Positions 1 through 55,193 of a stretch of 55,193 nucleotides of DNA are shown one piece after another. The position numbers were made by a program, and so were the translations under genes. Position 1 is the first letter of the stretch, and each line of letters starts with the position of its first letter. This DNA comes from a virus, in IMG/VR virus record IMGVR_UViG_3300031454_000005, positions 1 to 55,193 of that record. One strand, 5' to 3'. The notes under the pieces were generated by a model, which saw nothing but the letters and a program-made list of their open reading frames with translations, did not search any database and was not told the origin of the DNA.

Positions 1-610
1 CTTCGCGTGGTCCACATTCGTAACTGCAGTGGACCTCGCCGCCAAGGTCGGCGCGTTTGCGTGGACTACCTTCGTCACCGGGGTCAACCTTGCCGTGTTG
101 GTGGGGGACTTCGCTTGGTCGACGTTCGTCACTGGCGTCAGTCTGATCGGTTTGGTCAAGGACCTCATTTGGTCCGATTTCATCAGCGGCACGATCTCGG
201 TCCTCGAGACGATCAAGGCGTTTGACTGGACGACCGTGGTCACCGGCACGATCTCGGTCATCGGCATGATCAAGGCGTTTGACTGGACGACCGTGGTCAC
301 CGGCACGATCTCGGTCCTCAACACGATCAAGGCGTTTGCGTGGCCGACGGTCGTCACTGGCTCAATCTCAGTCATCGGCAAGATCGTCAAGTTCGACTGG
401 ATGACGGTGATTTCAGGCGCCGTGGCCGTCGCGGACTACATCACTTCACTGGACTGGTCCAAGATCATCACGCCGATCGCCGACCTCGCCGCCGCCATCC
501 TCGACTGGATGGGTGGCGTCTTCCCGCCCTTCTCCTGGCCGGGCGTCGAGGCCATCGTTACCGCGATCCCGTGGCCGACCCTTCCCAACCTTAAGTGGCC
601 ATCCCCCGGC
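1..610 (+). repeat. Diverged 54-nt (18-aa) tandem coding repeats of the tape measure gene, continuing from 54901..55193
   Basis: Units of the form xxFxWxTFVTGxxLxxxV are repeated head to tail (AFAWTTFVTGVNLAVLVG, DFAWSTFVTGVSLIGLVK, AFDWTTVVTGTISVIGMIK and so on). Confidence 0.9.
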
Positions 611-2359
611 GACATTCTCGGTGCTATTGCCGGCATCCTTCCCGGCGGCAACCCATTGGCAACCGTCGTCAAGGACCCCCTCGCTGGGTGGGTGCCACCG
701 GCGGGCGGGATGACACCGGAACAGACTCAGGGGGCGCAGGACGCTTGGAACAATCGGTCACACCTCGGTGGAAGCAGCGGAGGAAACAAGTTCGCCGGGG
801 GGCAAACGCCGGACTTCGGGTCCCTGAGCCCGAGTGGGGGTGGCACCATCGCGCCGCCCAAGGTCCTGCCGCCGGATTTCGGGCCGGCCACGTCGGCCGC
901 AACCGTCGGGCAGAGCCTAATCGCCGCCATCGCCGCCCAGATGTACGGCTCCGTCGTGACCGCGTCCGGGCAGGTCGTCTCGACGTTCACCGGCCTGCCG
1001 ATCGCGACCCTGCCGCCCTTGATGGCGATGCAGGCCGGAACGAGCGCCGTGTTCACCGGGATGCAGACCGGAGCTCTGCTGCAATCCGGGCTCCTGAAGA
1101 CCGGCTTCACCGGCAACGTCGCGCAAATGGGTACGGCGGTGCCGGTCGCCGTCCAGCAGATGGGCGCGGCGGTCGTGCCGCACTTCCTCGCGATGCAGGC
1201 CGGCGGAATCGGTAACGCGCTCGCCATGAACACCGGCGTCGTCGCCCATACCGTCGCGATGCAGGGCGGCGCCTCTGGATCGGTCGCCGTAATGGCGGGG
1301 TCGGTCGGCGCCTCGATGATCGGGATGCAGGGCGGGAGCGTGGCCAGCGCCGGGGGCATGGGTACTGGGGTCCTGGGGCACTTCCTCGGGATGCAAGGAG
1401 GCGGGGTCGCCAGCGCCGGCGCCCTTAACAGCGGCACGATCGGCCATTTTGGGGCCATGAAGGGCGCCGGGGTCGGTCACGCCTCCGGGCTCAACAGTGG
1501 CGTCCTCGGTCAGTTCGGATCGATGAAGGGCGGTGGCGTCGGCCACGCCTCGGGCCTGAACTCGGGCGTGACCGGGCAGATGGGCAGCATGAAGGGGGCG
1601 GGCATTGGACACGCCTCCGCCCTGACCGGCGGCGTCCTCGGCCAGTTTGGCTCCATGCAGGGAGGCGGCGTCGCCCGGGCGGGTGGGCTGAACAGTGGCG
1701 TCTCAGGCCAGTTCGGCGCGATGCGGGGGACGGCGACAGGCCACACGTCCTCAATGGCGGGACAGGTCGTTGGCATCATCGCCGGGTTGCAGGGCAGCGC
1801 CGGCGGGGCCGCCAGGGGGGTCGGCTCGGCCATCGGCGCCGGGATCGCCGGTGGCATCCAGTCGTGGGTCGGCGCTATCGCCAGCGCGGCCGCCGGGGCC
1901 GTCTCGGCGGCCATTGGCGCGGCCCGGGCGGCGGCGTCGATCCGGTCACCGTCACGGGTAGCGCGCGACAAAGTTGGTGTCCCAATCAGTCAGGGCATCG
2001 CGGCCGGCATCCAGCGAGCCGCCGGGCTGGCCAGCGTAGCGGCCGTCACCGGCGTGTCCGACGCCATCGCCGCCGCTGAACGCACAGCCAGCCGGGGCCC
2101 TCGTCTCGCGCCCTGGAGCGTCGCCGGGGCGGGCGCCTCAGCGTTCGGCGGCGGTGTGAGCCCGCTGGTCATGAGTCCACTCGCCACATTGACCGGCCCT
2201 GCTGCGGGGCGGTCGACCAGCTACTACGACCACCGGACCTATGGCGACGTCACGGTGGTCCTGCCGCCGGGCGCCGCGGGCGACCCCGACGCGGTGGGCC
2301 GTGCCGTCATGGACGCGCTGCACCGGGGTTATGGCGATCAAAACGGGTTCAACCGATGA
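2..2359 (+). CDS. Tail tape measure protein, C-terminal ~770 aa (5' part at 52719..55193; ORF crosses the circular junction)
   Basis: The frame is open from the window edge (codons at 2, 5, 8...). Nt 1-46 equal nt 55148-55193 in the same frame. It has 18-aa W/F-periodic repeats followed by 21-aa Gly/Met-rich repeats. Stop TGA at 2357-2359, followed by minor tail genes. Confidence 0.85.
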   Translation, partial: FAWSTFVTAVDLAAKVGAFAWTTFVTGVNLAVLVGDFAWSTFVTGVSLIGLVKDLIWSDFISGTISVLETIKAFDWTTVVTGTISVIGMIKAFDWTTVVTGTISVLNTIKAFAWPTVVTGSISVIGKIVKFDWMTVISGAVAVADYITSLDWSKIITPIADLAAAILDWMGGVFPPFSWPGVEAIVTAIPWPTLPNLKWPSPGDILGAIAGILPGGNPLATVVKDPLAGWVPPAGGMTPEQTQGAQDAWNNRSHLGGSSGGNKFAGGQTPDFGSLSPSGGGTIAPPKVLPPDFGPATSAATVGQSLIAAIAAQMYGSVVTASGQVVSTFTGLPIATLPPLMAMQAGTSAVFTGMQTGALLQSGLLKTGFTGNVAQMGTAVPVAVQQMGAAVVPHFLAMQAGGIGNALAMNTGVVAHTVAMQGGASGSVAVMAGSVGASMIGMQGGSVASAGGMGTGVLGHFLGMQGGGVASAGALNSGTIGHFGAMKGAGVGHASGLNSGVLGQFGSMKGGGVGHASGLNSGVTGQMGSMKGAGIGHASALTGGVLGQFGSMQGGGVARAGGLNSGVSGQFGAMRGTATGHTSSMAGQVVGIIAGLQGSAGGAARGVGSAIGAGIAGGIQSWVGAIASAAAGAVSAAIGAARAAASIRSPSRVARDKVGVPISQGIAAGIQRAAGLASVAAVTGVSDAIAAAERTASRGPRLAPWSVAGAGASAFGGGVSPLVMSPLATLTGPAAGRSTSYYDHRTYGDVTVVLPPGAAGDPDAVGRAVMDALHRGYGDQNGFNR
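1380..1745 (+). repeat. 63-nt (21-aa) tandem coding repeats in the tape measure gene
   Basis: GHASGLNSGVLGQFGSMKGGGV-type units are repeated about 5-6 times, preceded by looser MQ(A/G)G repeats from about nt 1020. Confidence 0.85.
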
Positions 2360-2369
2360 TAGGTGGGCT

Positions 2370-4940
2370 ATGACCATCGGACGCAAGCCGGCCGGGAATG
2401 ACGCGGGCTGGGGCATCGTCGGGGCCGGTGACTCCCGCGGGACGATCCTCGGCTCCCTGACGAGCAACGTCTGGATCACGCAGGCCGGGGCCCGCTGCGG
2501 CCGCTACGATGCCGGCAACGCGACCGTCGGCATCGCGATCTTCTATGCCACGTCCAGCGCCATCGGCGCCCTGGCCCAGACATTCCCGACCTTTACGGCC
2601 TCGACGCCGATGCTCGACGCGTATTCGGGCGCGAACTACACCGTCAACCCGACCGTGCCGATCCCGTGGTGGGCCAACACGATCATCGCCGAGGTGATCC
2701 GGGCGCAGACCAACCGGATCGCCCACGGTCAGGACAACTCGGGCGCGATCATGCACCAGCGGTTCAACATCGGGACCGCCTTCCCCACCCCGTACAACGC
2801 GACGCAGGTCGATCCCCAGGGCGTGTCGTCGATCTGGCTCGAGACCACCGCGAACCGGGCACCATCGACTCCGAGCAACCTCGCCCCGGCCCCCGACGCC
2901 ATCACCAACAGCACGACGCCGACGCTGGGCGCCGACTTCCGTGATCCGGACGAGACGGTCGGGGGGTACGCCATCGGCCAGGCGGATGCCATGTCCGCCT
3001 ACCAGTTCGAGGTCTGGAACGACGCCGGGAGCCGCCGCATCCAGTCCAGCGGCAAGCTGATCGCCACCGCCGCCCAGAAGTCCGCCCGGCGAGCGACCTG
3101 GGCGGTGCCGACGGCGCTGACCGCGGCGCGGTACGAGATGCGCTGCATCGTCTACGACTATTTCGGCACCCCGTCGCCGCAGGCCCGGTGGAAGGTCACG
3201 GTCAACACCGGCGGTGCCTTCATGAGCCCGCGGCTGTCGACCACCGTCGCGACCAATGTCACCAACCAGACCTCGCCGTCGTGGCAGGGCCAGTGGACGA
3301 GCTCAGCAGGAGTCAGTGCCTCGAGTATTCAGGCGAGGGTTCTCAACGAGGACGGCACGATCGCCCGGTCGCAGGGGAGTTTCAACTACTCCATCGCTCC
3401 CGGCTCAACCGGAATCTTCACATTTGGGGACTTCGGCTGGTCAGCGCTAACGTCGGGTAAGCGGTATCAAATCGAGTTCAAGGGCATGGACACGCTCGGC
3501 GGTGACTCGCCCTGGACCAGGACGCCGCTGTTCCTGGTGAATGGGCCACCCAACGTGGCGACCAACCGGAGTCCGGCGTCCGGCCAGAGCTTCACGACTC
3601 GCCCGACCCTGGCCGCGACCCTGACCGACCCCGACCATGCGTCGTCGGCCCTCACGCCGGACTTCCGCGTCCGGCCCGTCGGCAACACCGGCACGGGGAC
3701 GCTGGCCCCGGCAACCTACGCCGGCGGCAACGTCTGGCGGGCACCCACCGACGCCACGTCCATGCCCGCCCTCGGCAACTTTGAGTGGAGCGTCCAGATC
3801 ACGGACCCGTACGGGGCCGCTTCCGCCCGGTCGACGTGGTCGGCGGTCAACTGGGTCACGGCGGCGACCGTGACGATCACGGCCCCGGCGGCGGGCACGA
3901 TCACGACAGGCACCCCGACCGTCACGGCGACGGTCGACCGGGCCGTGACCAGCTACCGGGTGCGAATGCTCGAGACCGTCGCGGTCAACGGCTCGTACCC
4001 CGTCGCCTACGACAGCGACGTCATCGCCTCCGGCACGATCAGCCACACCATCCCGGCGGGCCGGCTGCGCAACGGTCGCGGCTACACCATCGAGCTGACC
4101 GTCGTGACGTCGGACGGTCTCACGACCGTCGTCACCCGCGTCGTGACGGTCTCGTACCCGGCCCAGCCAGCGCTCATGGGCGTGGTGGCCGCGCCGCAGG
4201 CGGCGCAGTTCGAGAGCTCGGCCGACTCGACATCCTGGAGCACCATCCGCGTCGCCTGGACGGCGCCGACCACGACGGCGATCCCGGACGCCGAGTTCGG
4301 CGGCTACCTGGTTCGTCGCAAGAGCGTGACGACGGGGGGCGAGGAGACGGTCGCGCTGCTCCGGACGCGCGGCGAGACCGTCTACGTCGACCGGACCCCC
4401 AGGTCCGGCGAGGCCTACAGCTACACGCCGGTCGCACTGCGGCTCGTCAACCTGCTCGACTGGGTGGAGTCGACGCCGGCCAGCGCCCAGGCCGTGGTCC
4501 GGTTGAAATACGCGACGCTGTCCGAGATCACGCCGAATGGCCTGAGCCTACCGCTCCGTGCCTGGCAGTCGCGAGGTGACGCGCCGGTCCGCGACATCGA
4601 TGTCGTCCCGACGCTGGGCCGCAAGCCGGTCACCTTCCAGGGTCTCATGGACTACGCGGTGATCTCCGGCCAGTTCACGATTACCGACCAGCCCGAGGTC
4701 GGCGCCGTGGTCGAGGACCAGCTGGCGGTCGCCCGCGAGCTGCGCAAACCCGACGAGGACGACCTCGGACGACCCGTTCCCAAGCAGCTCTGTTACCGGG
4801 ACCCGAAGCGGCGGGTGCTCTACGTGAGCGTCACGGACATCGGCGAGGAGGATGAGCACAGCGTCAGGCTGGCCCGGCTGAGCCTCACGCTGACCGAGAA
4901 CGCGACCCGCCTGTCCGGCGCGACGGGGGGAACGCCATGA
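2370..4940 (+). CDS. Minor tail protein in the distal-tail (Dit) position, with FN3/Ig-like repeat segments
   Basis: ATG lies 10 nt after the TMP stop; 856 aa. Several beta-rich segments of about 90 aa are introduced by Pro-rich linkers (APSTPSNLAP, GPPNVATNRSP, YPAQPALMG). Position is immediately after the TMP. The 2241 start in the ORF track lies inside the TMP gene. Confidence 0.7.
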   Translation: MTIGRKPAGNDAGWGIVGAGDSRGTILGSLTSNVWITQAGARCGRYDAGNATVGIAIFYATSSAIGALAQTFPTFTASTPMLDAYSGANYTVNPTVPIPWWANTIIAEVIRAQTNRIAHGQDNSGAIMHQRFNIGTAFPTPYNATQVDPQGVSSIWLETTANRAPSTPSNLAPAPDAITNSTTPTLGADFRDPDETVGGYAIGQADAMSAYQFEVWNDAGSRRIQSSGKLIATAAQKSARRATWAVPTALTAARYEMRCIVYDYFGTPSPQARWKVTVNTGGAFMSPRLSTTVATNVTNQTSPSWQGQWTSSAGVSASSIQARVLNEDGTIARSQGSFNYSIAPGSTGIFTFGDFGWSALTSGKRYQIEFKGMDTLGGDSPWTRTPLFLVNGPPNVATNRSPASGQSFTTRPTLAATLTDPDHASSALTPDFRVRPVGNTGTGTLAPATYAGGNVWRAPTDATSMPALGNFEWSVQITDPYGAASARSTWSAVNWVTAATVTITAPAAGTITTGTPTVTATVDRAVTSYRVRMLETVAVNGSYPVAYDSDVIASGTISHTIPAGRLRNGRGYTIELTVVTSDGLTTVVTRVVTVSYPAQPALMGVVAAPQAAQFESSADSTSWSTIRVAWTAPTTTAIPDAEFGGYLVRRKSVTTGGEETVALLRTRGETVYVDRTPRSGEAYSYTPVALRLVNLLDWVESTPASAQAVVRLKYATLSEITPNGLSLPLRAWQSRGDAPVRDIDVVPTLGRKPVTFQGLMDYAVISGQFTITDQPEVGAVVEDQLAVARELRKPDEDDLGRPVPKQLCYRDPKRRVLYVSVTDIGEEDEHSVRLARLSLTLTENATRLSGATGGTP

Positions 4941-6070
4941 CGATGCCCGTTTACCCCGCGCCCGAACTGATCAGTGGCGCCTACGCGATGCGGATGGAGC
5001 TGTGGCGGGCCGACCGCTACGGCCGGAAGCTGGAGCGCCTGAGCGACCGGCGACCGGTCTCCGGCTCGATCAGCTTCAACGAGGACAACGAGTTCAAGCG
5101 GCAGCTGTCGCTCACCATCGAGGATCCCGGCGCGCTGCGCCCGTTCCAGGACTTCGTCATCCCGACCATCGCCCTGGCGAAGCCCTTCGGTGCGGTCGAG
5201 GAGCGCAACCTCGGCCATTTCCTCATTACGCCGCCTGCCCAGTCGGTCGCGACCGGACGCCGCACCGGTCAAATCGAGGCCCGGGACAGCACCATCCTGC
5301 TGGCCCGCCGGCAGGTCGGGGACTTCACGCGGCCGGCCGGGGCGGATGTCGGCCGGGTCGCCTACGACCTGGCACTGACGGCCGGGTTCCTTCCCGAGCA
5401 GCTGGACATCCCCGTCGATACCGGCGTCGCGCTGGATCAGGACTACCGACCGTCACCGGGCGCGGTCGTCCTGGTCGAGGTGAACACGCTGCTCAACGCC
5501 GGCAACTGCTACACGGTCTGGGGGACGGGCAACGGGCTGGTGAAGTCGGCCCGCTACCAGGACCCGTCGCGGGGCGTGGCCAACCGACGGTACTCGACCG
5601 AGTCGGGCCTGGAGATCGTGCCGCCGATCACCGAGACGCCCAGCTGGGACAGCCTGCGCAACGCCGTCACGGTCCGCAACCTCCGGCCCGGCCAGCCGCC
5701 GATCTGGTGGACCGCCCGGATCACCAACCGGAACCACCCGCTCTATTTCGATCCGGACGACTCGAGCGTCGGCTTCGGCAAGGAGTGGAGCGGGCCGCCC
5801 GTCGACAACAGCCAGATCCCCGATGAGGCGGCGGCGAAGGCGCTGGCCGAGAGCCTGCTCGCCGCCGGCGCCAGCTACTACCGCAAGCTCGCGGTCACGA
5901 CCGTGGTGGACATCGACGCCGGCGGGCACGACCTCATCGAGCTCGACATCCGCAACGGACGCGAAGTGCTCTACGACGGTCTCTGGCGCCGCCGCACCTG
6001 GCGGATCGCGCTCCAGGGGATCAGCGCCACAACGGAATCAGATCTCTATCGCTCGGAGGACTGGCAATGA
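4937..6070 (+). CDS. Minor tail protein (tail tip/baseplate component)
   Basis: ATGA start/stop overlap with the upstream gene; 377 aa. Second gene after the TMP in a tail module. No specific motif recognised. Confidence 0.6.
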   Translation: MTMPVYPAPELISGAYAMRMELWRADRYGRKLERLSDRRPVSGSISFNEDNEFKRQLSLTIEDPGALRPFQDFVIPTIALAKPFGAVEERNLGHFLITPPAQSVATGRRTGQIEARDSTILLARRQVGDFTRPAGADVGRVAYDLALTAGFLPEQLDIPVDTGVALDQDYRPSPGAVVLVEVNTLLNAGNCYTVWGTGNGLVKSARYQDPSRGVANRRYSTESGLEIVPPITETPSWDSLRNAVTVRNLRPGQPPIWWTARITNRNHPLYFDPDDSSVGFGKEWSGPPVDNSQIPDEAAAKALAESLLAAGASYYRKLAVTTVVDIDAGGHDLIELDIRNGREVLYDGLWRRRTWRIALQGISATTESDLYRSEDWQ

Positions 6071-8616
6071 GCACTCCTGATCCTGGGGCAATCCGGGGAC
6101 TGGCGACCGGTCTGTGGGCCAGCCTGACGCGGGACGTCAAGGCGACCATCGACCGCCTGACGGACGTCCGCCGGGTGCAGGCGATCGAGGAAGACGGCCG
6201 GGTCACGATCGCGTCGACCAACCCCGACGCCCCGGCTCCCATGACGGTGTCGCGGTTGCGGGGTTCGACGTTCGCGCCGGGCGACGACGTGGTCACGATG
6301 CGGGTCGCCGGCTACGACGTCGCGATCGGAACGCTGGCGACGGCGGCTGACATGGTGGACAACGGTCAGGGCAATGGACCGGGTGGCACGCCCAACCAGA
6401 GCATCGATGTCTATGGACCGGGGCTGGGTCTGATCACTAGCAACCCGGCCGTAATGGATTTCAAGAACGGGTTCGCGCTCAGCGAACCCGTCCCGGACGT
6501 GGTCAGGCTCGACCTCGCCTACGGTGGGAACGGCACGGCGACGACCGTAGCGCGAAGCGATCACACCCACGTCGCGACATGGGATGTCCTGATCGTCATC
6601 CCCTACAGCATCCGCTATCAGGGCACCGTCCGGGCGATGACGACCAAGGAACGGTCGATGTGCGAGACCGTCGCCCGCCAGTTCTCCGGCCTCTATTCGA
6701 TGGCCTCCGGTGGCCTGATGGATGTGCGGGCGCGGGGCGTGTTCCGCGAAACGACCTGGGATCTGGATGCCGACCTCGCCGCGATCGGGAGCGGCTTGCC
6801 GGGGTTCGGCACGGGCGTCTGGATCGACGCCCAGCACGGCCAGCGGTTCCTCGATACCTACAACGGCCGGACCTACGACGCCCAGGTCATCATGGTCGGC
6901 AAGGCGCAGATCGACTCGACCGCCGACGGGCTCACCACGGGCGGCACGCCGGGCTGGTGTTTCCTCAACATCGGGGACGGCAACTACGACTTCTACGCCG
7001 GCCAGAACCGGCTTGCGGACGTGCTGGTCCATGAGATGAACCACCAGGTCGAATCGCGGATGCAGAACCTCGGCCTGGCGATCTCGCCGGTCGATGGATC
7101 GATACCCGGCACCACTGGCGCAGCGGCAATCAACAACGAGCCGCACCACAACTGGTTCTCCGGCTATATCGCCTGGTGGGACTACAACGACTTCTCCGGG
7201 CTGACCGACGACGGCCACGGCCCGACCGTCCACGCCGACACCCTGACGCTGCCCGACATCTACGTCGACCCGGACAACGGCTGGGGTGTGTTCACCACCG
7301 GAGGAACCGGCGACTACAACCAGAGCATCGACGTGTTCGGTACCGGCGTCGGCCAGATCACGTCCAACCTTGCCTATATCGACGTCAAGGACGGCCTGCT
7401 GGCGACGGAGCCGACCGTCGATGGTGTCCGGCTCGACGTGGACTTCACCGCGTCCGGCGGCTCCAACGGCACGACAACCAAGGTGGCGCGAGGCGATCAC
7501 ACACACGCGGCGGCGGACATCGCCTCTGGCATCATCGTCCCCGCCCGGCTCGGCATTGGCACCGCCTCGGCCACGACAACCCTGTATGGCGATGGGACGT
7601 GGAAGACGGCGCCGACCGGCGGAACGAGCACGACGTGGAACGGCGGCGATGTCACGGCGGCGACCCACTATCGCAACGTCGCGGTCGACGGGGACGACAG
7701 CGCGAGCGTCCGGCGCTGGGCGATGTATTCATCGGGGACGTTCGAGTCGTACGACGCCAACGGCTTTGTCCGCGCCAGCCTCGGGAACGGGTCGCTTTCG
7801 CTCTACGATTCGCTCGGCACGCAGACCGTCTACCTCCCCACGACGGGCAACCCGAGCGTTCCGCCCCGCTTCGCCGTGACCCCCACCGTGGGCGCGTCGG
7901 GCAGCGCGGTGAACGTCAGTCTCACGGGGCACACACACGTCAAGGGCGATGTCGGGCTCGGCAACGTCGATAACACGTCGGACGCGAGCAAGCCGGTCAG
8001 CACACCAACGCAGACCGCGCTCGACGCCAAGGCACCGCTCGCGTCGCCGGCCTTCACCGGAACGCCAACGGGTATCACCAAGGCGCACGTCGGGCTCGGC
8101 AACGTGGACAACACCGCCGACACAGCCAAGCCCATATCAACGGCGACGCAGGCCGCGCTCGACAGCAAGAGCAGCACCGCTCACACGGTCTCCCGGCCGA
8201 CCTCGAACTTCACCACGACGGCGACCGGCACCGTCGTCCCCACGGCCACCCTCGGTATCACGGTGGGGGCCAACGAGGTCTGGGAGTTCGTCATCGACCT
8301 GTTCACTGGATGCAGCGGGACCGGCGGGACCAAATGGGGCATCTACTGCACCCAGGCGGCGACGCTGCGCGGCAGCGCGATCGGCATGGCGGCGATCCCG
8401 ACCGCTGTCACCTCGGCATCCCTGACCACGAACGCCGGGCTGAGCGGCGTCGCGTTCAACACCGCCGCTCGCCAGGACGGGTGGGTCCGCATCGCCGGGA
8501 TCATCGCCAACGGGGCAACGGCGGGAACCTTCTACCCGGTCTGGGGAGCTGGCGTCGCGGGCGAAACCAGCACCCTGTACACCAACAGCCTGATCGTCGC
8601 CCATCGCATTGGGTAG
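6067..8616 (+). CDS. Tail fibre / receptor-binding protein with an embedded HExxH metallopeptidase-like segment
   Basis: ATGA overlap with the upstream gene; 849 aa. Contains two copies of the phage-fibre motif GLGNVDNT.D..KP.S...Q.AL..K (7951-8031 and 8089-8169). Contains two copies of NQSIDV.G.G.G.ITSN...G(G)NGT.TT.AR.DHTH (6394-6570 and 7318-7506). HEMNH is at 7030-7044. Confidence 0.8.
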   Translation: MSTPDPGAIRGLATGLWASLTRDVKATIDRLTDVRRVQAIEEDGRVTIASTNPDAPAPMTVSRLRGSTFAPGDDVVTMRVAGYDVAIGTLATAADMVDNGQGNGPGGTPNQSIDVYGPGLGLITSNPAVMDFKNGFALSEPVPDVVRLDLAYGGNGTATTVARSDHTHVATWDVLIVIPYSIRYQGTVRAMTTKERSMCETVARQFSGLYSMASGGLMDVRARGVFRETTWDLDADLAAIGSGLPGFGTGVWIDAQHGQRFLDTYNGRTYDAQVIMVGKAQIDSTADGLTTGGTPGWCFLNIGDGNYDFYAGQNRLADVLVHEMNHQVESRMQNLGLAISPVDGSIPGTTGAAAINNEPHHNWFSGYIAWWDYNDFSGLTDDGHGPTVHADTLTLPDIYVDPDNGWGVFTTGGTGDYNQSIDVFGTGVGQITSNLAYIDVKDGLLATEPTVDGVRLDVDFTASGGSNGTTTKVARGDHTHAAADIASGIIVPARLGIGTASATTTLYGDGTWKTAPTGGTSTTWNGGDVTAATHYRNVAVDGDDSASVRRWAMYSSGTFESYDANGFVRASLGNGSLSLYDSLGTQTVYLPTTGNPSVPPRFAVTPTVGASGSAVNVSLTGHTHVKGDVGLGNVDNTSDASKPVSTPTQTALDAKAPLASPAFTGTPTGITKAHVGLGNVDNTADTAKPISTATQAALDSKSSTAHTVSRPTSNFTTTATGTVVPTATLGITVGANEVWEFVIDLFTGCSGTGGTKWGIYCTQAATLRGSAIGMAAIPTAVTSASLTTNAGLSGVAFNTAARQDGWVRIAGIIANGATAGTFYPVWGAGVAGETSTLYTNSLIVAHRIG

Positions 8617-8630
8617 GGAGAACGACGGAT

Positions 8631-9026
8631 ATGACCGACTACGTGAACATCGTCTACCCGCCGGGCACCATCGTCGAGACGCACCCCGACACGCCGGTTG
8701 ATGGGCAGGGCGGACGATGGGACTGGTTCCGGCACCGGGAGGACGGAAAGCTCTACGAGCAGTGGCCCTACTGGACGCCAGACCCGACGCCCCCAGCGGA
8801 GCAGGTCGCCGTCGGGGAAGCCCGCTCTGCACTGACCGACGCCGGGGCGTCCCAGACGCAGCTCATGTCACGGATCGAGGGACTGCGCTCTGGCACGGGG
8901 CTCACCAGTCTCACCGCCCTGCGGACCGCCATCGTCGCTGCGCTCGATCAGCAGGCCGTGACCAACGCCAAGGTCTTGCGGGCGGCCAGCCGGACGCTCG
9001 ACGCCACGGGGTCGAAGGGGGGCTGA
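8631..9026 (+). CDS. Hypothetical protein (tail-fibre associated by position)
   Basis: ATG at 8631 lies after GGGAGAACGACGG and 15 nt after the fibre stop; 131 aa. In frame with track ORF 8310..9026. Confidence 0.55.
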   Translation: MTDYVNIVYPPGTIVETHPDTPVDGQGGRWDWFRHREDGKLYEQWPYWTPDPTPPAEQVAVGEARSALTDAGASQTQLMSRIEGLRSGTGLTSLTALRTAIVAALDQQAVTNAKVLRAASRTLDATGSKGG

Positions 9027-9056
9027 CCGTGATGATCGGATGGGAGGGAGTGACCG

Positions 9057-9368
9057 GTGTCAGATGGGGTTCTCGTCGTCACGATCCCCGCCTTGATCCT
9101 CGCGCTATCGAGCGCGGTGGCCGCCGTCTGGAAGTGGCTGACGACCAGGGGCATGACGAGGAAGCGCAGCGCCGACCGGACCACCGTGTCCGACGAGGTG
9201 ACCGACACCTACAAGTTGGTGGCGCGGAAGCTCAACGTCGAGGTGGAGGAACTCAACGAGACCGTCGTCCGGCGAAACCGGAGCATCACCGACCTGAACC
9301 GGACCATCGAAGATCGCGACCGGACCATTGCGGACCTGCGACGGGCGATCGGAGGGCAGAACCCATGA
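9057..9368 (+). CDS. Small membrane-anchored coiled-coil protein
   Basis: GTG start 6 nt after GGAGGGAG. N-terminal hydrophobic helix (VLVVTIPALILALSSAVAAVW) followed by a charged heptad-like region (LNVEVEELNETVVRRNRSITDLNRTIEDRDRTIADL). Confidence 0.6.
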   Translation: MSDGVLVVTIPALILALSSAVAAVWKWLTTRGMTRKRSADRTTVSDEVTDTYKLVARKLNVEVEELNETVVRRNRSITDLNRTIEDRDRTIADLRRAIGGQNP

Positions 9369-9565
9369 ACATCGTCGTTCGGTTGATTGATTGGGTAGAA
9401 GGGATCGGCGCTAAGCGGTACGACAGTCAGGCCGATGCCGACTGGCTCAAACGAGATGAGGACAAGCGGGACGCGGAGGCGTTGCTGGAACGGGTCCGGC
9501 AGCGGGCGGCGAGCCCGATCGAGCGCGCTGTATTGGGACAGCCACCCCAACGGAGGCCGGAATGA
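9365..9565 (+). CDS. Hypothetical small protein
   Basis: ATGA overlap with the upstream stop; 66 aa, charged. In frame with track ORF 8717..9565. Confidence 0.45.
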   Translation: MNIVVRLIDWVEGIGAKRYDSQADADWLKRDEDKRDAEALLERVRQRAASPIERAVLGQPPQRRPE

Positions 9566-10236
9566 TAACCACGCTGCGACACCCATTGCTCTGGATGATC
9601 GGGAGCGTCCTGCTGGCGTTCGGCGGGTTGTACATCCTGACCGACTTCCAGACCGTTCACTGGCTCGACCCAGTACTGCTGATCGTGATCGTGGTCGCCT
9701 CGGTCGCCGCCGCGCTGTCGTTGCTAATCCAGACGAAGGACTGGACGGCCCTGAGCGCGGGCCTGCTGTCGTTCTTCTCGGGAAACGCAGTCCTGTGGGT
9801 TTACGCGCTGGTGGGGCCTCGCGATGAGACGGGCAGCCTGTACCCGGATGCCGTCGAGTTCCTGCCCGTCATTGCGCTGTTGGTAGTCGGGGCGATCTTC
9901 TTCGTCTACGGGATGATCCGGGGCGGCTGGGCCTCGTTCCGATTCCGGGCCGAGTCCGATCGGCAGGGCCGCGAGGACATCGCCCGCATCGGTCAGCAAC
10001 TGACCACGATCAGCCGGGAGGCAAGGGACGCGGTGCGGGAGGCGGCGACCGAAGCCGTGGAGGCACGGAGCGCGGCGCGGGATGCGGCGACCGAAGCCGT
10101 GGAGGCATCGGACGAGCGGACGAGGATCATGCTGGAAAACGCGGCCAAGCAGGAGACGCTACTGGAAGTGAAGAACATCGTCCGCCCTAAAGAGCCCGAT
10201 GACCACGACCACGAAGACGACGGGTCGCTGACCTGA
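9562..10236 (+). CDS. Polytopic membrane protein (about 4 TM) with a repeat-containing helical tail
   Basis: ATGA overlap with the upstream gene. Four hydrophobic stretches in the first 120 aa. The C-terminus carries a repeated REAATEAVEA / RDAATEAVEA unit, from a 24-nt perfect repeat at about 10040 and 10085. Confidence 0.65.
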   Translation: MITTLRHPLLWMIGSVLLAFGGLYILTDFQTVHWLDPVLLIVIVVASVAAALSLLIQTKDWTALSAGLLSFFSGNAVLWVYALVGPRDETGSLYPDAVEFLPVIALLVVGAIFFVYGMIRGGWASFRFRAESDRQGREDIARIGQQLTTISREARDAVREAATEAVEARSAARDAATEAVEASDERTRIMLENAAKQETLLEVKNIVRPKEPDDHDHEDDGSLT

Positions 10237-10253
10237 TCAGCGATTTGACGGCT

Positions 10254-10296
10254 CCGGCGGCCTCAGCCGTTATGGCTGAACGGCTGAGGCCGCCGG
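10254..10296. terminator. Perfect 18-bp stem hairpin (factor-independent terminator candidate, no U-tract)
   Basis: CCGGCGGCCTCAGCCGTT / 7-nt loop / AACGGCTGAGGCCGCCGG, starting 18 nt after the stop at 10236. Confidence 0.6.
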
Positions 10297-10347
10297 GGCA
10301 GGCAACCGAACTCACCAACCAACCAACCATCCAGGAGGATCACCGAC

Positions 10348-10572
10348 ATGCCGAAGCCCGATCACGCCGGACACGGACGCGAGTCCGCCCCCGGCCAGAA
10401 CAAGCCCCGTACGTTCGTCAACGACGCCGGTGAGCAGACCACCGGCACCATGAACACGTTTCATGAAACGCTGAAAGATCAGGGCTACCGTCCGGTCGAG
10501 GATGCCGCCGAGACCGAGCCCACCGACGATCCGGCCGTGAGCGATCCCGGGACACCCGTCCCGGCAATCTAA
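10348..10572 (+). CDS. Hypothetical small acidic protein
   Basis: ATG is preceded by CCAGGAGGATCACCGAC (AGGAGG); 74 aa. Confidence 0.55.
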   Translation: MPKPDHAGHGRESAPGQNKPRTFVNDAGEQTTGTMNTFHETLKDQGYRPVEDAAETEPTDDPAVSDPGTPVPAI

Positions 10573-10638
10573 CCGTCGAGCCTGCCCCGGCTCGCCTGCA
10601 TCCGAGGATCGACCAATGAACATCACGGATTTCAGGCT

Positions 10639-11133
10639 CTATGCCGTCCAACATCGCCTCGCCCGGATGTTGAGAACAGTCGTCGGATGCACTCCATATC
10701 GCTTCGCCGTGACCGTATACGGGTCCAACGACGAACGAATGGCATCAACATCTACGGCCGTCAAGATCGTGTTCTTGCCACGGCGCATGTTCTCTGCTTG
10801 TGTGACCGGTTCCAAGTGTTCCGGGTTGATGCACGACGGATTGCGGCAGAGGTGGTCAAGCACGATCCCCTTTGGGATAGGTCCGTGAACAATTTCATAG
10901 GCATCGCGATGGGCGTACAGTCGACGGCCGTCTCTGGTCGTCAGCCCGTACCCAAGCTTCGTCACAGCCCCTTGCCAGACGTGGCACCCCGTATCCGGGT
11001 CAACAACCCATCGAACGCTCGATTTCCTGCGGTGATGTCCGATCTTCCACTTCGCGAACGGCTGCCCCTTACCCTTTCGCCGCCGCTCTACCCGTTCCCC
11101 GCATCCGCAGGCACAGTATCGAACCTCGTCCAT
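10639..11133 (-). CDS. HNH homing endonuclease (HNH_3-like)
   Basis: Motifs CACGCG...HHRR, then GCHVWQG, then LDHLCRNPSCINPEHLEPVTQAENMRRG. Antisense to the flanking late genes. Confidence 0.8.
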   Translation of the reverse strand: MDEVRYCACGCGERVERRRKGKGQPFAKWKIGHHRRKSSVRWVVDPDTGCHVWQGAVTKLGYGLTTRDGRRLYAHRDAYEIVHGPIPKGIVLDHLCRNPSCINPEHLEPVTQAENMRRGKNTILTAVDVDAIRSSLDPYTVTAKRYGVHPTTVLNIRARRCWTA

Positions 11134-11177
11134 CGGCCACGTTACCTCCGGTACGATTATACATTACGGGGGCGCTC

Positions 11178-11573
11178 ATGAACGTGCGGGACTTCAGACT
11201 TTTCGAGTACCACGGGATCGTCACCCGGATCAGTGACGGCGACACGTTCTGGGTCATGACCGACGAGGGAATGCGCGACTTTGCCGAAGCGCAGATCCGC
11301 ATCCTGTTCGCCGACGCGCCCGAGCTCCGGGGGCTCACCCGCGTCGCAGGAGAGGCAGCGAAGGTGTGGCTTACCGATAGGTTGCTGGGCAAGCCAGTCT
11401 GGTGGTTCAGCAAAAAGGACAGCAAGAGCTTCGACCGTTGGCTGGGCGATGTCTGGTACGCGCCGAACGAGTACGGCGAGCTTCGGCATCTCTCCGAGGA
11501 CATGGTTGCCGCCGGGATGGCCGTCCCGACCGATGACCAAGGTCGCCACATCACGACAGGAGAGACGGCATGA
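11178..11573 (+). CDS. Staphylococcal-nuclease (SNase/thermonuclease)-like protein
   Basis: SDGDTFWV ... IRILFADAPE ... FDRWLGDVW ... MVAAGMAV follows the DGDT / RL.GIDAPE / D.YGR / G.A pattern of the SNase fold. 131 aa. Confidence 0.65.
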   Translation: MNVRDFRLFEYHGIVTRISDGDTFWVMTDEGMRDFAEAQIRILFADAPELRGLTRVAGEAAKVWLTDRLLGKPVWWFSKKDSKSFDRWLGDVWYAPNEYGELRHLSEDMVAAGMAVPTDDQGRHITTGETA

Positions 11574-11812
11574 CCCCAGGACTCGGACGAGTAGCTCCAA
11601 AAACGTGGGAGCATGTCGACAAGTACCCCATGCGCCGTCTGGCCGCTGTACCGGAGGTCTGCGAGCGCACCATCGGTCTCAGCAGCGCGTGGCGTCGCAT
11701 TTACGATCAGGGGCCGACCTCCATGTGCGTCGGGTTCTCGTCGTCCATCGAGCAGTCGCTGTCCGAGCGACGGACGTTCGACCCACGCTGGCTCTACGCC
11801 CGGTGCAAGGCT
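11570..11812 (+). pseudogene. 5' fragment (81 codons) of a papain-like Cys-peptidase endolysin gene, paralogous to codons 1-82 of 12496..13227
   Basis: A by-eye alignment is about two-thirds identical (YPMRRLAA, VCERT, YDQG.TSMCVG.SSS, SLSER.TFDP.WLY..CK). Similarity ends at 11812, the nt before the 3' end of the antisense HNH ORF (11813). The rest of track ORF 11570..12499 is antisense shadow. Confidence 0.6.
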
Positions 11813-12397
11813 TTATTCGGGAGGCGTCGCCCGGGGACGACCCAACCAGTGCGCTTTCAAGTGCGCGGAACGCTCCATTGGGACAAGATGGTCAGGATTC
11901 ACGCAGCTTGGATTGCTGCATGTGTGATGGAGGTCGTACCCCTCAGGAATCGAACAAACCAGTTCGGCGTACAGAACCCGATGGGCCAACTCGCCTCCTC
12001 GCTTCCCATACCCGTACGAATTGCGGCACCTTTGCCAGACCCAACAGCCAGATTCGGAGTCAACCACATAATCCGGACCATCCGGGGCGCGATGGTGGGA
12101 GCGGATATAGCGTTGCGGCTGGCCCTTCACATGCCCAAGCTTCGTACGGGTGTAACCCGCAACTGGTGTTGGTCGCCCACAACCACATGCGCACAGAACT
12201 GTAGTGTTCTGCGGCAATGGTTGCTCACGTCGCCGTTCCTCGACCACCCGCTCTCGACAAGCTCGACAAGCTCGACAATAACTGTAACGACTTGCCCGGC
12301 CGGGCCTTTTGCCGGTGCGCTGGGTGAACGTATCAAACGCATCTGTCGGGAGATCGCGGTCACATTTGCGGCAATGACGGGTATGATTAGTCTGCAT
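11813..12397 (-). CDS. HNH homing endonuclease (HNH_3-like), paralogue of 10639..11133
   Basis: Motifs CACGCG..., then GCWVWQ, then LHHTCSNPSCVNPDHLVPMERSAHLKAH. The N-terminus has a CRKC/CRACRAC Zn-ribbon-like region that includes a 9-nt tandem repeat. Confidence 0.8.
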   Translation of the reverse strand: MQTNHTRHCRKCDRDLPTDAFDTFTQRTGKRPGRASRYSYCRACRACRERVVEERRREQPLPQNTTVLCACGCGRPTPVAGYTRTKLGHVKGQPQRYIRSHHRAPDGPDYVVDSESGCWVWQRCRNSYGYGKRGGELAHRVLYAELVCSIPEGYDLHHTCSNPSCVNPDHLVPMERSAHLKAHWLGRPRATPPE

Positions 12398-12495
12398 TTC
12401 AGTCCCTCCAGACTGATTGCCGTGCCCCGGGCTGTTAGCGCAGCGCCGGGGTTTGTTGTGCCCAAATTATACCGCGACCAGAAGGAGGTGACGGC

Positions 12496-13227
12496 ATGAC
12501 TGTTCGTCCATTAGGGAGACTAGTACCGCCAGACGATAACCACATTCGTAGTTATCCGATGCGTCGGTTAGCTGCTCCGCCAGACGTTTGTGAGCGGACG
12601 CTGTCGCTCAGCAGTCGGCACCGCAGATTCTACGATCAGGGCGCTACCTCGATGTGCGTCGGCTATTCGTCATCGCAGGAGCGATCCCTGTCCGAACGCA
12701 TCACCTTTGACCCCATCTGGTTGTACCGGCAGTGCAAGAATCGCGACAGCATTCCCAACGAGGACGGCACGTTCCTCCGGGTCGCCTACGACGTGTTGCG
12801 GGAGCAGGGCGCCCGCAAGGCCGGGGCGGCCGGACCGGACCCGCGGTACGGCGTTGAGCGCAACGAGTGGGCCACATCGGTCGACGACATCCGCCACGCC
12901 ATCGCCGAGGGCCGGGCGGTGGTGATGGGCACGAACTGGTACCGCCGGATGTTCACCCCCGAACGGCGCAACGGCCTGTACTGGCTGCCGGACGGCGGCG
13001 GCGACCTCGGGCGGCTGTCCGGTGGCCACGCCTACATCCTCAACCGGGTCAGCGACCGGTACGAGGCGTTCGCCACTCCCAACTCATGGGGGCCGAGTGA
13101 CCGCGACTGGCACCCGGACGAATCCGGCTGGCCGGTCTCAATGATTCCGTTCAGCCTCATCGAGCGGCTGCTCGCAGAAGACGGGGAATGCGTCCTCGTC
13201 GTCGACCGAAAGGAGACGCAGACATGA
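12496..13227 (+). CDS. Endolysin, papain-like cysteine peptidase domain protein
   Basis: GGAGG lies 7 nt upstream of the ATG. Candidate Cys nucleophile in QGATSMCVGYS and His in SGGHAYIL; NSWG motif present. Adjacent to the amidase and holin. Confidence 0.7.
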   Translation: MTVRPLGRLVPPDDNHIRSYPMRRLAAPPDVCERTLSLSSRHRRFYDQGATSMCVGYSSSQERSLSERITFDPIWLYRQCKNRDSIPNEDGTFLRVAYDVLREQGARKAGAAGPDPRYGVERNEWATSVDDIRHAIAEGRAVVMGTNWYRRMFTPERRNGLYWLPDGGGDLGRLSGGHAYILNRVSDRYEAFATPNSWGPSDRDWHPDESGWPVSMIPFSLIERLLAEDGECVLVVDRKETQT

Positions 13228-14168
13228 CCACGCTCACCTTCGGCAACGTTCCGGCACCGGGCATGGACATCATGGACATCCCGTCCAGCGTCAATACGGC
13301 CTGGGACGATTTGGGCCAGAGAGTCCCGAAATTCGTCGTTCTTCACCGGATGTACGGGACCCTGACCGGGACTGACGCCTATTTCCGCACCGACGCCCGG
13401 ACGAAGGCCCTCACGGACTACGGCATGGACCAGAGCACCGGCCGGATCATCCGGTGGAACGACCCGTGGGGGCGGCGGGCGGCGTGGGCCAGCGGGCCCT
13501 ACCAGTCGCCCAGCGGGGACGGCCCCGCCATCGTGGCGAAGCTCGGGATTGCGGCGATCAACCGGGATGGCGTCTCCATCGAGATCGCGGGGAGTGGCGG
13601 CGATCCCGTCAGCGCCACGGCTTACGGGGAGCTTGTCGCGCTCGTCGCTTGGCACGCCGACCGGGCGAAAGTGCCGCACACCCAGTTCCCGATCAACCCG
13701 GCGACCGGCCTGACATTCGTCATGTGGCACGGGGAGTTCAACGGCCAGAAGCGCGACACCTGCCCCGGCTCCGTCGTCGCGGCGTTCACCGACCGGCTCA
13801 TCACCGATGTCACCGCATTGCTTAAGCATCACCAGGAGGCGGTTACCGTGGCGGTCGCTGCGGCGCCGGTCCCGTCGCCCCCCGTGGCATCAGTAGAGCC
13901 GCCCACCGCACTCGCGCTCCCGGCCGGTGTCACGCTGGCGATGATGGGGGACTGGTTCGGGGCCGTCGCCCCGAGCGGAGCACAGTCCTCCACGTTCCGG
14001 TTCGATCCCGCGGGACCGCTGACCAAGCTGTGGCTGGCGCGAGGCAAGCGACTGGGCGTGTGGCCGCAACTGCGTGAAGTGACGCAGACCGGCAATGTCC
14101 GCGTCTTCAGTTTTGAGGATGGCTATCGAGTGATCGCTGGGCCGGATGGTCTGAAGGAGGCCGCCTGA
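13224..14168 (+). CDS. Endolysin, N-acetylmuramoyl-L-alanine amidase (Amidase_2/PGRP-like) with a C-terminal putative wall-binding region
   Basis: ATGA overlap with the peptidase gene. Motifs FVVLHRMYG, GVSIEIAG and HGEF...CPG. A Pro/Ala linker (AAAPVPSPPVASVEPP) is followed by a domain of about 90 aa. Confidence 0.7.
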   Translation: MTTLTFGNVPAPGMDIMDIPSSVNTAWDDLGQRVPKFVVLHRMYGTLTGTDAYFRTDARTKALTDYGMDQSTGRIIRWNDPWGRRAAWASGPYQSPSGDGPAIVAKLGIAAINRDGVSIEIAGSGGDPVSATAYGELVALVAWHADRAKVPHTQFPINPATGLTFVMWHGEFNGQKRDTCPGSVVAAFTDRLITDVTALLKHHQEAVTVAVAAAPVPSPPVASVEPPTALALPAGVTLAMMGDWFGAVAPSGAQSSTFRFDPAGPLTKLWLARGKRLGVWPQLREVTQTGNVRVFSFEDGYRVIAGPDGLKEAA

Positions 14169-14231
14169 CGAGATGAAAGGGAAACGCCGATATCTTTCAG
14201 GAACCACTATCCAGATGAAAGGGTTGTCACC

Positions 14232-14510
14232 ATGACCGACACCGTTGACGTCGCCGTACCCGTCACTGACCCCGGCAAGCAGCAGCTCACGACCGCACGC
14301 GACTTCTGGCAGCGGATCGCCAGAACCATGTTGCAATTAGTCGCCGGTGGGGCATTGGCCGCGCTGACCAATCAGCTCGCCTCGGACATCCCGCCGGCCT
14401 ATTCCGCGTACCTGGTCCTCGGCTACACCCTGCTCGTCACGGTGGCCCAAAACGCCGTGGAGAACCGATTTCCGCAGGCGACCATTCTTAAGCGGCCAGC
14501 CGTCGTCTGA
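14232..14510 (+). CDS. Holin (two-TM class)
   Basis: 92 aa with two hydrophobic helices (MLQLVAGGALAALTNQLA and YSAYLVLGYTLLVTVAQNAV). Directly downstream of the endolysin genes. Confidence 0.7.
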   Translation: MTDTVDVAVPVTDPGKQQLTTARDFWQRIARTMLQLVAGGALAALTNQLASDIPPAYSAYLVLGYTLLVTVAQNAVENRFPQATILKRPAVV

Positions 14511-14527
14511 CCGGGCAGCTTCGACGC

Positions 14528-14570
14528 AACAGCACGGCCCCGGCGATCAACTCGCCAGGGCCGTTCTGTT
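14528..14570. terminator. Bidirectional terminator hairpin between convergent genes
   Basis: AACAGCACGGCCCCGGCGA / tcaac / TCGCCAGGGCCGTTCTGTT. 19-bp stem with 2 mismatches. Lies between the holin stop (14510) and the stop of 14575..15024(-). Confidence 0.65.
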
Positions 14571-14574
14571 GTGC

Positions 14575-15024
14575 CTATCCCGCGATCGGCGCGACCTCAT
14601 CCGGGTCGAGGTCGCGTTGCCGGGCCAGTTCACGGAGGGCCAGCCAGACAGAGCCGGGAATCGGGTTCCGGCCGGCCTCCCACCGGGCGACGGCGTCACG
14701 GGTGAGGCCGAGGGCGGCGGCGAGCTCGGTCTGGGTGAGGCCGAGGAGCGCACGGGCGCGGCGGATGCGGTCGGCCGGGTCCCGCCGGTCGAGCGGAATG
14801 CCCGCGGCGAACGCGTCGACGACGGCCTGGAGGTCGGGAAACGTCGCGCTGATCGGCTCTCCATCGAACGTCGTGTGTGACCAGGCGTCGATCAGCCCGT
14901 CGTCATTCCGCTCCCAAAAGCCGAGCGTGTGCTCGTCGCCCCGGAGGATGCTGCCCTCGCGGGTGTTCAGGTTGGATTCGGTCCGGGCACGGATACGGCC
15001 GTTGCTGCCGTGGTACGGGTTCAT
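14575..15024 (-). CDS. XRE-family HTH protein with an unknown ~90-aa N-terminal domain
   Basis: The C-terminal IRRARALLGLTQTELAAALGLTRDAVARWEAGRNPIPG is a typical Cro/C1-type HTH. 149 aa. Confidence 0.7.
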   Translation of the reverse strand: MNPYHGSNGRIRARTESNLNTREGSILRGDEHTLGFWERNDDGLIDAWSHTTFDGEPISATFPDLQAVVDAFAAGIPLDRRDPADRIRRARALLGLTQTELAAALGLTRDAVARWEAGRNPIPGSVWLALRELARQRDLDPDEVAPIAG

Positions 15025-15102
15025 GGTATCGTCCTCTCGTCATTGTCCGTGACAGCCAGCGGCCCGGCGGGGAACCATCCCGCCGGGCCGCTGCGTTGCC
15101 GG

Positions 15103-15459
15103 TTACTCCTCCCAGCGCGGCTCGACGGGGATGTTGCCGACCGCATCGAAGATCGCTCGGGCGGTCAGGCCGTCCGGCTGCGCCTGGAAGCGGCGACCGA
15201 TGACCCGGTCGATCTCGGCATCGACATCGACCAGATCGAGCTGCGCGTCATCGGCGAGGCGGCGGGCGTGGGCGAGGATGCCCTGGCTGTGATCGACGGC
15301 GACGGCGACGGAGCCGGTCACCGGCTCGTTGGCGTATCGCTCGCTGCGGGCGATCTGGTTGATCGTCGCGGCGGCGTGCTGGACCATGCCGCGGAGGACT
15401 TCGCGGATGTCCTCGACCTGATCGGTGGTGAGGGTGAGGGCGGTGGTCGTGTCGGTCAT
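15103..15459 (-). CDS. Hypothetical helical protein, first gene of a two-gene cassette
   Basis: ATG at 15459 with GGGAG 10 nt upstream; 118 aa. Strong promoter upstream (see 15504..15557). Confidence 0.6.
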   Translation of the reverse strand: MTDTTTALTLTTDQVEDIREVLRGMVQHAAATINQIARSERYANEPVTGSVAVAVDHSQGILAHARRLADDAQLDLVDVDAEIDRVIGRRFQAQPDGLTARAIFDAVGNIPVEPRWEE

Positions 15460-15503
15460 TTGTCCGTGACTCCCTTTGTGTGATCCGTCACCCCGGAGCG
15501 CCT

Positions 15504-15557
15504 TTGGCTCCGTTCGGTGTGTAGATATATTCTACATGAGGGAGGGGATGGCGTCAA
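15504..15557. promoter_or_regulatory. Two overlapping divergent sigma-70-type promoters centred on a perfect palindrome
   Basis: Minus strand: TTGACG (15557-15552), 17 nt, TAGAAT (15534-15529). Plus strand: TTGGCT (15504-15509), 16 nt, TATATT (15526-15531). The palindrome TGTAGA-tatat-TCTACA (15520-15536) covers both -10 boxes. Confidence 0.6.
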
Positions 15558-15762
15558 CAGGTTCTAGGCCGATTCCGGCACCACTATCCGGGCAATCGTT
15601 GTCCGAGGGTGTCGGTCCGTGCGGTGGAACCCGACGGTGATACTGATGGTGAGCCTTCGCCAATTCGTGTGGTATTATTCGCCCCGCACTGCCCCGGACC
15701 ACCCGGAAGAATCGGCATTTCGGCCTATCCCACGCAATCCCCCCATCTCCACCATGTCGAGC

Positions 15763-15797
15763 ACAGGTCCCGGTTCGCCGGGGCCTGTCGCTGTTTT
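15763..15797 (+). terminator. Intrinsic terminator (11-bp stem, UUCG loop, U-tract on the + strand)
   Basis: ACAGGTCCCGG ttcg CCGGGGCCTGT followed by cgcTGTTTTc. Lies 59 nt beyond the int stop, so it could also act as a U-less hairpin terminator for int on the - strand. Confidence 0.6.
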
Positions 15798-15855
15798 CGG
15801 GCGGGCGATGGTGAAATCGATGGTGAGGAAGGACCGATTTTCGGCATGACAAGAC

Positions 15856-17043
15856 TCATGTTGTCGTACTTCCCGCCGCCCCGAACAGCCGATCACCGAG
15901 GTCGTCGGCGGCGCGGCGGTGGTCGTCCCGCGAGGTGTGGCTGTAGAGATCGAGGGTGATCTGGACGGAGCGGTGGCCCAGCCGCTCGGAGACCAGCTTG
16001 ACGTTCGTCCCGGCCCGAACTTCCAGGGTGGCATTCGTGTGCCTGAGCTGGTGTAACGTGATCGGGGTGACGCCGGTGGTCTCGATCAGACCGGCGTGAA
16101 CGCGCTGCCAGGTCGTGCGGGCGAGGAAGCGCCCGTCGCCGCGGTCGAAGACCATGCCGTCGTCGTGCCAGACGGCCGAGGCCAGGCGGCGGCGCTTCTG
16201 CTCGGTCGACCAGGCACGCAGGGCCGCGACGGCGGACGCGGGGATGGCGTTCTCCCGTTCCCGGCCGGTCTTGGTGGACTCGCCCATCACGACATGGCCG
16301 GCCAGGTCCTTCGTGAGAGAGCGCTGGACCGTGATGATGCCGGCATCGAGATCGACGTCGGCCCACTGGATGGCGCAGAGCTCACCCGGCCGCATCCCGG
16401 TCGAGAGCGCGACCCGGTAGAAGGCGTCCCACATGGGCTCGCCGGCCAGCGTCACGATGACCCGCTGGACCTCGGCGACGGACCAGGTCGGGATCTTCTT
16501 CTTCCGGGCGATGGGGTAGCGCAGCCCGACGGCCGGGTTGACCGGGATGATGCCGAGCCGGGCGGCCTCGGCCAGCGCGGCGGTCAGGACGCGGCCGCTG
16601 TTCTCGATCGTGTTGGGGCCGTACTTGCGCCGCCGGGCGTCGTCGATCCAGTGCTGGATCCGCCCCGTCGTCAGACCCTCGATCCGGAGCGTGCCGAGGT
16701 CGGGGTAGATCAGGCGCTCGGCCCGTTGGCGGTAGGCGGCGTGGGTGGCCGGCTTCCAGCGGCCCTCGCCGCGGTCGAGGTAGTCGCCGACGGCGTCCTT
16801 CACCGTCATGTTGGAGGGCGGGACGTAGCGGCCGTGGCGCTTCTTACGAGCGACGTCGCGCAAATGGTCCTCGGCGGCGTCCTGGTCGGGAAAGGACTTC
16901 GAGCGCCAGATCGTATGCCCGGTGTCCTGCGGCTCCGGCCAGCGGGCCCGGACCCGTTCGGTCCCATCGGTCAGCTGGTAGCTGAGCACGTAGCCGTCCC
17001 CGTAGCGGACGCCCTCGCGCCGGCGTGGTTCTCGACGTGCCAT
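15856..17043 (-). CDS. int: Tyrosine integrase (site-specific recombinase, phage integrase family)
   Basis: 395 aa. C-terminal HQLRHTNATL ... LGHRSVQITLDLYSH matches the R-H-R-Y catalytic region. The N-terminus has a SAM-like/arm-binding style region. Confidence 0.9.
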   Translation of the reverse strand: MARREPRRREGVRYGDGYVLSYQLTDGTERVRARWPEPQDTGHTIWRSKSFPDQDAAEDHLRDVARKKRHGRYVPPSNMTVKDAVGDYLDRGEGRWKPATHAAYRQRAERLIYPDLGTLRIEGLTTGRIQHWIDDARRRKYGPNTIENSGRVLTAALAEAARLGIIPVNPAVGLRYPIARKKKIPTWSVAEVQRVIVTLAGEPMWDAFYRVALSTGMRPGELCAIQWADVDLDAGIITVQRSLTKDLAGHVVMGESTKTGRERENAIPASAVAALRAWSTEQKRRRLASAVWHDDGMVFDRGDGRFLARTTWQRVHAGLIETTGVTPITLHQLRHTNATLEVRAGTNVKLVSERLGHRSVQITLDLYSHTSRDDHRRAADDLGDRLFGAAGSTTT

Positions 17044-17261
17044 CAGTCGTCCCGCTCCCGGGATGGCCGCACGGGCCGCGGCGAGACCGGGACCACCAGC
17101 CCGACCGAACCGTCGCCACTGGCCGGGGAACGACGGTCGAGCAGCGCCCCGATCAGCGTGATCGCCACGTCGAGGTCGCCGTCGTCGAGCTGCTGAATCA
17201 GGTTCTCGAGGTGGGTGAACTTGTCGCGGGCGTGGTTGAACGTCAGGACGGTGTCGGTCAT
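17043..17261 (-). CDS. Hypothetical protein translationally coupled to int
   Basis: Its stop overlaps the int ATG by 1 nt (TGATG); 72 aa. No recognised Xis-type HTH. Confidence 0.5.
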   Translation of the reverse strand: MTDTVLTFNHARDKFTHLENLIQQLDDGDLDVAITLIGALLDRRSPASGDGSVGLVVPVSPRPVRPSRERDD

Positions 17262-17398
17262 ACCAATTCCTTCAGAATGATCAGGCTCTCGACGAGCGAC
17301 GAGCCGTTGACCATCAGCGTGACGATCAGGCAGATTAGGACGCAGGCGGCGAGGAGGACGATCAGCTCAACGGCTTGCCAGAGACGGAGCTCGATCAT
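17258..17398 (-). CDS. 46-aa single-TM micro-protein
   Basis: MIELRLWQAVELIVLLAACVLICLIVTLMVNG... ATGA overlaps at both ends (17398/17395 and 17261/17258). Below the length cut-off of the ORF track. Confidence 0.45.
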   Translation of the reverse strand: MIELRLWQAVELIVLLAACVLICLIVTLMVNGSSLVESLIILKELV

Positions 17399-17883
17399 GG
17401 GCTTCCTTCCGGTGTCTCTGCGACGGATGTGTTCGGCGGGCGAGTGAGATCGAGGGCGTATTGCACGACTTCCACTGCCTGGGGTCTGGACATCTGCTTC
17501 ATCAGATTCGACACGTTGGTTACCTGATCCTTATGTGGGTGGTGAAATCGAGGCTCCACGAACTTGAGACCGTTGAGACGGATCATCTTGGGGTCAGGCT
17601 GGCGACTGGCGCCCAGAGTCTTCTTGTCAGGCAAAACCCACTTTCGAACCCTGACAATCGTCACGTTGTTGGCATCGACGTAGCGCGACATCTGATGGGT
17701 CGATCCAGCGGGAACGGCGAGGTTGCCGTCATATCCGGCGAACCCGACTGTCACTGGCTCAATCGTTTCGGTAACTTCCCTGAGGTGACCTGCTTGCAGC
17801 GCTTCACTAAAGCCCCCATTATTGAAGAGGTCCTGACGGTCCGGGTCGCACATCCGGATTCGTCGTTCAGGAGTACTAGTCAT
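17395..17883 (-). CDS. Hypothetical protein (162 aa), no recognisable motif
   Basis: ATG at 17883 is preceded by GAGGA (4-nt spacer). Visibly lower G+C than the genome. ATGA coupling to the downstream micro-protein. Confidence 0.55.
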   Translation of the reverse strand: MTSTPERRIRMCDPDRQDLFNNGGFSEALQAGHLREVTETIEPVTVGFAGYDGNLAVPAGSTHQMSRYVDANNVTIVRVRKWVLPDKKTLGASRQPDPKMIRLNGLKFVEPRFHHPHKDQVTNVSNLMKQMSRPQAVEVVQYALDLTRPPNTSVAETPEGSP

Positions 17884-18322
17884 GCCGTCCTCGCTTGAGC
17901 AAAGCATTCGAATACAGTTGGCGCAGGCGATTCAATCGCAGGAACTGAGCGATCAGTTCTACGATTGGCTAAGCGATATCGCCTCAGATCTTCCCATTGG
18001 CGAAGACTCCGATGCGATGGACTTGGCAGACCGCGCCTTATTGGCTGTCTACTCATATCGTGATGGGTATATCGGGGTAGACGCCCTCTGGGCGCACCTC
18101 GATTCGCTTCTAGTCATTGCGCAGCCTTCATCCTCGTCGGCCTTCAATCTCGTCCGCCTCTCCGTCGAGATGGCTGAACAAGTTGGGTGGCAGGTCTCGG
18201 TCGCAGCCCACGTCGTCACCCCACCAAGGGAGATTCATTCATTGGTGGTGGACTCGTTTCCGTCTCGAGTTCCGATGCTGACGGGTCAGGATCTCCCTGG
18301 GGTGGCTGTTCGTCACTACTGA
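17882..18322 (+). CDS. Hypothetical acidic helical protein (146 aa) encoded antisense between two minus-strand genes
   Basis: ATG at 17882 with AGGAG (17869-17873) 8 nt upstream. It fills the 333-nt gap between the minus-strand ORFs. It overlaps the start codon of 17395..17883(-) and 107 nt of the 3' end of 18216..18854(-). Confidence 0.5.
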   Translation: MPSSLEQSIRIQLAQAIQSQELSDQFYDWLSDIASDLPIGEDSDAMDLADRALLAVYSYRDGYIGVDALWAHLDSLLVIAQPSSSSAFNLVRLSVEMAEQVGWQVSVAAHVVTPPREIHSLVVDSFPSRVPMLTGQDLPGVAVRHY

Positions 18323-18854
18323 TATAGGCGAGTGTTTGGTCGAGGAAAAATGGAACCCGGCCGGCATAGCGGTCGTCGATATAGAGCTCGAACCAGAGCA
18401 ACCCAGCCGAACTTTTGCTCGTGATACTCAAATCGATGTTGAAGGTCGCGCCACGGATCGCCATCGGGTCAGCGGCTTCTGGGCCCAAGTCAAATACATG
18501 GCGAGAGACCGGGGCGCGGGCAACGCCCGGGTGATTCAGCACGATGCCGAGAACATGCCGTTCAGCACTCCATATTCCCCGCACGATGATGTACAGGGTG
18601 TAGTGAGCTCCGGGTAAGGGCGGGCCATCCTCGGGGTACCGGGCGGCTTCCAGATCCGAGAGCGGAAAGGGAATGGAATAGGTGACATCCGCCCGATCTA
18701 CGATGCGGACAGCAGTTACAACGCCATCAGCCTCTCTCAGGACCTTCTCGCAGATGAAGGCTGCGGTCAGTTCGGGGCCGCCCATCGGCGGCGGGTCTTC
18801 GGGTACCCATCCATCGACTGGGAGCTGGTCGGGTTCCTGCAATGGTTTGCTCAT
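18216..18854 (-). CDS. Hypothetical protein (212 aa), beta-rich core with Pro/acidic termini
   Basis: ATG at 18854 is preceded by GAGGAGGAG. The core pattern (AAFICEKVLREADGVVTAVRIVD ... HYTLYIIVRG ... LLWFELYIDDRYAGRVPFFL) recalls an uncharacterised actinobacterial DUF. I cannot verify the family. Confidence 0.6.
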   Translation of the reverse strand: MSKPLQEPDQLPVDGWVPEDPPPMGGPELTAAFICEKVLREADGVVTAVRIVDRADVTYSIPFPLSDLEAARYPEDGPPLPGAHYTLYIIVRGIWSAERHVLGIVLNHPGVARAPVSRHVFDLGPEAADPMAIRGATFNIDLSITSKSSAGLLWFELYIDDRYAGRVPFFLDQTLAYISSDEQPPQGDPDPSASELETETSPPPMNESPLVG

Positions 18855-18938
18855 CGCTCACTCCTCCTCGAACCGGGCACCGCAGGCGTTGCAGAAGGGG
18901 GCGGCGGTCATGGATGGATGCCCCTGAAGGATGACAAC

Positions 18939-18962
18939 GGGCCGCCCGACGTTGGGCGGCCC
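18939..18962 (-). terminator. Hairpin terminator candidate downstream of the LPXTG gene
   Basis: GGGCCGCCC gacgtt GGGCGGCCC, a perfect 9-bp stem, 24 nt beyond the stop at 18986. Confidence 0.5.
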
Positions 18963-18985
18963 GCCGATCCGATGTGCCGTGAACG

Positions 18986-19549
18986 TCAGGCGCGGCGACC
19001 ACGGATCAGGCTGATGCCACCGGTGCCGATCGAGGCCACGGCGAACAGGGCCAGCAGGATCGTCGTCATGGTGATCGAGGTCGCGGCGGTGCTCCCACTC
19101 CCCGTGCTCGGCAGCGTCGTCGCGGTCGTGGCGCTGGTCGCGGTCGTCGTGGTTGCGGCGCCGGTGCTGGTCGTCGTGCCGCCGGTCTCCTCAACCACCG
19201 GCGCGGTCTCGACTGGCTCCTCGACGACCGGGGCAGTCTCGACCGGTGCTTCCGATGGAGACTCGACGACGGGAGGGGTAACGCCGAAATAGCTCTCGAA
19301 GGTCACGGTGCCGCCGGGGCCGACGCCGCCCTGGCAGGCGATGCCGTCATCTCCGGGATTATTTCCAGGGCGACCATCAAGGCCGTTGGGGTCACTCAGA
19401 TCGGCATCGAGAATCCGCTGTGCATCATCCTGCGTCGCGATGTCTCCGCAGTTGAGGACATCCTGTGCCGACGCCGGCGATGGCGTGACCGCGAACAGAC
19501 CGAGGGCGAGGGTGACGACCAGTGACGCGGCGATGACGAATCGGTGCAT
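18986..19549 (-). CDS. Secreted LPXTG cell-wall-anchored surface protein with an Excalibur-like Ca-binding-type domain
   Basis: ATG at 19549 after AAGGAG. Signal peptide MHRFVIAASLVVTLALGLFAVTPSPASA. Domain NCGDIATQDDAQRIL...DPNGLDGRPGNNPGDDGIACQ. Repeats APVETAPVVEEPVETAPVVEE. A Thr-rich stalk, then LPSTG, a hydrophobic helix and an RGRRA tail. Confidence 0.75.
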   Translation of the reverse strand: MHRFVIAASLVVTLALGLFAVTPSPASAQDVLNCGDIATQDDAQRILDADLSDPNGLDGRPGNNPGDDGIACQGGVGPGGTVTFESYFGVTPPVVESPSEAPVETAPVVEEPVETAPVVEETGGTTTSTGAATTTTATSATTATTLPSTGSGSTAATSITMTTILLALFAVASIGTGGISLIRGRRA

Positions 19550-19641
19550 GCTGGACTCCTTGTGAGGCTCTTCGGGGGTTAGTGATGTCTTGTGGGACGA
19601 CGATGGCGGGCCACGACTGCGGGTCATAGCGCGTCTCACCG

Positions 19642-20316
19642 TCAAGCCTGATGGGCATCAAGAACGGACCGGAGTTCTCGCACACCGTTGGCGAGGGCGT
19701 CCGATCGAACGACGGGGATGGCATACGACGCTTTGGCGGGGCCGTCAGCGTCGGTGCTCCAATAGCTTGTATCGGTTCCCTTGCTTGCTGGGGTTTGCAG
19801 GATCACAGCGCCAGTTACCCGCCCGAGCTCCACTTGCACGCCATAGACCGCACGATAGTCCCAAGTCACGACCTTGGCGCCACCCGCCGCGCCCGCCATA
19901 AATCCCGGTTTATATATGTAGATGCGCTTGTTCGTCGCAACGATCTCTTGCCCGTGGACCCCAGGGACGACGGCCTCGGCGACCTCTCCATCCACAGCTT
20001 CATCCGTAATTCCGTCCAAGGCTTGCTGTGTCAAACCGTTCCCGGCAACCTGGCTCCACATCGTTACCAGCCTTGCCGACCGTCGGCGCTGAACGTCTTC
20101 CTGTCGAGCAAGACCTAACGTTGTTTGCTCGGTCACTCGATTATGGTCTTCAACCGTCTTGCGCAGGCTTAGCCCATCTATCAACCACCAGACGCCAACA
20201 CCTCCTACCGTGCAGGTCATCATCAAGCCAGTCGCCCACTTCCCAAGGTAATAGCGGTGACCTCCGAGGAGGCCGGTCAACAGCCAGATGACATAGGCCG
20301 TTTTTGTTGACTTCAT
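19642..20316 (-). CDS. TM2-domain membrane protein with a C-terminal bacterial PH-like domain
   Basis: ATG at 20316 after GAGGAAG. YVIWLLTGLLGGHRYYLGKWATGLMMTCTVGGVGVWWLIDG matches the TM2 two-helix motif (G.HRFYLG). The C-terminal IVATNKRIYIYKPG...VVTWDYRAVYGVQVELGRVTGAVILQT resembles a YokE-type bPH domain. Confidence 0.7.
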   Translation of the reverse strand: MKSTKTAYVIWLLTGLLGGHRYYLGKWATGLMMTCTVGGVGVWWLIDGLSLRKTVEDHNRVTEQTTLGLARQEDVQRRRSARLVTMWSQVAGNGLTQQALDGITDEAVDGEVAEAVVPGVHGQEIVATNKRIYIYKPGFMAGAAGGAKVVTWDYRAVYGVQVELGRVTGAVILQTPASKGTDTSYWSTDADGPAKASYAIPVVRSDALANGVRELRSVLDAHQA

Positions 20317-20453
20317 CGTGTCTTCCTCTTCCTGTCGAGCAGCCACGAGGCGAGCAAAATGCGTGTTGCCGGAGTGTCACCCACCATTCACCCCTTTCAA
20401 AATGCGTACATCTGTTCTACTCTCCAACCATAGCAGAACGGTGGGGAGGGTCC

Positions 20454-20675
20454 ATGTCGGTCGAAGGTGCAAGGTACGAGGTCGCTATCACCATCCATGA
20501 CTACCAGACCAGCCAGCAGGTTTCCCGCCTGCTGACGATCTACCTGACGGGCGATCACGCCCGGATCGTTTGCCCCGACGATGATGCCCTTGATGGGTAC
20601 CAGCTCGATCATTCGAAGCTCTCCGGGTTGCTCTTGGCCCTGTTGGGCTGCGACCGAACCCGCAGCGTCAACTGA
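20454..20675 (+). CDS. Hypothetical 73-aa protein
   Basis: ATG at 20454 after GGGGAGGG. Convergent with the repressor gene, overlapping its 3' end by 67 nt. Confidence 0.45.
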   Translation: MSVEGARYEVAITIHDYQTSQQVSRLLTIYLTGDHARIVCPDDDALDGYQLDHSKLSGLLLALLGCDRTRSVN

Positions 20676-21034
20676 GCGATAGACTGAAACGCCGCGATGG
20701 TGACTGCATCGTGCACCGGATCAAGTACGGCCAGCAGCGATGCAATCTCGCGGACGGTCTCATCACGATCGAACCGGAACAACATCGTTCCCTCTTCACT
20801 CGCGTCAACCTCCTCCTCAGTCAACTCGCCGGCAGCAATCAACAGGTCAACGTGACGCACCCCGAGAGCTTCGGCCAGACGCCGTCTGACGCCGGCCTCC
20901 GGGAGCTTCGTGACCCCGCGCTCAATCCGGTTCACCGTCGTCGCAGGGACCTCCGATCGAATGGCCAGGTCCTTCTGCGACCAGCCTAGTCCCTCTCGCC
21001 TCCGCTCAATGTAGGTTCCCAACGTCTCTGTCAT
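20609..21034 (-). CDS. CI-like prophage repressor (XRE HTH)
   Basis: LGTYIERRREGLGWSQKDLAIRSEVPATTVNRIERG is a Cro/C1 HTH. Divergent from a Cro-like gene. ATG at 21034 sits 7 nt downstream of a TACAGT -10 box, which suggests a leaderless mRNA. The longer 21163 start would run through the rightward promoter. Confidence 0.75.
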   Translation of the reverse strand: MTETLGTYIERRREGLGWSQKDLAIRSEVPATTVNRIERGVTKLPEAGVRRRLAEALGVRHVDLLIAAGELTEEEVDASEEGTMLFRFDRDETVREIASLLAVLDPVHDAVTIAAFQSIAQLTLRVRSQPNRAKSNPESFE

Positions 21035-21041
21035 AGCGGTC

Positions 21042-21117
21042 ACTGTAACGGTATACGTAAGTCTTGACAGTACATTACACATCCTGTATTCTATGTTCAC
21101 GACATCTGCAATCTGCA
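21042..21117. promoter_or_regulatory. Immunity switch region: rightward early promoter, leftward leaderless repressor promoter, and repeats
   Basis: Rightward: TTGACA (21064-21069), 17 nt, TATTCT (21087-21092). Leftward: CTGTCA (21070-21065), 17 nt, TACAGT (21047-21042), then 7 nt to the ATG. The two -35 boxes overlap on opposite strands. Tandem ATCTGCA ATCTGCA at 21104-21117. Confidence 0.6.
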
Positions 21118-21141
21118 AGTCGATAGAGGGGAGGCAATCAA

Positions 21142-21339
21142 ATGGGTCACGTAAGTCCGGCACCGCGAAAGGTCGTTCAGACAGTTTCGCTGCGGCAGGA
21201 CCAGCGCGAAGCGGTGATCCGGCTTGTCCATGAGGACCTCAAGCACGGCAACCTCTCCCGGTACATCCAGGACCTGATCGACGCCGACCTCGCCGAACGG
21301 GCGAAGCAGGCTGTCGATCCCCAGGCGGTGGCCTCATGA
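21142..21339 (+). CDS. Cro-like early regulator, ribbon-helix-helix type
   Basis: GAGGGGAGG RBS; 65 aa. VVQTVSLRQDQREAVIRLVHE...NLSRYIQDLIDADL fits a beta-strand/helix/helix (CopG/Arc) pattern. First gene of the rightward operon. Confidence 0.55.
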   Translation: MGHVSPAPRKVVQTVSLRQDQREAVIRLVHEDLKHGNLSRYIQDLIDADLAERAKQAVDPQAVAS

Positions 21340-21590
21340 CCGACGCGATCCGGCCGGCGCTGACCGTCGGGGACATCCAGCAGCGCCTCGGGGTCGGGCG
21401 CAACACCGCCCTCGACCTGATGCGGGACGGCGCGCTGGCGGAGATCACGGTCCGCGACGGTCGCCGGTGGAGCATCCCGGCCGACTCCTTCGACGCCTGG
21501 TGCGTGGAGCGCGGCCGCCTGGCTGCCCAGCGAACGCACCGGCAGGGGACCGCCCCGGCACCGACGTTCATCCATCGCAAGACCGCCTGA
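21336..21590 (+). CDS. Excisionase-like / MerR-type HTH DNA-binding protein
   Basis: ATGA overlap with the upstream gene. LTVGDIQQRLGVGRNTALDLMRDGAL...RWSIPADSFDAW matches the Xis/HTH_17 pattern. Confidence 0.6.
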   Translation: MTDAIRPALTVGDIQQRLGVGRNTALDLMRDGALAEITVRDGRRWSIPADSFDAWCVERGRLAAQRTHRQGTAPAPTFIHRKTA

Positions 21591-21634
21591 CATAACGACC
21601 CGGAGCGAGCCGGGACACCCTGAAGGAGCACGAC

Positions 21635-22195
21635 ATGACCGCAATGACAGACACGATGGTGAGCGAGATGGCAATCAGCCAACCGGCCCCCGCCAGGCGC
21701 GAATCCCCCCTCGGCGAGGCGATCCGGAACCGGCGCATCGAACTGGGGATGACGCAGCACGACCTCGGCGAGCGGATCGGGTGCGATTTCTGGGCGGTCA
21801 AATTGATCGAGCGCGGCGCGGTGCAGCCGATGCCGGGGCAGCGCATGGCGATCGAGGTTGCGCTGCGGCTGCCCATGGGCACCCTCGACGGGCTGGGCGG
21901 CGCCCACACCGGCCCGATCCGCTCGCAAGCATCGGCGACGCCGGTGCTCCCTCTCAACGCCGACGCTCCGTGGACCACCCAGCCGGGAAGGATGCGCACG
22001 TTCATCCTCGTGCTCTCGTGCCACGGCGAGCTGATGTTGTCACGGGATCTGAACGAGGCGGCGGCGGCGATCGACCAGTCCCTATCGGCGGTGATCCAGG
22101 CGACCGAGACGATTACCCATGACGGCCAGTGGTTCACCTGCGTCCTCCGGTATCGGGCGTTCGAGGACCTGTTCAGGTCTGGCGAGGAGGAGTAG
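21635..22195 (+). CDS. XRE-family HTH protein with an unknown C-terminal domain
   Basis: GAAGGAG RBS. GEAIRNRRIELGMTQHDLGERIGCDFWAVKLIERG. 186 aa. Confidence 0.65.
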   Translation: MTAMTDTMVSEMAISQPAPARRESPLGEAIRNRRIELGMTQHDLGERIGCDFWAVKLIERGAVQPMPGQRMAIEVALRLPMGTLDGLGGAHTGPIRSQASATPVLPLNADAPWTTQPGRMRTFILVLSCHGELMLSRDLNEAAAAIDQSLSAVIQATETITHDGQWFTCVLRYRAFEDLFRSGEEE

Positions 22196-22198
22196 GCG

Positions 22199-22732
22199 AT
22201 GTCGAACGTAGCCAGCATCCAACTTGACTCGGGAGCCGTGGTCATCCTCAACGAAGAAGACCTCGGCCTGATGGAAGGCTCCCGATGGCGAGTGATGAAG
22301 CCCTACAACACCGCCTATGCGGTCGTCAGGAAGGGTGAGCGCACGATCTTGATGCATCGCCTGATTACTGGGGTGGTCGATCCAGCTATTCACGTTGATC
22401 ACCTCAACGGAGACGGGTTGGATAACAGACGGGCGAACTTGCGCATCAGTACGTGCGCTGAGAACGCTCGGAACCGCGGGTTGAACCGAAACAACACGAC
22501 TGGCTTCAAGGGCGTTAGCCGCACGTCTCATGGGTGGTGTGCGGTGATCGGCCTGAATCGCAGGAGCAAACATCTCGGAACCTTTGACGCACCGGAAAAG
22601 GCAGCTCGCGCATACGACGTAGCGGCCCGAGCACTTCACGGCGAGTTCGCGTTCCTCAACTTCCCCGACGCGGCGTGCGACCTCATCGACCGGACGGTGG
22701 CGCCGGAGCCGGACCAGACGCCGGAGTTCTGA
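22199..22732 (+). CDS. HNH endonuclease with an AP2 DNA-binding domain
   Basis: VDHLNGDGLDNRRANLR...ENARN (HNH_3) followed by FKGVS...W.A.I......HLGTFDAPEKAARAYDVAARALHGEFAFLNFP (AP2/ERF-like). Confidence 0.8.
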   Translation: MSNVASIQLDSGAVVILNEEDLGLMEGSRWRVMKPYNTAYAVVRKGERTILMHRLITGVVDPAIHVDHLNGDGLDNRRANLRISTCAENARNRGLNRNNTTGFKGVSRTSHGWCAVIGLNRRSKHLGTFDAPEKAARAYDVAARALHGEFAFLNFPDAACDLIDRTVAPEPDQTPEF

Positions 22733-22740
22733 TCGCAGTA

Positions 22741-22762
22741 CCGGGCGACGCTTGTCGCCCGG
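22741..22762 (+). terminator. Hairpin terminator candidate
   Basis: CCGGGCGAC gctt GTCGCCCGG, a perfect 9-bp stem, 9 nt after the stop at 22732. Confidence 0.55.
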
Positions 22763-22836
22763 CCTGCTGAGCCACCTGGCCGACGCATTGGCCGGTGACT
22801 CGTCATCCCGGAACGGTCCGGGTGGCTCAGCAGGCC
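22761..22836. repeat. 76-nt element closed by a perfect 16-bp inverted repeat, enclosing two small hairpins
   Basis: GGCCTGCTGAGCCACC (22761-22776) pairs with GGTGGCTCAGCAGGCC (22821-22836). Internal hairpins are GGCCGA cgca TTGGCC and CCCGGA acgg TCCGGG. No ORF. Confidence 0.7.
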
Positions 22837-23076
22837 GGGGGAAGATCCAACCCTCGGCTCCCCCCACCACTTCACGGGCGACCGTGGGGCGGTGGAAGCG
22901 CATCGGCAGCATCTGCGGGGGTGTTCTCCGGCGAGGTTGCGGGACCGATCCGGAGCCTGGGCAACCAGAGCCGGTGCGCTTTCACCGCCGGGCCTCAGGC
23001 GAGGTCCACGGCGGGGTACGGACAGCGTAGCGGTCAGCAGGGGCTGACCAATATTCGGCACAAAGGAGTGGCGCAC

Positions 23077-23349
23077 GTGAACAAAGGGCGGGTCAGCACG
23101 GAGCTGGTCGAGGAGTTCGAGATCGTCATGACCCATTACGCGGAGATCGCCGCCGACGGCGAGATCACCTACGAGGAGAACCGGGCGCACACCGTCCTCA
23201 TCACCCAGCACCACCATCGGCTCATGGGATTCGACTTGGTCATCAAGTGGGTCCGCACGGCTCTAAGCCGCGGATTCAGTGACCGGAGGATCCGGGAGAT
23301 GCACCGGGATGTCTTCTTCGACCCCTACGGCAGCATGGCGGCCGACTAG
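23077..23349 (+). CDS. Hypothetical 90-aa protein
   Basis: GTG start 8 nt after AAAGGAG. In frame with track ORF 22795..23349. Followed by a hairpin. Confidence 0.5.
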   Translation: MNKGRVSTELVEEFEIVMTHYAEIAADGEITYEENRAHTVLITQHHHRLMGFDLVIKWVRTALSRGFSDRRIREMHRDVFFDPYGSMAAD

Positions 23350-23357
23350 ACGCCAAA

Positions 23358-23386
23358 GCGCCCTCGACGAGGTTCGTCGAGAGCGC
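23358..23386 (+). terminator. Hairpin terminator candidate
   Basis: GCGCcCTCGACGA ggt TCGTCGAGaGCGC, a 13-bp stem with one mismatch. Confidence 0.5.
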
Positions 23387-23454
23387 ATCGGACAGGACGT
23401 AGCGAGCGCCCTGATCAATTTTCGGCCCTGAAGGCACGGAAGGAATGGTAAGCG

Positions 23455-23958
23455 ATGACGAAGGCAATTGCACTCACTCACGGGTTCTCAGCCATCGTTG
23501 ATGACGACGTGTTCGAGGAACTCAATCAGCACCGCTGGGCGGCTTCAGGCAATGGAACCGGTCGACTCTACGCAGTCCGACGGACGCGAGTGCCGGGCGG
23601 AAAGCTGCGGTATATCCGAATGCATCGGGCCATTTGCGGCGACACAGTCGGCATCGACGTTGACCACATCAATGGCAACTCGCTCGACAACCGTCGATCC
23701 AACCTCCGAGCGGCGACGCGGAGCCAGAACATCGCCAACCACGCTGGGCCGTCTCAATCAGCATCGGGGTTTTGGGGAGTCTATCGGAGCCAGCGGCATC
23801 CGGCGGGCTGGAAGGCAAATATCAGAATCAACAACAAGAAACTTCATCTTGGGTACTTCGCTGATCTGGAAGAGGCCGCGAGGGTCAGAGACCGGGCGGC
23901 GCTGGAAGCCTGGGGCGAGTTCGCAACACTGAACTTCCCTGACGAGGTGGCGTCATGA
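23455..23958 (+). CDS. HNH endonuclease with an AP2 domain, paralogue of 22199..22732
   Basis: VDHINGNSLDNRRSNLR...QNIAN followed by FWGVY...W.A.I....K.HLGYFADLEEAARVRDRAALEAWGEFATLNFP. Confidence 0.8.
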   Translation: MTKAIALTHGFSAIVDDDVFEELNQHRWAASGNGTGRLYAVRRTRVPGGKLRYIRMHRAICGDTVGIDVDHINGNSLDNRRSNLRAATRSQNIANHAGPSQSASGFWGVYRSQRHPAGWKANIRINNKKLHLGYFADLEEAARVRDRAALEAWGEFATLNFPDEVAS

Positions 23959-24164
23959 ACGACCGACCACAGCGCATCAAGTCCGTCCGCCGACCCGTCG
24001 ACACCGCGCACCTGCCACCAATTTTCCGAATGGTCGGGGCGTACCGCAACGTGGTGCCGGTGACAGGACGGGACCTGGAGATCATGGCCAGCCGGGGCGT
24101 CCGGCTGATGACGACTCTCCCCCCGGTGGAACTGACCGACGACCTCGGCGGCGGTGCGGCATGA
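23955..24164 (+). CDS. Hypothetical protein
   Basis: ATGA overlap with the upstream gene; 69 aa. Confidence 0.4.
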   Translation: MNDRPQRIKSVRRPVDTAHLPPIFRMVGAYRNVVPVTGRDLEIMASRGVRLMTTLPPVELTDDLGGGAA

Positions 24165-24304
24165 CGCGAGTGTGGAAGATCGAACGCGGCCCCGACGAGA
24201 TGCACGCCCTCCTGATGATGGGCTATCGGCAGGTGCACCGGGATCTCAACCGGCGACGGATCGGACGGACGATGTGGTTGAAGCTGGCGAGGCGGATGGC
24301 ATGA
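24161..24304 (+). CDS. Hypothetical basic 47-aa protein
   Basis: ATGA overlaps at both ends (24161 and 24301). Below the length cut-off of the ORF track. Confidence 0.35.
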   Translation: MTRVWKIERGPDEMHALLMMGYRQVHRDLNRRRIGRTMWLKLARRMA

Positions 24305-25398
24305 CCGAATCACGAGAGAAGTTGTATCAGGGCGAGAGTTCGCCAGCCGTCGTGGCCATGCCACGCAACCTGCCGTCACTGCTGCCCAGCGACGGCGAGC
24401 TCAGGACGATGCTCGCGGTCGCCGAGCAGTTCGTCCTGTCGAACCTGATGCCCGACTCGGTGAAGACGGCGGCGGCGGCGCTGGTCATCATCCAGAAGGG
24501 CCGTGAGCTCGGCATCCCGCCGATGCAGGCGATCGGCGGCATCCATGTCATCAAGGGCAAGCCGACCTGCTCGTCCGACCTCATGATGGCGCTGATCTAC
24601 CGCGACCACGGCGACAACGCCCTGCGCTGGACGGAGACGACCAACGAGTCGGTCACGCTGGCGTACAAGCGCAAGAGCTGGCCCGAGCCGTCACTCTTCA
24701 CCTGGACGAAGGCTGACACCGAGCGCGCCCAGATCCGGAACGAGAACAACGCCAAGTATCCCGGGGCCATGCTCCGGGCCCGGTGCATCAGCGCCGTCGC
24801 CCGGATGGCCTTCAACGACTCCATCGGCGGGATGCACACACCCTCCGAGATCGACCCGTCCTACGACGACGACGGGGTGCGCCGCTTCCAGGCCGACGGC
24901 AACACCGAAGCCCGGGCGATCGAGACGACCGCGACGATCACCGAGGCCGAACCGGCCATGACCACCGACGACGATCACCAGCGCGCGCTCCGACGACTGC
25001 ACGCCGTGGCTGCCGAAGAGGGAGTCGATCGCGACGACGTCAAGCAATTCATCGCCGACCTCAAGCGCATCCCGGTGGGAGATGTCCCGTCACGGCGCGA
25101 CTGGTCGCTGCCGTTCATCAGCTGGGCCACCACGAAGCTCCAGCTACGTGGTGCTGAGTGGGTCGCCGACCGGCAGCGCGACGACCAGACGGTTGACGCC
25201 GACGTCGTCGTCGAGTACGGGCTCGAGGGCACGGTCCGCCGTCCGCTGACGACCGGCGAGTTCGTTGATGAGACCGGCCAGATCGTCCCGGCCGAGGACG
25301 CCGCCGCCGACGAGCGATTCCCGTCGACACCAGCGTCCCTGCTCTCCGACGAGGACATGCAGCCAGGGCGCCGCAACCCCGACGAGTGGACGAGGTAG
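24301..25398 (+). CDS. recT: RecT-like single-strand annealing protein (SSAP)
   Basis: ALVIIQKGRELGIPPMQAIGGIHVIKGKPTCSSDLMMALI ... KYPGAMLRARCISAVARMAFNDSIGG matches the pattern I associate with the RecT/Bet-type SSAP core. Acidic C-terminal tail. Confidence 0.6.
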   Translation: MTESREKLYQGESSPAVVAMPRNLPSLLPSDGELRTMLAVAEQFVLSNLMPDSVKTAAAALVIIQKGRELGIPPMQAIGGIHVIKGKPTCSSDLMMALIYRDHGDNALRWTETTNESVTLAYKRKSWPEPSLFTWTKADTERAQIRNENNAKYPGAMLRARCISAVARMAFNDSIGGMHTPSEIDPSYDDDGVRRFQADGNTEARAIETTATITEAEPAMTTDDDHQRALRRLHAVAAEEGVDRDDVKQFIADLKRIPVGDVPSRRDWSLPFISWATTKLQLRGAEWVADRQRDDQTVDADVVVEYGLEGTVRRPLTTGEFVDETGQIVPAEDAAADERFPSTPASLLSDEDMQPGRRNPDEWTR

Positions 25399-27429
25399 AT
25401 GAGTCCATCGCCTCACCCCCGGAGGCTGGCATCGCGTCAGCTCCGGGCACTGCTCTGGATCAGGGCTGATGGCAAGTGCGAGATCTGCGGCGATGCACTG
25501 CCGCACAACTGGCACGCCGACCACCGCATTGCCTGGAGCACCCGTCCCGAGACCTATGTGGCCGACATGCTGGCCCTCTGCCCTCCGTGCAACCTGCGAA
25601 AGGGAGCCATGAATCTCCGCAAGCATCAAAGCGAAGTACTTGATATCTGCCGCGATATGGCGGTCAGCCGATCCGGCAGGCAACTGCTGGTGTCGGTGAC
25701 ACCAGGCGGCGGGAAGAGCCTCCTCCCGGTAATTGCCGCAAGCACCCTGATCCCGAGCGTGGTTGACGCCATCTGCTGGGTCGCCCCTCGGGCCACTCTC
25801 TGCTACCAGGCGGAACAGACTTTCAAGGATCGCAAATACCGGCGATTGCTAAACCACCAACATGAGATCCGGTGGATGAAGGAACAGACCGCTGACCCGT
25901 CCCGGGGTCTAAGCGGCTTCGCAACCACGTTCAACATGATCGGTCACGACACCTATGGCCTCCTGGCGCAGGAATTTCGCCGGCGACGGTACGTTCTGGT
26001 CTTGGACGAGGCACACCATGTTGCGGTTGGTAGCAAATGGCACACAGCCTTACAGCCGCTTGTGGACCGGGCCGCCGTCGTGATCCTCATGAGCGGGACG
26101 TTTGAGCGCTCGGTTCGGGGAGAGCGCGTCGCTTTCGTCCCATACCGGGAGGTCGTGAAGGCCAATGCCCGCGGCTGGGAGATTGACCTCGACGGCACCG
26201 GCGACAACTGGGAACGCGTGGCGTACTCGCGTCGCGATGCTCTCCGTGAGCAGGCGATCAAGCCCCTGGTGTTCGAGCACGCTGACGGGCGAGTGCAGTA
26301 TCTCGACGGGGACGGTCATCGCGTGGCGGTGGACTCCCTTGCGAATTCCGGCTTCGACGAGCGTCCCGCACTTCGGGTGGCACTGACGACCGAGTTCGGC
26401 ATTGAGCTGATGCGAAAGGGCATCAACCACTGGCACCAGTACCGCACGGGAACCAACCCGCGAGCGAAGTTGTTAGTCGTCGCCGGCGACAAGAAGCAGG
26501 CGCGGGCGCTGCTGGCAACTCTCAAGGCCGACGGGATTGAGCGAGCCGGCATTGCTATTAGCAGCGATGGTACGGGCAACGACCGTCCGACCACCGAGAA
26601 CGAAGAAGCTCAGTCCCATCAGAACATTCAGCGATTCAAGATGGCCGAGGGAGAGAACCGACTCGATGTCCTCGTCACGGTGGCGATGGCGTACGAGGGG
26701 CTTGATGTTCCAGCCGTAACACACATTGTCTGCCTGACCTATTACCGCAGCAAGCCGTGGATCGAGCAGATGCTGGCGAGAGCGGTTCGGGTCGATGCAG
26801 AGGCCGGCCCCTATGGCGTACAGAGCGGCTTCGTGTTCGCTCCTGACGACGAGAAGCTGAGCGAGGTCATCCAAGACATCCTCAACGATCAAGCCGCGTT
26901 CGTTCCGGAAGTGACGAGTTGGGAGGCAGACGATCCCCGCCGCAACCAGACATCCGGCGATCGGGACACGCCGTGGCCGATCATCCCGGAGTTCTCAACC
27001 GTCACCACCACCCGGCTGAGCGATACCGACGGCAACCAGATGGATGCCGCCCAAACGAAGTGGATGCGAGAGCAACTGGAGGCCCATAACCTCGGGGGCA
27101 TCAATCCGCTACAGGCTCGAATGATTGTGGAACTGTTTGGTACGTCGTCTGGCGTCCGGCCGCCGGATGATGTTGAGGCGATCGTGATTGAGGCTCCCGG
27201 GATGACGGAGAGCGATCTTGAAGACCGATATCGTACCTATATCCATGAGGCTGCTGGGAAGCTGGATGCGCGCAGAGGCGTTCCGTGGGGCACCACCAAC
27301 GGAGAAATCCTGAAACGCTTTCAGAAGCCACGTGGAGAGATGGGTTCGGACGAACTCCGCCAGGTCTGGGTCGTCATCCAGCAGTGGGGCCGGGAGCATG
27401 GACGCGCCATTAGAGAGCGGGTCGCATGA
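25399..27429 (+). CDS. HNH nuclease domain fused to an SF2 (DEAH) helicase
   Basis: N-terminal CEICGD...HADHRIAW...LCPPCNLRKG (HNH). Walker A in VTPGGGKS. DEAH box in LVLDEAHH. Helicase C-terminal motifs (VTVAMAYEGLDVP, MLARAVR). 676 aa. Confidence 0.8.
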   Translation: MSPSPHPRRLASRQLRALLWIRADGKCEICGDALPHNWHADHRIAWSTRPETYVADMLALCPPCNLRKGAMNLRKHQSEVLDICRDMAVSRSGRQLLVSVTPGGGKSLLPVIAASTLIPSVVDAICWVAPRATLCYQAEQTFKDRKYRRLLNHQHEIRWMKEQTADPSRGLSGFATTFNMIGHDTYGLLAQEFRRRRYVLVLDEAHHVAVGSKWHTALQPLVDRAAVVILMSGTFERSVRGERVAFVPYREVVKANARGWEIDLDGTGDNWERVAYSRRDALREQAIKPLVFEHADGRVQYLDGDGHRVAVDSLANSGFDERPALRVALTTEFGIELMRKGINHWHQYRTGTNPRAKLLVVAGDKKQARALLATLKADGIERAGIAISSDGTGNDRPTTENEEAQSHQNIQRFKMAEGENRLDVLVTVAMAYEGLDVPAVTHIVCLTYYRSKPWIEQMLARAVRVDAEAGPYGVQSGFVFAPDDEKLSEVIQDILNDQAAFVPEVTSWEADDPRRNQTSGDRDTPWPIIPEFSTVTTTRLSDTDGNQMDAAQTKWMREQLEAHNLGGINPLQARMIVELFGTSSGVRPPDDVEAIVIEAPGMTESDLEDRYRTYIHEAAGKLDARRGVPWGTTNGEILKRFQKPRGEMGSDELRQVWVVIQQWGREHGRAIRERVA

Positions 27430-28094
27430 GCATCCTGACCACCCGCCAGTCCGGTGGGGCGCGGGAACTCATCGGGGATATCAACGATGACCCCGGGTCC
27501 AAGTACTGGTCAATCGCCGTCCGGGAGCAGATCCGGGCGTACCTCCAGGACGCCAAGCAGAGCGTCAACCACCTGGAGTCGTCCATCGGCGCCATGATCC
27601 GGTTCGAGGGATGGCGCGTGCTGACAGACGCCATCGACACCCCGTTCACGTCGTTCGAGGCGTTCTGCCGGCACCGCTACCCCTGGGGCCTCGGTTATGA
27701 CCCAACCGCCCTGGACGCCCTGATTGCGGAGCGAACCCGTAAACAGTCGCCGGCAGAGATGGCAGAGACACCCAAAGCGATTCGACCCGAAGGCCGCCCC
27801 GGGGATACGTCTAACTGTGTTGATAACACAGTTAGCGCACAGGGGCCCGACGCTGAATACCTGACCGCCCGGATCGCCCGCGACGCCCCTGATGTCCTCG
27901 ACCGTATGAAGGCGGGCGAGTTCGCCAGCGTTCGTGCCGCCGCGTCTGCTGCTGGCCTCGTCAAGCCCCGCATCTCCATTTCTCTCACTGATCCGTGTGC
28001 CGCCGCCCGGTCGATCAGCCGCCGAAGTGACCGTGACTTCATCAGCGAGCTGATCGCCGAGCTGCATCACGTCGCCGACGGCATGGAGAACTAG
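27426..28094 (+). CDS. Hypothetical protein (replication-module position)
   Basis: ATGA overlap with the upstream gene; 222 aa. Contains the 25-bp palindrome at 27811-27835. Confidence 0.55.
   Translation: MSILTTRQSGGARELIGDINDDPGSKYWSIAVREQIRAYLQDAKQSVNHLESSIGAMIRFEGWRVLTDAIDTPFTSFEAFCRHRYPWGLGYDPTALDALIAERTRKQSPAEMAETPKAIRPEGRPGDTSNCVDNTVSAQGPDAEYLTARIARDAPDVLDRMKAGEFASVRAAASAAGLVKPRISISLTDPCAAARSISRRSDRDFISELIAELHHVADGMEN
27811..27835. repeat. Perfect AT-rich palindrome (11-bp arms, 3-nt spacer)
   Basis: CTAACTGTGTT gat AACACAGTTAG. The minus strand reads TTATCAACA, 8/9 identical to the E. coli-type DnaA box TTATCCACA. Confidence 0.8.
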
Positions 28095-28099
28095 AAGCT

Positions 28100-29107
28100 A
28101 TGGCCTGGATCGAAAGTCATCAGGAACTCGGCGCCCATCCGAAGACCCGGAAGCTGGCGCGTGTCCTTGGGATCAGTCGACCAGCCGTTGTCGGGCATCT
28201 TCAGTTCCTCTGGTGGTGGGCAATGGACTACGCACAGGACGGATCACTGTCTCGATTCGACGCCCTGGACATCGCCCTCGGGGCGGAGTGGGACGAGGAC
28301 GCCGAGACCTTCGTTCAGGCGCTCACGTCGTGTGGGTTCCTGTCCGAGAAGGACGATCACCTCGTCATCCATGACTGGCACGATTACGCCGGCAAGCTCA
28401 TCGAGCGTCGCGAGAAGGACGCCGCCCGGAAGCGGGGCGACCGCCGTCCGCCGGACAACACCCCGCAGGAGTCAGCCAAAACCGAACCGTCCAACGGAAC
28501 TCCAACGGACGTCCATCGGACGGCGCACGTAACCGTACCTAACCGTACCCAACCTAACCCTACCGAACCTCCTACCGGAGTTACGACCGCGCCAAGCGCG
28601 CAAACGCCGCCGAGGCCGGTGAAGCAAGCCAGCGGCAAAAAGCCCGTCACGGTTTTGGCGAACGCCGAACGCCCCCCTGTTTCCGAAAATCCCCCCGCTG
28701 GTCCGCCGCCGTTGCTGGTTGACGCGCCACCGGCCCAGCCGTTTGACCTGCTCGAAGCCCTCTGTGACGAAGTTGGGGCTGATCTGTCGGTGCTGGCGAA
28801 ACCGCAGAAAGACAAGCAGCTCAGCGTCGCCAAGCGGCTGGTCGAATCCGGCATGACGGCCCGGGATGTCCGGGCGATGACCCGCTGGCTGCTGGGACAG
28901 GACTGGGTGACGTCCGGCGTCGACCTGTTCCTGCTCGAAAAGCAGCTCGGCAAGTGGCAGATGCAGGGCAAACCAGCCACCACCACGGCTAAGCCGAGGG
29001 GACGCGCTGCGGCAACTGAGCAGGTCTTTGACGACGCCCTAAGTCGAACTCGTGGCCACCCGCCGCCTAAACCAGCCCGCTACGACAACGTTTTTGACGT
29101 GACCTGA
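28100..29107 (+). CDS. Replisome-organizer / replication-initiator-like protein
   Basis: The N-terminus (W..SH.ELG.HPKTRKLARVLGISRPAVVGHLQFLWWWAMDYAQDGSL...HDWHDYAG) recalls the phage replisome-organizer N-terminal domain. A Pro/Thr-rich linker carries iteron-like DNA repeats. 335 aa. Confidence 0.5.
   Translation: MAWIESHQELGAHPKTRKLARVLGISRPAVVGHLQFLWWWAMDYAQDGSLSRFDALDIALGAEWDEDAETFVQALTSCGFLSEKDDHLVIHDWHDYAGKLIERREKDAARKRGDRRPPDNTPQESAKTEPSNGTPTDVHRTAHVTVPNRTQPNPTEPPTGVTTAPSAQTPPRPVKQASGKKPVTVLANAERPPVSENPPAGPPPLLVDAPPAQPFDLLEALCDEVGADLSVLAKPQKDKQLSVAKRLVESGMTARDVRAMTRWLLGQDWVTSGVDLFLLEKQLGKWQMQGKPATTTAKPRGRAAATEQVFDDALSRTRGHPPPKPARYDNVFDVT
28530..28576. repeat. Iteron-like direct repeats inside the initiator-like gene
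   Basis: TAACCGTACC TAACCGTACC CAACC TAACCCTACC GAACCTCCTACC, in a locally AT-richer stretch. Confidence 0.65.
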
Positions 29108-29115
29108 GGACCGAT

Positions 29116-29490
29116 ATGGCCGACGAAGCCGCTGTCATTGCCGCCCTCAAGGAACTTTCCGAGGGCTACCCGGACCTGACGTTCACCAAGGCCAACCTGG
29201 ACCGGTACGTTCTCTGGCTTAGTCCGTTCCCGACTAACGCCGTGTTGCTGGCAATCGCCTCGTGGACCGAGGAGGACAACGCGTTCTTCCCGAAGGGTCC
29301 GCAACTGGTCGCTCGAGCCAAGTCCGCAGCCGGGACACGTCGACCACCGGAGCGACCCAGGCATCTCCCTCAGCGGGGAACGATCGTCACGGGACTTCAG
29401 GCCGGAATCCATCAACCGCTACCACCATCCGAACGACCAAAGGAACTTCAGCCGACCGCTGGAACGCCCGATAGGAGCAACCGACCATGA
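29116..29490 (+). CDS. Hypothetical protein (possible helicase-loader-like N-terminal region)
   Basis: 124 aa with ATGA coupling to the next gene. The N-terminal 70 aa look globular and the C-terminal half is low complexity. Confidence 0.45.
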   Translation: MADEAAVIAALKELSEGYPDLTFTKANLDRYVLWLSPFPTNAVLLAIASWTEEDNAFFPKGPQLVARAKSAAGTRRPPERPRHLPQRGTIVTGLQAGIHQPLPPSERPKELQPTAGTPDRSNRP

Positions 29491-29708
29491 CCACACCCAT
29501 CCCCCTCGGCCTAAGCGACGACCAGCTCGACAGCCTCCTCACCGAGCCGATGCTCGCCTATGACCCGAGCGCCGTCGACGCCCTGCTGGACGACATCGCC
29601 CGGTTGCAGGGGCCGGAACGGGACGCCGCGATCACCGGGGCCATCGCCGCCACGCCCGCCTGGACGTTGCCTTCGCATCTGTTGGCGAAGACGGAGGGGC
29701 ATTCATGA
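29487..29708 (+). CDS. Hypothetical acidic protein
   Basis: ATGA overlaps at both ends; 73 aa. Confidence 0.45.
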   Translation: MTTPIPLGLSDDQLDSLLTEPMLAYDPSAVDALLDDIARLQGPERDAAITGAIAATPAWTLPSHLLAKTEGHS

Positions 29709-30457
29709 CGAGCGAGACGATTACCCGCGCCGTCACCGGCTTTCAGGACATCGCCGATCGACACGGCGTCACGACGACGATTACCGGCGGCGGCCGGTCA
29801 ACCACGTTCGGGCCCCGCAATCCCGGTCGCGAAACGGGAAGCGGAGTCTCGGCGCCTCGCCCCATGACGCTGGTCGACGGCGGCTGGGACGAGGACGACG
29901 GCCCGCTCGATCACTACCCGGTGCCGGACCCGGAGGACGCCTTCGACGACGCCGAGAGCGGCGGGTTTCGCAACGAGTTCATCGAGGCCGACGGCCTGGA
30001 ACAGATCGCCGACGCCCTGATCGCCGCCCACCCCGCCCTCCTCGGCCACCTGGCCCCGTTCCGGATCGCGTTCCGCTGGAAGCGCTCCGGCGGCGGCACG
30101 ACCAAAGCCACGCTCGGTGAGTGCAAGCGGCTGTCGGGACTGGCCCGGCATGCGATCCAGGCGCACTTCCTCGTCTGGTTGGCGGCCGACCACCTGACCG
30201 GTCTCTCCCCGACCAACTGGCACGTCGAGGCGTTGGTGATGCATCAGCTGCTGCACGCCTCGCTCGACCCGAAGACGGCCAAACCGATGATCCGCGACCA
30301 TGATTTCGCCGGGTTCCATGCCGAGCTTCGGGTCTACGGGCCGTGGCACGAGGACCTGTTGCGGGCCGGGGAGAGTTTCCTCCAGGTCCCGATGTGGGAC
30401 GACGACCGGTGGTCGCCGCTGGGCAGGTTCGTGCCCCTGATGGGAGCGGTGGCATGA
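29705..30457 (+). CDS. Putative phage metallopeptidase-like protein with a degenerate HQLLH motif
   Basis: LVWLAADHL...WHVEALVMHQLLHASLDP...IRDHDFAGFHAELRVYGPW resembles the phage HExxH ... H-D-F..E..YG pattern, with Gln replacing the catalytic Glu. Confidence 0.45.
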   Translation: MTSETITRAVTGFQDIADRHGVTTTITGGGRSTTFGPRNPGRETGSGVSAPRPMTLVDGGWDEDDGPLDHYPVPDPEDAFDDAESGGFRNEFIEADGLEQIADALIAAHPALLGHLAPFRIAFRWKRSGGGTTKATLGECKRLSGLARHAIQAHFLVWLAADHLTGLSPTNWHVEALVMHQLLHASLDPKTAKPMIRDHDFAGFHAELRVYGPWHEDLLRAGESFLQVPMWDDDRWSPLGRFVPLMGAVA

Positions 30458-30741
30458 CAGAGGGACTAACCGACAAACAACGATTCCGCGGCGAAGACGG
30501 CAAGCGGGGCTTCGGCATGCTCACGGAGCGTGGCCTCGATTGGTCGCTCGAAGCGTCTAGCAAGCCGCCACGGGCTGCGGCCTGGGTGCGGGGCCGGAAG
30601 GCCGAGCGCATCGAAGTCCGCCACCCCAACTGTTTCACTGCCGCTCTCCGGATGTTCGATGCCGTGCGTGAGAGCGACCTCGGCGTTACCCATGCTGGTC
30701 GAGTTGCTGGGCATCAGCTAGCCCTGGATGGTGTGGCATGA
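30454..30741 (+). CDS. Hypothetical protein
   Basis: ATGA overlap with the upstream gene; 95 aa. In frame with track ORF 30343..30741. Confidence 0.45.
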   Translation: MTEGLTDKQRFRGEDGKRGFGMLTERGLDWSLEASSKPPRAAAWVRGRKAERIEVRHPNCFTAALRMFDAVRESDLGVTHAGRVAGHQLALDGVA

Positions 30742-30995
30742 CCTACGGCGACAAGTTCCGGGCAATGGACGACGACGAGCCGCCCATCGTCTGGGAGCAC
30801 TCGGACGGCCAGCACACCGCTCGCTTGACGGTCTATCCCACGGGTCGCGTCACGCTCGCGATCGAGAACGATCACGGCCCGCTCGCCCAGCAGATCGTCG
30901 TACTCGACCGGACGGCGGTCGTCGCGCTGTTCCGGTCGGCGGGCGAGGGCCTGATGCACCTCGCCCAGACGATGCGGGAAGGGCGGACGGCATGA
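30738..30995 (+). CDS. Hypothetical protein
   Basis: ATGA overlaps at both ends; 85 aa. Confidence 0.5.
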   Translation: MTYGDKFRAMDDDEPPIVWEHSDGQHTARLTVYPTGRVTLAIENDHGPLAQQIVVLDRTAVVALFRSAGEGLMHLAQTMREGRTA

Positions 30996-31663
30996 TCATG
31001 CCCTACTACCATGACTCGACATCGGGGATCACCATCTATTGCGGGGATGCGCGGACCATTCTTCCCCAGTTGGCCTCGGCCAGCGTCGATGTGGTCATCA
31101 CCGACCCGGTCTGGCCCAACAGCATCCCCGAGCTGATCGGCCATGCCGACCCATACGATCTGTTCGTCTCGACGGCCACGTTGTTCCCGCGACTCACGTC
31201 ACGGGTCGTCGTCCAGTTGGGCTGCGACTCGGACCCGCGGTTCCTCTCAGCCGTTCCGACCGATCTGCCGTTCCTGCGTGCCTGCTGGCTGGAATACGCC
31301 CGGCCGAGCTACAAGGGTCGGCTCCTGATGGGGAACGATGTCGCCTACGTCTTCGGGCGATGGCCCAAGAGCGAACCGGGCTCCCACCTCATGCCGGGTC
31401 GCATGGTTCAGACGGTGGCCCACGACGGCCGGAACGATCACCCGACGCCGCGACGACTCCAGCACGTCAAGTGGCTGGTGAGATGGTTTGCCCGTGGTCT
31501 GATCCTCGATCCGTTCGTGGGTAGCGGCACGACGCTCGTTGCCGCGAAGCATCTCGGCCGACCAGCAATCGGTATCGAGATCGAAGAGAAGTACTGTGAA
31601 ACGGCCGTCCGCCGGTTGCAGCAGGCTGTCCTGCCGGGACTCATGACGGGGGCAGCAGAATGA
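30992..31663 (+). CDS. DNA methyltransferase (N6/N4 beta-class, ParB-less orphan)
   Basis: Motif IV-like VVITDPVWPN near the N-terminus and motif I LDPFVGSGTT near the C-terminus. HPTPRRLQ lies between them. 223 aa. Confidence 0.75.
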   Translation: MIMPYYHDSTSGITIYCGDARTILPQLASASVDVVITDPVWPNSIPELIGHADPYDLFVSTATLFPRLTSRVVVQLGCDSDPRFLSAVPTDLPFLRACWLEYARPSYKGRLLMGNDVAYVFGRWPKSEPGSHLMPGRMVQTVAHDGRNDHPTPRRLQHVKWLVRWFARGLILDPFVGSGTTLVAAKHLGRPAIGIEIEEKYCETAVRRLQQAVLPGLMTGAAE

Positions 31664-31836
31664 TGATCACCGCGACCAGACCGACCCTGACCACCACCGA
31701 GTGGAGCCTGCTGTACCTGGTCGCCGCCGGGGTGCCGCCGGGCCTGATCGCCGACCTGCTGGGGTGCGAACGGGCCGACCTCGTGGCAACGATGGGCGTG
31801 ATTCTCGCCAAGCTGCGGCCGGGGGTGACGCGATGA
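31660..31836 (+). CDS. Small LuxR/GerE-like HTH protein
   Basis: 58 aa. TEWSLLYLVAAGVPPGLIADLLGCERADLVATMGVILAKL resembles the GerE HTH. ATGA overlaps at both ends. Confidence 0.45.
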   Translation: MMITATRPTLTTTEWSLLYLVAAGVPPGLIADLLGCERADLVATMGVILAKLRPGVTR

Positions 31837-32174
31837 CGAGCCGAGTCGTTCACATCAACGACCACGTCGAAGGGGCGGTCTACATCGGCCGGGCGATGCC
31901 TCGACAGGGGCTCAAGGCAAGTCCATTCGCAAACCCCTACCGGATCGGCGGGGCGGTAAGTCGGGACTACGCTATGACGCTCTACGAGCAACACCTGACC
32001 ACAACTCCGCATCTTTGGGCACTCATCCCGGAACTGCGGGGCAAGCCCCTGGCCTGCTGGTGCCGGCACGACGGCGAAGCACCATCGGCCGACACCCGAT
32101 GCCACGGCGATGTCTTGGTCGGACTGCTGGCCGCGTTCAGCGACGAGCAGTTTCGGGAAAGGGCGATGCCGTGA
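31833..32174 (+). CDS. DUF4326-family protein
   Basis: VYIGRAMPRQGLKASPFANPY ... LRGKPLACWC...CHGDVL matches the DUF4326 signature. Confidence 0.65.
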   Translation: MTSRVVHINDHVEGAVYIGRAMPRQGLKASPFANPYRIGGAVSRDYAMTLYEQHLTTTPHLWALIPELRGKPLACWCRHDGEAPSADTRCHGDVLVGLLAAFSDEQFRERAMP

Positions 32175-32512
32175 CCGAGGCCATCACCGTCGCCGCCTAC
32201 CTCGATACCACCGACGAGGAATTGCTTCAGCGGACGCTGATCGAGGCCGCCGACGCGCTGGGCTACCTGACGCACTGGACGCCCGACAGCCGCCGGACGC
32301 ATGCCGGCCATCCCGACGTGACGATTTGCGGGTACGGCCTGTATCTCAAGATCGAGCTGAAGACGGCGAAAGGCCGGATCCGACCCATGCAGATCGTCTG
32401 GCTCCGGGAACTGCGACAGGCCGGGATTGACGCCCGGCTGGTCCGCCCCGCCGACCTCGACGGACTGCTGGACCTGCTGCGTCGGGTGGCCCACGGGGGC
32501 CGGACCCGATGA
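32171..32512 (+). CDS. VRR-NUC domain nuclease
   Basis: GTGA overlap start. GHPDVTICGYGLYLKIELKTAKGRIRPMQIVWLRELRQAGIDARLV matches the PD-(D/E)xK VRR-NUC pattern. Confidence 0.65.
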   Translation: MTEAITVAAYLDTTDEELLQRTLIEAADALGYLTHWTPDSRRTHAGHPDVTICGYGLYLKIELKTAKGRIRPMQIVWLRELRQAGIDARLVRPADLDGLLDLLRRVAHGGRTR

Positions 32513-33492
32513 CTGACCCCGACCCGACCAGCCGCCCCCAGCCCGAGAGGAGCCCGACCATGAGTGAGACGACGAACGGCACCCCGGACGACACGACCAA
32601 CGGTGATGACGACCTGATACAGATGATTGAGTCCATTGCCCATGAACTGGGCGCTGAAGTGCTGTCCGATGAGCAGCTTGCCGGGCTGATCGAATCGGGA
32701 GAACGGCAAGCGATGGAGCGTGACGACCAGGCTCGATCCGAGGGGCGCCGGTTCATGGATGAGGAAACCGACACCGAGTTAATCGATACCTGGTGGGCCG
32801 ATGCCAAGGGGTGCCGATCCGTCGAAGATGCGGCGGCGCTGGCGCATCGTCTGATCAGTGATTACCGACACGACTACGGGACGATCTGCCATGCCATTGG
32901 TGCCGCGTCCTACGCGATGGCCGAGGCGATGAACGCATCGCCGTCCGGGCATATCACGAACTTTCAGGCTGGGGCCGTGCAGTGGATGTGGCTGCGGCAC
33001 TGGAATCAGTGGGAGTCCGAACCACGTCGCCTTGTCGAGTACAACGACGTGCTCTACCCGCAATATGACGAGCGGTTCTCTGCCATCTCTGGTGAGACGG
33101 CGGACTGGCTGAGGGAGCGAGCTGCGGCCAATCTTGTCGGCTCACCTCACGCTCACCCTAACGTGGCAGCTCGCTGGCGCGAGATCGCCGCCGGGCGGTT
33201 CCCAGCGTTTCTCCACATTGAAGGCGCCGCCACCGACCGCCCGACGACCCGACCCGCCGCCCCCAGCCTGAGAGGACCCCGACCAATGAGCGAGACGACG
33301 AATACCAACGGTTCATCCGACCAGCATGACTTTGATCGCTTCATGGCGGAACCCATGACGGCGGACGAATATCGACTGATTCATCGGACCATCTACGGAT
33401 GCAATGACGACCACCCGATCCAGATCGACGGCGCTTTCTCGTTCGCCGCCACCGACCGCCCGACGACCGACTCGACGGAGGGGGAGGGATGA
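32509..33492 (+). CDS. Hypothetical protein with an internally duplicated leader segment (alternative start 32560)
   Basis: ATGA overlap start at 32509. A strong GAGAGGAG RBS precedes the in-frame ATG at 32560 (MSETTNG). A near-copy of that RBS plus MSETTN segment recurs in frame at 33286. Confidence 0.55.
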   Translation: MTDPDPTSRPQPERSPTMSETTNGTPDDTTNGDDDLIQMIESIAHELGAEVLSDEQLAGLIESGERQAMERDDQARSEGRRFMDEETDTELIDTWWADAKGCRSVEDAAALAHRLISDYRHDYGTICHAIGAASYAMAEAMNASPSGHITNFQAGAVQWMWLRHWNQWESEPRRLVEYNDVLYPQYDERFSAISGETADWLRERAAANLVGSPHAHPNVAARWREIAAGRFPAFLHIEGAATDRPTTRPAAPSLRGPRPMSETTNTNGSSDQHDFDRFMAEPMTADEYRLIHRTIYGCNDDHPIQIDGAFSFAATDRPTTDSTEGEG

Positions 33493-33791
33493 CCCGGTTG
33501 AAGCCGAACGAAACGCGCGCCCAATTCAAGGTTCTGGTCGAAATGGATGTCACATGCCCTGCTTGTCACGGGTACGGGGGAAACATCCTGATTCGGCTGG
33601 ATGACGGGTCAGAACTTCGCGAACCATGTATCCGCTGTAACTACGATCGCACCGTCAAGCAGAAGCGATGGGTTCACCCGGAGACCGCGGAGCGGATCGA
33701 ACAGGACCGGCAGGAGCATCAGCGATTCCTTGCACGCCGGAAGGTCGCTGACGACGCCTGGCACAACCGGACGACGGGAGCGAATCCATGA
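33489..33791 (+). CDS. Zn-ribbon protein
   Basis: CPACHGYGG ... CIRCN; 100 aa. ATGA overlap with the upstream gene. Confidence 0.55.
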   Translation: MTRLKPNETRAQFKVLVEMDVTCPACHGYGGNILIRLDDGSELREPCIRCNYDRTVKQKRWVHPETAERIEQDRQEHQRFLARRKVADDAWHNRTTGANP

Positions 33792-33931
33792 CCCGCGCCA
33801 TTCGCCGCCGATGGTGGCACGGGCTGGCCTGGGTGTTGGTCCACGTTAGCTCCGCTTCCTCGCAGATCACCCGCAAACTGTTCTGGCTTCAGACCCGAGC
33901 GTTCGCCCGATTCATCCGCGCCGGAGGGTGA
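33788..33931 (+). CDS. Hypothetical 47-aa basic/hydrophobic protein
   Basis: ATGA overlap start. MTRAIRRRWWHGLAWVLVHV... Below the length cut-off of the ORF track. Confidence 0.3.
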   Translation: MTRAIRRRWWHGLAWVLVHVSSASSQITRKLFWLQTRAFARFIRAGG

Positions 33932-33935
33932 CCCC

Positions 33936-34091
33936 ATGACCATCCACAGCACCTATCAGCGGGATCGCCCCGACGAATACCGGGAGTTCCAGCGCCTGCT
34001 CGCGGCACTCGCGGCGACGCCAATCCATCACACCCAGCGCCGGTACGATCTCATCGCCGACATCAAACGACTTGGAGGGTACGCCCGATGA
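33936..34091 (+). CDS. Hypothetical 51-aa protein
   Basis: GGAGGG lies 7 nt upstream of the ATG. The stop overlaps the next ATG (ATGA). Confidence 0.4.
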   Translation: MTIHSTYQRDRPDEYREFQRLLAALAATPIHHTQRRYDLIADIKRLGGYAR

Positions 34092-34516
34092 CCCACGACC
34101 ACACCGACATCCCGGCCCCACTCGTCGCCGCGATCCTCGAGGCGGCCGTCGAGGCTGCGGCTGAAGCCACCTATGACCAGACCACCGACAACCGCGTCGC
34201 CTCATGGGATGGCATCGACCCTCGCGCTCAGCGAGCGTACCGGAACATCGCCCGATCAGCCCTCAGCGCCGCCCTGCCCCATCTCGCCGGCCAACCACTC
34301 GGGGTGATTCACGGGGCGTTCGCAGCCACACCGCCGCCCGCCGCGCCGGAGCTGGATCAGTTCAGTGCGTGGTTCGATCAGCGAGCCAACGACGAGTACG
34401 GGAAGGTCGTCGTCTATGACTTTGGCCGTGATGAAGACGATGACCGGGTGCGGTCGATGGCCGAGGCGGTCGCCCAGTTCCGGGCCAGCCAAGGCCGTCG
34501 AAATGACGGGCAATGA
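34088..34516 (+). CDS. Hypothetical protein
   Basis: 142 aa with operon-style overlaps. Confidence 0.5.
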   Translation: MTHDHTDIPAPLVAAILEAAVEAAAEATYDQTTDNRVASWDGIDPRAQRAYRNIARSALSAALPHLAGQPLGVIHGAFAATPPPAAPELDQFSAWFDQRANDEYGKVVVYDFGRDEDDDRVRSMAEAVAQFRASQGRRNDGQ

Positions 34517-34755
34517 TGAGTGGCCACGTTCTTTGGACCGAATCGCTGACCGAGGTCCGGCGTGCGACGGACGGAGACGAGCGTTATTGTTTTCGCTGTC
34601 GAGTACGTCGATCATTCGAGCACGTCGTTCTGGTTCCACCGCTGGACTCGTGGTACGGCCCTACGCACAAGATCGTGTGCTCGGCCTGCCAAACCGAGGA
34701 CGCCGACTGCTTCCCCGGCCGGGAACGCGAATGGTCGGATGGGGTGAGCGAATGA
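34513..34755 (+). CDS. Zn-ribbon protein
   Basis: CFRCR ... CSACQ; 80 aa. Confidence 0.5.
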   Translation: MMSGHVLWTESLTEVRRATDGDERYCFRCRVRRSFEHVVLVPPLDSWYGPTHKIVCSACQTEDADCFPGREREWSDGVSE

Positions 34756-34779
34756 GCAGGTTCGACAGGGAGACAGGCG

Positions 34780-35151
34780 ATGACGACCACGATCAGCGAC
34801 CGGTTCTATCGGCTCGTGTGGGAGTACGGGCGCGCCGCGTTGCAGTACAAGAGCGGCGACCCCGCGCTGGACGACTCGTCACACGCCCGACCGTTCCACG
34901 AGACGAAGGAGGCTCTTGTGGTGGCGGTGGCGAAGATCGAGACCGAACGTGATGCGGCGGTGGCCCGGCTGGACGAGGCGGAGGCGCGGATCAACCGGAT
35001 GCAGGTTGCGCTGTCAGATATCGAGCAGTACGTCCGGCTCGGCGACGATGAGGGCATCTGGGGCGCTACTTCACGCGCACTGGGATGGCTCCAACCCGGC
35101 GACCTCGATCACATCGACCCCACGGCGGCGACGGACGGCGGTGCGACGTGA
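34780..35151 (+). CDS. Hypothetical coiled-coil protein
   Basis: 123 aa. The helical segment AVAKIETERDAAVARLDEAEARINRMQVALSDIEQY. Confidence 0.5.
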   Translation: MTTTISDRFYRLVWEYGRAALQYKSGDPALDDSSHARPFHETKEALVVAVAKIETERDAAVARLDEAEARINRMQVALSDIEQYVRLGDDEGIWGATSRALGWLQPGDLDHIDPTAATDGGAT

Positions 35152-35408
35152 CCACCGCCGAGACGACGAGCGGCGACTTCACGGCGCCGCTGCCGACCTG
35201 GCGCCAGTACGCCGACGAGGTCCGTCGCGAGGGCGTCGTCCTGCTCGCCGACGCCGTGACCGCCGCGCTCGATGGCCTGCCGTCGGGACGAGGCGTCGAG
35301 CGACCGATCGTGTTGACCATCACCCGGCACGACGACGCGGGGAGCTGGTACACCGTGACCGCCCGGTACCCGCGGGGCCGTCGTGCGACAGGGGCGGGCG
35401 CGATGTGA
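35148..35408 (+). CDS. Hypothetical protein
   Basis: GTGA overlap start; 86 aa. In frame with track ORF 35085..35408. Confidence 0.4.
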   Translation: MTTAETTSGDFTAPLPTWRQYADEVRREGVVLLADAVTAALDGLPSGRGVERPIVLTITRHDDAGSWYTVTARYPRGRRATGAGAM

Positions 35409-35479
35409 CCATCTGCTAGACTGATTCCGACGAGTCGCTGGCTGCGGATCGCCGGGCCGGCTGCCTGGCTGGCTTTGCC

Positions 35480-35836
35480 GTGGGACGTACCATCCGTACC
35501 CTGAAAAACCGGACGCTCATGCTCAACGCCCTCGCCGATGGTGAGAGCGTCATTACTGCGTGCGAGATGGCGGGTATCGGCAAGCGGTCCTACTACGATT
35601 GGCGCTGCGACGACGCCGAGTTCAACGCCGACGCCGACGCCGCCATGGAGCAGGGCGCCGACCGCCTCGAAGCCGAGGCGATGCGCCGGGCACTGGACGG
35701 TAGCGACGTCCTGCTGATGTTCCTCATCAAGGGCAAGCGACCGCACATCTACCGTGACAACGTCAAGCATGAGCACTCCGGGTCGGTCACGTTCTCGGAT
35801 CTCCACGCGCTCGCCGGTCAGGCGGCGCCGGAGTGA
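35480..35836 (+). CDS. terS: Terminase small subunit (HTH type)
   Basis: ACEMAGIGKRSYYDWRCDDAEFNADADAAMEQGADRLEAEAMRRALDGSDVLLMFLIKGKRP is the typical actinophage TerS pattern. Immediately upstream of TerL. Confidence 0.75.
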   Translation: MGRTIRTLKNRTLMLNALADGESVITACEMAGIGKRSYYDWRCDDAEFNADADAAMEQGADRLEAEAMRRALDGSDVLLMFLIKGKRPHIYRDNVKHEHSGSVTFSDLHALAGQAAPE

Positions 35837-37281
35837 CGGTTGCCGGACGGCTTCGCCCAACCGAGGCACGCGACATCCTCGGCTCAGCCCAGGATCCGGT
35901 CTGGTTCTGCGAGCACGTCCTCGGGCACGATCCCTGGCTGATGCCGCGTCAGATCATGCGCGCTGTCAATCAGCCTCGGGCTCGGGTCGCCGTGAAGTCC
36001 TGCCACTCCTCAGGGAAAACCTTTTCGGCGTCCGAGATGGTCCTGTGGTGGGTATTCGTCATGCGCGGGATCGCGATCACCACGGCCCCCACCTGGAACC
36101 AGGTCGAGAAGCTGCTCTGGCGCGAGATCCACATCGCGCATGCCGGCTCGCGCTTTCCGCTTGGCGGCGAACTGATTCAGACCGAACTCAAGCTCGGGCC
36201 CAACACGTTCGCGATCGGCCTCTCGACCAACGAGGGCGTCCGCTTCCAGGGCTGGCACGCGAGCCCCGGCCACCCGATCCTGATCATCCTCGACGAGGCG
36301 CCGGGCGTGGCGCCGGACATCCACGAGGCCATCGAGGGTATTCGTGCCGGTGGTGACGTGCGCCTGCTGGAGCTTGGCAACCCCGTCATCGCTTCTGGTC
36401 CGTTCTACGACGCCTTCACCACGCAGCGGGCGTCCTGGACGACGTTCACGATCGACGCCCTGGCGACGCCCAACTTCACCGACGACCTGTCCCGCCCGAT
36501 GACGATCGAGGAGCTCCGGACGCTGTCGGCCGACGAGCTGGCCCACGCCCCCCGGCCCTACCTCGTCACACGGCAATGGGTCCGGGAGAAGCTGGACGAA
36601 TGGGGGGAGGGATCGCCGCTCTGGGCCAGCCGGGTCCGGGGTCAGTTTCCGCAGCAGGGCGAGGACGCGCTGCTCTCGCTCGCCTGGCTGGAGCGGGCGT
36701 CCTCACCGACCGACCCGATCCTGGCACTGGCTGAGCCGATCGTCGCCGGCGTCGACGTTGCCGGTCCGGGCGAGGACGAGACCGTCCTGACCCTGCGCAC
36801 TGCTGGTCGCACCCCGCACCAGATCGTCTCGGTCCAGTCATGGGCCAGCGCCGACCCACGTGGCGCCGTCATCGCCGCGCTCGCGCCCTACCGCCATCGG
36901 CTCGTGACCGTCAATGTCGACGCGATCGGCGTGGGCTACAACTTCGCGCTCCACCTCGAGGACCAGGGCTTCCCGGTTACGCAGGTCAACGTCGGTGAGC
37001 GGCCGACGTCGGACTACACCGAACGGTTCGCCAACCTCAAGGCGCAGCTGTACTGGTCGCTTCGGGAAGCGCTTGCCGCCGGCGACATCGTGGGCCTGAC
37101 CGACGACGTCGCGGTGAGTCAGCTAGCGTCGATCCTCTATCGACAGGACAGCCGGGGCCGGGTCGCGATCGAGAGCAAGGAGGCGGCGCGGAAGCGCGGC
37201 GTCAAGAGCCCGGACCGGGCGGAGTCGGTGATGCTGGCGTTCGCGCCGCCGCGTAAACGACGAGGAGTGGGGTCCGCATGA
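35833..37281 (+). CDS. terL: Terminase large subunit
   Basis: GTGA overlap start. Walker A-like KSCHSSGKT, Walker B LIILDEAPG and nuclease-region GVDVAGPGEDETVL. 482 aa. Confidence 0.85.
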   Translation: MTVAGRLRPTEARDILGSAQDPVWFCEHVLGHDPWLMPRQIMRAVNQPRARVAVKSCHSSGKTFSASEMVLWWVFVMRGIAITTAPTWNQVEKLLWREIHIAHAGSRFPLGGELIQTELKLGPNTFAIGLSTNEGVRFQGWHASPGHPILIILDEAPGVAPDIHEAIEGIRAGGDVRLLELGNPVIASGPFYDAFTTQRASWTTFTIDALATPNFTDDLSRPMTIEELRTLSADELAHAPRPYLVTRQWVREKLDEWGEGSPLWASRVRGQFPQQGEDALLSLAWLERASSPTDPILALAEPIVAGVDVAGPGEDETVLTLRTAGRTPHQIVSVQSWASADPRGAVIAALAPYRHRLVTVNVDAIGVGYNFALHLEDQGFPVTQVNVGERPTSDYTERFANLKAQLYWSLREALAAGDIVGLTDDVAVSQLASILYRQDSRGRVAIESKEAARKRGVKSPDRAESVMLAFAPPRKRRGVGSA

Positions 37282-37565
37282 ATGAGCCGACCAGGGAGGC
37301 TGTACCGATGACCCGCAACGAACATGATCGCGACCGGGACCACGACTCTGGCCGGTTCGTCAGCGACGCCTTCGCCGACGCCAATCCGGACACCACGACG
37401 TCCGAGCTGGTGGCATCGCACGCCGTGACGGCCGACATGGTCGAGGAGGCGACACGAATCATCGACCAACTTGCGTCGAGCGGCCCGGCAAGCTGGTGGG
37501 CTGATCCGGCGAACGTGGCCCTGATGCTCCGGGTGGCGCTCGCGGCGAGAGGAGGCGGGAGGTGA
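37278..37565 (+). CDS. Hypothetical acidic protein
   Basis: ATGA overlap with the upstream gene; 95 aa. Confidence 0.5.
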   Translation: MNEPTREAVPMTRNEHDRDRDHDSGRFVSDAFADANPDTTTSELVASHAVTADMVEEATRIIDQLASSGPASWWADPANVALMLRVALAARGGGR

Positions 37566-37768
37566 ACTGGTATGTGACGGTGATTGTGTTCCAGTTGGTC
37601 TGTCTTGTCGGCATAGTCGCGGCCCTGCCCCTTATATGGGCGATCGAGACGGGACGCCTTGACGCTCATCTGGACGACATCCGTGGCGGCCGGATCGTCG
37701 GCACCTGTGTGGGTCTGCTGGTTATTGCAACAGCCTGCGGGCTTGTCGTAGGGATGGTGGCGTCATGA
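37562..37768 (+). CDS. Two-TM small membrane protein
   Basis: VTVIVFQLVCLVGIVAALPLIW and IVGTCVGLLVIATACGLVVGMV; 68 aa. Confidence 0.5.
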   Translation: MNWYVTVIVFQLVCLVGIVAALPLIWAIETGRLDAHLDDIRGGRIVGTCVGLLVIATACGLVVGMVAS

Positions 37769-39255
37769 CCCTTCCTGCCGATCCCCTAAAATGGGCCGTC
37801 ACCGCCTTCCGTGACGGCCGGAACCTCAACTACGAGACCTACGCGAAGTACCTTGCCGGCAAGCAATCACTGGAGTTCGCGACGGATCGGTTCCGCCTGG
37901 CCTTCGGCGACCTCGTCGAGGCCCTGACCTACAACCGGTGCGAAGCGGTGGTCGACGCCCACGCAGACCGCCTGCAGGTCGCTGGCTTCGCCGCCGACGA
38001 CGGCGTCCTCGCTCAGGCGGCCCAGGCCCTCTGGGACGCCAACCGGATGGACGTCCGGGAGGGGCATGTCGCGACCGACGCCTTTGCCCTCGGCGACAGC
38101 TATGTTGCCGTTGCGATGCACCCTGAACCGGGGCGAGGCGTCCAGTTCTGGACCCTGGACCCGCGTAACGTCCGGGTCCATTACAGCCTGGAAGCGCCGG
38201 GAGAGATCGACCTGGCCGCTCAGACGTGGCAGACCGAGGACGGACACTCCCGGTTGACCCTCTACTTCGCCGACCACATCGAGAAGTACGTCAGCCGGAC
38301 CAGGACGCCGTCGGGCTTGCCTGTCAGCGCCGTCGCGTTCGAGCGCTACCAGCCTGCGGACGAGCCGTGGCCGGTCGTGTTCCCTCCCGGCAGACCGGTC
38401 CCGGTGTTCGCATTCGCCAACAACGGGCGGACCGATTCCTACGGCGCAAGCGAACTGCGCAACGTCATCCCGATGCAGGACGGCGTCAACAAGACGCTCG
38501 CTGACATGGTGGTCGCGATGGAGTTCGCGGCTTTCCCGCAGCGCGTTCTGCTTGGTGTGGACCCACCGACCCCCGAGGAGCAGGCGATCTTCGACCGGTT
38601 CATGACGGGCGTCGACCGCATCCTGACCCTGAGCGATGCCAACTCCAAGATCGGGGAGTTCAGCGCCGTCAACATCGCCCAGTACCTCGCCATCGTCGAG
38701 TTCTGGGACAAGGCCATCTCCCGAGTCACCAAGGTACCGACGCACTACCTCGGCATGACGGGGGACTTCCCATCCGGCCGCGCCCTGCGGATCGCGGAGG
38801 GGCCGTTCATCGCCAAGCTCGAGGATCGCCAGCGGGCGTTCGGCGCGGTCTGGTCCGACATCATGACCTACGCCCTGATCCTGGACGGCAAGAGCATCGA
38901 GCCGGGCGACCTGCGGGTGAACTGGAAGAGCGCGGCACCACTGAGCTCGGAGGATCAACTGGACCTGGCGTTGGGCAAGAAGACGCTTGGGATGCCGTTC
39001 CCCCAGATCCTGCGCGAGCTGGGGTACGAGCCGACGCAGTTGGCAACGATCCTCGAAGACGGGCAGACGGACATCGAGGCGGAGCTTGCGGCGGTCCGGG
39101 AGGCGAAAGCGAAGGGCCTCCAGCTGATCGAGACGCTGCGGTCGCCATGGGCGCTGCGTGAGGCCGGGGTGCCGGACGACGCGGTGAAGGACATCGAGGA
39201 GCTCAACGGCATGGACGCGATGGACGGCCTCGGCGACGTTGGGGGAGGGCCATAG
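37765..39255 (+). CDS. Portal protein (SPP1 gp6-like)
   Basis: 496 aa. Position is after TerL. The pattern FAAFPQRVLLGV ... VPTHYLGMTGDFPSGRALRIAEGPFIAKLEDRQ is typical of SPP1-type portals. Confidence 0.8.
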   Translation: MTLPADPLKWAVTAFRDGRNLNYETYAKYLAGKQSLEFATDRFRLAFGDLVEALTYNRCEAVVDAHADRLQVAGFAADDGVLAQAAQALWDANRMDVREGHVATDAFALGDSYVAVAMHPEPGRGVQFWTLDPRNVRVHYSLEAPGEIDLAAQTWQTEDGHSRLTLYFADHIEKYVSRTRTPSGLPVSAVAFERYQPADEPWPVVFPPGRPVPVFAFANNGRTDSYGASELRNVIPMQDGVNKTLADMVVAMEFAAFPQRVLLGVDPPTPEEQAIFDRFMTGVDRILTLSDANSKIGEFSAVNIAQYLAIVEFWDKAISRVTKVPTHYLGMTGDFPSGRALRIAEGPFIAKLEDRQRAFGAVWSDIMTYALILDGKSIEPGDLRVNWKSAAPLSSEDQLDLALGKKTLGMPFPQILRELGYEPTQLATILEDGQTDIEAELAAVREAKAKGLQLIETLRSPWALREAGVPDDAVKDIEELNGMDAMDGLGDVGGGP

Positions 39256-39316
39256 CATCGCTTCGCTGAGCCCGTCCCGGACGATCAACCGCTAGCCACC
39301 GAACAGGAGTAAACCC

Positions 39317-39763
39317 ATGGCTTTCACCTCGACCGCGGCCGGGAACCTCGGCGCCCACCTCGCCAACGCCCGGGTCAACTGGCTGACCGGCCCCATCAAG
39401 ATCATGCTCTGCGCCTCGACGTTCGTCCCCAACAAGGACACGACGATCTACAAGAGCGACGTGACAGGCGAGCTTGCTACCGGAGCGGGCTACACGCTCC
39501 GGGGACTGGCGCTGACTGCCAAGACCGCCGCCTATGACGCCGCGACCGACACGACGCCCCTGTCCGCCGCCAATGCCGTCTGGACGACCGCAGCGGGGCA
39601 GACGCTTACGTATCGTGTGTACGTGATCTACAGCGACACCGGCACCGACACGACCTCGCCGGTGATCGGCTGGGGCGTGGAGAGCGCCGACCAGACGGCG
39701 TCCAATGGTGGTACCGCGACCATCACGTTCGACGCGACCGGCATCGTCCGGCTGGCCACCTAA
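39317..39763 (+). CDS. Hypothetical beta-rich virion-associated protein
   Basis: CAGGAG RBS; 148 aa, rich in Thr/Ala/Gly. First ORF of the insertion between the portal and the MuF-like gene. Confidence 0.55.
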   Translation: MAFTSTAAGNLGAHLANARVNWLTGPIKIMLCASTFVPNKDTTIYKSDVTGELATGAGYTLRGLALTAKTAAYDAATDTTPLSAANAVWTTAAGQTLTYRVYVIYSDTGTDTTSPVIGWGVESADQTASNGGTATITFDATGIVRLAT

Positions 39764-39766
39764 TCC

Positions 39767-40486
39767 GTGCCCGGTCCGTACACACGGCACACCACCGGAC
39801 AGGTGATCGACGCGATCGACATCAACGAGCTGCAGGATGGGCTAGAAGGCGCGGCCCCAAGCATCGTGACGACCGCTGCCTTCGATGACTTCGTGAGCAA
39901 TACCGGGAACGGTGCGCTCGGCTGGAACAACACCTTCGGCGTGTCATCCAACTCCGTCGTCCATTACACCGGGCATCCGGGCGTCCTCACGCGGTCCAGC
40001 GGTGCGACGGCGAGCAACTATGCCGCGCACATGCTCCCCAACGGCTTCGATCCGGTCGAGTTCTTCGACGTGACATTCATCTTCGCAATGGGAACCGCGT
40101 CGGCGGGCGCGGACGTCCTGTTTCGGGTCGGCATCGGATCACACAGCGCATTGACATCCAATCCGTCTACCGCCGGAGCGTGGCTGGAAAAATTGGCGGC
40201 GGATACCGCCTGGTGGCGCGTCACCCGGAACGCGAGTGTCCAGACTCGGGAGACAACAGGCATCAACGTCGTCGCCCTCGACTGGATCAAACTGCGCATA
40301 CGCCGGATCTCGTCCACGAGTATCGGGTTCACGATGAACAACGCCTCCGAGGTGGCCATGACGACCAACCTACCTTCGGCCGGGCAACTGGTCCAGCCAT
40401 TCTTCGCAATCCTCGGAACGACGACGACCGCACGGACGGTCCTCGTCGACCTGTTCACGATGACCATTACCGGCCTCGCACGATAG
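39767..40486 (+). CDS. Fibre-like protein (tail/head fibre N-terminal motif plus jelly-roll-like C-terminal domain)
   Basis: The N-terminal TGQVIDAIDINELQDGLE matches the motif common at the N-termini of prophage fibre/hyaluronidase-like proteins. 239 aa. Confidence 0.5.
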   Translation: MPGPYTRHTTGQVIDAIDINELQDGLEGAAPSIVTTAAFDDFVSNTGNGALGWNNTFGVSSNSVVHYTGHPGVLTRSSGATASNYAAHMLPNGFDPVEFFDVTFIFAMGTASAGADVLFRVGIGSHSALTSNPSTAGAWLEKLAADTAWWRVTRNASVQTRETTGINVVALDWIKLRIRRISSTSIGFTMNNASEVAMTTNLPSAGQLVQPFFAILGTTTTARTVLVDLFTMTITGLAR

Positions 40487-40496
40487 GAGCGGTTCC

Positions 40497-40736
40497 GTGG
40501 ACATTCTCGTTTCCATTAGCGGCGCGCAATCAAGCGGCGGCGGCCGTCTTTCCGCCGGCCTCCTCATCGCTACCTCGACTGGATACCAGCTTCAGGCCGA
40601 CATCATCGTGGACTTCGCTTCCTCGACGACGCAGATGAACGCCAACGTCCGGTCACAGGCTCTGGCGATCCTGAACGGCAGCGGGATCATCGCAACGACC
40701 AGCGACCGGATGCGTGTCGCAGGCGGCTTCGTCTAA
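40497..40736 (+). CDS. Hypothetical 79-aa protein
   Basis: GTG start with tight spacing to both neighbours. Confidence 0.4.
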   Translation: MDILVSISGAQSSGGGRLSAGLLIATSTGYQLQADIIVDFASSTTQMNANVRSQALAILNGSGIIATTSDRMRVAGGFV

Positions 40737-40739
40737 CCA

Positions 40740-42284
40740 GTGGCCATCTTCGGGACGAGCGTCTTCGGGACCGGCAAATACGGCACCGAGGCGACGGGCA
40801 CCAACGCCTCGGCGTCCGCGCCTGCCGTGATCCTGACCGCGTCCGCCCCGATCCCGGTCTCGACCGCCATCCGGCTCGCAACGGCCACCTCGCCCGCGTC
40901 CACCCTGATCGCCTCGGCTCCTGCGCCGGTTGGCACGTCCGTCCAGCAGGCGTCCGCCGTCTCTGCGGTCTCAACCGTCACCGCATCTACACCCGCTCCC
41001 GTCAGTCTGATCGGTCAGGTTGCGTCGTCGTCGGCCAATGCGGCGACGGTCACGACCAGCGCACCCACGTCGGTTAGTTCCACCGTCCGGGTCGCATCCG
41101 CCGCCACCGGCGCAGCCACGGCGACCGCGTCGGCCCCGGCCCCCGTGAGTACGGCGGCTCAGGTCGCGTCATCCCCGGCTACTGCCTCAACCGTTACGGC
41201 ATCCGCTCCGGCCTCAACCTCCTCAACGGTTCGGGTCGCACCGTCGGCGGCGACCGCCGCAACCCTGACCGCGACCGCGCCAGCACCCGTCAGCACCGCG
41301 GTCCAGCAGGCGTCCTCCCTGTCTGCGGCTGCGACCGTGACGACCACGGCCCCGGCTCCGGCGTCAACGGCGGTCCGGATGGCGTCCGGCACAGCCCCGG
41401 CCAGTACCGTCGCCGTCACCGCGCCAACCCCGGTCTCGTCGGTCGTTCTCGTCGCCAGTTCAGCGGCTCCGGCCTCGGCTGTCACGATCACGGCCCCCGC
41501 AGCGACCAGCACGACGATCCGTTCCGCGGCGGGGAACATCGTTCCATCGAACGTCACAATCACCGCCCCGCCCCCCACGGCGAGCTCAACGGCGGGGGCG
41601 GGATCGGTCAGCTCGACAGCCCCGGCAACCGCCGTAGCGATCACCGTCCCCGCGGCGAGTGCATCCTCGGTCCGGGTGGCGACGTCGGCGGTGCCGATCT
41701 CCACGCTGACGGCGACCGCTCCGGCTCCGACCAGTTCGATCGGGACCAACGCCGGGTCTGCGTCGTCCGCTGCACCGGCCGTCACGCTGGTGGCCGTGAT
41801 CCCGGCTCCGGTGGCGACCTCCATTCGGCAGGCGACGACGACCGCTGGGGTATCGCTGGTCACGATCACGGTACCGGCACCGGAAGGCGCGGCGCTGTCC
41901 GTCTCGACCTCGGCCGCGGCGCTCGCACCGGCGGTGACGACGTGGCTGGTCATCCCGGCGCCGGTAGCGGTTTCGACATCGATCGCCAGCGCCTCGGCAG
42001 GCGTGGTGGTCCTGGTGATCGCGGCACCGCCTGCTACTTCGATCGCGACATCGCAGGCGGCCGTCGGGATCGGTGATGCCTTCCGGGCAATCGTCCCCGG
42101 CCCCGTCGCGTTCCGAACCGCCGTGCCGTCCCTCGGTGCGTTCCGGGTGCCGGTGGCCGTCCTCACGGCGACACGGGCGACCGTCGTGCCGGTGGGTGCG
42201 GTCCGTGATCCGGTCCCCGGCCCTGGCGCGACGAGACAGATCATCCCGGCCGGTGTGGCCGTGACCCGTGAGCGAAAGGACTAG
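40740..42284 (+). CDS. Ala/Ser/Thr/Pro/Val tandem-repeat protein (about 17 x 24 aa, then about 7 x 10 aa)
   Basis: GTG at 40740 lies 3 nt after the upstream stop, and the stop lies 5 nt before the next ATG. N-terminus FGTSVFGTGKYG. Repeat unit approximately ..A.TVT.TAPAPVSTAV..AS. The C-terminus has GAFR/VAFR-type decamers. Both antisense frames are also open (repeat artefact). Confidence 0.6.
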   Translation: MAIFGTSVFGTGKYGTEATGTNASASAPAVILTASAPIPVSTAIRLATATSPASTLIASAPAPVGTSVQQASAVSAVSTVTASTPAPVSLIGQVASSSANAATVTTSAPTSVSSTVRVASAATGAATATASAPAPVSTAAQVASSPATASTVTASAPASTSSTVRVAPSAATAATLTATAPAPVSTAVQQASSLSAAATVTTTAPAPASTAVRMASGTAPASTVAVTAPTPVSSVVLVASSAAPASAVTITAPAATSTTIRSAAGNIVPSNVTITAPPPTASSTAGAGSVSSTAPATAVAITVPAASASSVRVATSAVPISTLTATAPAPTSSIGTNAGSASSAAPAVTLVAVIPAPVATSIRQATTTAGVSLVTITVPAPEGAALSVSTSAAALAPAVTTWLVIPAPVAVSTSIASASAGVVVLVIAAPPATSIATSQAAVGIGDAFRAIVPGPVAFRTAVPSLGAFRVPVAVLTATRATVVPVGAVRDPVPGPGATRQIIPAGVAVTRERKD

Positions 42285-42289
42285 GCACG

Positions 42290-42727
42290 ATGGCACTCAT
42301 CAAGGACATCATCATCCGGGGTGACGACGAGGAATGGACGATCGCCCTGACCGACTCGGCCGGTGCTCCGCTCCCGTTGCGGACCCTTCAGATCCAGATC
42401 GTCGTCAAGCCGCCCGGCACCGACCTCGCCAGTGACAGCGACGCCCTCTATCGCCATACCGCGACCTTTGCGGCGGACGGCACGCTGACCGGCGCGGTCG
42501 GTATCCGGCTCGGCGGGACGGTGGACAGCGGCATCGTCACCGAGTTCCTGACGCCCACGGACATTGTGGCGTTGGCGACGGCCTATGACGCAATGGCCGG
42601 CAAGGACCCACGCATTCTGGCGCTCTGGGACGTGCAGGTACGGGACGCCTTCGGTCGGCACAAGACGGTCCTGTCGGGCCAGCTCTCGATGGTGCGCGAC
42701 ATCGGGCGCGTCCGCGACATCGCGTAA
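42290..42727 (+). CDS. Hypothetical Ig/BppU_N-like beta-sandwich protein
   Basis: IIIRGDDEEWTIALTDSAGAPLPLRTLQIQIVVKPPG recalls the N-terminal domains of baseplate upper proteins. 145 aa. Confidence 0.45.
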   Translation: MALIKDIIIRGDDEEWTIALTDSAGAPLPLRTLQIQIVVKPPGTDLASDSDALYRHTATFAADGTLTGAVGIRLGGTVDSGIVTEFLTPTDIVALATAYDAMAGKDPRILALWDVQVRDAFGRHKTVLSGQLSMVRDIGRVRDIA

Positions 42728-42746
42728 CCGGAGGAGGAGGCGAACG

Positions 42747-42953
42747 ATGATGCACGTCTTGCGCGAACCGAATTCCTATCCCATCGTGCTGATCGTGCCC
42801 CATGACGGCGCGCCGCCGACCCGCGTGGACACCGGCCTGATGGCGACCTGGTTCAAGGGCGAACTGATCGTCATGGTGTCGCCCGACGAGCTGGACGGCC
42901 TGATCGAGACACTGACGGCGGCGGTGAGCACGGCAAGAACGGAGGATGACTGA
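42747..42953 (+). CDS. Hypothetical 68-aa protein
   Basis: GGAGGAGGAGG lies 6 nt upstream of the ATG. Confidence 0.5.
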   Translation: MMHVLREPNSYPIVLIVPHDGAPPTRVDTGLMATWFKGELIVMVSPDELDGLIETLTAAVSTARTEDD

Positions 42954-43147
42954 TGAGCCTGCTGGACTGGTTGTTCCCGCCTCGGACCAGCCTCGCAGAC
43001 TTGCATCGTCACTGGGAGCGTGAAGACGAACTTGCCAATGAACGACTGCGCATCTGGTTGGAACATCAGCGGGAGACAGAGCGCCTGAATAACGAGCAAT
43101 GGCAGACGGTGACTACGCGGATGCCGAAGGACGGAGACGCAACATGA
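42953..43147 (+). CDS. Hypothetical 64-aa protein
   Basis: TGATG overlap with the upstream gene. Charged and helical. Confidence 0.45.
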   Translation: MSLLDWLFPPRTSLADLHRHWEREDELANERLRIWLEHQRETERLNNEQWQTVTTRMPKDGDAT

Positions 43148-43231
43148 GCGACTGTAGTAACCGTTACCGTGTTGGTCTGTATCACCATCGTCCTGTGCGT
43201 CGGGATGCTGGCAAGTCGGAAGGGGTAGCGA

Positions 43232-43438
43232 ATGGATACGGACCGGGTCAGGCTCGACGCCGACGAATGGAACGAGGACATCGACCGATTGGTCAGCGAC
43301 CACTATGGGGATCAAGGGCATGACCGCGACTGGCTTCGCGCGTTCGGCGAGGGTCTAATTCGGGCCGCAAACCGTCCGGACAGCACCGATGACGAGAACG
43401 ATCACGCGGAACGGGTAGGCGATGCCATCCGACCGTGA
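43232..43438 (+). CDS. Hypothetical acidic 68-aa protein
   Basis: GGAAGGGG RBS. Confidence 0.45.
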   Translation: MDTDRVRLDADEWNEDIDRLVSDHYGDQGHDRDWLRAFGEGLIRAANRPDSTDDENDHAERVGDAIRP

Positions 43439-44357
43439 CCGCAGCATCACCCCGCGTCTCGACCGGATGCTGGCCGATCTGGGCCGGGAGGTCGAACATA
43501 TCGTGCTCGACGTTGCCGGGTCACCCCTGACACCGATGACGAGCGCGCTGCGCGGCCGAGCGATGCCGAGGATCACGCGGGCGCTGTCGTCGGTCTACCC
43601 CGTCCGGCGCGGGGCGACGTCACCGCTGGAGACGCTGATCCTGGACGAGGCGACGGCGACGTGGGACCGGGTGCTCGTCGCCGAGGCGGACCGGTTGCGG
43701 GGCCAACTGTCCGATCGTCTCCTCGCGGCGATCGACGCCGGCGACGACGGCCTCGCCGAACTGCTGCGGATGAGCCGTCTGGCGCCGGACCGCCGCCTAG
43801 CGATCGCCCGGTCGCTGGACGATACGCGGACATGGGTCGATCCCAACGGCTACCGGCTCAGCGACCGGGTCTGGAACGCGCGACAGGGTGTCCGCCGGGC
43901 CATCGACCAGGAGCTGCGGCTCGGCATCGTGCGCGGCACCAGTCCGGTCGATGTCGCGGCCCGCCTGGAACGGTTCCTGACACCCGAGGGGGCGCGAGCG
44001 CGGAGCCGGGTCGTGCTGCGACCGGGCGACGAGCCGGGCACCGGCTCCTACAGCGCCCGCCGACTGGCCCGGACGGAGCTGACGGGGGCAAGAGCACAGG
44101 CGACGGTCGAGGCGGCGAGCCGGATCCCGACGACGCGGGGAATGAAATGGAACCTGTCGAATCGGCACCATCCGGGCGGGGACGAGTGCGACGAACTCGC
44201 CGGGGCAGATCGGTACGGATTGGGCTCAGGAGTCTACCCGTTGACGGCGCTTCCGAGGTTGCCACAACATCCGATGTGCCTTTGCTTCTGGACGACGAGC
44301 TTCCCAAGCCGGGAAGAGAGCGACCGGATCATTCGGGCGCGGTACGGGTTGGGTTGA
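43422..44357 (+). CDS. Head morphogenesis protein (SPP1 gp7 / Mu F-like)
   Basis: ARRLARTELTGARAQATVEAA ... WNLSNRHHPGGDECDELAG ... LPQHPMCLCF matches the Phage_Mu_F C-terminal pattern. Confidence 0.75.
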   Translation: MPSDRDRSITPRLDRMLADLGREVEHIVLDVAGSPLTPMTSALRGRAMPRITRALSSVYPVRRGATSPLETLILDEATATWDRVLVAEADRLRGQLSDRLLAAIDAGDDGLAELLRMSRLAPDRRLAIARSLDDTRTWVDPNGYRLSDRVWNARQGVRRAIDQELRLGIVRGTSPVDVAARLERFLTPEGARARSRVVLRPGDEPGTGSYSARRLARTELTGARAQATVEAASRIPTTRGMKWNLSNRHHPGGDECDELAGADRYGLGSGVYPLTALPRLPQHPMCLCFWTTSFPSREESDRIIRARYGLG

Positions 44358-44370
44358 GGAGAGCAAGCTG

Positions 44371-44514
44371 ATGGAGCCACGACCGGGACCGCAAGCCGAA
44401 ACACCGGGTGACGACGTTCGCTGGCTAGCTATGTTGATCCGGCAAGGGCTGTTGCTCATTGTCGCTGGAATTGAGCGCCGGTACGGGATTGGCCGGCAAC
44501 AGGAGGTGAAGTGA
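44371..44514 (+). CDS. 47-aa protein with one hydrophobic helix
   Basis: GAGGAG lies 9 nt upstream of the ATG. The stop overlaps the start of the next gene (GTGATG region). WLAMLIRQGLLLIVAGI. Confidence 0.4.
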   Translation: MEPRPGPQAETPGDDVRWLAMLIRQGLLLIVAGIERRYGIGRQQEVK

Positions 44515-45605
44515 TGGCTATGAGCTTGTTGGATCAGTACCTAGAGCGGCCCGAAATCAAGCGGCTACTTCTTTCGCTACGAGCCGAGGACATCGATGCC
44601 ATAAAGAATCATGGACTCCGGTCGCTAGACGGACGCATCTTAGCCGAAATGGAACGGTCTGGCGCCATCGGGTTGCCGGGCATCGTCCCGTTCCAAATCG
44701 ACAACGTCGCGGATTATGCACGCCAAATCTCGCGCGAGTCCAAAAGCGATAAGGGCCGCTACGATCGTTTCGTTTCGACGGTGCCATGTTTCACCCCGCC
44801 ATTCCCGTCGACTTGGTTTGAGTGGAATGATCCATCGGCGGGGCCCGATGAGGCGACAGTAAATGCCGTCCATGTTGTGGCGGAGGACTTATGGGAGTCC
44901 CTAGAGCCGGATGAAGCAACGGCCGTCGGGGAGCGGTATTACCTGAGCAAGCTACCGCCGGGTTGGTCCCACCTTGAAGGCATCTCGCTTGGGCCGGTGC
45001 GGTGGGTCCTGGACGTTTTCTCCCATTTCCGAGTGCGCGGTCGCGTCATTGACGCCTATGAGTGTCTGCTCGTTCTTGTAAGCCCGTCAGGTGAACTATC
45101 AACGGTCTACCAGAATGGCTCGCCTGCTGGAGCGGCGACACTGACCTATAGCAGCGACCCAGAACGTTGGAGAGTCCTCACTTTAGAGCAGCAGAATATC
45201 CGGGCCCGCACGCTCAAAGAACACTTCGCTACAGCCCTTATTGCAATCGGCTTCACTCATTGTAAAAACGTCAGCCAGGTCGAGTCGCCGCCGACCCCGC
45301 CGGACGTTGCGGCGAAGCGACGCAAAAAACTGGGACGCCCCGAGACCCGGTTTCGTCTCTTGATGATCGACCCGATGCGCGAAACCTTTGAGCGTAGCGA
45401 GGGGTCAGGCGAGCCAGGGCCGGGTCGGTCGTTCCATATCTGCCGCGGCTACTTCGCCGCCTACAGCGAGGATAAGCCGCTCTTCGGCAAACTGACAGGG
45501 AGGTTCTGGAGGCAAGCGCACACTCGCGGTCATATCGTCAACGGCGTCGTCGCCAAGCATTACCAGGTCAAGCATGGCGAACTATCGCAACTGACGGCGC
45601 CATGA
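44514..45605 (+). CDS. Hypothetical 363-aa protein, low-G+C accessory gene in the head module
   Basis: AGGAGG lies 7 nt upstream of the ATG. Visibly lower G+C than the neighbours. Followed by a canonical U-tract terminator. No motif recognised. Confidence 0.65.
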   Translation: MAMSLLDQYLERPEIKRLLLSLRAEDIDAIKNHGLRSLDGRILAEMERSGAIGLPGIVPFQIDNVADYARQISRESKSDKGRYDRFVSTVPCFTPPFPSTWFEWNDPSAGPDEATVNAVHVVAEDLWESLEPDEATAVGERYYLSKLPPGWSHLEGISLGPVRWVLDVFSHFRVRGRVIDAYECLLVLVSPSGELSTVYQNGSPAGAATLTYSSDPERWRVLTLEQQNIRARTLKEHFATALIAIGFTHCKNVSQVESPPTPPDVAAKRRKKLGRPETRFRLLMIDPMRETFERSEGSGEPGPGRSFHICRGYFAAYSEDKPLFGKLTGRFWRQAHTRGHIVNGVVAKHYQVKHGELSQLTAP

Positions 45606-45652
45606 TATAGTTCCAATCAATCGCATAAAGGTCAGTCCCCATCATGGGGCCC

Positions 45653-45720
45653 GCCCGCTCTCGCTGGAACCGTCGCGCAAATCGCGCCTGTTCCTGACCG
45701 GAGCGGGCTTTTTGTGTTTT
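45653..45720 (+). terminator. Rho-independent terminator with a long U-tract
   Basis: GCCCGCTC ... (nested GGAAC/GTTCC and GCGC/GCGC pairs) ... GAGCGGGC followed by TTTTTGTGTTTT. Confidence 0.75.
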
Positions 45721-45727
45721 CCGACAG

Positions 45728-45792
45728 GGCGTGATGCCGGACGGAACTACTGGCGAGGCGTGATGCCAGCCAAAAGGATGAGGCGTGATGCC
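45728..45792 (+). repeat. Three direct copies of GGCGTGATGCC upstream of and overlapping the scaffold gene start
   Basis: Copies at 45728-45738, 45757-45767 and 45782-45792. Spacing is 29 and 25 nt. The third copy contains the GTG/ATG start. Confidence 0.8.
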
Positions 45793-46489
45793 AGATCCCT
45801 TCTACGGACGGTTGTTCTTCAGCCCTTCTGACGGTGGCGGTGGCGCGGGCGGAGAATCCGCTGGCGGCGACGGTGCCGGGAACGAGACGAGCGGCGACGC
45901 CGACGCGTCCGCCGCAGGCGACCAGCCGGACGGCGCCACCGACCGTAAGGCAGACGAGGCCAGGGACGAGAAGCCGGGCCAGGGTGACATCGACCGGCTA
46001 ACCAAGGCCCTTGATGCCGAACGGCGACAGACCGCTGCCGTTCAGAAGTTCGCGAAGGATCGGGGCATCACGGTCGCCAAGGCGATCGAGTTGTTCCAGC
46101 AGGCCGAGGACGCCAACAAGACGGAGCTCGAACGAGCGACGACCGAACGCGATCGAGAGCGGGAACGAGCCGACACCAATGCGCAGAAGCTTCGCACCGC
46201 CAATGCCCGGTCGGCCGTGACCGACGCCGCGACCAAGGCCAACGTCGTCAGCGTCAACGCCGTCTACGCGCTGGTTCGAGACGACCTGGAGTTCGACGAC
46301 GACGGTGAGCCGACCAACGTCGACGTCGTCATCGCGGCCGCCAGGAAGGCCGAACCGGCCATGTTCCGGGCCGCGCCGGGACGGACTGACGCCAACCAGC
46401 GCGACGCGGAGGCCATCGAACTGGCCCCCGGTGTGAGCCGGATGGCCCACGCCTACGCCACCGAGAGCAAGACGGCCCGCCGGCGCTAG
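45785..46489 (+). CDS. Capsid scaffolding protein
   Basis: Gly/Asp-rich N-terminus followed by long charged helices (DRLTKALDAERRQTAAVQKF..., ELERATTERDRERERADTNAQKLRTANA). Immediately upstream of the major capsid gene. The start may be 45785 or 45788. Confidence 0.7.
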   Translation: MMPDPFYGRLFFSPSDGGGGAGGESAGGDGAGNETSGDADASAAGDQPDGATDRKADEARDEKPGQGDIDRLTKALDAERRQTAAVQKFAKDRGITVAKAIELFQQAEDANKTELERATTERDRERERADTNAQKLRTANARSAVTDAATKANVVSVNAVYALVRDDLEFDDDGEPTNVDVVIAAARKAEPAMFRAAPGRTDANQRDAEAIELAPGVSRMAHAYATESKTARRR

Positions 46490-46538
46490 CGACCTCCGCG
46501 AACGCTGACGGCCATATCCCACAGGGAGACCCTTCACC

Positions 46539-47486
46539 ATGGCCGTTACGCTTGCCCAGGCCGCGCTCCTGAGCCAGAACAACCTGCAGCGGGGCGTCAT
46601 CGAGACGTTCATCATCGAGTCGGTCGTCCTCGACCGGATTCCGCTCCTCGAGATCGAGGGCAACGCCTACGCCTACAACATGGAGGCGACGCTGCCGGGC
46701 GTGGAGTTCCGCGCCGTCAACTCGGCCTACGCCGAGAGCACCGGCACGGTCAACCAGCGCACCGAGACGCTGGTGATCCTGGGTGGCGATGCCGATGTCG
46801 ATACGTTCATCGCCCAGACGCGCGGCGACCTCAACGACCAGCGGGCCATCCATACCCGCATGAAGGTCAAGGCCGCGACCTACAAGTATCAGGACGCCTT
46901 CGTCAACGGTGACGTCGCCGTCGACGCCAACGGGTTCGACGGCCTCAAGAAGCGCCTGACGGGCAGCCAGGTCATCGCGGCCGCCGCAAACGGCCTGCCG
47001 GTGATCGGGGCAAGTGACAACGATCGCTACGCCTTCCTCGACCAGCTCGACGCCCTGATCTCGCTGGTCGGCGCGCCCGGGCCGGACGCCCTGTACATGA
47101 ACCGGTCGATCCGGCAGAAGCTCTTCAGCTCCGCCCGGCGACTGACGATCTATGACCAGACCGTCGACACCTTCGGCCGCACCATCGCGCAGTACAACGG
47201 CATCCCCATCCTCGACATCGGGACCCGACCCGACGGGACGCTCATCATCCCGCAGACCGAGACCCAGGGCACCGCGGTCAACGCCAGCTCCATCTATGCC
47301 GTCAAGTTCGGCCAGAGCGAGGCCGACGGCGGCATGACGGGACTGACCAACGGCGGTATCCAGGTCAAGGACCTCGGCGAGATCGACGCCAAGCCGGTCT
47401 ATCGGACCCGGCTGGAATTCTTCTGTGGGCTCGCTGCCTTCAGCGGCACCGCTGCGGCCCGACTCTCGGGTGTCCTGAATGCCTAG
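46539..47486 (+). CDS. Major capsid protein
   Basis: GGGAGA RBS; 315 aa. Position is after the scaffold gene. MAVTLAQAALLSQNNLQRGVIETFI... is typical of actinophage MCP N-termini. Confidence 0.75.
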   Translation: MAVTLAQAALLSQNNLQRGVIETFIIESVVLDRIPLLEIEGNAYAYNMEATLPGVEFRAVNSAYAESTGTVNQRTETLVILGGDADVDTFIAQTRGDLNDQRAIHTRMKVKAATYKYQDAFVNGDVAVDANGFDGLKKRLTGSQVIAAAANGLPVIGASDNDRYAFLDQLDALISLVGAPGPDALYMNRSIRQKLFSSARRLTIYDQTVDTFGRTIAQYNGIPILDIGTRPDGTLIIPQTETQGTAVNASSIYAVKFGQSEADGGMTGLTNGGIQVKDLGEIDAKPVYRTRLEFFCGLAAFSGTAAARLSGVLNA

Positions 47487-47495
47487 GACGGGTTC

Positions 47496-47756
47496 GTGAT
47501 GACCTGTGCGACCTGCGGGTCCGCCTGGTTCGTCGAGGAGCGGGTGATCCAGCCCACGGCCATGCCGTCCCGGGACGCCCGCTTCCCGACCCACGCCCGC
47601 GACATCCACTTTCGCCTGCGATGCGCTGACTGCGGAGACGTGGTCGGCAAGGAGACCAGCAACGATGGCCGTGAACGACAAGACCCCGGTGAAGAGCAGC
47701 GACCAGACGGACGTCTCGGTCGCCAGCGTCGCCCAGAACGACAAGCTCAGCCATAG
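47496..47756 (+). CDS. Possible small Zn-ribbon protein
   Basis: CATCG ... CADCG. The 3' 92 nt overlap the next, better-supported gene. Weak RBS. Confidence 0.3.
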   Translation: MMTCATCGSAWFVEERVIQPTAMPSRDARFPTHARDIHFRLRCADCGDVVGKETSNDGRERQDPGEEQRPDGRLGRQRRPERQAQP

Positions 47757-48051
47757 CGACGACGGCGTGACCACCCGGTCCGACCGCATGGATCTCGGCG
47801 TCCCGATGCTGCCCGGCGATCCCGCGGAGCCGGTCGGACCCGAGGACGCCCTCGGTGCCGGGCCGACGCGCGGCGACTACCGCGAGCGGCTCGGTGACAG
47901 TCACTATCACCCACACACCGTCGTGACCGTCGCGGACGCGAAGCCGGGCGAGCCGACCCAGGTCGCGGTCGCACAGCGCCCGCTTGCCGACGAGATCGGC
48001 GAGGTGCCCGGTCGTAAAGGCGGAGTCAACTCGGCTGCCTCGTTTTCCTGA
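47665..48051 (+). CDS. Hypothetical head-associated protein
   Basis: AAGGAGA RBS; 128 aa. Confidence 0.55.
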   Translation: MAVNDKTPVKSSDQTDVSVASVAQNDKLSHSDDGVTTRSDRMDLGVPMLPGDPAEPVGPEDALGAGPTRGDYRERLGDSHYHPHTVVTVADAKPGEPTQVAVAQRPLADEIGEVPGRKGGVNSAASFS

Positions 48052-48066
48052 GCGAAGGGTCAGCAC

Positions 48067-48312
48067 ATGAAGGGCCTCCGGATCGTCAATCGCGGCTCGA
48101 ACCCAGAAGACGGGTTCAACGGGAAGTACCTCGACGCATACGACCTGGAAACCGGGGACAAGATCACCAACCTGGACTCGATCGAGATGCGAATCTCGCG
48201 AACCGGTCGTGTCGGGGTATGGATCACCGCCCATGAGCCCGATCTGGAAGGCGTCGTCATGGGCTACCAGGTCGTTTACGAGGGGCCGGTGTTCGTTGGG
48301 CGGGATGCCTGA
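48067..48312 (+). CDS. Hypothetical 81-aa protein
   Basis: GAAGGG RBS. Confidence 0.5.
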   Translation: MKGLRIVNRGSNPEDGFNGKYLDAYDLETGDKITNLDSIEMRISRTGRVGVWITAHEPDLEGVVMGYQVVYEGPVFVGRDA

Positions 48313-48339
48313 TCGTCGTGACGGAAGGGAGTGCCACGG

Positions 48340-48795
48340 ATGGCAACGCGAGATGATCTGGTCGGGTACTTCGCGGTGATTCTGGACGACGTGCTGGCGA
48401 CCGCCGGCGTGCCGGCGACGGACGCGCCCGAAGGGCTGGGCCTGCCGCTCGACGCCGCCGACCGGGCCATGGCGCTGGTCACGATCCCGGAGACCGACGA
48501 GGCGGCCACGGAGGCGGCCTACACGGCGCTGGCTCGCTATCACATCCTCCTGCGGGTCCGGGACAAGGTCGCGCCACGGTTCAAGGTCGCGGTCGGCGGC
48601 GACTCCTACGCGCTACCCGACTCACTGGCCGGGATCAACCAGCTTCTTGCCGACGCCTATCACGCCGCCCTGTTCCTGGCGGGACCGGTCGCCGTGGCCG
48701 GTGGGGCCGGCGTCGTCGCACGGGGGCGGAGGATCGGGGTGATCGCCCTCGGGGGATCCGCCGCGGTCCTCGGTGGCGCGGGGAGTATTCGATGA
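48340..48795 (+). CDS. Head-tail connector/adaptor-like protein
   Basis: ATG lies 8 nt after GGAAGGGAG. Assigned by position between the capsid and neck genes. The track start 48331 (GTG) is also possible. Confidence 0.45.
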   Translation: MATRDDLVGYFAVILDDVLATAGVPATDAPEGLGLPLDAADRAMALVTIPETDEAATEAAYTALARYHILLRVRDKVAPRFKVAVGGDSYALPDSLAGINQLLADAYHAALFLAGPVAVAGGAGVVARGRRIGVIALGGSAAVLGGAGSIR

Positions 48796-49175
48796 GCGCA
48801 TCGGTGCCATTCCTTTCACCCGGCCTCGTATCCCGGATCCAGGGGCTCGCACGCCAGGGATTCGCCACCCAACTGGCACTGGCCGATCCGCCGGTCATGG
48901 TGCAGGTCTACCGGGGGACGCCGCCGGTCAAGGTCGGCCCCCCGGTCGAGGTCCAGGTCATCCCGGCCAACCGGCAGAGTCGCGATGGCGGTGGCCCGGG
49001 CGCGCTGGACGTCTCGCTGAGCGGCGGGGAGCTCCGGGCCTGGAGCCCGTGGGACGTCCAGCATGGCGATCTCGTCCGGATCGGGCGGGCGACGGCGGTG
49101 ATCCGGGACACCCCGCCGGTTCGCAACGGGATCCAGTCGGCCAGCTATGAGCTCAGCGATGGAGGAGGAAGCTAA
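48792..49175 (+). CDS. Head closure / head-tail adaptor-like protein
   Basis: ATGA overlap with the upstream gene; 127 aa. Assigned by position in the connector module. Confidence 0.45.
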   Translation: MSASVPFLSPGLVSRIQGLARQGFATQLALADPPVMVQVYRGTPPVKVGPPVEVQVIPANRQSRDGGGPGALDVSLSGGELRAWSPWDVQHGDLVRIGRATAVIRDTPPVRNGIQSASYELSDGGGS

Positions 49176-49543
49176 TGGCGGGCGGCATCCGGATCCAGAC
49201 CACCTCCAACACCATCAGGGCGGCATGCGACGACTACGGCAATCGCATCCACGGCGCGCTTGGCGCGCTCTGCATGGAGGAGGCGCAGCGCGGTCAGGAC
49301 GACATGCGGACCGGTCGCCGCTGGACGGACCGGACCGGCCACGCCCGCGACAGCCTGACGGGCTCGTACGAGCGCGAGGGTGATACCCACGTCATTTCGC
49401 TTGCCACAGACAACACGGACTACGGCCTGATCCTGGAGCTGGCCCACGCCGGCCGGTTTCAAATAATCCGGCCGACTGCCGACCGGCTCGCGCCGATCGT
49501 GATTCAACGCGCGGCGTCCCTGATCGGAGGATCGGCTCGATGA
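49175..49543 (+). CDS. HK97 gp10-family neck/tail-completion protein
   Basis: RWTDRTGHARDSLTG ... YGLILELAH matches the gp10-family signature (w.drTGnLr.S). Confidence 0.6.
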   Translation: MAGGIRIQTTSNTIRAACDDYGNRIHGALGALCMEEAQRGQDDMRTGRRWTDRTGHARDSLTGSYEREGDTHVISLATDNTDYGLILELAHAGRFQIIRPTADRLAPIVIQRAASLIGGSAR

Positions 49544-50031
49544 TCCTCTTCCAGCAGGCGGTGATCGCCACCCTCCAGGCCGACACCGAGCTGATGAGCC
49601 TCGTTTCGAGTATCTGGAACCGGGAGCTGCGGCGGGACGGGGCGGGGAACACGGCGGCGGCGTGGGGACCGCTCGACCCCGCCGACCCGCTCAGCCCGGA
49701 GGTGCTACGGCCCACGCTGGTCGTCATGGACGCCGGGGAGTTCGGCACGGCGTTCCGGTTCGGCGCCGACGCGAAGGTCATGGTGTTTGCCTACGTCCCG
49801 GCCAGCGACGCCGGCCGGACGCTGATCGCCCGGATCGAGTCCCGTATCCGGGCGGTCCTCGCCGGCGCCCACATCGGCGTCGCGGCGGGTGCTGGCGAAA
49901 CTCGGTTCGGCGAGGTCCGGATCGAACCGCGCTCACCGCTGCTGGACGAGCCGGCCTACGGCGGGACGATGTTCACCAGCTGGCGGATGACCCTCAGAAC
50001 GGCCGCGCTATCGGGTGTGGCCGAGTGGTAA
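49540..50031 (+). CDS. Tail terminator-like protein (DUF3168-like)
   Basis: The N-terminal LFQQAVIATLQADTELMSLV pattern, and the position before the major tail gene. Confidence 0.5.
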   Translation: MILFQQAVIATLQADTELMSLVSSIWNRELRRDGAGNTAAAWGPLDPADPLSPEVLRPTLVVMDAGEFGTAFRFGADAKVMVFAYVPASDAGRTLIARIESRIRAVLAGAHIGVAAGAGETRFGEVRIEPRSPLLDEPAYGGTMFTSWRMTLRTAALSGVAEW

Positions 50032-50063
50032 CCGGGGCGACGAGCCCCACAGGGAGAACCGAC

Positions 50064-50276
50064 ATGGCAGATCGCAAGAAGCTCACGGACAAGCAGGCCA
50101 CCGACACCATCGCGGCGTATCAGCGCGGCGAGGCGCTCCCGGAGGGGACGATCATCGACTTCACCGAGCCGCCCTACGTCTTCCATTCCGGGAACGTCAA
50201 GACGGTTCCGGTGACGATCGAGACCACGATCGATGACGCGTCGCCACCGGTCGTCGCCGTCAAGGACCGGAAGTAG
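50064..50276 (+). CDS. Hypothetical 70-aa protein
   Basis: GGGAGAACCGAC RBS. In frame with track ORF 49662..50276. Confidence 0.45.
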   Translation: MADRKKLTDKQATDTIAAYQRGEALPEGTIIDFTEPPYVFHSGNVKTVPVTIETTIDDASPPVVAVKDRK

Positions 50277-50278
50277 TC

Positions 50279-50830
50279 GTGCGCCGGGTCGCCTGGATCG
50301 GCAGCCGAATCAGCGATTACCTCGACCAGCCGGACCCGGCCGACCGCTGGGGCCGGACCCGGCGCACCCTGCTCTATGCCGACGCTTACTCGCGCACGGC
50401 CGCCCAGCGGGTGCGGCGGGAGGCGCTGTTCGCCCAGCACTTCCGGCCGATCTGGGGGGTGACGGTCCGCGAGTTCGGCCCGGACGACCTGCCGGGCCTG
50501 CGGAGCCGCTACCGGTGGGGAGTTCGGGGGACGGGAGCGGACGGTGACGCCTACGGGCCGGAGCCGTTCGTCACCGAGATGGACGAACAGGACGCGACCG
50601 CGCTGATGCTCTCCCGATTCGGGCACGAGTTCGCCTACGCCGACGCCGACCCGATGACGACGGGGCAGGAACCCCGCCAAGACCAGCCCGGAGACCCTGT
50701 GAACCAGGGCCGGGGACCGGCGGCGACCGGGCTGGTCCTGGCGCGGCTGTTGTCCCCGACCGCAGCGATGGCCCACTCGGGCCGAACGCTGACGCCGGCG
50801 GAGATGCAGCGCGTGACCCGTCCCCGGTAA
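50279..50830 (+). CDS. Hypothetical protein
   Basis: GTG start 2 nt after the upstream stop; 183 aa. No motif recognised. Confidence 0.4.
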   Translation: MRRVAWIGSRISDYLDQPDPADRWGRTRRTLLYADAYSRTAAQRVRREALFAQHFRPIWGVTVREFGPDDLPGLRSRYRWGVRGTGADGDAYGPEPFVTEMDEQDATALMLSRFGHEFAYADADPMTTGQEPRQDQPGDPVNQGRGPAATGLVLARLLSPTAAMAHSGRTLTPAEMQRVTRPR

Positions 50831-50916
50831 GCGTCTCGAGCGGGACGACCCGGGCGGCCCGGGGGTCGCGAACACCACCACAGGCCCCCTGATTCGGGGG
50901 CGGGAGGACAGCGGAC

Positions 50917-51474
50917 ATGGCAGGACGGATTGGACTCGGGGCCAGGGACATGGCCATCGGCGTCAAGGACCCCACGGCGGGAACCTTCGGCGCAATGATC
51001 GACGCGCCGGGACTCGCGGGCTTCTCGATCGACTATGAGGGCGACGTCGAGGAGCTCTGGGGCGACGGCATCCTCCAGGCATCGGTCGCCAAGAGCGTCG
51101 GTGCGTCGGGCTCGTTCGAGCTCGTCGTCCAGGACCTTGCGGTCAAGGCGGCCCTCACCGGCGGCACGGTCGTCGTCGCGGGGACCGGCGCGACCGCCGT
51201 GACGACCCTCTGGGTTCCGTCGACGCCGAAAATGCCGCTGGCCCAACTCGTCGGCATGGCGCGCGGCGTCGGCACGGACGGCGGAACGCTGCTCGGCCGC
51301 GTCTACCAGGGGCGCGTCACCAGCGGTGGCGGCTTTGAGCTGACCGACGGCTACGCGACCAGTTCCTACGATTACACCGCCCTCGACATGGGCGGGGCCC
51401 TGTTCGCCATTGAGCAGCATGCGGCCAGCCTGACGGCAATCCCGTCCACCGCGGTGAGCACCCTGCCGGTCTAG
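50917..51474 (+). CDS. Major tail protein
   Basis: GGGAGGA RBS; 185 aa, beta-rich. Followed by a strong hairpin and then the chaperone pair and TMP. Confidence 0.65.
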   Translation: MAGRIGLGARDMAIGVKDPTAGTFGAMIDAPGLAGFSIDYEGDVEELWGDGILQASVAKSVGASGSFELVVQDLAVKAALTGGTVVVAGTGATAVTTLWVPSTPKMPLAQLVGMARGVGTDGGTLLGRVYQGRVTSGGGFELTDGYATSSYDYTALDMGGALFAIEQHAASLTAIPSTAVSTLPV

Positions 51475-51500
51475 CGATCGACTCACGGACTGACCTAATC

Positions 51501-51527
51501 GGGAGCGGCGGGGCCGACGCCGCTCCC
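51501..51527 (+). terminator. Hairpin (attenuator/terminator) after the major tail gene
   Basis: GGGAGCGGCG gggccga CGCCGCTCCC, a perfect 10-bp stem. Confidence 0.6.
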
Positions 51528-51583
51528 GCCTCCTCTCCATCCGGCCCAGTGGCGCCTGATTCGGCGTCAAGGAGCACCCGAGC

Positions 51584-52270
51584 ATGACCAGCGACGACAC
51601 CCACGACCGCTTCGATCCCATGACCGGCCAGCCGATTGACCGTCCCACCGATGCCACCCATCGGGTCGCGCCGACGGACATCGCCGCTCCCGGCCAGGTC
51701 CACGCCGACTACGACCGGCAGCGCACCGCCCCGGAGCCCCGCGACATCATCCTCGACCTGCCGCAGGCCCGTGCCATGACGGCCGCTCAGCGTGCGGCCG
51801 CGAAACGCCGGGCCCGCGAAGCGAGCATCATCACGATCGATCTTCCGGACCTTGGCACCGTCAAGGCGATGCCCAAGAGCTTCGACCGGGTGCTGATGGA
51901 CGCCAGTCTCACTGGACTCATCTCGACCGCGTCGCAGCGGTCATTCTATGAAGCATCCAAGGCCCTGGAAGGCATGGGTCCCGACGAGCAGATGCGCCTC
52001 GGTGAGGACGCCGATGAGGTCTTCGCCAAGCTCGGGATCGGCCAGAGCCAGGATTTTTACGGCGCCCTCTCCCAGACGTACCCGATCGCGTGCCTTGTCG
52101 ATCCGCGCTGTGTCGCCACCGAGGCGGATATCACCGACCCGGAACATGAGATCTGTCTGAACGATCTCACCCACGAGGACCGGGCTGCAATCTTCAACGC
52201 CTGTGGAAAGGAGCGAATGGAGCGAGCGGTCGCCCTGGCCCCGTTTCCTGACCCGTCGACACCTGTATAA
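51584..52270 (+). CDS. Tail assembly chaperone (gpG-like)
   Basis: AAGGAG RBS; 228 aa. Position is between the major tail protein and the TMP. An overlapping downstream ORF lies in another frame. Confidence 0.65.
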   Translation: MTSDDTHDRFDPMTGQPIDRPTDATHRVAPTDIAAPGQVHADYDRQRTAPEPRDIILDLPQARAMTAAQRAAAKRRAREASIITIDLPDLGTVKAMPKSFDRVLMDASLTGLISTASQRSFYEASKALEGMGPDEQMRLGEDADEVFAKLGIGQSQDFYGALSQTYPIACLVDPRCVATEADITDPEHEICLNDLTHEDRAAIFNACGKERMERAVALAPFPDPSTPV

Positions 52271-52598
52271 GCATCACCTGATGGGCGCGGCCTATGGGCA
52301 GCCACCATCGACCTGGGCGGACATCGGTGACCCTGATCTCGCCGATGAGTACGACGAAGCCGCCCATGATGTTGGCACCCAGATCGAGCGACTGCAGACG
52401 GCCACGAAGCTCGAACGGGCACCCAAGCCGGCGAAGAACGCGCCGCAGATGGTCCAGCGGCCGATGTACACGAATGAGCAGATCAACTGGGTGCTCGGCT
52501 TCGTCCTCGCGCACGAACCAGACGAGGACCAGATCGGCTCCGACGACCTCTATGACGCCCTGATGGCCGGGCTGGACGACCAGCCGCCACACGCTTGA
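51584..52598 (+). CDS. Tail assembly chaperone frameshift product (gpGT-like), shift near 52239-52250
   Basis: The downstream frame is open from 52161 to 52598 with no credible RBS or start. It is +1 (equivalently -2) relative to 51584..52270. Candidate slippery sites are GCC_CCG (C run 52239-52242) and UUU_C (52244-52247). Confidence 0.5.
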
Positions 52599-52718
52599 CC
52601 GACCTGACACCGTCAATTTCCCGGAGATTTGACACCGTCATCCGACCCGCTCCCCGGCCCAGGGACGCACGGACCGTGACCAAGACAACCGCCCGTGCTC
52701 CCCGGATCGGGAGCGACG

Positions 52719-55193
52719 ATGAGTGACGGAGCTTTAGGGGGCGCCAAAGCCACCATCAGCCTCGACGCCAAGGGGGCGATCGCTGCACTAAAAGAGTTCG
52801 GCAGCGCCGCCGACCAGACGATGCGGTCGGTCGGGCAATCGGGCACCCAGGCGGCCGGTGGCTTTGCATCGTTCGAGAAGACACTCAGCAGCAGTAACGT
52901 CCAGGCGGCTGGCGGTGCCCTGGCCGGGATCGGTGCCGCCGTCGGGCTGATCGGCGGCTTCGCGATCAACAGCGCCATGCAGTTCGATCAGGGCATGGCC
53001 AATGTCCGGGCGGCGACCGGCGCGACGGGGGTCGAGTTCGACAGCCTCCGCAACCTCGCGCTCCAGATCGGCAAGGACACCAGCTTCAGCGCGAACGAGG
53101 CCACCCTCGCGATCGAGGAGCTGGCCAAGGCGGGCACGTCCACGACGGACATCCTCGGCGGTGCGGCCGAGGCCACGACGGCCCTCGCGGCTGCTGGCGG
53201 CGTGGACCTCCCGACCGCCGCGACGGTGATGTCGGCCGCACTCAACCAGTTCGGGCTCGCGGCCGGGGATGCGTCCGGGTACGTCGACGACATGGGGCAG
53301 AGCGTCAACAACGCCGCCCACGTCGCGGACGTGATCTCGGCCGCCGCGACGGCCTCCGCCACCGGCGTGACCGAGATGGGATCGTCGCTGTCGTACGTCG
53401 GGACCAGCGCGGCCGCTCTCGGCGTCCCCCTCGAGGACACGGCGACCGCGATCGCCCTCATGGCCAACCAGGGCATCGTCGGCTCGTCCGCGGGCACATC
53501 CCTCAACCAGGTCCTGCTCTCGCTCGCGAACCCGACGGCCAAGGCGGCGGGGGTGATGGGTGAGCTTGGCCTGTCCTTCACTGACCTGAACGGCAACATG
53601 CTGCCGCTGCCGGACATCATCGGCTCCGTGGCCACGGCCACCGAGGGGATGGGCACGGCCCAGCGTGCCGCCACGCTCGAAACGCTGTTCGGGGTCGAGG
53701 GCGGCCGGGCGATGAATGCCCTGTTGCCGTCCATGTCCGCCGAAGTGCAGGGCACGGCTGACTCCTGGGACGGCATGAACGCGTCCGTGACGCAGGTCGG
53801 CGCCGCCCAGGAGCAGGCTCAGGCCCGTCTCAACAGCACGTCCGGCCGGCTGGAGGCGATGAAGGGGTCGCTGGAGACCGTCGGAATCGTCATCGGCTCA
53901 AAGCTGCTCCCCGCCTTCGACGCCATCATCCTCGGCGCGACGAGCCTCCTTAACACCTTCCTGAACCTGCCCTCCGGCATCCAGACCGTCATCGCCGCCG
54001 TGGTTGGGGTGGCGGGTGCGTTCGCCGGGATCGCGGGCGCCGCCATCCTGATTGGTCCGCGGCTGATCCAGGTGGCCCAGGGGTTCCGCGTCATCTCCAT
54101 CGCCATGCGGGCGATGGTCGTCGGCAACCCGATCCTGCTGGCGATCGCGGCGGCCATCGGTCTCGTGCTGCTTGCGGTCGCCGCCTACAAGACCAACTTC
54201 CTCGGTTTCGGCGACGCGGTCCGGGCAGTCGGGAGCAAGATCAAGGACCTGCTCGCCCCATTCGGCCGACTCATCAACCTGTTCCAGAACTTCCGCACCT
54301 TCGGCATGAATCCGGTGCAGGCGGCGCTCCAGGCGCTCAAGGTCGCTTTTCCCGCGCTCGGCGGAGTCATCACCTCGATCCAGAACAAGGTCTCCCAGGT
54401 CACGGACATGTTCCATAACCTGACCGCCTTCGGCATGGACCCCGTCAAGGCGGCGGTGACGGCGCTCTCCGCGGCGTTCCCGCGACTCGGAGAGACGTTC
54501 GCACTGGTCGGATCGTTCATCGGCAACCTGGTCAGCATGTTCCAGAACCTCTGGGATGGTATCCAGCGCCTCGTCAGCGGTGATTTCTCCGGGGCATTCG
54601 ACGCGTTCAAGGCCGCTGGTCTTGACGCAATCCAGGTGATCTGGGACGGCATCCGAGTCCTGCCGACGTTGCTGCTCAACCTCCTGACCGGCATGAATTG
54701 GTCGGATATCGGCTCTAAGATCACGGACACTATCCGATCGGCCTTCGATGGGCTGCGATCCGGTGCAGGTGACCTGTGGTCCTGGCTCACCGACGGGATT
54801 CGGTCGGCGCTCCAGTCCATTTCCAGCGGCATCTTCGACTGGCTCAACAACACGAGTGCATCCATCACCAGTGGGCTGAGCGCCGCCTGGGACGCCATCA
54901 CCTCGCTGACATGGGATGACTTCATCCCGGACGTCGCCTGGGATGTCTTCATCGGAGCCATCAATCTCGCCACCAAGGTCGGCGACTTCTTGTGGGACAC
55001 ATTTGTGACGGCAGTTGACCTTGCCGTCAAGGTCGGTGCGTTTGCCTGGAGCGCATTCGTCACCGCCGTCGATCTCGCCAAGCGCGTCGGCGCCTTCGCG
55101 TGGTCCACATTCGTAACTGCAGTGGACCTCGCCGCCAAGGTCGGCGCCTTCGCGTGGTCCACATTCGTAACTGCAGTGGACCTCGCCGCCAAG
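52719..55193 (+). CDS. Tail tape measure protein, N-terminal 825 aa (continues at nt 47 after the 46-nt overlap)
   Basis: ATG at 52719. AMQFDQGMANVRAATGATGVEFDSLRNLALQIGKDTSFSANEATLAIEELAKAG matches the TP901-type TMP core. There is no stop before the window end, which is why the ORF is absent from the track. The frame is continuous with 2..2359. Confidence 0.85.
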   Translation, partial: MSDGALGGAKATISLDAKGAIAALKEFGSAADQTMRSVGQSGTQAAGGFASFEKTLSSSNVQAAGGALAGIGAAVGLIGGFAINSAMQFDQGMANVRAATGATGVEFDSLRNLALQIGKDTSFSANEATLAIEELAKAGTSTTDILGGAAEATTALAAAGGVDLPTAATVMSAALNQFGLAAGDASGYVDDMGQSVNNAAHVADVISAAATASATGVTEMGSSLSYVGTSAAALGVPLEDTATAIALMANQGIVGSSAGTSLNQVLLSLANPTAKAAGVMGELGLSFTDLNGNMLPLPDIIGSVATATEGMGTAQRAATLETLFGVEGGRAMNALLPSMSAEVQGTADSWDGMNASVTQVGAAQEQAQARLNSTSGRLEAMKGSLETVGIVIGSKLLPAFDAIILGATSLLNTFLNLPSGIQTVIAAVVGVAGAFAGIAGAAILIGPRLIQVAQGFRVISIAMRAMVVGNPILLAIAAAIGLVLLAVAAYKTNFLGFGDAVRAVGSKIKDLLAPFGRLINLFQNFRTFGMNPVQAALQALKVAFPALGGVITSIQNKVSQVTDMFHNLTAFGMDPVKAAVTALSAAFPRLGETFALVGSFIGNLVSMFQNLWDGIQRLVSGDFSGAFDAFKAAGLDAIQVIWDGIRVLPTLLLNLLTGMNWSDIGSKITDTIRSAFDGLRSGAGDLWSWLTDGIRSALQSISSGIFDWLNNTSASITSGLSAAWDAITSLTWDDFIPDVAWDVFIGAINLATKVGDFLWDTFVTAVDLAVKVGAFAWSAFVTAVDLAKRVGAFAWSTFVTAVDLAAKVGAFAWSTFVTAVDLAAK
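54901..55193 (+). repeat. 54-nt tandem coding repeats of the TMP, including two identical terminal units
   Basis: 55094-55139 equals 55148-55193 equals 1-46. The unit encodes VGAFAWSTFVTAVDLAAK. Confidence 0.9.

Follow-up and report, generated by a model that had tools for sequence, protein, structure and literature searches.

The lysis operon of a temperate phage carries two HNH nuclease genes that are inserted in reverse orientation. Each of these cassettes has a residual stub of its target gene on one side and a complete second copy of the start of that gene on the other. We think that they are probably free-standing homing-endonuclease cassettes that entered coding sequence, and that a diverged replacement 5' end healed each interrupted gene. 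The sequence is a metagenomic contig of 55,193 nt from IMG/VR (IMGVR_UViG_3300031454_000005; positions 1 to 55,193 are the full record), and we refer to this whole stretch as the window.

ATGA coupling between the genes of the lysis operon leaves no intergenic space. Along the plus-strand coordinates, the order is stub 1, HNH1, the SNase-like gene, stub 2, HNH2, the intact peptidase gene, and the amidase gene. HNH1 is inserted after codon 8 of the SNase-like gene, and HNH2 is inserted after the codon for the invariant Lys81 of the peptidase. Beyond each cassette lies a diverged copy of the 5' end that has a separate ribosome-binding site (RBS), so the downstream gene is full length and the putative original 5' end is left as a stub. 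Both stubs end within 0-3 nt of an HNH stop codon, and there are direct repeats on both sides of both cassettes (by blastn or local comparison). The features are:

10604..10638, plus strand: stub 1; RBS GAGGA at 10604-10608, then 8 codons (MNITDFRL) from 10616
10639..11133, minus strand: HNH1, a free-standing HNH_3 endonuclease gene (164 aa), antisense to the lysis operon
11134..11177, minus strand: predicted expression signals of HNH1 (TATAAT -10 box at 11161 to 11156; SD sequence GGAGG at 11149 to 11145); the plus strand here holds the region where ribosomes would bind for the SNase-like gene
11178..11573, plus strand: SNase-like gene, intact (131 aa); stop codon in ATGA overlap with the start of stub 2
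11570..11812, plus strand: stub 2, at the ancestral position; consists of 81 codons from the start of a papain-like peptidase gene
11813..12397, minus strand: HNH2, a free-standing HNH_3 endonuclease gene (194 aa) with a Cys-rich N-terminal extension, antisense to the operon
12398..12495, both strands: divergent control region, with the HNH2 signals on the minus strand and a vestige of the SNase-like gene and a new RBS on the plus strand
12496..13227, plus strand: intact papain-like peptidase gene of the lysis cassette (243 aa; Cys54/His178)
12631..12800, plus strand: exchange tract, 95% identical to the closest relative, L001 (170 nt), with no differences across 12650-12750
13224..14168, plus strand: Amidase_2 endolysin gene (PF01510, E = 3e-9), ATGA-coupled to the peptidase stop codon

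The endonuclease genes

The two HNH genes are paralogous (40% identical, E = 2e-21) and, as an earlier note on this sequence had described, they are antisense and flank the SNase-like gene. Both encode an HNH_3 domain with the conserved His, Asn, and Cys residues, and both score above the gathering score of PF13392 (E = 2e-15 for HNH1 and 5e-8 for HNH2). They also match phrog_826 (E = 6e-30 and 3e-18, respectively). The GC3 of HNH1 is 0.67, versus 0.84-0.91 in the structural and lysis genes of this phage; the GC3 of HNH2 is 0.56. Homologues of HNH1 occur in about 600 GenBank phage records, and the annotated ones are mostly labelled as HNH or homing endonucleases. The best homologues of HNH2 are 51% identical (P0069) or 62% identical (L009, over the C-terminal 77 amino acids) and are located elsewhere. 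We found no close homologue of either gene at the same site, and a sequence search of the PDB gave no match for HNH2. As expected for free-standing homing endonucleases, the genes are present or absent at this locus among relatives.

The hexamer TATAAT occurs just twice in the 55-kb window, counting both strands, and each occurrence is just upstream of the start of an HNH gene. For HNH2, the predicted signals on the minus strand are this -10 box, at 12471 to 12466, and the SD sequence GGAGGG, at 12409 to 12404; fold prediction also gives a hairpin in the 5'-UTR (12424-12451). A scan for the sigma-70 consensus did not call either promoter because there are no matching -35 elements. No Rfam family, introns included, matched 10000-13500 at E up to 1. 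Judging from the sequence, the HNH genes are not embedded in an intron or an intein. Both ORFs are intact, and a predicted -10 box and SD sequence precede each of them, so that each cassette would be a compact antisense transcription unit.

A peptidase stub beside HNH2

Among 68 homologues of the intact peptidase, the catalytic Cys and His are conserved (Cys54 is invariant and His178 is nearly so), and the family profile matches the cysteine protease 3ois (E = 6e-8). By this Cys/His pair and by its position, it belongs with the papain-like cysteine peptidases of phage endolysin cassettes, and we infer from the gene context that it has a role in lysis. The intact copy is full length: residues 1-243 align with the relatives, and stub 2 overlaps this downstream copy completely.

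The earlier note put stub 2 at about two-thirds identity to the start of the peptidase. Indeed, 52 of its 81 amino acids (64%) are identical to the product of 12496-12741, and a nucleotide alignment of that segment with 11570-11812 gives about 60% identity over 246 columns. The similarity is significant: the 309-aa ORF that begins with stub 2 matched the peptidase query with E = 5.6e-24 in a search of 5.8 billion proteins, and a local tblastn gave E = 4e-38. It stops beside the 3' end of HNH2, again as described, and the last homologous nucleotide (11809) is 3 nt before the HNH2 stop codon. (At this edge, TGCAAG, with the codon for the invariant Lys81, is followed by GCT and then by TTA at 11813-11815, which is the complement of the HNH2 stop.) Stub 2 has an intact RBS (GGAGAG) and an ATGA overlap with the SNase-like stop codon, with the same RBS and coupling as in L001. 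It also retains the catalytic-Cys motif TSMCVG, which includes Cys54.

The earlier note took the duplicated segment to be 12496-12741. The homology is confirmed, but the duplication begins about 24 nt upstream of the ATG and so retains a vestige from the 3' end of the SNase-like gene; on the plus strand, 12472-12495 contains this vestige, the new RBS (GGAGG), and the ATGA. The vestige implies that the intact copy was derived from a syntenic SNase-peptidase junction. Separately, a terminator-like hairpin on the plus strand (12424-12460) lies upstream of the intact peptidase gene, and our best explanation does not account for it.

The suggestion that stub 2 could be translated as a short peptide did not hold up. 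It has no stop codon of its own, and its frame stays open for 309 codons, crossing HNH2 in antisense and closing at a TGA in overlap with the start codon of the peptidase, so the translation product would be a 309-aa read-through. Stub 2 or the whole ORF might be functional, either as a dead N-terminal fragment that modulates lysis or by carrying ribosomes to the ATGA of the intact gene. This would fit with the intact RBS and coupling, the conserved residues, and the open frame, which passes through the terminator-like hairpin. However, the search of 5.8 billion proteins found no homologue of this ORF past the first 81 codons. The catalytic His is absent, and the frame of stub 1 meets a stop codon at 10888. 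Nor can the open frame be taken as a sign of selection: it is the codon-aligned antisense frame of HNH2, a gene that, like HNH1, uses no TTA, CTA, or TCA codons, and the joint chance of its being open is about 0.1. We consider a function for stub 2 or for the whole ORF to be very unlikely. The earlier note had also raised the alternative that the 309-aa ORF is a conserved single protein, but we saw this ORF only in this contig.

A second stub beside HNH1

The earlier note described a duplicated gene start at HNH2 only. That description was borne out, but the matching architecture at HNH1 was overlooked. Stub 1 is a second copy of the start of the SNase-like gene, and it terminates at the HNH1 stop codon. 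It is identical to the true start at 11178 at 17 of 23 nt, and no other non-self match within the 55-kb window, whichever the strand, is as good. At the protein level, local tblastn matched 6 of 9 amino acids (E = 0.01). The SNase-like gene itself matches PF00565 (E = 1.5e-4) and phrog_452 (E = 8e-17), and it is 55% identical to its homologue in L001.

Because this is a metagenomic contig, we considered whether two strain variants might have been fused by the assembler into a false duplication. The HNH2 junctions are present only in the window and in one ENA assembly, which might derive from the same reads. But the two peptidase copies are only about 60% identical in nucleotides, which is too different for an assembler to confuse, and all of the ORFs and signals are coherent. 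Furthermore, the island is found in additional assemblies from Logan (L085) and ENA (L086) that are 100% identical to the window. The Logan contig, which is independent, is 100% identical through stub 1 and reproduces the HNH1 junctions and the junction of the SNase-like gene with stub 2 exactly. We consider an artefact to be extremely improbable. The ENA gene calls in this region should serve as a warning for annotation: they list the chimeric 309-aa shadow ORF and miss HNH1 and HNH2 on the minus strand.

Relatives without the endonuclease genes

Among GenBank phages, we found no relative of the window at the DNA level, and at the protein level we found just a 26% match to the peptidase. In four relatives that lack the HNH genes (L001, L058, L088, and L089), the SNase-like gene either overlaps a single peptidase gene of 238-246 amino acids or is ATGA-coupled to it. 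Overall, our results support the core of the earlier reading: the peptidase gene contains an HNH cassette, it was made whole again by a diverged copy of its 5' end, and a truncated stub is at the ancestral position.

In the closest relative, L001, the single peptidase gene is a mosaic of stub-type and intact-type sequence. Parts of it match stub 2 and other parts match the intact copy, and by blastn, positions 7995-8243 of L001 match two places in the window. The intact peptidase is 76% identical to that of L001. Against a background identity of about 65-70%, the 120 nt or so at 11612-11733 in stub 2 are 90% identical to L001, and the 170-nt exchange tract, which comes next in L001, includes 101 identical nt. 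The switch from stub-type to intact-type sequence is at a shared ATGTGCGTCGG (Fisher p = 2e-10), and 29/29 informative sites beyond the switch are intact-type. The exchange tract covers the position that is homologous to the HNH2 insertion point (12738/12739), which, in this one relative, fits co-conversion of the flanks around an insertion site. When we scanned IMG/VR for exact matches to the 100% tract, we found only the L001 contig. A single simple event does not fit L001, as the tracts are 90% versus 100% identical and codons 2-13, which are intact-type, are only 80% identical. As there is no close relative with either cassette at the same site, both gain and loss have to be deduced from one relative.

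The earlier note called the arrangement a fossil. This undersells it: the HNH ORFs are intact and have predicted signals, and the tracts of 95-100% identity to L001 around the insertion point suggest recent exchange.

Two alleles of the peptidase 5' end

Stub 2 keeps 27 of 28 conserved columns, with no frameshift, and its distance to outgroups is no greater than that of the intact copy. This implies that the divergence predates the duplication. Going by these comparisons, we conclude that stub 2 and the intact 5' end are different alleles and not a duplication that diverged in place. A tandem duplication in place (by slippage or a staggered break), followed by insertion of an HNH gene between the copies and by divergence within the lineage, would also account for the direct repeats that flank both cassettes. 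But if stub 2 had been non-functional while diverging by 36% in protein and about 40% in nucleotides, its conserved residues and its frame should not have survived. Furthermore, the single gene of L001 carries both types of sequence at 90-100% identity, so both exist as circulating alleles. We consider duplication in place to be very unlikely.

Which allele was the resident? The earlier note proposed that the cassette brought its own diverged copy and truncated the resident one. There are indeed two diverged copies, but the direction, with stub 2 as the resident, is favoured only by position, because stub 2 has the whole SNase-like context and the intact copy has just the vestige of about 24 nt. 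In the opposite direction, the intact peptidase gene would be the resident, and stub 2, perhaps with the SNase-like gene, would have arrived with HNH2 from a donor phage; the illegitimate join would then be at the vestige of the SNase-like 3' end. Consistent with this, codons 2-13 and 53-101 of L001 match the intact copy and not stub 2, the N-terminus of stub 2 is like that of a more distant relative (P0005), and more distant relatives align to stub 2 from its extreme 5' end. Also, the GC3 of the intact 5' end (0.52) is not significantly different from that of stub 2 (0.69, p about 0.1). (All of the copies have AT-rich first codons, so we do not use GC3 as proof that the intact 5' end is foreign.) On the other hand, stub 2 is seamlessly joined to a complete SNase-like gene, and this junction is 26/27 identical to the junction in L001. 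The intact copy's short SNase-like vestige abuts the -10 box of HNH2, which is how a piece that moved along with the cassette would be expected to look. We consider the opposite direction, including the join at the vestige, to be unlikely, and we favour stub 2 as the resident.

We looked for parallel cases as well. A targeted test for stubs at eight other HNH_3 loci gave nothing convincing, and when we screened other HNH loci by self-tblastx, the output was too noisy for use. L082 has a short N-terminal peptidase fragment, which we rejected because this contig is unrelated and low in GC. In L001, another lysin gene of this module contains an intein that has a LAGLIDADG domain.

Proposed origin and significance

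The cassettes would have arrived during double-strand-break repair between related co-infecting phages, with at least one side joined illegitimately (one-sided homing). The 34-40% divergence of the repeats would shield the cassette from deletion via recombination between them. Gene conversion around the insertion point may still swap all or part of the composite (stub, HNH gene, and 5' copy) with HNH-free relatives.

More speculatively, this could be a third general route, besides introns and inteins, by which a homing-endonuclease gene can lie inside an essential and coupled coding sequence. The mobile unit may be the antisense HNH gene with its promoter and the diverged replacement 5' end and RBS. 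The divergence would prevent repeat-mediated deletion and would also give the carrier immunity to cleavage. Since the predicted promoters in this temperate phage have host-type -10 boxes, a prophage might express the nuclease against superinfecting relatives. We put forward this full reading, with the mobile unit, immunity, and prophage expression together, only tentatively.

At nucleotide resolution, the island shows a way for selfish nuclease genes to invade an operon without intergenic space while leaving the phage viable. It apparently preserves both stages in the life cycle of such an endonuclease: the window has occupied sites and stubs, and L001 has a mosaic, which may be the scar of conversion or of cassette loss. 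The arrangement also offers a signature to search for, in which an antisense endonuclease gene lies between a 5' stub and the full gene, and a survey could show how commonly phages use the strategy known from fungal mitochondria.

Comparison with known systems

A duplicated gene end beside an endonuclease has been described in fungal mitochondria. In our literature search, we did not find a report from phages of a duplicated 5' end of the target, or of a replacement copy, beside an endonuclease gene. The mitochondrial mORFs (mobile endonuclease ORFs) make hybrid genes, as in atp6 of Allomyces macrogynus and atp6, atp9, cox2, and nad3 of Glomus (PMC3630166). In these, an endonuclease ORF lies within a gene and is accompanied by a foreign copy of the interrupted end, with the native end displaced as a duplicate. 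The layout in the window is similar, and there is strong divergence between the copies in both (63.5% nucleotide identity in Glomus atp6 versus about 60% here) (PMC3630166). A duplicate end beside an endonuclease ORF that leaves a complete gene is found twice in the window, with stub 1 and with stub 2, at the 5' end. In mitochondria, in contrast, it is the 3' end that is replaced, while in the phage it is the 5' end and the RBS. Also, the mitochondrial ORFs are co-oriented, often in frame, and of the LAGLIDADG or GIY-YIG families, while those of the phage are antisense HNH_3 genes with their own predicted promoters (PMC3630166).

The HNH genes of the window belong to the same enzyme superfamily as free-standing endonucleases of the T4 and T7 type (Seg, Mob, and I-HmuI-like HNH), which are also sporadic among relatives, convert the flanking DNA, and make illegitimate joins when homology is one-sided (PMC2988022). 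In T4, one-sided homing with illegitimate joins is established, according to an account that cites Parker et al. 1999 (PMC2988022). These genes differ in that they are normally intergenic or split a gene into two working halves (PMC2988022). We rejected the split-gene class (Aeh1 nrdA/mobE, or T4 gene 39/60 with mobA) because it requires two non-overlapping fragments and the downstream copy in the window is full length.

The "HEG islands" of ICP1-like phages have clustered endonuclease genes and adjoining mosaic recombination boundaries, which can be compared to the L001 tract; they differ in having cargo genes between the endonuclease genes, and partial duplication of a target gene is not described for them (PMC10448857). 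Finally, homing endonucleases within inteins or introns also reside in essential coding sequence without destroying the gene. In contrast to these, the HNH genes in the window are antisense and are not part of a splicing element, and the interrupted gene is repaired at the DNA level, by duplication.

Layout of the lysis cassette

The window holds the genome, complete or almost so, of a temperate, siphovirus-type phage, with 66% G+C and no DNA-level relative among GenBank phages. Its genes run from the tape-measure and minor tail proteins through the lysis cassette to the repressor and integrase, and then to the helicase, portal, and head-morphogenesis proteins. The HNH island lies within the lysis cassette:

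10639-11133, minus strand: HNH1 (PF13392 at 2e-15)
11178-11573, plus strand: SNase-like gene
11570-11812, plus strand: 81-codon stub
11813-12397, minus strand: HNH2 (PF13392 at 5e-8)
12496-13227, plus strand: intact peptidase gene (243 aa)
from 13224: Amidase_2 gene, ATGA-coupled to the peptidase stop codon
downstream of the Amidase_2 gene: 92-aa ORF (possible holin)

The earlier note described two paralogous antisense HNH genes flanking the SNase-like gene, and this holds: both proteins match PF13392, they are 40% identical to each other (E = 2e-21), and they are the only members of their family in the window. Judged by their sequences, they are ordinary HNH_3 proteins, with homologues in about 600 GenBank phage records; the annotated homologues are mostly labelled HNH or homing endonuclease. 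(The ResIII/DEAD-type helicase at 25399-27429 bears an N-terminal HNH domain, PF01844, with no relation to the HNH_3 cassettes.) The peptidase family is papain-like, with an invariant Cys54 and a nearly invariant His178, and its profile matches the cysteine protease 3ois at 6e-8. Upstream of the island, a 224-aa ORF contains an internal 42-nt periodic repeat (9994-10160) that encodes EAATEAVEARSAARDAATEAVEAS; no similarity was detected between this ORF and its positional counterpart in the relative L001.

The 5' end of the peptidase gene is present twice

The stub is identical to the start of the intact peptidase at 52 of 81 amino acids (E = 5.6e-24 in a search of 5.8 billion proteins) and at about 60% of nucleotides, in line with the two-thirds identity noted earlier. 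The similarity stops beside the 3' end of HNH2, as had been claimed: it ends at 11809, at the codon for the invariant Lys81, with 3 nt between this point and the HNH2 stop codon on the opposite strand. At its other end, the duplication starts about 24 nt upstream of the ATG. There, CGCGACCAGAAGGAGGTGACGGCATGA (12472-12498) is the counterpart of CACGACAGGAGAGACGGCATGA at the true end of the SNase-like gene, and therefore the intact copy derives from a syntenic SNase-peptidase junction.

The whole finding is based on one metagenomic phage genome. An assembler might have confused two peptidase copies, but these copies are far too different for that. Furthermore, a 1,237-bp Logan contig is 100% identical to 10449-11685, which includes stub 1 (described below), HNH1, the SNase-like gene, and the start of the peptidase stub, and an ENA assembly is 100% identical over 9496-16227.

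The stub could also be read as the start of a conserved 309-aa protein that continues through the antisense of HNH2 (11570-12499), which the earlier note had considered. Past its first 81 codons, this ORF has no homologue except itself, and it is the codon-aligned antisense frame of HNH2. Neither HNH gene contains any TTA, CTA, or TCA codons, so the open frame antisense to HNH2 is unremarkable (joint chance of about 0.1). The ENA gene calls for the window contig list this shadow ORF and no minus-strand genes at HNH1 or HNH2; the gene calls for the Logan contig do list HNH1. Automated annotation can conceal islands made of a stub and an antisense HNH gene.

The stub retains 27 of the 28 family-conserved columns and shows no pseudogene decay, and the two copies are equally similar to outgroups (0.58 for the stub, 0.57 for the intact copy). 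This implies that most of the divergence between them arose in different lineages, while both were functional. The stub and the intact 5' end thus appear to be two alleles, exchanged with the relative L001.

HNH1 has the same architecture

ATGAACATCACGGATTTCAGGCT at 10616, which encodes MNITDFRL and is preceded by GAGGA, adjoins the HNH1 stop codon (10639-10641). This stub 1 matches the true start of the SNase-like gene (MNVRDFRL) at 17 of 23 nt; no other non-self site in the whole window, on either strand, matches that 23-mer as well. Both cassettes therefore have a common layout: a 5' stub with a ribosome-binding site, an antisense HNH gene, a short control region, and the full gene. The distance between the end of the stub and the HNH stop codon is 0-3 nt in both.

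Each cassette also has its own predicted promoter element. TATAAT occurs just twice in the 55,193-bp window (both strands counted), at 11156-11161 and 12466-12471. Both boxes belong to the minus strand; the first precedes the HNH1 start codon by 22 nt and the second that of HNH2 by 68 nt. A good Shine-Dalgarno sequence (GGAGG or GGAGGG) follows each. Neither promoter has a consensus-matching -35 element; in actinobacterial promoters, -35 elements are often weak. The HNH genes are marked as foreign by their GC3 (0.56-0.67), which is below that of the phage's structural and lysis genes (0.84-0.91; the helicase gene has 0.73). The plus strand also has a strong hairpin (12424-12460; 12 base pairs, one bulge) with UUUGUUGUG behind it, situated after antisense HNH2 and before the intact peptidase gene's ribosome-binding site; on the minus strand, it lies in the 5' UTR of HNH2. 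The hairpin looks like an intrinsic terminator, which would stop upstream transcription from reaching the peptidase and amidase genes.

Relatives without HNH genes at the locus

The closest relative, L001 (an IMG/VR viral contig identical to L008), has a 76% identical peptidase. A 620-kb metagenome contig also contains it, which makes it a probable prophage. In L001, the locus has no HNH gene and consists of an SNase-like gene ATGA-coupled to a single peptidase gene, then an amidase gene and the 92-aa ORF. In L058, L088, and L089 (peptidase identity 63-64%), the SNase-like gene overlaps the peptidase start as well. In two relatives, Acb2/Tad1-type hairpin domain genes (an anti-defence family; L058 4358-4654 and L059 1347-1556) adjoin SNase-like or peptidase genes; the 74-aa ORF at the corresponding position of the window (10348-10572) has no family match.

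With blastn, L001 7726-8243 aligns to window 11295-11809 and L001 7995-10122 to window 12490-14564. These placements overlap, so a 249-nt segment of L001 occurs twice in the window. Against a background identity of about 65-70% in the island region, two tracts of L001 stand out: 8046-8167 agrees with the stub (11612-11733) at 90%, and 8136-8305 agrees with the intact copy (12631-12800) at 95%, without a single difference across 12650-12750. We typed L001 at each site where the window's two copies differ. Codons 2-13 are intact-type, codons 14-52 are stub-type, and from 12663 to 12740 all 29 of 29 informative sites are intact-type. The last switch falls in the catalytic-Cys motif, within ATGTGCGTCGG, which both copies share (Fisher p = 2e-10), and the identical tract covers 12738/12739, the equivalent of the HNH2 insertion point. 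Across the 16.7 kb compared, no further stretch approaches 100% identity, and the only others near 90% are a 51-nt one at 14019-14069 and a 99-nt one at the 5' end of the 92-aa ORF. The latter (window 14222-14320, L001 9780-9878) spans about 33 codons at 90% identity in surroundings of about 70%, and it seems to be a second patch that is either locally conserved or exchanged between the two phages.

The mosaic could be a scar, if L001 gained the composite locus and then lost the HNH gene when the repeats recombined at the microhomology in the Cys motif. It is also possible that break repair copied the continuous intact copy with a template switch, or that recombination occurred without the nuclease. 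The unequal identities (80%, 90%, and 100%) are better explained by several events centred near the insertion point than by one.

A possible origin by one-sided homing

Because its genes are translationally coupled, the operon has no neutral intergenic site. A cassette landing in a gene would persist only if the full gene were restored. In one-sided homing, a process documented in T4 (PMC2988022, section 5), a related phage would serve as the template for repair of a break in the recipient gene; one flank would be joined through homology and the other illegitimately. The structure of the island is what this process would leave behind. The repeats have diverged so far that they share runs of at most about 11 nt, and this divergence would keep the insert stable.

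The earlier note proposed that the HNH gene arrived with a diverged copy and truncated the resident one. The diverged copy stands, as one of two alleles. Position favours the stub as the resident: the SNase-like context is complete on its side, and 26 of 27 positions at its junction agree with the L001 junction. We also considered GC3 as a sign that the intact 5' end is foreign, and the difference was not significant. Overall, these comparisons support the core of the earlier interpretation and extend it to the layout of HNH1, the putative promoter elements, and the exchange with L001.

Comparison with known systems

We found no intron at the island, and the genes are not split into working halves, given that each downstream copy is complete. 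The nearest known parallel is the mORF hybrid gene of fungal mitochondria, in which an endonuclease ORF imports a foreign 3' end and the native end is displaced; the Glomus atp6 copies are 63.5% identical (PMC3630166). In contrast, the window has a duplicated 5' end with its ribosome-binding site, an antisense endonuclease gene with its own predicted promoter, and a phage host. In ICP1 phages, endonuclease genes cluster at recombination boundaries (PMC10448857). Our literature search found no phage report of this architecture, which is not proof of absence.

Other relatives also carry endonuclease genes here. In L009, an HNH2-like gene (62% identical) immediately follows a 65% identical peptidase gene in tail-to-tail orientation, and the two stop codons overlap. 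This antisense gene (1576-1825) is the closest HNH2 homologue found; the match covers the C-terminal 77 aa, and the contig end falls inside the gene. L059 has an HNH_5 gene immediately downstream of its peptidase gene. L001 encodes a 997-aa lysin (3387-6380; NlpC/P60 and Amidase_2 domains) with a LAGLIDADG-bearing intein near its N-terminus, which is a different route for a homing endonuclease into a lysis-module gene. The lysis module therefore appears to be a recurrent target, and the island is a clear case of the architecture, seen twice over, with exchange recorded in a relative.

Follow-up and report, generated by a model that had tools for sequence, protein, structure and literature searches.

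The 396-bp spacer between the 118-aa gene and the integrase gene of the virus record IMGVR_UViG_3300031454_000005 is best explained as an attP site recognized by a tyrosine integrase of the lambda type, one that uses arm sites and targets the 3' end of ssrA, the tmRNA gene of the host, a reading to which we assign a probability of roughly 0.88. An attP site had been raised in the initial annotation of the region together with a structured regulatory RNA, the explanation preferred at the time, and of the two it is attP that the evidence favors: a tyrosine integrase gene is directly adjacent, the core equals the terminus of a tmRNA gene, arm-type repeats flank this core, the layout recurs in relatives, and a lysogen of the same integrase family is located in ssrA. 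The features discussed below are collected in Table 1.

The window, that is, the whole stretch of DNA analysed, is an entire contig of 55,193 nt with a GC content of ~65%. Its two ends overlap by 46 nt, which is consistent with a circular assembly without proving it; as both termini of the contig fall within a 54-nt tandem repeat belonging to a coding region, the overlap may reflect the repeat as much as circularity. The plus strand carries tail and lysis genes up to ~14.5 kb (including an amidase at 13188-14168), and beyond this point the minus strand holds an Xre-type HTH gene, the 118-aa gene, the spacer, the integrase gene (int) and a 72-aa ORF. The integrase gene lies between lysis genes and early genes, and as integrase and lysis genes are neighbors, this is the arrangement of a phage genome (attP) and not of a prophage. 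Neither blastn of the spacer nor megablast of 25 kb gave a useful DNA relative among deposited phages, and the sole other copy of the region found was an identical contig (L003), also in the attP form. The nearest genomic relatives of the integrase are encoded by Thermomicrobiales/Chloroflexia MAGs (43% identity).

Table 1 Features of the putative attP region and its surroundings, with positions in the 55,193-nt window.
Feature	Position	Strand	Details
Terminal coding repeat	1-120 and 55034-55193		Peptide repeat about FAWSTFVTAVDLAAKVGA
Two-gene operon	14575-15459	-	118-aa protein (15459-15103); 149-aa Xre/MqsA-like HTH protein (15024-14575)
Rightward promoter-like sequence	15504-15531	+	TTGGCT-16-TATATT, 9/12; doubtful significance; -10 box in the AT centre of the palindrome
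Perfect palindrome	15520-15536	.	TGTAGAtatatTCTACA; over the -10 box
Leftward sigma-70-like promoter	15529-15557	-	TTGACG-17-TAGAAT, 10/12; for the 118-aa/Xre-HTH operon
Inverted GCCGA-type motif	15565-15578	+	TAGGCCGATTCCGG; beyond the distal arm pair; earlier proposed as 5' pairing partner
Int-distal arm-type site pair (putative)	15632-15653	-	Plus strand CGACGGTGATACTGATGGTGAG; ~85 nt from core
Two tandem GCCGA-type motifs	15703-15727	-	GGCCGAAAT GCCGATTCT on the minus strand; adjoin core; earlier proposed as pairing segments CCGGAAGAATCGGC and TCGGCCTA
attP core (putative)	15736-15754	+	AATCCCCCCATCTCCACCA; copy of tmRNA (ssrA) 3' terminus, 19 nt
Intrinsic terminator	15763-15797	+	11-bp stem, TTCG loop, T-tract; starts 8 nt after the tmRNA CCA
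Int-proximal arm-type site pair (putative)	15806-15827	-	Tandem TCACCATCG units, 12-bp period; plus strand CGATGGTGAAATCGATGGTGAG
Fourth GCCGA-type motif	15835-15846	-	GCCGAAAATCGG (CCGAnnnTCGG); immediately follows the int stop codon
Tyrosine integrase, 395 aa	15856-17043	-	Convergent with the ssrA fragment; PF00589 5.9e-24, phrog_1 3.4e-62
72-aa ORF	17043-17261	-	Overlaps the int start; candidate excisionase/RDF from position only

The putative core, AATCCCCCCATCTCCACCA, is found 102 nt from the int stop codon and consists of the last 3 nt of a T-loop, the 3' strand of a T-stem (CCCCC), the 3' strand of an acceptor stem (CATCTCC), the discriminator A and CCA. As this segment parses exactly as the end of a tmRNA and tmRNA contexts dominate its database matches (see below), the earlier statement that the spacer has no tRNA 3'-end-like core is wrong. 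The tmRNA-like segment lacks the 5' strand of the T-stem and most of the T-loop; no complete tRNA or tmRNA gene was found in the window by ARAGORN, and positions 14800-16500 gave no match in Rfam at E values up to 10. From 15755 onward the window reads TGTCGAGCACAGG..., and the tmRNA body sequence at the prospective join reads ...GGACGGGGGTTCGAAT. A search for the attB, attL or attR of the window phage with the junction pattern CCCCATCTCCACCATGTCGAGC returned no match in viral contigs and, in metagenome contigs, a single chance match inside an ABC-transporter ATPase gene.

Integrase relatives were obtained by exact-protein look-ups, after which the region downstream of int was read; a search of IMG/VR with the single Int protein returned only relatives with 27-30% identity. 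In the relative L061 (Int 56-58% identical), the 16-mer GGTGGAGATGGGGGGA follows just after a hairpin, and its reverse complement is found in the window within the core on the plus strand. IMG/VR was scanned for TCCCCCCATCTCCACC, and the 16-mer was present in at least 120 contigs. Among the matches listed it was mostly preceded by GGACGGGGGTTCGAn, corresponding to the tmRNA T-arm, and over the 16-mer ARAGORN called a tmRNA in 42 and a tRNA-Ala in 4 of the 120 listed contigs, most of the others being fragments or having the 16-mer at a contig end.

Five related phages allowed the extent of the conserved core to be delimited. A 15-nt block (TCCCCCCATCTCCAC) is invariant in these phages and the flanks differ; the variable T-loop base is A, C or T (AAT/ACT/ATT), and the same variation is seen among tmRNA genes, which indicates that the identity block starts in the T-loop and that each phage matches its own host. 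Positions 15738-15754 of the window match the tmRNA gene terminus of the lysogen L274 without a mismatch (17/17). tmRNA and tRNA-Ala have a common G3-U70 acceptor design, and the four tRNA-Ala contexts among the 120 listed would agree with an attP whose target is not ssrA but a tRNA-Ala gene identical to it in the 3' strands of acceptor and T-stem. We regard this as very unlikely, as most of the listed contexts are of the tmRNA type, the cores of the relatives differ only at the variable T-loop position in the way tmRNA genes do, and the one lysogen found in the integrase family sits in ssrA of a Thermomicrobiales-like host. The predominance of tmRNA contexts and the L274 lysogen thus point to ssrA rather than tRNA-Ala, with the qualification that the target of the window phage itself is deduced from the analogous case of an integrase with 45% identity, and that some tRNA-Ala genes, a minority, match the 19-mer as well.

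The organization around the core is shared with Int relatives that are 45-58% identical to the window Int (L061, L185-188, L189, L190/191 and L272). Reading from the int stop codon, a tandem pair with a 12-bp period is followed by a GC hairpin with its T-tract on the strand opposite to int, a gap of 6-11 nt and (G)GTGGAGATGGGGGGA, and a second copy of the tandem pair is found ~85-100 nt further on. No core could be read in L060, L062 and L184, as these contigs are truncated within ~100 nt of int; L062 retains a homologous hairpin. The lysogen L274 is a 37-kb JGI contig encoding an Int with 45% identity to that of the window, and here int is followed by two arm repeats (GAAATGGACGCC x2), the hairpin, an oppositely oriented tmRNA gene (5258-5620) and smpB, with ordinary cellular genes beyond. 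The tmRNA gene is full length (Rfam RF00023, 170.7 bits, E 1.6e-69; ARAGORN tag AKQPQLAYAA) and ends ...GGACGGGGGUUCGAUUCCCCCCAUCUCCACCA. The SmpB encoded next to it shares 68-75% identity with proteins that NCBI names Thermomicrobiales MAG SmpB, in agreement with the taxonomic signal of the window integrase.

More distant members of the family (41-43% identity) keep the layout and carry other tRNA 3' ends. The core of L273 (1610-1660) resembles the tRNA-Glu(CTC) that follows int in L004, a Thermomicrobiales MAG contig, and the family thus shows target switching on a constant scaffold. Still more distant Int relatives in bacterial genomes are convergent with a tRNA or tmRNA gene located 100-600 bp downstream. 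The same scaffold with a different tRNA 3' end (...GAATCCTCTCGTCGGCA) was also seen in L192 (4320-4350). tRNA-Glu, which L004 has downstream of int, was considered as the target of the window phage and rejected, as the window has no such sequence and tRNA-Glu belongs to the L273 branch. L004 (1880-1950) and a second Thermomicrobiales MAG contig, L005 (1295-1390), have a common stretch downstream of int with no equivalent in the window, comprising a hairpin followed by GTGAC(C)ACCGAgAAGG..CTTCGATG..TCCTC.GTGTAC and possibly a tiny ORF (MMPRSVPP.. / MHPQCTFP..). L004 additionally encodes a 156-aa ORF (1967-2437) between int and tRNA-Glu, with an N-terminus (GRWQSRWFDGEKYKAKTFPSREEAEDWL) similar to that of the integrase family and a C-terminus with a T5orf172/MUG113-type look, a domain also called beside attP in L190 and L191; this may be a free-standing arm-binding-domain protein.

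The two tandem pairs flanking the core of the window form a direct repeat with 18 of 22 positions matching, a level reached by 0 of 60 shuffles, and are separated by 174 bp from start to start; this repeat had been missed in the initial annotation. The five relatives have analogous tandem pairs in the same places, each of lineage-specific sequence, with a start-to-start spacing of 153-174 bp (L185, 166; L061, 166; L189, ~154; L272, 153-165; L190, 174). The repeat units of these lineages are TGCCGACYGATT, TTCCGACAGTAA, GCGAACTTCGAT and GTTGGAGCGGGC, that of the window being TCACCATCGATT. Lineage-specific repeats around a fixed core are what would be expected of arm-type sites co-evolving with the N-terminal domain of the integrase, the core being held fixed by the host target.

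The integrase itself is compatible with such an arrangement. A profile built from 25 family members aligns from residue ~78-80 onward to lambda Int starting at its residue 76, and the same profile aligns to the Tn1549 Int construct lacking an arm domain from residue 2 of the latter. As the alignment begins at lambda residue 76, the ~78 N-terminal amino acids of the window Int sit where an arm-binding domain would be found. This segment has conserved residues (G15, G17 and W35) and no match to a Pfam arm-binding family, and is consistent with, yet unproven as, an arm-binding domain. The 72-aa ORF gave no match to known families in Pfam, PHROGs or NCBIfam, and is 54% identical to a 67-aa ORF in the same position in L060 (5675-5878).

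A second type of repeated motif is found around the core. GCCGAWWH occurs in 20 copies in the 55-kb window, four of which fall within 15568-15846, and our best guess is that the GCCGA-type motifs are most likely bound by an accessory protein that bends DNA or confers directionality (an Xis/RDF or a host factor); that the product of the 72-aa ORF binds them is likewise a guess. Three of these motifs coincide with segments which had been interpreted in the initial annotation as long-range pairing partners in an RNA and, alternatively, as Int/Xis arm-type repeats. The complementary segments are present (15565-15572 with 15720-15727 and 15568-15575 with 15709-15716, each 8/8), and the complementarity of GGTCCG with CGGACC can likewise be read in the sequence, but the pairing does not exceed chance: among ungapped inverted matches of 14 nt the spacer reaches 11/14 at best, a value attained by 56 of 60 dinucleotide shuffles. 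The proposed partners thus hold up as repeated DNA motifs flanking the core, whereas as RNA pairing they are at chance level and unconserved.

At the left end of the spacer, both promoter-like sites and the palindrome described earlier are present. A distance of 70 nt, including AAAGGGAG, separates the leftward promoter from the downstream ATG at 15459, and the gene has a Shine-Dalgarno sequence. The sequence of the rightward promoter is there as well, but its 9/12 class occurs at about the chance rate (3 found in 20 kb vs 2.1 expected), and of the mutually exclusive divergent promoters proposed initially, only the leftward one has both a gene to serve and a score better than chance. The palindrome TGTAGAtatatTCTACA is unique in the window, with one other match at two mismatches vs 0.31 expected, and is probably the operator of the 118-aa/Xre operon, which would then be autoregulated by its HTH protein; a role as a general immunity operator was ruled out, as the palindrome does not recur elsewhere in the genome. 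Palindrome and leftward promoter would together constitute the control region of this operon, outside the recombination site. The 118-aa protein has no match in Pfam, PHROGs, NCBIfam or PADLOC. In a prophage, the operon would lie at the int-distal end under its own promoter, a position typical of accessory, toxin-antitoxin or exclusion genes expressed in lysogens.

The strong intrinsic terminator reported previously at the right end of the spacer was confirmed, with a hairpin at 15763-15788 (11 pairs, TTCG loop) followed by the tail CGCTGTTTTC. An equivalent hairpin and T-tract are found on the ssrA strand 6-11 nt after the core in L061, L185, L189, L190, L272 and L274. When the window and the five relatives were analysed with RNAalifold, the terminator hairpin was the only structure predicted, with 14 pairs of which 10 showed compensatory changes, and TCCCCCCATCTCCAC was the sole invariant sequence of the six-sequence alignment. 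The compensatory changes indicate that the terminator is real and under selection, and its orientation and fixed distance from the CCA argue for a role in terminating the rebuilt ssrA after integration. This role agrees with the known rule that islands use sequence of their own to restore the tRNA or tmRNA gene which they split (PMC4383910). Three Logan contigs of related phages, L062 (end 4994), L184 (end 6261) and L275 (end 4278), break off at the attP hairpin or core or shortly beyond; in the first two the hairpin is a perfect palindrome of 24-28 nt, and L275 runs 15 nt into the tmRNA body before ending. Assembly-graph branching between the attP and attL forms may account for these breaks, as may breakage at the palindrome.

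The terminator was also central to the structured RNA preferred in the initial annotation, a phage sRNA of ~260 nt running from the rightward promoter (TSS ~15538) to position 15797, which could coexist with attP. The promoter-like match and the terminator are in the right orientation for such a transcript, and the 263-nt plus strand folds better than its shuffled counterparts (z -3.38, 0 of 200 shuffles as good; minus strand z -1.46). With the terminator removed, however, z drops to -1.84 and 10 of 200 shuffles are as good (minus strand -0.43), and the terminator is itself accounted for by ssrA. The RNAalifold analysis gave no conserved pairing in the ~220 nt upstream of the hairpin, so that covariation across the relatives is confined to the terminator and does not extend to the long-range segments. 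The repeats of the relatives are direct and not inverted, the best inverted match and the rightward promoter class are both at chance level, the Rfam search gave sub-threshold noise only, and the putative attP core falls inside the paired segments of the predicted fold, in its outer helix (15544-15554/15732-15742). As a prophage places promoter and terminator at opposite ends, an RNA of this kind could only be made from the excised or replicating form, and nothing positive supports a transcript crossing attP in the replicating phage. Unconserved pairing and a core mapping onto the paired segments are both outcomes that the initial annotation had named as refuting the RNA. A structured RNA, with no pairing conserved in the five related phages, is therefore unlikely.

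A more specific variant, in which the rightward promoter is real, would have the 5' end of a ~260-nt RNA made during infection, GGGGAUG (15544-15550), pair with the tmRNA-derived 3' strand CAUCUCC-A-CCA as an acceptor-stem mimic with G3-U70, the alanine identity pair. The RNA would then engage AlaRS, SmpB or RNase P, either as a phage decoy or as a substrate, or would be a transcript controlling recombination at attP. The heptamer is the same as that which starts tmRNA, but it is absent from the five related attP regions, and with ~0.06 copies expected per 450 nt it is probably a chance occurrence; we consider this variant highly improbable. The possibility that GGGGATG at 15544 belongs to a tmRNA-like gene was rejected in view of the same absence (5/5 relatives). 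In the window, positions 15544-15561 (GGGGATGGCGTCAACAGG) resemble the tmRNA 5' end (GGGGAUGUCCGGUUUCGACAGG in L274), and the first 7 nt could pair with 15744-15750.

The spacer could also be imagined to hold a small protein gene, either a 76-aa ORF on the plus strand (15619-15849) or a 106-aa ORF on the minus strand (15852-15532), with the repeats being incidental. ORFs of such a size do occur on both strands, but at a GC content of 65% long ORFs are expected to arise spuriously, neither of the two matches any NCBIfam family, gene callers leave the region empty in the identical contig L003 as well as in the equivalent regions of the relatives, and conservation is limited to the 15-nt block without a reading frame. 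A protein gene in the spacer is thus scarcely credible.

With the spacer read as attP, the N-terminal domain of Int would bind the TCACCATCG repeats and its core-binding and catalytic domains would act on the core. Strand exchange would take place within the 17-19 bp common to phage and ssrA, starting in the T-loop, and upon integration the body of the host ssrA would be completed by the 19-nt terminus that the phage carries and followed by the terminator of the phage, leaving tmRNA intact. The displaced host 3' fragment would end up at the far junction, beside the 118-aa/Xre operon. Judging from the anatomy of the site, the phage terminator would end the rebuilt ssrA in the lysogen and keep the very active ssrA transcription from running antisense into the convergent int.

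The analysis fixes the annotation of the phage, with the predicted attP core, both arm-site pairs, the integrase and the candidate excisionase placed to the base, and predicts as host a Thermomicrobiales-like bacterium with an ssrA gene ending TTCGAATCCCCCCATCTCCACCA. The attP layout is compact and recognizable, and could be used to locate prophage ends in MAGs or to supply ssrA-targeting integrases. The arrangement as such is ordinary and reveals no new mechanism or new regulatory RNA: the integrase family, from phages of Thermomicrobiales-like Chloroflexota, is previously undescribed, whereas elements of this kind are well known (PMC4383910, PMC3146451). Elements with tyrosine integrases in tRNA and tmRNA genes are catalogued in Islander (PMC4383910), ssrA is a common integration target, also in Chloroflexota (PMC3146451), and insertion "sublocations" in tRNA and tmRNA genes are defined in work cited in PMC3146451.

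Compared to prophages and islands known from ssrA, the window has in common the adjacent tyrosine integrase gene, a copy of the ssrA 3' end by which the element restores the gene, an identity block starting in the T-loop, and an int that is convergent with ssrA in the lysogen (L274; Lactobacillus genomes). It differs in that the family derives from uncultured phages of Thermomicrobiales-like Chloroflexota with no close deposited relative, that the identity block is short (17-19 nt), and that a strong phage terminator is fixed 6-11 nt after the tmRNA end throughout the family. The site resembles attP of lambda in its size of ~200-280 bp, in the arm-type repeats on both sides of a short core, in the extra N-terminal segment that precedes the core-binding domain of Int (alignment from lambda residue 76), and in the small ORF at the place of xis. 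The lambda core, in contrast, lies between gal and bio and that of the window within an RNA gene; the putative arm sites of the window form tandem pairs (12-bp period) that point the same way on either side of the core, and the N-terminal domain of its Int is not recognizably related in sequence. The ssrA islands of Dehalococcoides (PMC3146451) are similar in having a Chloroflexota host, a single-copy ssrA target and insertion in or near the T-loop, but these are non-phage elements relying on a CcrB-like serine recombinase (DsiB), whereas the window represents a complete tailed phage that encodes a tyrosine integrase and has arm-type repeats.

Follow-up and report, generated by a model that had tools for sequence, protein, structure and literature searches.

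A conserved three-gene block with an antisense-embedded gene and a divergent DUF6941 protein as a candidate defence or addiction module

Phages P2 and 186 use switches with face-to-face promoters, and Bacillus prophages carry type I toxin-antitoxin systems, among them txpA/RatA and bsrG/SR4, whose transcripts overlap in convergent or divergent orientation. A precedent for the antisense coupling of divergent genes is the excludon, which involves long antisense RNAs in Listeria (PMC3377988). A further account (PMC10700106, citing Dedrick 2017) describes the central region between integrase and repressor of temperate actinobacteriophages as a known site of lysogen-expressed defence genes. Here we compare with these systems three genes, A, B and C, carried on a viral DNA of 55,193 nt (IMG/VR record IMGVR_UViG_3300031454_000005), the whole of which we refer to as the window. 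The features of the locus are listed below.

15856-17043, (-) strand: integrase gene (int), Pfam Phage_integrase
17258..17398, (-) strand: TM46, a 46-aa hydrophobic ORF whose ATG overlaps the A stop (ATGA) and whose stop overlaps the next start
17395..17883, (-) strand: gene A, 162-aa ORF
17869..17873, (+) strand: Shine-Dalgarno sequence of B, AGGAG, 8 nt before the B ATG, within A codons 4-5
17881..17884, both strands: CATG palindrome, with the A ATG at 17883..17881 (-) and the B ATG at 17882..17884 (+)
17882..18322, (+) strand: gene B, 146-aa ORF
17888..17892, (-) strand: Shine-Dalgarno sequence of A, GAGGA, 4 nt before the A ATG, within B codons 3-4
18216..18322, both strands: region in which the convergent genes B and C overlap tail-to-tail at their 3' ends, 107 nt
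18216..18854, (-) strand: gene C, 212-aa ORF
18855-18985: spacer upstream of C, 131 nt
18858..18911, (-) strand: mini-ORF MTAAPFCNACGARFEEE, 17 aa, with CxxC
20609-21163, (-) strand: repressor-like gene, HTH_31/HTH_3

Recomputing the ORFs returned the three genes at the coordinates given in a preliminary description of this DNA and upheld its placing of them between int and an HTH repressor-like gene, in a block of lower G+C (0.60-0.61 at 17-19 kb versus ~0.65-0.70 in most of the window). The triad resembles the prophage-mediated defence loci of actinobacteriophages (PMC10700106) in lying between integrase and immunity repressor, in having a lower G+C than its flanks, and in mosaic exchange with neighbouring cassettes; a second phage carries an identical copy of the block beside a different immunity cassette. 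It differs from those loci in having no sequence relationship to any described system and in being known from sequence alone.

The start codons of A and B have positions 17882-17883 in common. The shared CATG, and the location of each ribosome-binding site within the other gene, were both confirmed, with AGGAG in A and GAGGA in B. This start-to-start arrangement is itself conserved across loci: CATG is shared in six of them (the window, L083, L084, L093, L099 and L100), the starts overlap by 8 nt in L101, and they are separated by 14-19 nt in L089 and L088. GGAGG-type sites occupy the position equivalent to that of the B site in L084, L089 and L093. Because the start overlap is kept across lineages with ~30-40% protein identity, the arrangement appears to be under selection. 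The 107-nt overlap of B and C is likewise present in the window as described (18216-18322), but it is not conserved, and across loci the junction varies between a gap of 8 nt and an overlap of 113 nt. It is confined to the variable C-terminal tails, which are unconserved in family alignments and receive negative codon-model scores. We considered a structured RNA or terminator at this junction and dropped it, since no fold was significant (z-scores of -0.8 and +0.1).

According to the preliminary description, no intergenic space was left for promoters, so that each gene had to be transcribed antisense through a partner. The first statement holds for A and B but not for C, and the second does not extend to C: because 131 nt are free upstream (18855-18985), C can have its own promoter. 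A sigma-70 consensus scan returned no promoter-like sites within 17-19 kb. On the pattern of the excludon and of the P2 and 186 switches, the divergent A and B transcripts would have to overlap antisense if both genes are expressed, and one side should then suppress the other; a transcript from the C side would be antisense to B yet mRNA for A. What sets the locus apart from both is that A and B overlap at their very start codons, with each ribosome-binding site inside the partner's coding sequence, which is more extreme than the described cases.

The conserved core of gene A spans residues 1-108 (17560-17883), ~100 aa of neutral to basic character, and is followed by a C-terminal extension (17398-17559) that is specific to the window; the 162-aa protein lacks a long hydrophobic stretch. 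Additional in-frame ATGs lie at 17907 and 17853, and the public annotation places the start at 17853 (152 aa). Because homologues conserve residues upstream of 17853, keeping the N-terminal residues before M11, the public start codon is evidently mis-annotated, and 17883 is to be taken as the real start. A homologue was found in L084 (35% identity, E 1e-19), and an HMM of the family matched L089, L093, L099, L100 and L101 (E 1e-16 to 1e-41) and none of 80 control loci. We found no match to A in Pfam, NCBIfam, PADLOC, PHROG or PDB, and a low-confidence structure model compared with the PDB by Foldseek gave nothing below E 0.2. The idea of A as a barnase/RelE-like RNase and B as a barstar-like protein was unsupported by any search and was dropped. 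Immediately downstream of A, TM46 has a codon score of +0.24 to +0.34 per codon and is missing in L084, L089 and L093, the loci with sequence downstream of A. It is context only, outside the conserved triad; a role for it as the module's type I toxin was considered and set aside on the same ground of non-conservation.

Gene B is the sole open frame across 17884-18215, the 332-nt gap between A and C, its G+C by codon position (.65/.40/.65) has three-base periodicity, and its AGGAG is properly spaced from the start codon. Its earlier characterization as acidic and helical agrees with a pI of 4.32 and with an AlphaFold2 prediction made without an alignment, in which a conserved helical N-domain (residues 1-85, 17882-18136; pLDDT 70-87 for residues 1-80) precedes a variable, predicted-disordered tail (18137-18319; pLDDT <45 for residues 102-146). 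Homologues occupy the same position in L083, L084, L085, L088, L089, L093, L099, L100 and L101, with 37-41% identity in other contigs (E 3e-16 for L084), and are recognizable at protein identities too low for their DNA to be aligned. The N-domain has a dN/dS of 0.24, and in a variant of B with at least 90% identity all nine substitutions fall in the tail, at residues 93-144. Codon usage alone cannot decide whether B is real, because GC1 is close to GC3 in the low-G+C block; the score of +0.04 to +0.06 per codon lies at the 91st-92nd percentile of spurious ORFs. Positional homologues, dN/dS and the tail-only substitutions together indicate that B is conserved and coding, as first proposed, and not an antisense shadow; by these measures it is a real protein-coding gene under purifying selection. 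B had no match in Pfam, PDB or PADLOC, and its model found nothing below E 0.2 in the PDB or BFVD with Foldseek. As judged from these searches, A and B are two families without described relatives.

None of the three proteins had initially been credited with a nameable motif. This stands for A and B, which match no family, but not for C, which on profile evidence is a divergent member of Pfam DUF6941 (PF22091). A phmmer search of 1.84 billion representatives gave 260 matches at E<=1e-3, aligned to C residues ~23-172, the core of the protein (18339-18788). Of 61 aligned sequences (C and 60 homologues), 56 matched PF22091 (best E 5.2e-15). C scored 111.7 bits, over HMM positions 5-152 of 156, with an HMM of 57 members that left out C and its three nearest relatives; these members had themselves been chosen as hits to C. 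C also keeps the near-invariant DUF6941 positions R50, D53, G151, W154 and P168 (C numbering) and the N-terminal GP..AA..CE..L.E.DG motif. It aligns full-length over the ~150-residue domain of the members, but differs from them in its N- and C-terminal low-complexity extensions, the latter (residues 173-212) being unconserved, and in scoring below the reportable Pfam level; C itself had no Pfam match even at E<=0.1 and did not reach the PF22091 gathering threshold. A literature search on DUF6941 returned nothing published on the family, membership assigns C no function, and PADLOC-DB v2 models matched neither C nor 60 other DUF6941-type sequences. Among DUF6941 homologues there is also a second architecture, in which genes of 120-138 aa and 187 aa are convergent.

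Upstream of C lies a strong GGAGGAG Shine-Dalgarno sequence, and the stop of the mini-ORF MTAAPFCNACGARFEEE falls within this region. The core DNA of the mini-ORF is kept in the homologous loci L083 and L084, as seen in translations and in a DNA alignment. Between these two loci it is 95% identical over 44 nt, compared with only 31% for their C proteins. The copy in L001 is degenerate.

We found the triad, in the order C→ ←B A→, in nine independent loci (the window, L083, L084, L088, L089/90, L093/94, L099, L100 and L101), from phages and bacteria that are only distantly related; three of the loci are viral contigs of IMG/VR, and one is a chromosomal site with a G+C of 47%. The three genes thus co-occur elsewhere, over a G+C range of 47-67%, with B on the strand opposite to A and C in every case, and the triad families gave no match in 80 unrelated control loci. 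An arrangement that recurs in nine independent loci is far beyond chance, and by these comparisons A, B and C are shown to be genuine protein-coding genes and to travel as a set. L083 and L084 are the most closely related pair, sharing 69% identity in the B N-domain and only 31% in C; in distant pairs C is no more divergent than B. Two near-identical contigs, L001 and L002, have no informative substitutions within A-B-C. Other searches were negative within their scope. Word-indexed homology searches with A, B and C returned self-matches only, and no relatives of the three proteins or of the L089, L093 and P0030 homologues turned up by tblastn or blastn among 50,697 phage and 72,556 plasmid records. 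Single-protein scans of IMG/VR returned nothing, and neither did scans of JGI metagenomes seeded with alignments of B and C; the diversity of the large DUF6941 alignment was too great for it to serve as a seed. With the window integrase as anchor, relatives in GTDB genomes reached at most 28% identity over substantial stretches, and none of A, B or C lay near them. At the sequence level, neither the single proteins nor the family profiles had a significant match in the PDB.

The surroundings of the triad lend indirect support to an earlier suggestion that it occupies a defence hotspot. An integrase adjoins it in the window and in L084, where the integrase follows downstream in the same orientation; among the genes called in the flanks examined in L089 and L093 there is no integrase. 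Candidate systems recognized by PADLOC adjoin the triad in two loci, with PDC-M19A/B directly downstream in L084 (E 7.5e-35 and 4e-52) and PDC-M50A with a ThsB-like TIR protein directly upstream in L089 (E 1e-27 and 5.5e-12), but the neighbours in L093 are housekeeping genes. PDC-M19 and PDC-M50 adjoin the triad directly without being homologous to it, and no PADLOC model matches A, B, C or 60 other DUF6941 members. Models of toxins, antitoxins, nucleases, DNA-binding proteins and defence proteins likewise failed to match A, B or C.

Compared with the type I toxin-antitoxin systems txpA/RatA and bsrG/SR4, the triad is also prophage-borne, its regulation would also be by complementary RNAs from opposite strands, and the ~100-nt 3' overlap in the window is similar in size. 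It differs in that the antisense partner B is a conserved protein and not a small RNA, in that A is a soluble protein of ~100-160 aa and not a short hydrophobic peptide, and in that the 3' overlap is not conserved between loci. From type II systems it differs in layout, A and B being divergent with overlapping starts and B and C convergent in place of a co-directional operon; further, A, B and their family profiles match nothing in Pfam, NCBIfam, PADLOC or PDB sequences. Classical toxin-antitoxin pairs are co-transcribed, and A and B cannot be.

We consider it most likely that the triad is a conflict module. The full form of this reading, to which we give a probability of roughly 50%, is that A, B and C constitute a conserved, horizontally mobile three-gene accessory module with a role in phage defence or abortive infection, or in addiction as a toxin-antagonist unit, and that A and B form a mutual-antisense toggle. 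With no intergenic DNA between them, A and B transcripts must overlap if both are expressed, and reciprocal regulation of the two at the RNA level is, we infer, a consequence of this geometry. A single transcript that begins in the space upstream of C could serve both C and A, and this transcript would be antisense across all of B, running in the window phage onward through TM46, x72 and int. The B promoter would have to lie inside A, and the B leader from that promoter would be complementary to the A ribosome-binding site and start codon, as the A leader would be to those of B. From such complementary leaders it would follow that A and B expression is mutually exclusive, through transcriptional interference and RNA duplexes, giving an excludon-like toggle with face-to-face promoters. 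A, the most conserved part, may be the effector, B its acidic antagonist or regulator, and C a specificity or sensing component. C has seemingly been exchanged between otherwise similar flanks in the L083/L084 pair; the idea of a variable sensor comes from this one close pair, to which a variant cluster of the window phage adds consistent, if indirect, backing. We advance more tentatively, with the odds against its holding in full, the specific proposal that the triad represents a hitherto undescribed anti-phage defence or addiction system with DUF6941 at its centre, an antisense-embedded gene, and mRNAs that mask each other's ribosome-binding sites.

The alternative that survives best, a real possibility though at well below even odds, is that the triad is a conserved accessory module, or 'moron', with a function outside defence and addiction, acting for example in host physiology or cell-envelope modulation, and that its packing reflects genome compaction with modest regulatory consequence. 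The absence of homology to any defence or toxin family, the housekeeping genes flanking the triad in L093, and the surface and membrane proteins encoded in the same interval of the window (an LPSTG-anchored protein and a TM2 protein) are all consistent with it. Genome compaction, however, does not sit well with an A/B start overlap retained at only ~30-40% protein identity, which points to selection on the arrangement, and the patchy distribution (G+C 47-67%) and adjacency to integrases, PDC-M19 and PDC-M50 are typical of conflict systems.

We regard as unlikely a bistable switch of the P2 C/Cox or 186 cI/Apl type, in which A and B would control the downstream integrase operon and hence integration and excision. 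A does head a translationally coupled chain, A-TM46-x72-int, in the window, an integrase follows on the same strand in L084, and divergent genes without intergenic space require face-to-face promoters. Yet neither A nor B has a detected HTH, RHH or other DNA-binding domain, a repressor and cro-like pair is already present in the window at 20.6-22.2 kb, the called flanking genes of L089 and L093 contain no integrase, and the always-linked DUF6941 gene would be left without a role. Finally, the notion that B is a spurious antisense ORF and that the 332-nt gap separating A from C codes for no protein, acting as a spacer or regulatory RNA, which draws on the modestly positive codon-usage score and on a word-indexed search of 5.8 billion proteins without a B homologue, is effectively refuted by protein-level homologues at the same position in nine other loci, the low dN/dS, the confidently predicted N-domain and the clustering of the close variant's substitutions in the tail.

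If the defence or addiction reading is true, the immune repertoire of bacteria would gain a new three-gene family, and the triad would provide a first functional handle on DUF6941, a family with at least 260 metagenome sequence clusters when grouped at 50% identity. The triad would also be a natural, evolutionarily conserved case of two protein genes that each harbour the other's ribosome-binding site in their first codons, and mutual masking of these sites, if true, would give an immune module a regulatory architecture of a new kind. The A/B arrangement makes testable the long-discussed idea of obligate antisense overlap as a genetic toggle. Whatever the function of the triad, the corrected start of A and the recognition that B is real despite its orphan appearance should be useful in annotating a poorly sampled phage lineage.

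Genes A, B and C lie between the integrase gene (int) and an HTH repressor-like gene of the window, whose gene content resembles that of a temperate phage. The ORFs and their placement between int and repressor match those of a preliminary description:

15856-17043, minus strand: integrase gene
17395..17883, minus strand: gene A, ORF
17882..18322, plus strand: gene B, ORF
18216..18854, minus strand: gene C, ORF
17881-17884, both strands: palindrome CATG, holding the start codons of A and B
17869-17873, plus strand: AGGAG of B, 8 nt upstream of its ATG and within A
complement of 17888-17892, minus strand: GAGGA of A, within B
20609-21163, minus strand: HTH repressor-like gene

The CATG shared by the two starts, with each ribosome-binding site inside the other gene, was seen as that description had it, as was the lower G+C of the block (0.60 at 17-19 kb versus about 0.65-0.70 over most of the window). 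It had also held that no intergenic space is left for promoters, so that each gene must be transcribed antisense through a partner; since C has 131 nt of space upstream, this is not forced for C. Public annotation begins A at 17853 (152 aa). Residues ahead of Met11 are kept in A homologues (MTSTPERRIRMC... vs MSSPPEPKVLLC...), and this conservation of the first 10 residues, together with the GAGGA site, points to 17883 as the true start; gene callers probably chose 17853 because of the overlap with B.

Both intrinsic and comparative signals bear on whether B is real. Across the 332-nt gap that separates A from C, B's frame is the sole open one of six (the other five hold 2-6 stops), G+C by codon position is.65/.40/.65, indicating coding periodicity, and the codon-usage score per codon is modestly positive for B (+0.04 to +0.06; A, +0.06 to +0.10; C core, +0.10). 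AlphaFold2 without an alignment predicted four helices in residues 1-80 (pLDDT 70-87) and gave pLDDT below 45 for residues 102-146. The comparative evidence settles the question. With C as query, a full HMMER search found its nearest relative (P0004, 42% identity) on a 1.2-kb contig, L083, where a 149-aa ORF convergent and overlapping with P0004 is 37% identical to B residues 1-87. Contig L084 carries a B homologue in the equivalent position (41% identity, E = 3e-16), and further positional homologues occur in L085, L088, L089, L093, L099, L100 and L101. The B N-domain has a dN/dS of 0.24 at dS about 1 (L083 vs L084), and in a variant that clusters with B at 90% identity, all nine substitutions fall within residues 93-144, leaving residues 1-92 unchanged. 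B is thus a genuine gene with a conserved, acidic (pI 4.1-5.3), helical domain of ~85 residues, as had been described, and a free-running tail; these homologues and the dN/dS effectively refute the reading of B as an antisense shadow ORF.

The three genes also co-occur in other genomes, a point the preliminary description had left to be checked. An A homologue in L084 (35% identity, E = 1e-19) lies directly head-to-head with B, as do those in L089, L093, L099, L100 and L101; in L083 and L088 the contig ends after the opening residues of one, and L085 terminates within B. In total, the C→ ←B A→ triad was found in nine independent loci with G+C of 47 to 67%, including three IMG/VR viral contigs and, in L093, a setting among housekeeping genes, while A- and B-family HMMs had no match in 80 unrelated control loci. 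The head-to-head A/B junction is conserved: the starts overlap in CATG in the window, L083, L084, L093, L099 and L100 and by 8 nt in L101, and lie 14 nt apart in L089 and about 19 nt apart in L088. At least one Shine-Dalgarno site falls within the partner's first codons in the four loci inspected (window, L084, L089, L093), and both do in the window and L084. The tail-to-tail B/C overlap, 107 nt in the window as first described, is not conserved: across ten loci it measures 107, 113, 4, 23, 38, 44, 4, 89 and 32 nt, with an 8-nt gap in L089. It is confined to the unconserved tails of both proteins and showed no significant RNA structure. Over seven loci, mean identity is highest for A (38.6%), followed by C (32%) and the B N-domain (26%).

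The claim that none of the three proteins has a nameable motif held for A and B, whose families had no relatives in Pfam, NCBIfam, PADLOC, PHROG, PDB or fold searches, and failed for C. The C family comprises 260 clusters (full HMMER search); 56 of 61 aligned members match PF22091, and C, which on its own stays below Pfam reporting, reaches 111.7 bits with a profile built from the other 57. Profile comparison therefore identifies C as a divergent DUF6941 protein. Our literature search found no paper mentioning DUF6941 or PF22091, no PADLOC model was matched by the C family, and PHROG gave a single marginal hit among the 61 members (E = 0.008). Between the closely related L083 and L084, identity reaches 69% for the B N-domain and, at the DNA level, 95% for a 44-nt element ahead of C, against only 31% for C itself, which suggests that C alleles have been exchanged between conserved flanks.

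Directly upstream of C is a CxxC mini-ORF (window 18858-18911(-), MTAAPFCNACGARFEEE; L083 87-~167, MTAAPYCAICGAVFE...; L084 ~374-466, VTAAPYCAICGAAFEGDDQYC...) whose stop codon falls within or close to the ribosome-binding site of C. Between L083 and L084 the core of this ORF is much more conserved in DNA (95% over 44 nt) than C is in protein (31%). Candidate explanations are a coupled leader peptide, the remnant of a zinc ribbon, or a site in DNA or RNA. In L101, a second, more divergent DUF6941-like ORF (6380-6970(+), E = 3.8e-11 against the family profile) directly follows A, so the module can hold two copies of the domain. A second DUF6941 architecture, a different convergent two-gene cassette, was found in two loci:

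L091 2142-3064, minus strand: DUF6941 gene facing a convergent operon
L098 766-1742, minus strand: DUF6941 gene facing a convergent operon

Here a gene for a 187-aa protein, then one for a 120-138-aa protein, replace B and A. The two 187-aa proteins share 36% identity, and the one resemblance they show, to GNAT, is weak (E = 0.06). In L091 an OLD/AriA-type ATPase is encoded some 1.1 kb past the cassette, and L098 has an integrase in the vicinity.

An N-acetylmuramoyl-L-alanine amidase gene, likely the endolysin, lies to the left in the window; beyond the repressor-like gene are a divergent cro-like HTH gene, a helicase, a methylase and a portal gene. Just past the cro-like gene, the early region encodes a homing-endonuclease-like HNH_3 + AP2-domain protein (22199-22732(+)). 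Positions 15896-18873 are identical in a second phage contig, L001 (Logan SRR22405809), whose neighbouring immunity cassette differs. There, window 18904-21327 (a secreted-protein/TM2/repressor cassette) is replaced by L001 3181-5959, with 99.4-99.5% identity on both sides: a clean immunity-region swap. The L001 cassette encodes, among others, a 170-aa membrane protein with a terminal double CxxC zinc ribbon, a 295-aa cupredoxin-like protein and an M78 peptidase-like gene. Just upstream of C, a 219-aa protein (18986-19645(-)) has a signal-peptide-like N-terminus, a repetitive Pro/Val/Glu- and Thr-rich region, and, from residue 178, an LPSTG motif with a hydrophobic segment and RGRRA behind it; this is a classical sortase-anchored surface protein, encoded in the lysogeny region, and it implies a Gram-positive host.

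Window 1-46 is identical to 55148-55193, so this could be a circular complete phage genome; both ends fall within an ORF rich in repeats (units of ...AFAWSTFVTAVDLAAKVG...), which probably encodes the tape-measure protein, and the identity may therefore be a repeat artefact. Among 185,579 GTDB species representatives, the best integrase relative over any substantial length is 28% identical, and DNA shared with 15.8-21.2 kb was absent from the phage and plasmid records. Because the lineage of this phage is very poorly sampled, orphan status alone says little about its genes.

Since C and A lie on one strand, they could share a transcript, which would be antisense to the whole of B, and B would require a promoter inside A; scanning the triad for sigma-70 sites turned up nothing promoter-like. 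The leaders of A and B would each contain the complement of the partner's ribosome-binding site and start codon, which predicts mutually exclusive expression. Phages P2 and 186 have face-to-face promoters, which this predicted logic resembles. It is also like that of the Listeria excludon (PMC3377988).

In this phage the C-A transcript would run on into the integrase operon. A 46-aa hydrophobic ORF (TM46, 17258-17398(-)) and a 72-aa ORF (x72, 17043-17261(-)) connect A to int through overlapping stop/start codons (ATGA at 17395-17398 and 17258-17261), a translationally coupled chain. Neither has a family match, and x72, at the expected place of an excisionase, has no HTH_17 match; an HTH_17 gene is found elsewhere, at about 21336-21590(+).

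What is settled is that three real genes travel together with a conserved A/B start-to-start overlap; the observation first described is thereby confirmed and strengthened, and its interpretation supported in part. This genuine, conserved module has an unusual architecture and is rated a mobile module of accessory or conflict type with antisense coupling. In L084, PDC-M19B (E = 4e-52), PDC-M19A/DUF488 (E = 7.5e-35) and then an integrase directly follow the triad; in L089, PDC-M50A (E = 1e-27) and a ThsB-like TIR protein (E = 5.5e-12) directly precede it. According to PMC10700106, temperate actinobacteriophages are documented to carry lysogen-expressed defence genes in their central region, between integrase and repressor. 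Distribution and neighbours favour a conflict module, serving defence or addiction, at a probability of about 0.5. An accessory module with no part in defence is possible and rather doubtful. That the triad switches the int operon is improbable, as searches detected no DNA-binding domains and some loci carry the triad with no integrase close by. The original toxin/immunity or abortive-infection label is a hypothesis, and calling the triad a new defence system would be tentative. As a conflict module, the triad would comprise A as effector, B as its acidic antagonist and C as the variable specificity part.

Follow-up and report, generated by a model that had tools for sequence, protein, structure and literature searches.

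Genes between the portal and the MuF-type gene

The window examined here, a 55,193-nucleotide stretch of DNA from an uncultured high-GC phage taken at its full length, had been predicted to carry a fibre-like module between its portal and MuF-like head morphogenesis genes. In an SPP1-type head module, portal gp6 adjoins gp7/MuF, and the window likewise encodes an SPP1-family portal and a MuF/gp7-type protein with order and strand preserved, except that the two genes are 4.1 kb apart. Inspection of the interval indeed revealed tightly packed + strand open reading frames (ORFs) holding apart two flanks that both match families, and the ORFs of 148, 239, 79, 514, and 145 aa lie exactly at the predicted coordinates. 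The relevant features are as follows:

37765..39255, + strand: portal protein, 496 aa, left flank (Pfam SPP1_portal PF05133, E = 1.8e-17; phrog_104, E = 2.2e-73)
39296..42737, + strand: five-gene cassette, apparently mobile; limits set by DNA similarity to the related locus L014
39317..39763, + strand: gene 1, 148 aa, predicted 'arm' or adaptor protein (phrog_644; Bxb1 gp31 homologue)
39767..40486, + strand: gene 2, 239 aa, predicted short fibre or lectin protein (PF22237, SO2946-like_C)
40497..40736, + strand: gene 3, 79 aa, without detectable family
40740..42284, + strand: gene 4, 514 aa, putative 'stalk or brush' protein of 24-residue repeats
40842..42020, + strand: array of ~17 copies of the 24-residue repeat in gene 4 (from identity autocorrelation)
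42075..42254, + strand: C-terminal run of about six 10-residue units in gene 4 (read from the translation)
42290..42727, + strand: gene 5, 145 aa, beta-rich, last cassette gene (phrog_1084)
42747..42953, 42953..43147, and 43232..43438, + strand: small ORFs of 68, 64, and 68 aa, in the portal-MuF interval and outside the cassette
43422..44357, + strand: MuF/gp7-type head-morphogenesis protein, 311 aa, right flank (phrog_1657, E = 3.9e-39)
6067..8616, + strand: tail fibre protein, 849 aa (PHROG tail-fibre and minor-tail families)

The MuF-type flank gave further profile matches to phrog_4728 (E = 1.1e-19) and phrog_115 (E = 3e-17) and is 41% identical to the post-cassette gene of locus L007; Pfam Phage_Mu_F itself gave no match to it at E ≤ 0.1. 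The original prediction had placed nine ORFs in the block, four of them small. We counted eight, with three small ORFs after the 145-aa gene, and these three, which have no family matches in Pfam or PHROG, were not retained as members of the module, since in L012 and L014 their homologues precede the arm gene and the DNA similarity to L014 stops at five genes. Judged by this conservation, only the first five genes (39296-42737) cohere as a unit. Gaps between the ORFs of the whole portal-MuF block range from -17 to 84 nt and those along the cassette from 3 to 19 nt, and a search inside the block for promoter-like sites and + strand terminator-like sites found none. Because the gaps are short and no such internal site was found, the cassette is most likely co-transcribed with the late head genes, which would make its expression late.

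Putative adaptor, lectin-fold, and repeat proteins of the cassette

Gene 1 matches phrog_644 (E = 1.2e-24), as does gp31 of mycobacteriophage Bxb1 (E = 1.5e-42). A sequence search of the PDB with the single 148-aa protein returned nothing useful, and the PDB match came only from the broader arm-family profile, which identified 9d93_Ra, 'Tail wing arm, gp31' (E = 3.8e-4), a chain of the Bxb1 structure (PDB 9d93). The same chain was the best Foldseek PDB match of the AF2 model of gene 1 (probability 0.77, TM 0.54 on target, E = 0.11), although the pLDDT of this model was only 64.6, and gp31 spans only the C-terminal two thirds of the 148 residues. On these profile matches, with a tentative fold match, gene 1 is a homologue of gp31, the tail wing arm of Bxb1 and a virion appendage protein of solved structure. 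The phrog_644 arm family has at least 498 matches in IMG/VR, and at 50 of the 55 arm loci with enough downstream DNA, one of the next three ORFs is at least 350 aa long.

In gene 2, a concanavalin-A-like SO2946-like_C domain at residues ~39-239 comes after an N-terminal motif (TGQVIDAIDINELQDGLEG); the domain matches PF22237 with 37.9 bits (cut-off 27; E = 2.2e-9) over 162 of the 163 model positions. Sequence searches of the PDB with the single 239-aa protein and with the 239-aa pair profile returned nothing useful. Its AF2 model (pLDDT 81.5) was matched best by Foldseek to 2a5z (SO2946; E = 1.1e-8, TM 0.66) and next to peanut lectin, a Platypodium lectin, and a GH16 glucanase (probability 1.00), with PL7 lyases also among the structural matches. 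Homologues of the domain comprise 2192 representatives, and it forms the protein C-terminus in all 150 listed; among those inspected, it ends collagen-like proteins, a 1163-aa tail-type protein, and a long protein resembling a beta-helix tailspike by eye. BFVD matches of gene 2 include proteins with an Mtd N-terminal domain, and E141, D146, T147, and several Arg residues of the domain are nearly invariant. In L009, the SO2946-like domain of gene 2 is swapped for the tip domain of the window tail fibre, the C-terminal 141 aa of which are 49% identical to the C-terminal domain of L009 gene 2 (BLASTP, E = 3e-33). From such sequence comparisons, the gene 2 distal domain is evidently exchangeable between fibres with variable shafts, and by sequence and model together, gene 2 looks like a small receptor-binding protein with a putative carbohydrate ligand.

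Gene 3 had no match in Pfam or PHROG; in the window as well as in L013 and L014, it adjoins the SO2946-like gene, and it is 68% identical to its L014 counterpart. Gene 5 matches only phrog_1084 (E = 1.5e-5), a family of unknown function that its L009 counterpart also matches (E = 1.6e-7), and identity is 88% in L014 and 27-30% in L009. The proposal that this 145-aa protein is BppU_N/Ig-like found no support in Pfam, which gave no BppU_N (PF10651) match even at E ≤ 5, and a PDB sequence search with the gene 5 pair profile returned nothing useful. Between the 145-aa family and the MiniFlayer gp9 family, jackhmmer found no link and hhalign aligned 30 columns at a probability of 7.5%.

In gene 4, Ala, Thr, Ser, Val, and Pro account for 79% of residues, the repeat consensus is [ST]APAPVSTAVR[VQ]ASSxAxAxTVT, and identity autocorrelation reaches 0.318 at lag 24 versus a background of 0.146. 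Tandem Repeats Finder detected no DNA-level repeat in the gene; the periodicity is at the protein level only. A lag-24 peak was found in the window protein, L009, L010, and Vasanti gp28. The window repeat HMM matched the L009 protein (E = 3.5e-7) and had no significant match to Vasanti gp28, REQ3 Orf59, MiniFlayer gp8, or phiCbK gp076. L009, L013, and L014 share both the N-terminus (MAI[FY]G..[VT][FY]GT..YG) and the C-terminus of gene 4, and conservation of the C-terminal region extends to L012; the 10-residue units, A[FVT]R..VP..., are kept in L012, L013, and L014. In the strain variant L013, 51 aa (about two repeats) are inserted in frame, and the L010 and L012 proteins join the repeats in frame to N-terminal domains that are not repetitive. 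Pfam searches with the N-terminal domains of the relatives' repeat proteins, plus tail proteins, gave no match, and we found no solved structure related to the 24-residue repeat. The repeat region could also be a disordered, possibly glycosylated, linker instead of a fibre.

Public gene calls for the contig place minus-strand ORFs over gene 4, as would be expected if the 514-aa ORF were an artefact of high G+C content and the true genes were the minus-strand ORFs of 82 aa and 361 aa. GC3 is equally high in the minus and + frames (0.80 vs 0.81) and is unable to separate gene 4 from its antisense shadow because both share a common wobble position; GC3 frame analysis was rejected as a strand test, and synteny and conservation were used instead. 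These make an artefact extremely unlikely. The + ORF exactly fills the space between its neighbours (3 and 5 nt), its termini are conserved as described above, the same repeats run in frame with non-repetitive N-terminal domains in two relatives, and the two strains differ by a clean block of 51 codons that keeps the frame. Moreover, the minus ORFs are fragmentary and broken at different places in each locus, whereas the + frame is intact in every relative. Thus, the 514-aa + strand ORF stands as first predicted. The discrepancy also flags a systematic gene-calling error in high-GC phages, in which antisense ORFs are called over Ala/Ser/Thr/Pro repeat genes, and this gene class is therefore hidden from protein databases.

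Exchange of the cassette between phages

By blastn, L014 matches the window at 39296-40879 (72%) and 41340-42737 (76.5%), and outside the cassette there is one 137-nt match only, near 45.8 kb. The five cassette proteins of the two loci are 54-90% identical, whereas the L014 portal and MuF-type proteins had no BLASTP match at E ≤ 1e-3 among 16 head-region proteins of the window. Since the cassette is shared with L014 and the portal and MuF-type proteins do not match, we consider it a mobile cassette, one that has by this evidence been exchanged horizontally between unrelated phages. It lies between the portal and MuF genes in the window, L009, and L014, where the contig reaches far enough, and it also follows the portal in L012 and L015, whose contigs end before any MuF-type gene. 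The portals adjoining it are of at least two very divergent types. In L007, the portal-MuF interval is likewise interrupted, but with different fibre genes. A megablast search of 50,697 phage records with the 7.8-kb region gave no match, nor did tblastn searches of phages with the 239-aa and 145-aa proteins, and portal peptides found no relative among GTDB genome contigs.

A probable adhesin appendage and its known counterparts

Our preferred reading, to which we assign a probability of roughly 60%, is that the cassette, which would be horizontally exchanged and expressed late, most likely supplies the virion with an accessory adhesin appendage built from its products. The 148-aa protein would act as the adaptor, as its homologue gp31 does in the Bxb1 wing, and might hold one or both of the downstream proteins through their short conserved N-termini. 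Gene 2, with its modelled lectin fold, would be the sugar-binding part, and the 514-aa protein, the length of which varies between strains, would form a long stalk or brush of 24-residue repeats; the 79-aa and 145-aa proteins may be assembly or linker parts. The likely benefit would be a reversible first contact with the host envelope and hence a higher adsorption efficiency, and, if the Bxb1 wing is a guide, the phage can probably do without the appendage. The original prediction of a fibre-like or receptor-binding cassette in the head operon is supported by the arm homology, the lectin-fold domain, the tip swap in L009, and the annotation of repeat counterparts as minor tail proteins. Among the alternatives offered with that prediction, a second adhesin set has the best precedent, while a function unrelated to the virion is unlikely. 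In the latter case, the cassette would consist of morons, whose products might, for example, be secreted or displayed on the cell surface and change the host envelope or keep out other phages. Its mobility, the surface or mucin-like linker composition of the repeat protein, and the lack of a characterised homologue for three of the five proteins (79, 514, and 145 aa) would all suit such genes. However, the block lies inside a late structural operon without promoter-like or terminator-like signals of its own, gene 1 is homologous to a virion protein, and the gene 2 domain occurs at the end of phage fibre proteins and can be swapped for a tail-fibre tip. MiniFlayer (28 annotated features, 17 kb) also keeps the arm, a giant gene, and an annotated tail fiber gene in its structural module. 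We therefore regard the moron explanation as quite improbable.

Where an appendage of this kind would be attached is a separate question. The comparisons do not support taking the head-operon position as a pointer to the location of the products, as arm-fibre pairs elsewhere occur after tail and lysis genes, after the major capsid gene, and after a presumed MuF gene. Gene position is uninformative because the pairs of Gordonia, Rhodococcus, and Bxb1 phages follow tail or lysis genes and the L010 pair follows a 374-aa ORF that we take, by assumption, to be MuF-like. By analogy with Bxb1, the only solved precedent, attachment would be at the tail tip, whereas gene position by itself suggests the neck or portal vertex. 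In that event, the arm would dock at the portal vertex, the collar, or the capsid, with the lectin and the repeat protein extending outward from there, like phi29 head fibres, T4 whiskers, or the phiCbK filament. We view such head or neck fibres as possible but on balance unlikely. The cassette does follow the portal and precede MuF in the window, L009, and L014 despite very divergent portals, and at 28 of the 55 IMG/VR loci the arm gene comes directly after genes that match in size those for the scaffold and major capsid proteins of MiniFlayer, a position where decoration genes are usually found. In addition, the N-terminus of the L052 gene 2 counterpart matches phrog_5711, 'head fiber protein' (E = 4.7e-7), plus a minor-tail family, and phiCbK gp075 is encoded just upstream of gp076, the published head filament candidate (PMC3556154). 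Against this, Bxb1 gp31, the one family member with a solved structure, is located at the tail tip, the pair follows tail or lysis genes in the Gordonia, Rhodococcus, and Bxb1 phages, and the role of phiCbK gp076 was never confirmed, the protein being undetected in virions (PMC3556154). A related and rather doubtful proposal is that the phrog_644 arm is a general plug-in adaptor for interchangeable fibres, with the cassette here building portal-proximal (neck or head) lectin fibres. If true, the cassette would be a portable kit for head fibres, with a mechanistic tie to the phiCbK head filament and to the fibres of MiniFlayer that bind the neck.

Accessory appendages set the adsorption efficiency of phages and sometimes their host choice. 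To our knowledge, the wider distribution of the Bxb1 tail wing has not been charted so far. The wing itself was described as resolved only in 2025 (PMC12646305). Our results indicate that the wing-arm family is widespread, that it moves between phages in a compact cassette alongside lectin or fibre-tip domains that can be exchanged, and that this cassette can occupy the head operon of phages with very divergent portals. The locus is also a defined 3.4-kb unit for engineering or deletion, and it offers candidate partners for working out what the phiCbK head filament is and how it is anchored, as well as for the MiniFlayer adsorption module.

As described by Freeman et al. (Cell 2025, as cited in PMC12646305), the Bxb1 tail wing consists of the gp30 base, the gp31 arm, gp32, and the gp33 brush, with gp31 and gp33 binding the gp30 wing base. 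Gene 1 and gp31 fall in one PHROG family, with profile matches and a tentative fold match, the window order of arm, small gene, and fibrous protein (148, 239, 79, and 514 aa) matches gp31-32-33, and both are accessory gene sets missing from some relatives. The gene 2 N-terminus and gp32 also share G-x-x-[VI]-D-A-x-x-[IL]-N-x-L by eye, with weak support (phrog_1560, E = 0.13), and this link is suggestive only; the phrog_1560 match aligns another stretch than the by-eye alignment does. Unlike Bxb1, the window has no gp30-like D-Ala-D-Ala carboxypeptidase base to anchor the arm to a tail spike and no gp29-like spike, as neither Bxb1 gp29 (tail spike) nor gp30 had a BLASTP match at E ≤ 0.01 among the full set of window ORFs that are 40 aa or longer. 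Its 'brush' is a 24-residue Ala/Ser/Thr/Pro/Val repeat rather than polyglycine, its arm has ~45 extra N-terminal residues, a lectin-domain protein and a 145-aa protein are added, and the genes lie between portal and MuF, whereas those of Bxb1 come after the tail genes.

Gordonia phage Vasanti (gp26-gp28, with related Attisvirus genes) similarly has an arm homologue (35% identity) followed by a small adaptor-type gene, gp27, which is Pfam Gp77 fibre-tail adaptor. Two genes after the arm homologue comes a repeat protein annotated 'minor tail protein', a label rather than a measurement. This protein, gp28, has only the 24-residue period and an AP-to-R spacing of 9 in common with gene 4, and unlike gene 4, which has no globular end, it ends in a globular domain, found in 58 Gordonia phage records. 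The Vasanti genes are also located after the lysis cassette and lack an SO2946-like gene. MiniFlayer, a satellite phage with a podovirus-like particle and fibres that bind the neck of its helper phage, carries an arm homologue (40% identity) in its gp6-gp9 'adsorption module', which lies among the head genes. After the arm come a gene of ~68 aa, a giant protein, and a beta protein of ~111 aa, and many IMG/VR contigs are MiniFlayer-like; however, the giant protein lacks 24-residue periodicity and the module comes after the major capsid gene. In Caulobacter phage phiCbK, the arm homologue gp075 (43% identity) is directly upstream of the very large repetitive gp076, which has a ConA-like lectin domain, and the pair lies in the head-proximal part of the structural module. 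Here, the differences are that gp076 is glycine-rich and 2799 aa long, its role is that of a candidate, and the host is a proteobacterium. For gene 2, the nearest counterpart is SO2946 of Shewanella oneidensis (2a5z), with a Pfam match above cut-off and the best structural match; SO2946 itself has no known function. Across Bxb1, Vasanti, MiniFlayer, and phiCbK gp075-gp076, comparison of the sequences points to a recurrent order of arm, small gene, and large or fibrous gene.

Content of the interval between the portal and MuF-type genes

The best-supported reading of the region between the portal and MuF-type genes is that its first five genes (39296-42737) encode a late-expressed accessory adhesin appendage that would be carried on the virion. 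The surrounding metagenomic phage genome is circularly closed and complete at about 55.15 kb (~66% G+C); the two ends of the window (1-46 and 55148-55193) overlap directly by 46 bp, and ENA contig ERZ27247728 k141_486830 has the identical sequence. A DNA-level search of phage records found none resembling it, and its portal is <30% identical to the portals of Streptomyces, Mycobacterium, Arthrobacter, and Gordonia phages. The original prediction of a portal and a MuF/gp7-type gene flanking this region was correct, as listed here.

Head-region features of the window
35833-37281, + strand: large terminase
Between the large terminase and the portal, + strand: two small ORFs
37765-39255, + strand: portal (PF05133, phrog_104)
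43422-44357, + strand: MuF/gp7-type gene (phrog_1657, E 3.9e-39)
44511-45605, + strand: 364-aa ORF (phrog_20769), between the MuF-type gene and the scaffold gene
3' of the 364-aa ORF, + strand: scaffold and major capsid genes

The block between portal and MuF contains eight ORFs rather than the nine first claimed (148, 239, 79, 514, 145, 68, 64, and 68 aa), all on the + strand and separated by gaps of -17 to 84 nt. Because neither promoter-like nor + strand terminator-like sites were found inside the block, it looks to be co-transcribed with the late head genes; the only + strand terminator-like hairpin within 35-48.5 kb lies downstream of the 364-aa ORF (45686-45708). Elsewhere, a 395-aa minus-strand ORF (15856-17043), located downstream of the tail region and between it and the early genes, could be a candidate integrase and would then point to a temperate phage.

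Exchange and boundaries of the five-gene cassette

Among the related IMG/VR loci (L numbers), L014 encodes homologues of all five genes in unchanged order.

Cassette genes of the window (+ strand) and amino acid identity of their L014 homologues
39317-39763: gene 1, 148-aa arm protein, 90%
39767-40486: gene 2, 239-aa predicted lectin-fold protein, 54%
40497-40736: gene 3, 79-aa protein, 68%
40740-42284: gene 4, 514-aa repeat protein, 54%
42290-42727: gene 5, 145-aa protein, 88%

The portal and MuF-type proteins of L014 are of the type found in L009 and had no BLASTP match (E<=1e-3) to 16 head-region proteins of the window, including its portal and MuF. DNA similarity between the window and L014 is confined to 39296-40879 and 41340-42737, plus one 137-nt match near 45.8 kb. 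As judged from these sequence comparisons, the cassette is a discrete mobile unit of five genes. The three small ORFs had also been assigned to the predicted module but fall outside of the unit; homologues of these window ORFs sit 5' of the arm gene in both L014 and L012.

Other loci carry variants of the cassette in the equivalent portal-to-MuF interval. The portal-to-MuF interval of L009 includes an arm gene (76% identical), a 368-aa repeat protein, and a 141-aa gene 5 homologue. In L012, the arm (90% identical) is directly followed by a repeat protein to which an N-terminal domain is fused, on a contig that stops short of any MuF gene. The L015 contig has an arm (80% identical) and a gene 2 of the SO2946-like type, and stops there. 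In L010, the arm and the repeat protein come after a 374-aa ORF 3' of the portal, which is provisionally labeled MuF-like. L007 has two collagen-like genes between its portal and a MuF homologue 41% identical to that of the window, only one of which carries the SO2946-like C-terminal domain; this one is 40% identical to the 239-aa protein. The two members of the collagen-like pair (L007 3165-5217) have near-identical N-termini (MARGAIFLPS.G..GPTGP), are separated by a 223-aa gene, and may form hetero-oligomeric or alternative fibres. It should also be noted that the large terminases of L010 (4347-6944, 865 aa) and L015 (3299-6082, 927 aa) each contain an intein-sized insertion, with a faint Hint_2 match in the former; the latter is 80% identical to the 482-aa terminase of the window, which is uninterrupted.

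The 148-aa protein matches phrog_644 (E 1.2e-24), as does gp31 of mycobacteriophage Bxb1 (E 1.5e-42). Homologues were identified by tblastn in 72 phage records, spanning Caulobacter phiCbK-like, Gordonia, and Rhodococcus phages and the Streptomyces satellite MiniFlayer, and at least 498 are present in IMG/VR. A profile of diverse members retrieved a single meaningful PDB chain, the Bxb1 'Tail wing arm, gp31' (9d93_Ra, E 3.8e-4), which was also the best Foldseek chain for the AlphaFold2 model of the protein (pLDDT 64.6; prob 0.77, E 0.11). One locus, L017, encodes tandem arm paralogues of 149 and 146 aa (7944-8843), 5' of small ORFs and a 1137-aa protein.

Residues ~39-239 of gene 2 match Pfam SO2946-like_C above the cut-off, and its AlphaFold2 model (mean pLDDT 81.5) is confident over this domain, with residues 1-33 below 50. 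The closest PDB structure is SO2946 (2a5z, E 1.1e-8), followed by legume lectins, GH16 glucanases, the Emp47p carbohydrate-recognition domain, and PL7 lyases; the fold of the domain is thus that of concanavalin-A-like lectins and glucanases. In an exhaustive HMMER search, 2192 representative proteins had the domain, and it was C-terminal in all 150 of those listed. Among the carriers inspected are collagen-like repeat proteins, long proteins resembling beta-helix tailspikes by eye, and a 1163-aa tail-type protein. The BFVD matches of gene 2 extend to proteins that bear the N-terminal domain of Mtd, the Bordetella phage tropism determinant. The strongest tie of gene 2 to receptor binding comes from L009, in which the 232-aa gene 2 protein has the N-terminal motif of the window protein and a different C-terminal domain. 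Over its last 141 residues, it shares 49% identity (E 3e-33) with the C-terminal tip domain of the 849-aa tail fibre of the window (6067-8616). Thus, gene 2 accepts genuine tail-fibre tip domains, and the comparison shows domain traffic between tail fibre and cassette. The tail fibre itself contains repeated 'GT.TTVARSDHTH'-type motifs. The N-terminal motif of gene 2, G-x-[VI]-[IV]-D-A-x-D-I-N-E-[LI]-Q, is common to the L009, L014, and L015 proteins and, by eye, resembles Bxb1 gp32 and the gene following the arm in L052, the N-terminus of which matches two PHROGs ('minor tail protein' and 'head fiber protein'). A relationship between the gene 2 N-terminus and Bxb1 gp32 is only suggestive.

No family was detectable for the 79-aa protein, the gene for which is found alongside the SO2946-like gene in L013 and L014 as well as in the window. 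Both the 145-aa protein and its homologue in L009 match phrog_1084, a family without known function, and the BppU_N label originally given to the former fails the Pfam test. Its resemblance to the MiniFlayer gp9 family was not significant.

The repeat protein and its coding strand

Ala, Thr, Ser, Val, or Pro account for 79% of gene 4 residues, and identity autocorrelation is maximal at a lag of 24 (0.318 vs a background of 0.146), reflecting ~17 copies of [ST]APAPVSTAVR[VQ]ASSxAxAxTVT followed by ~six 10-residue units. Tandem Repeats Finder detected no repeat in the gene 4 DNA because the copies are too diverged at that level, and no solved structures resembling the repeat were found. The same period occurs in proteins of L009, L010, and L012, 3' of the arm genes in L052, L060, and L081, and in gp28 of phage Vasanti, which shares the 9-residue AP-to-R spacing of gene 4. 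The C-terminal domain of Vasanti gp28 is found in 58 Gordonia phage records, most of them annotated as minor tail protein.

Public gene calls place minus-strand ORFs of 82 and 361 aa opposite gene 4 (40733-42244), and GC3 comparison does not discriminate between the strands because the antisense and + frames share the wobble position. Several features favour the + strand. Its ORF spans the entire interval between its neighbours, leaving 3 and 5 nt, and its N-terminus (MAI[FY]G..[VT][FY]GT..YG), repeat array, and C-terminus are kept in L009, L013, and L014; L012 has the repeats and C-terminal region. In L010 and L012, the repeats are joined in frame to non-repetitive N-terminal domains, and the minus-strand ORFs are interrupted at different points from locus to locus. 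In L013, a strain variant with 96.7% identity, the first 350 residues of the repeat protein show only 6 substitutions, and then 51 codons, equivalent to about two repeats, are cleanly inserted in frame; the C-terminal third of the protein is clearly more diverged (81% nucleotide identity). These differences suggest recombination or repeat-number variation within the population. An artefactual gene 4 ORF is therefore very improbable. Antisense 'shadow' calls over the repeat gene also occur in L010, L012, and L013, and since this mis-call recurs, Ala/Ser/Thr/Pro repeat genes are probably under-represented in protein databases.

Comparison with known appendages

The proposed appendage would combine an arm adaptor and a short lectin-tipped fibre with a stalk or brush of repeats and two small components, and may bind reversibly to envelope glycans; its ligand, partner contacts, and attachment site are putative. 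A role outside the virion is unlikely. Across phages, the arm gene regularly precedes a small gene and then one that is large or fibrous. The Bxb1 order is gp31, gp32 (63 aa), and gp33, and that of Vasanti is gp26 (arm), gp27 (Pfam Gp77 fibre-tail adaptor, E 3e-24), and gp28. In MiniFlayer, gp6 (arm) precedes gp7 (68 aa), gp8 (1376 aa), and gp9 (annotated 'tail fiber'), which were named a putative adsorption module by their authors (PMC10690885). In REQ3, the arm Orf58 is followed by Orf59, and in phiCbK, gp075 (arm) is followed by the 2799-aa gp076, which has a ConA-like domain and is a published, unconfirmed head filament candidate (PMC3556154). Among the 55 IMG/VR loci with >=2.5 kb downstream of the arm, 50 have an ORF of >=350 aa within the next three, a count made without a control, and in 28 both ORFs upstream of the arm are sized like the MiniFlayer scaffold and major capsid genes.

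The cassette sits in the head operon, which would fit an appendage on the head or neck. This position is weak evidence because arm-plus-fibre pairs vary in position between phages, following tail and lysis genes or the capsid gene, or adjoining the portal; we consider a head or neck location less likely. In the Bxb1 wing, as reported in PMC12646305, the wing base gp30, a D-Ala-D-Ala carboxypeptidase, touches the tail spike and is bound by the arm gp31 and the brush gp33; phages with gp30 deleted remain viable but grow modestly worse and lose their plaque halos, and a natural relative without genes 30-35 exists. No gp30- or gp29-like partner was found in the window, and the cassette therefore falls outside the Bxb1 wing system in its defined sense, although it probably works like the wing. 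Both accessory adhesins of phages and the wing of Bxb1 were already known. New here are the combination of a lectin domain, a 24-residue repeat protein, and a phrog_1084 protein, their organization as a discrete, exchangeable five-gene cassette, its recurrent siting between portal and MuF, and the wide range of the arm family, tying together Bxb1, phiCbK, MiniFlayer, and many uncultured phages.
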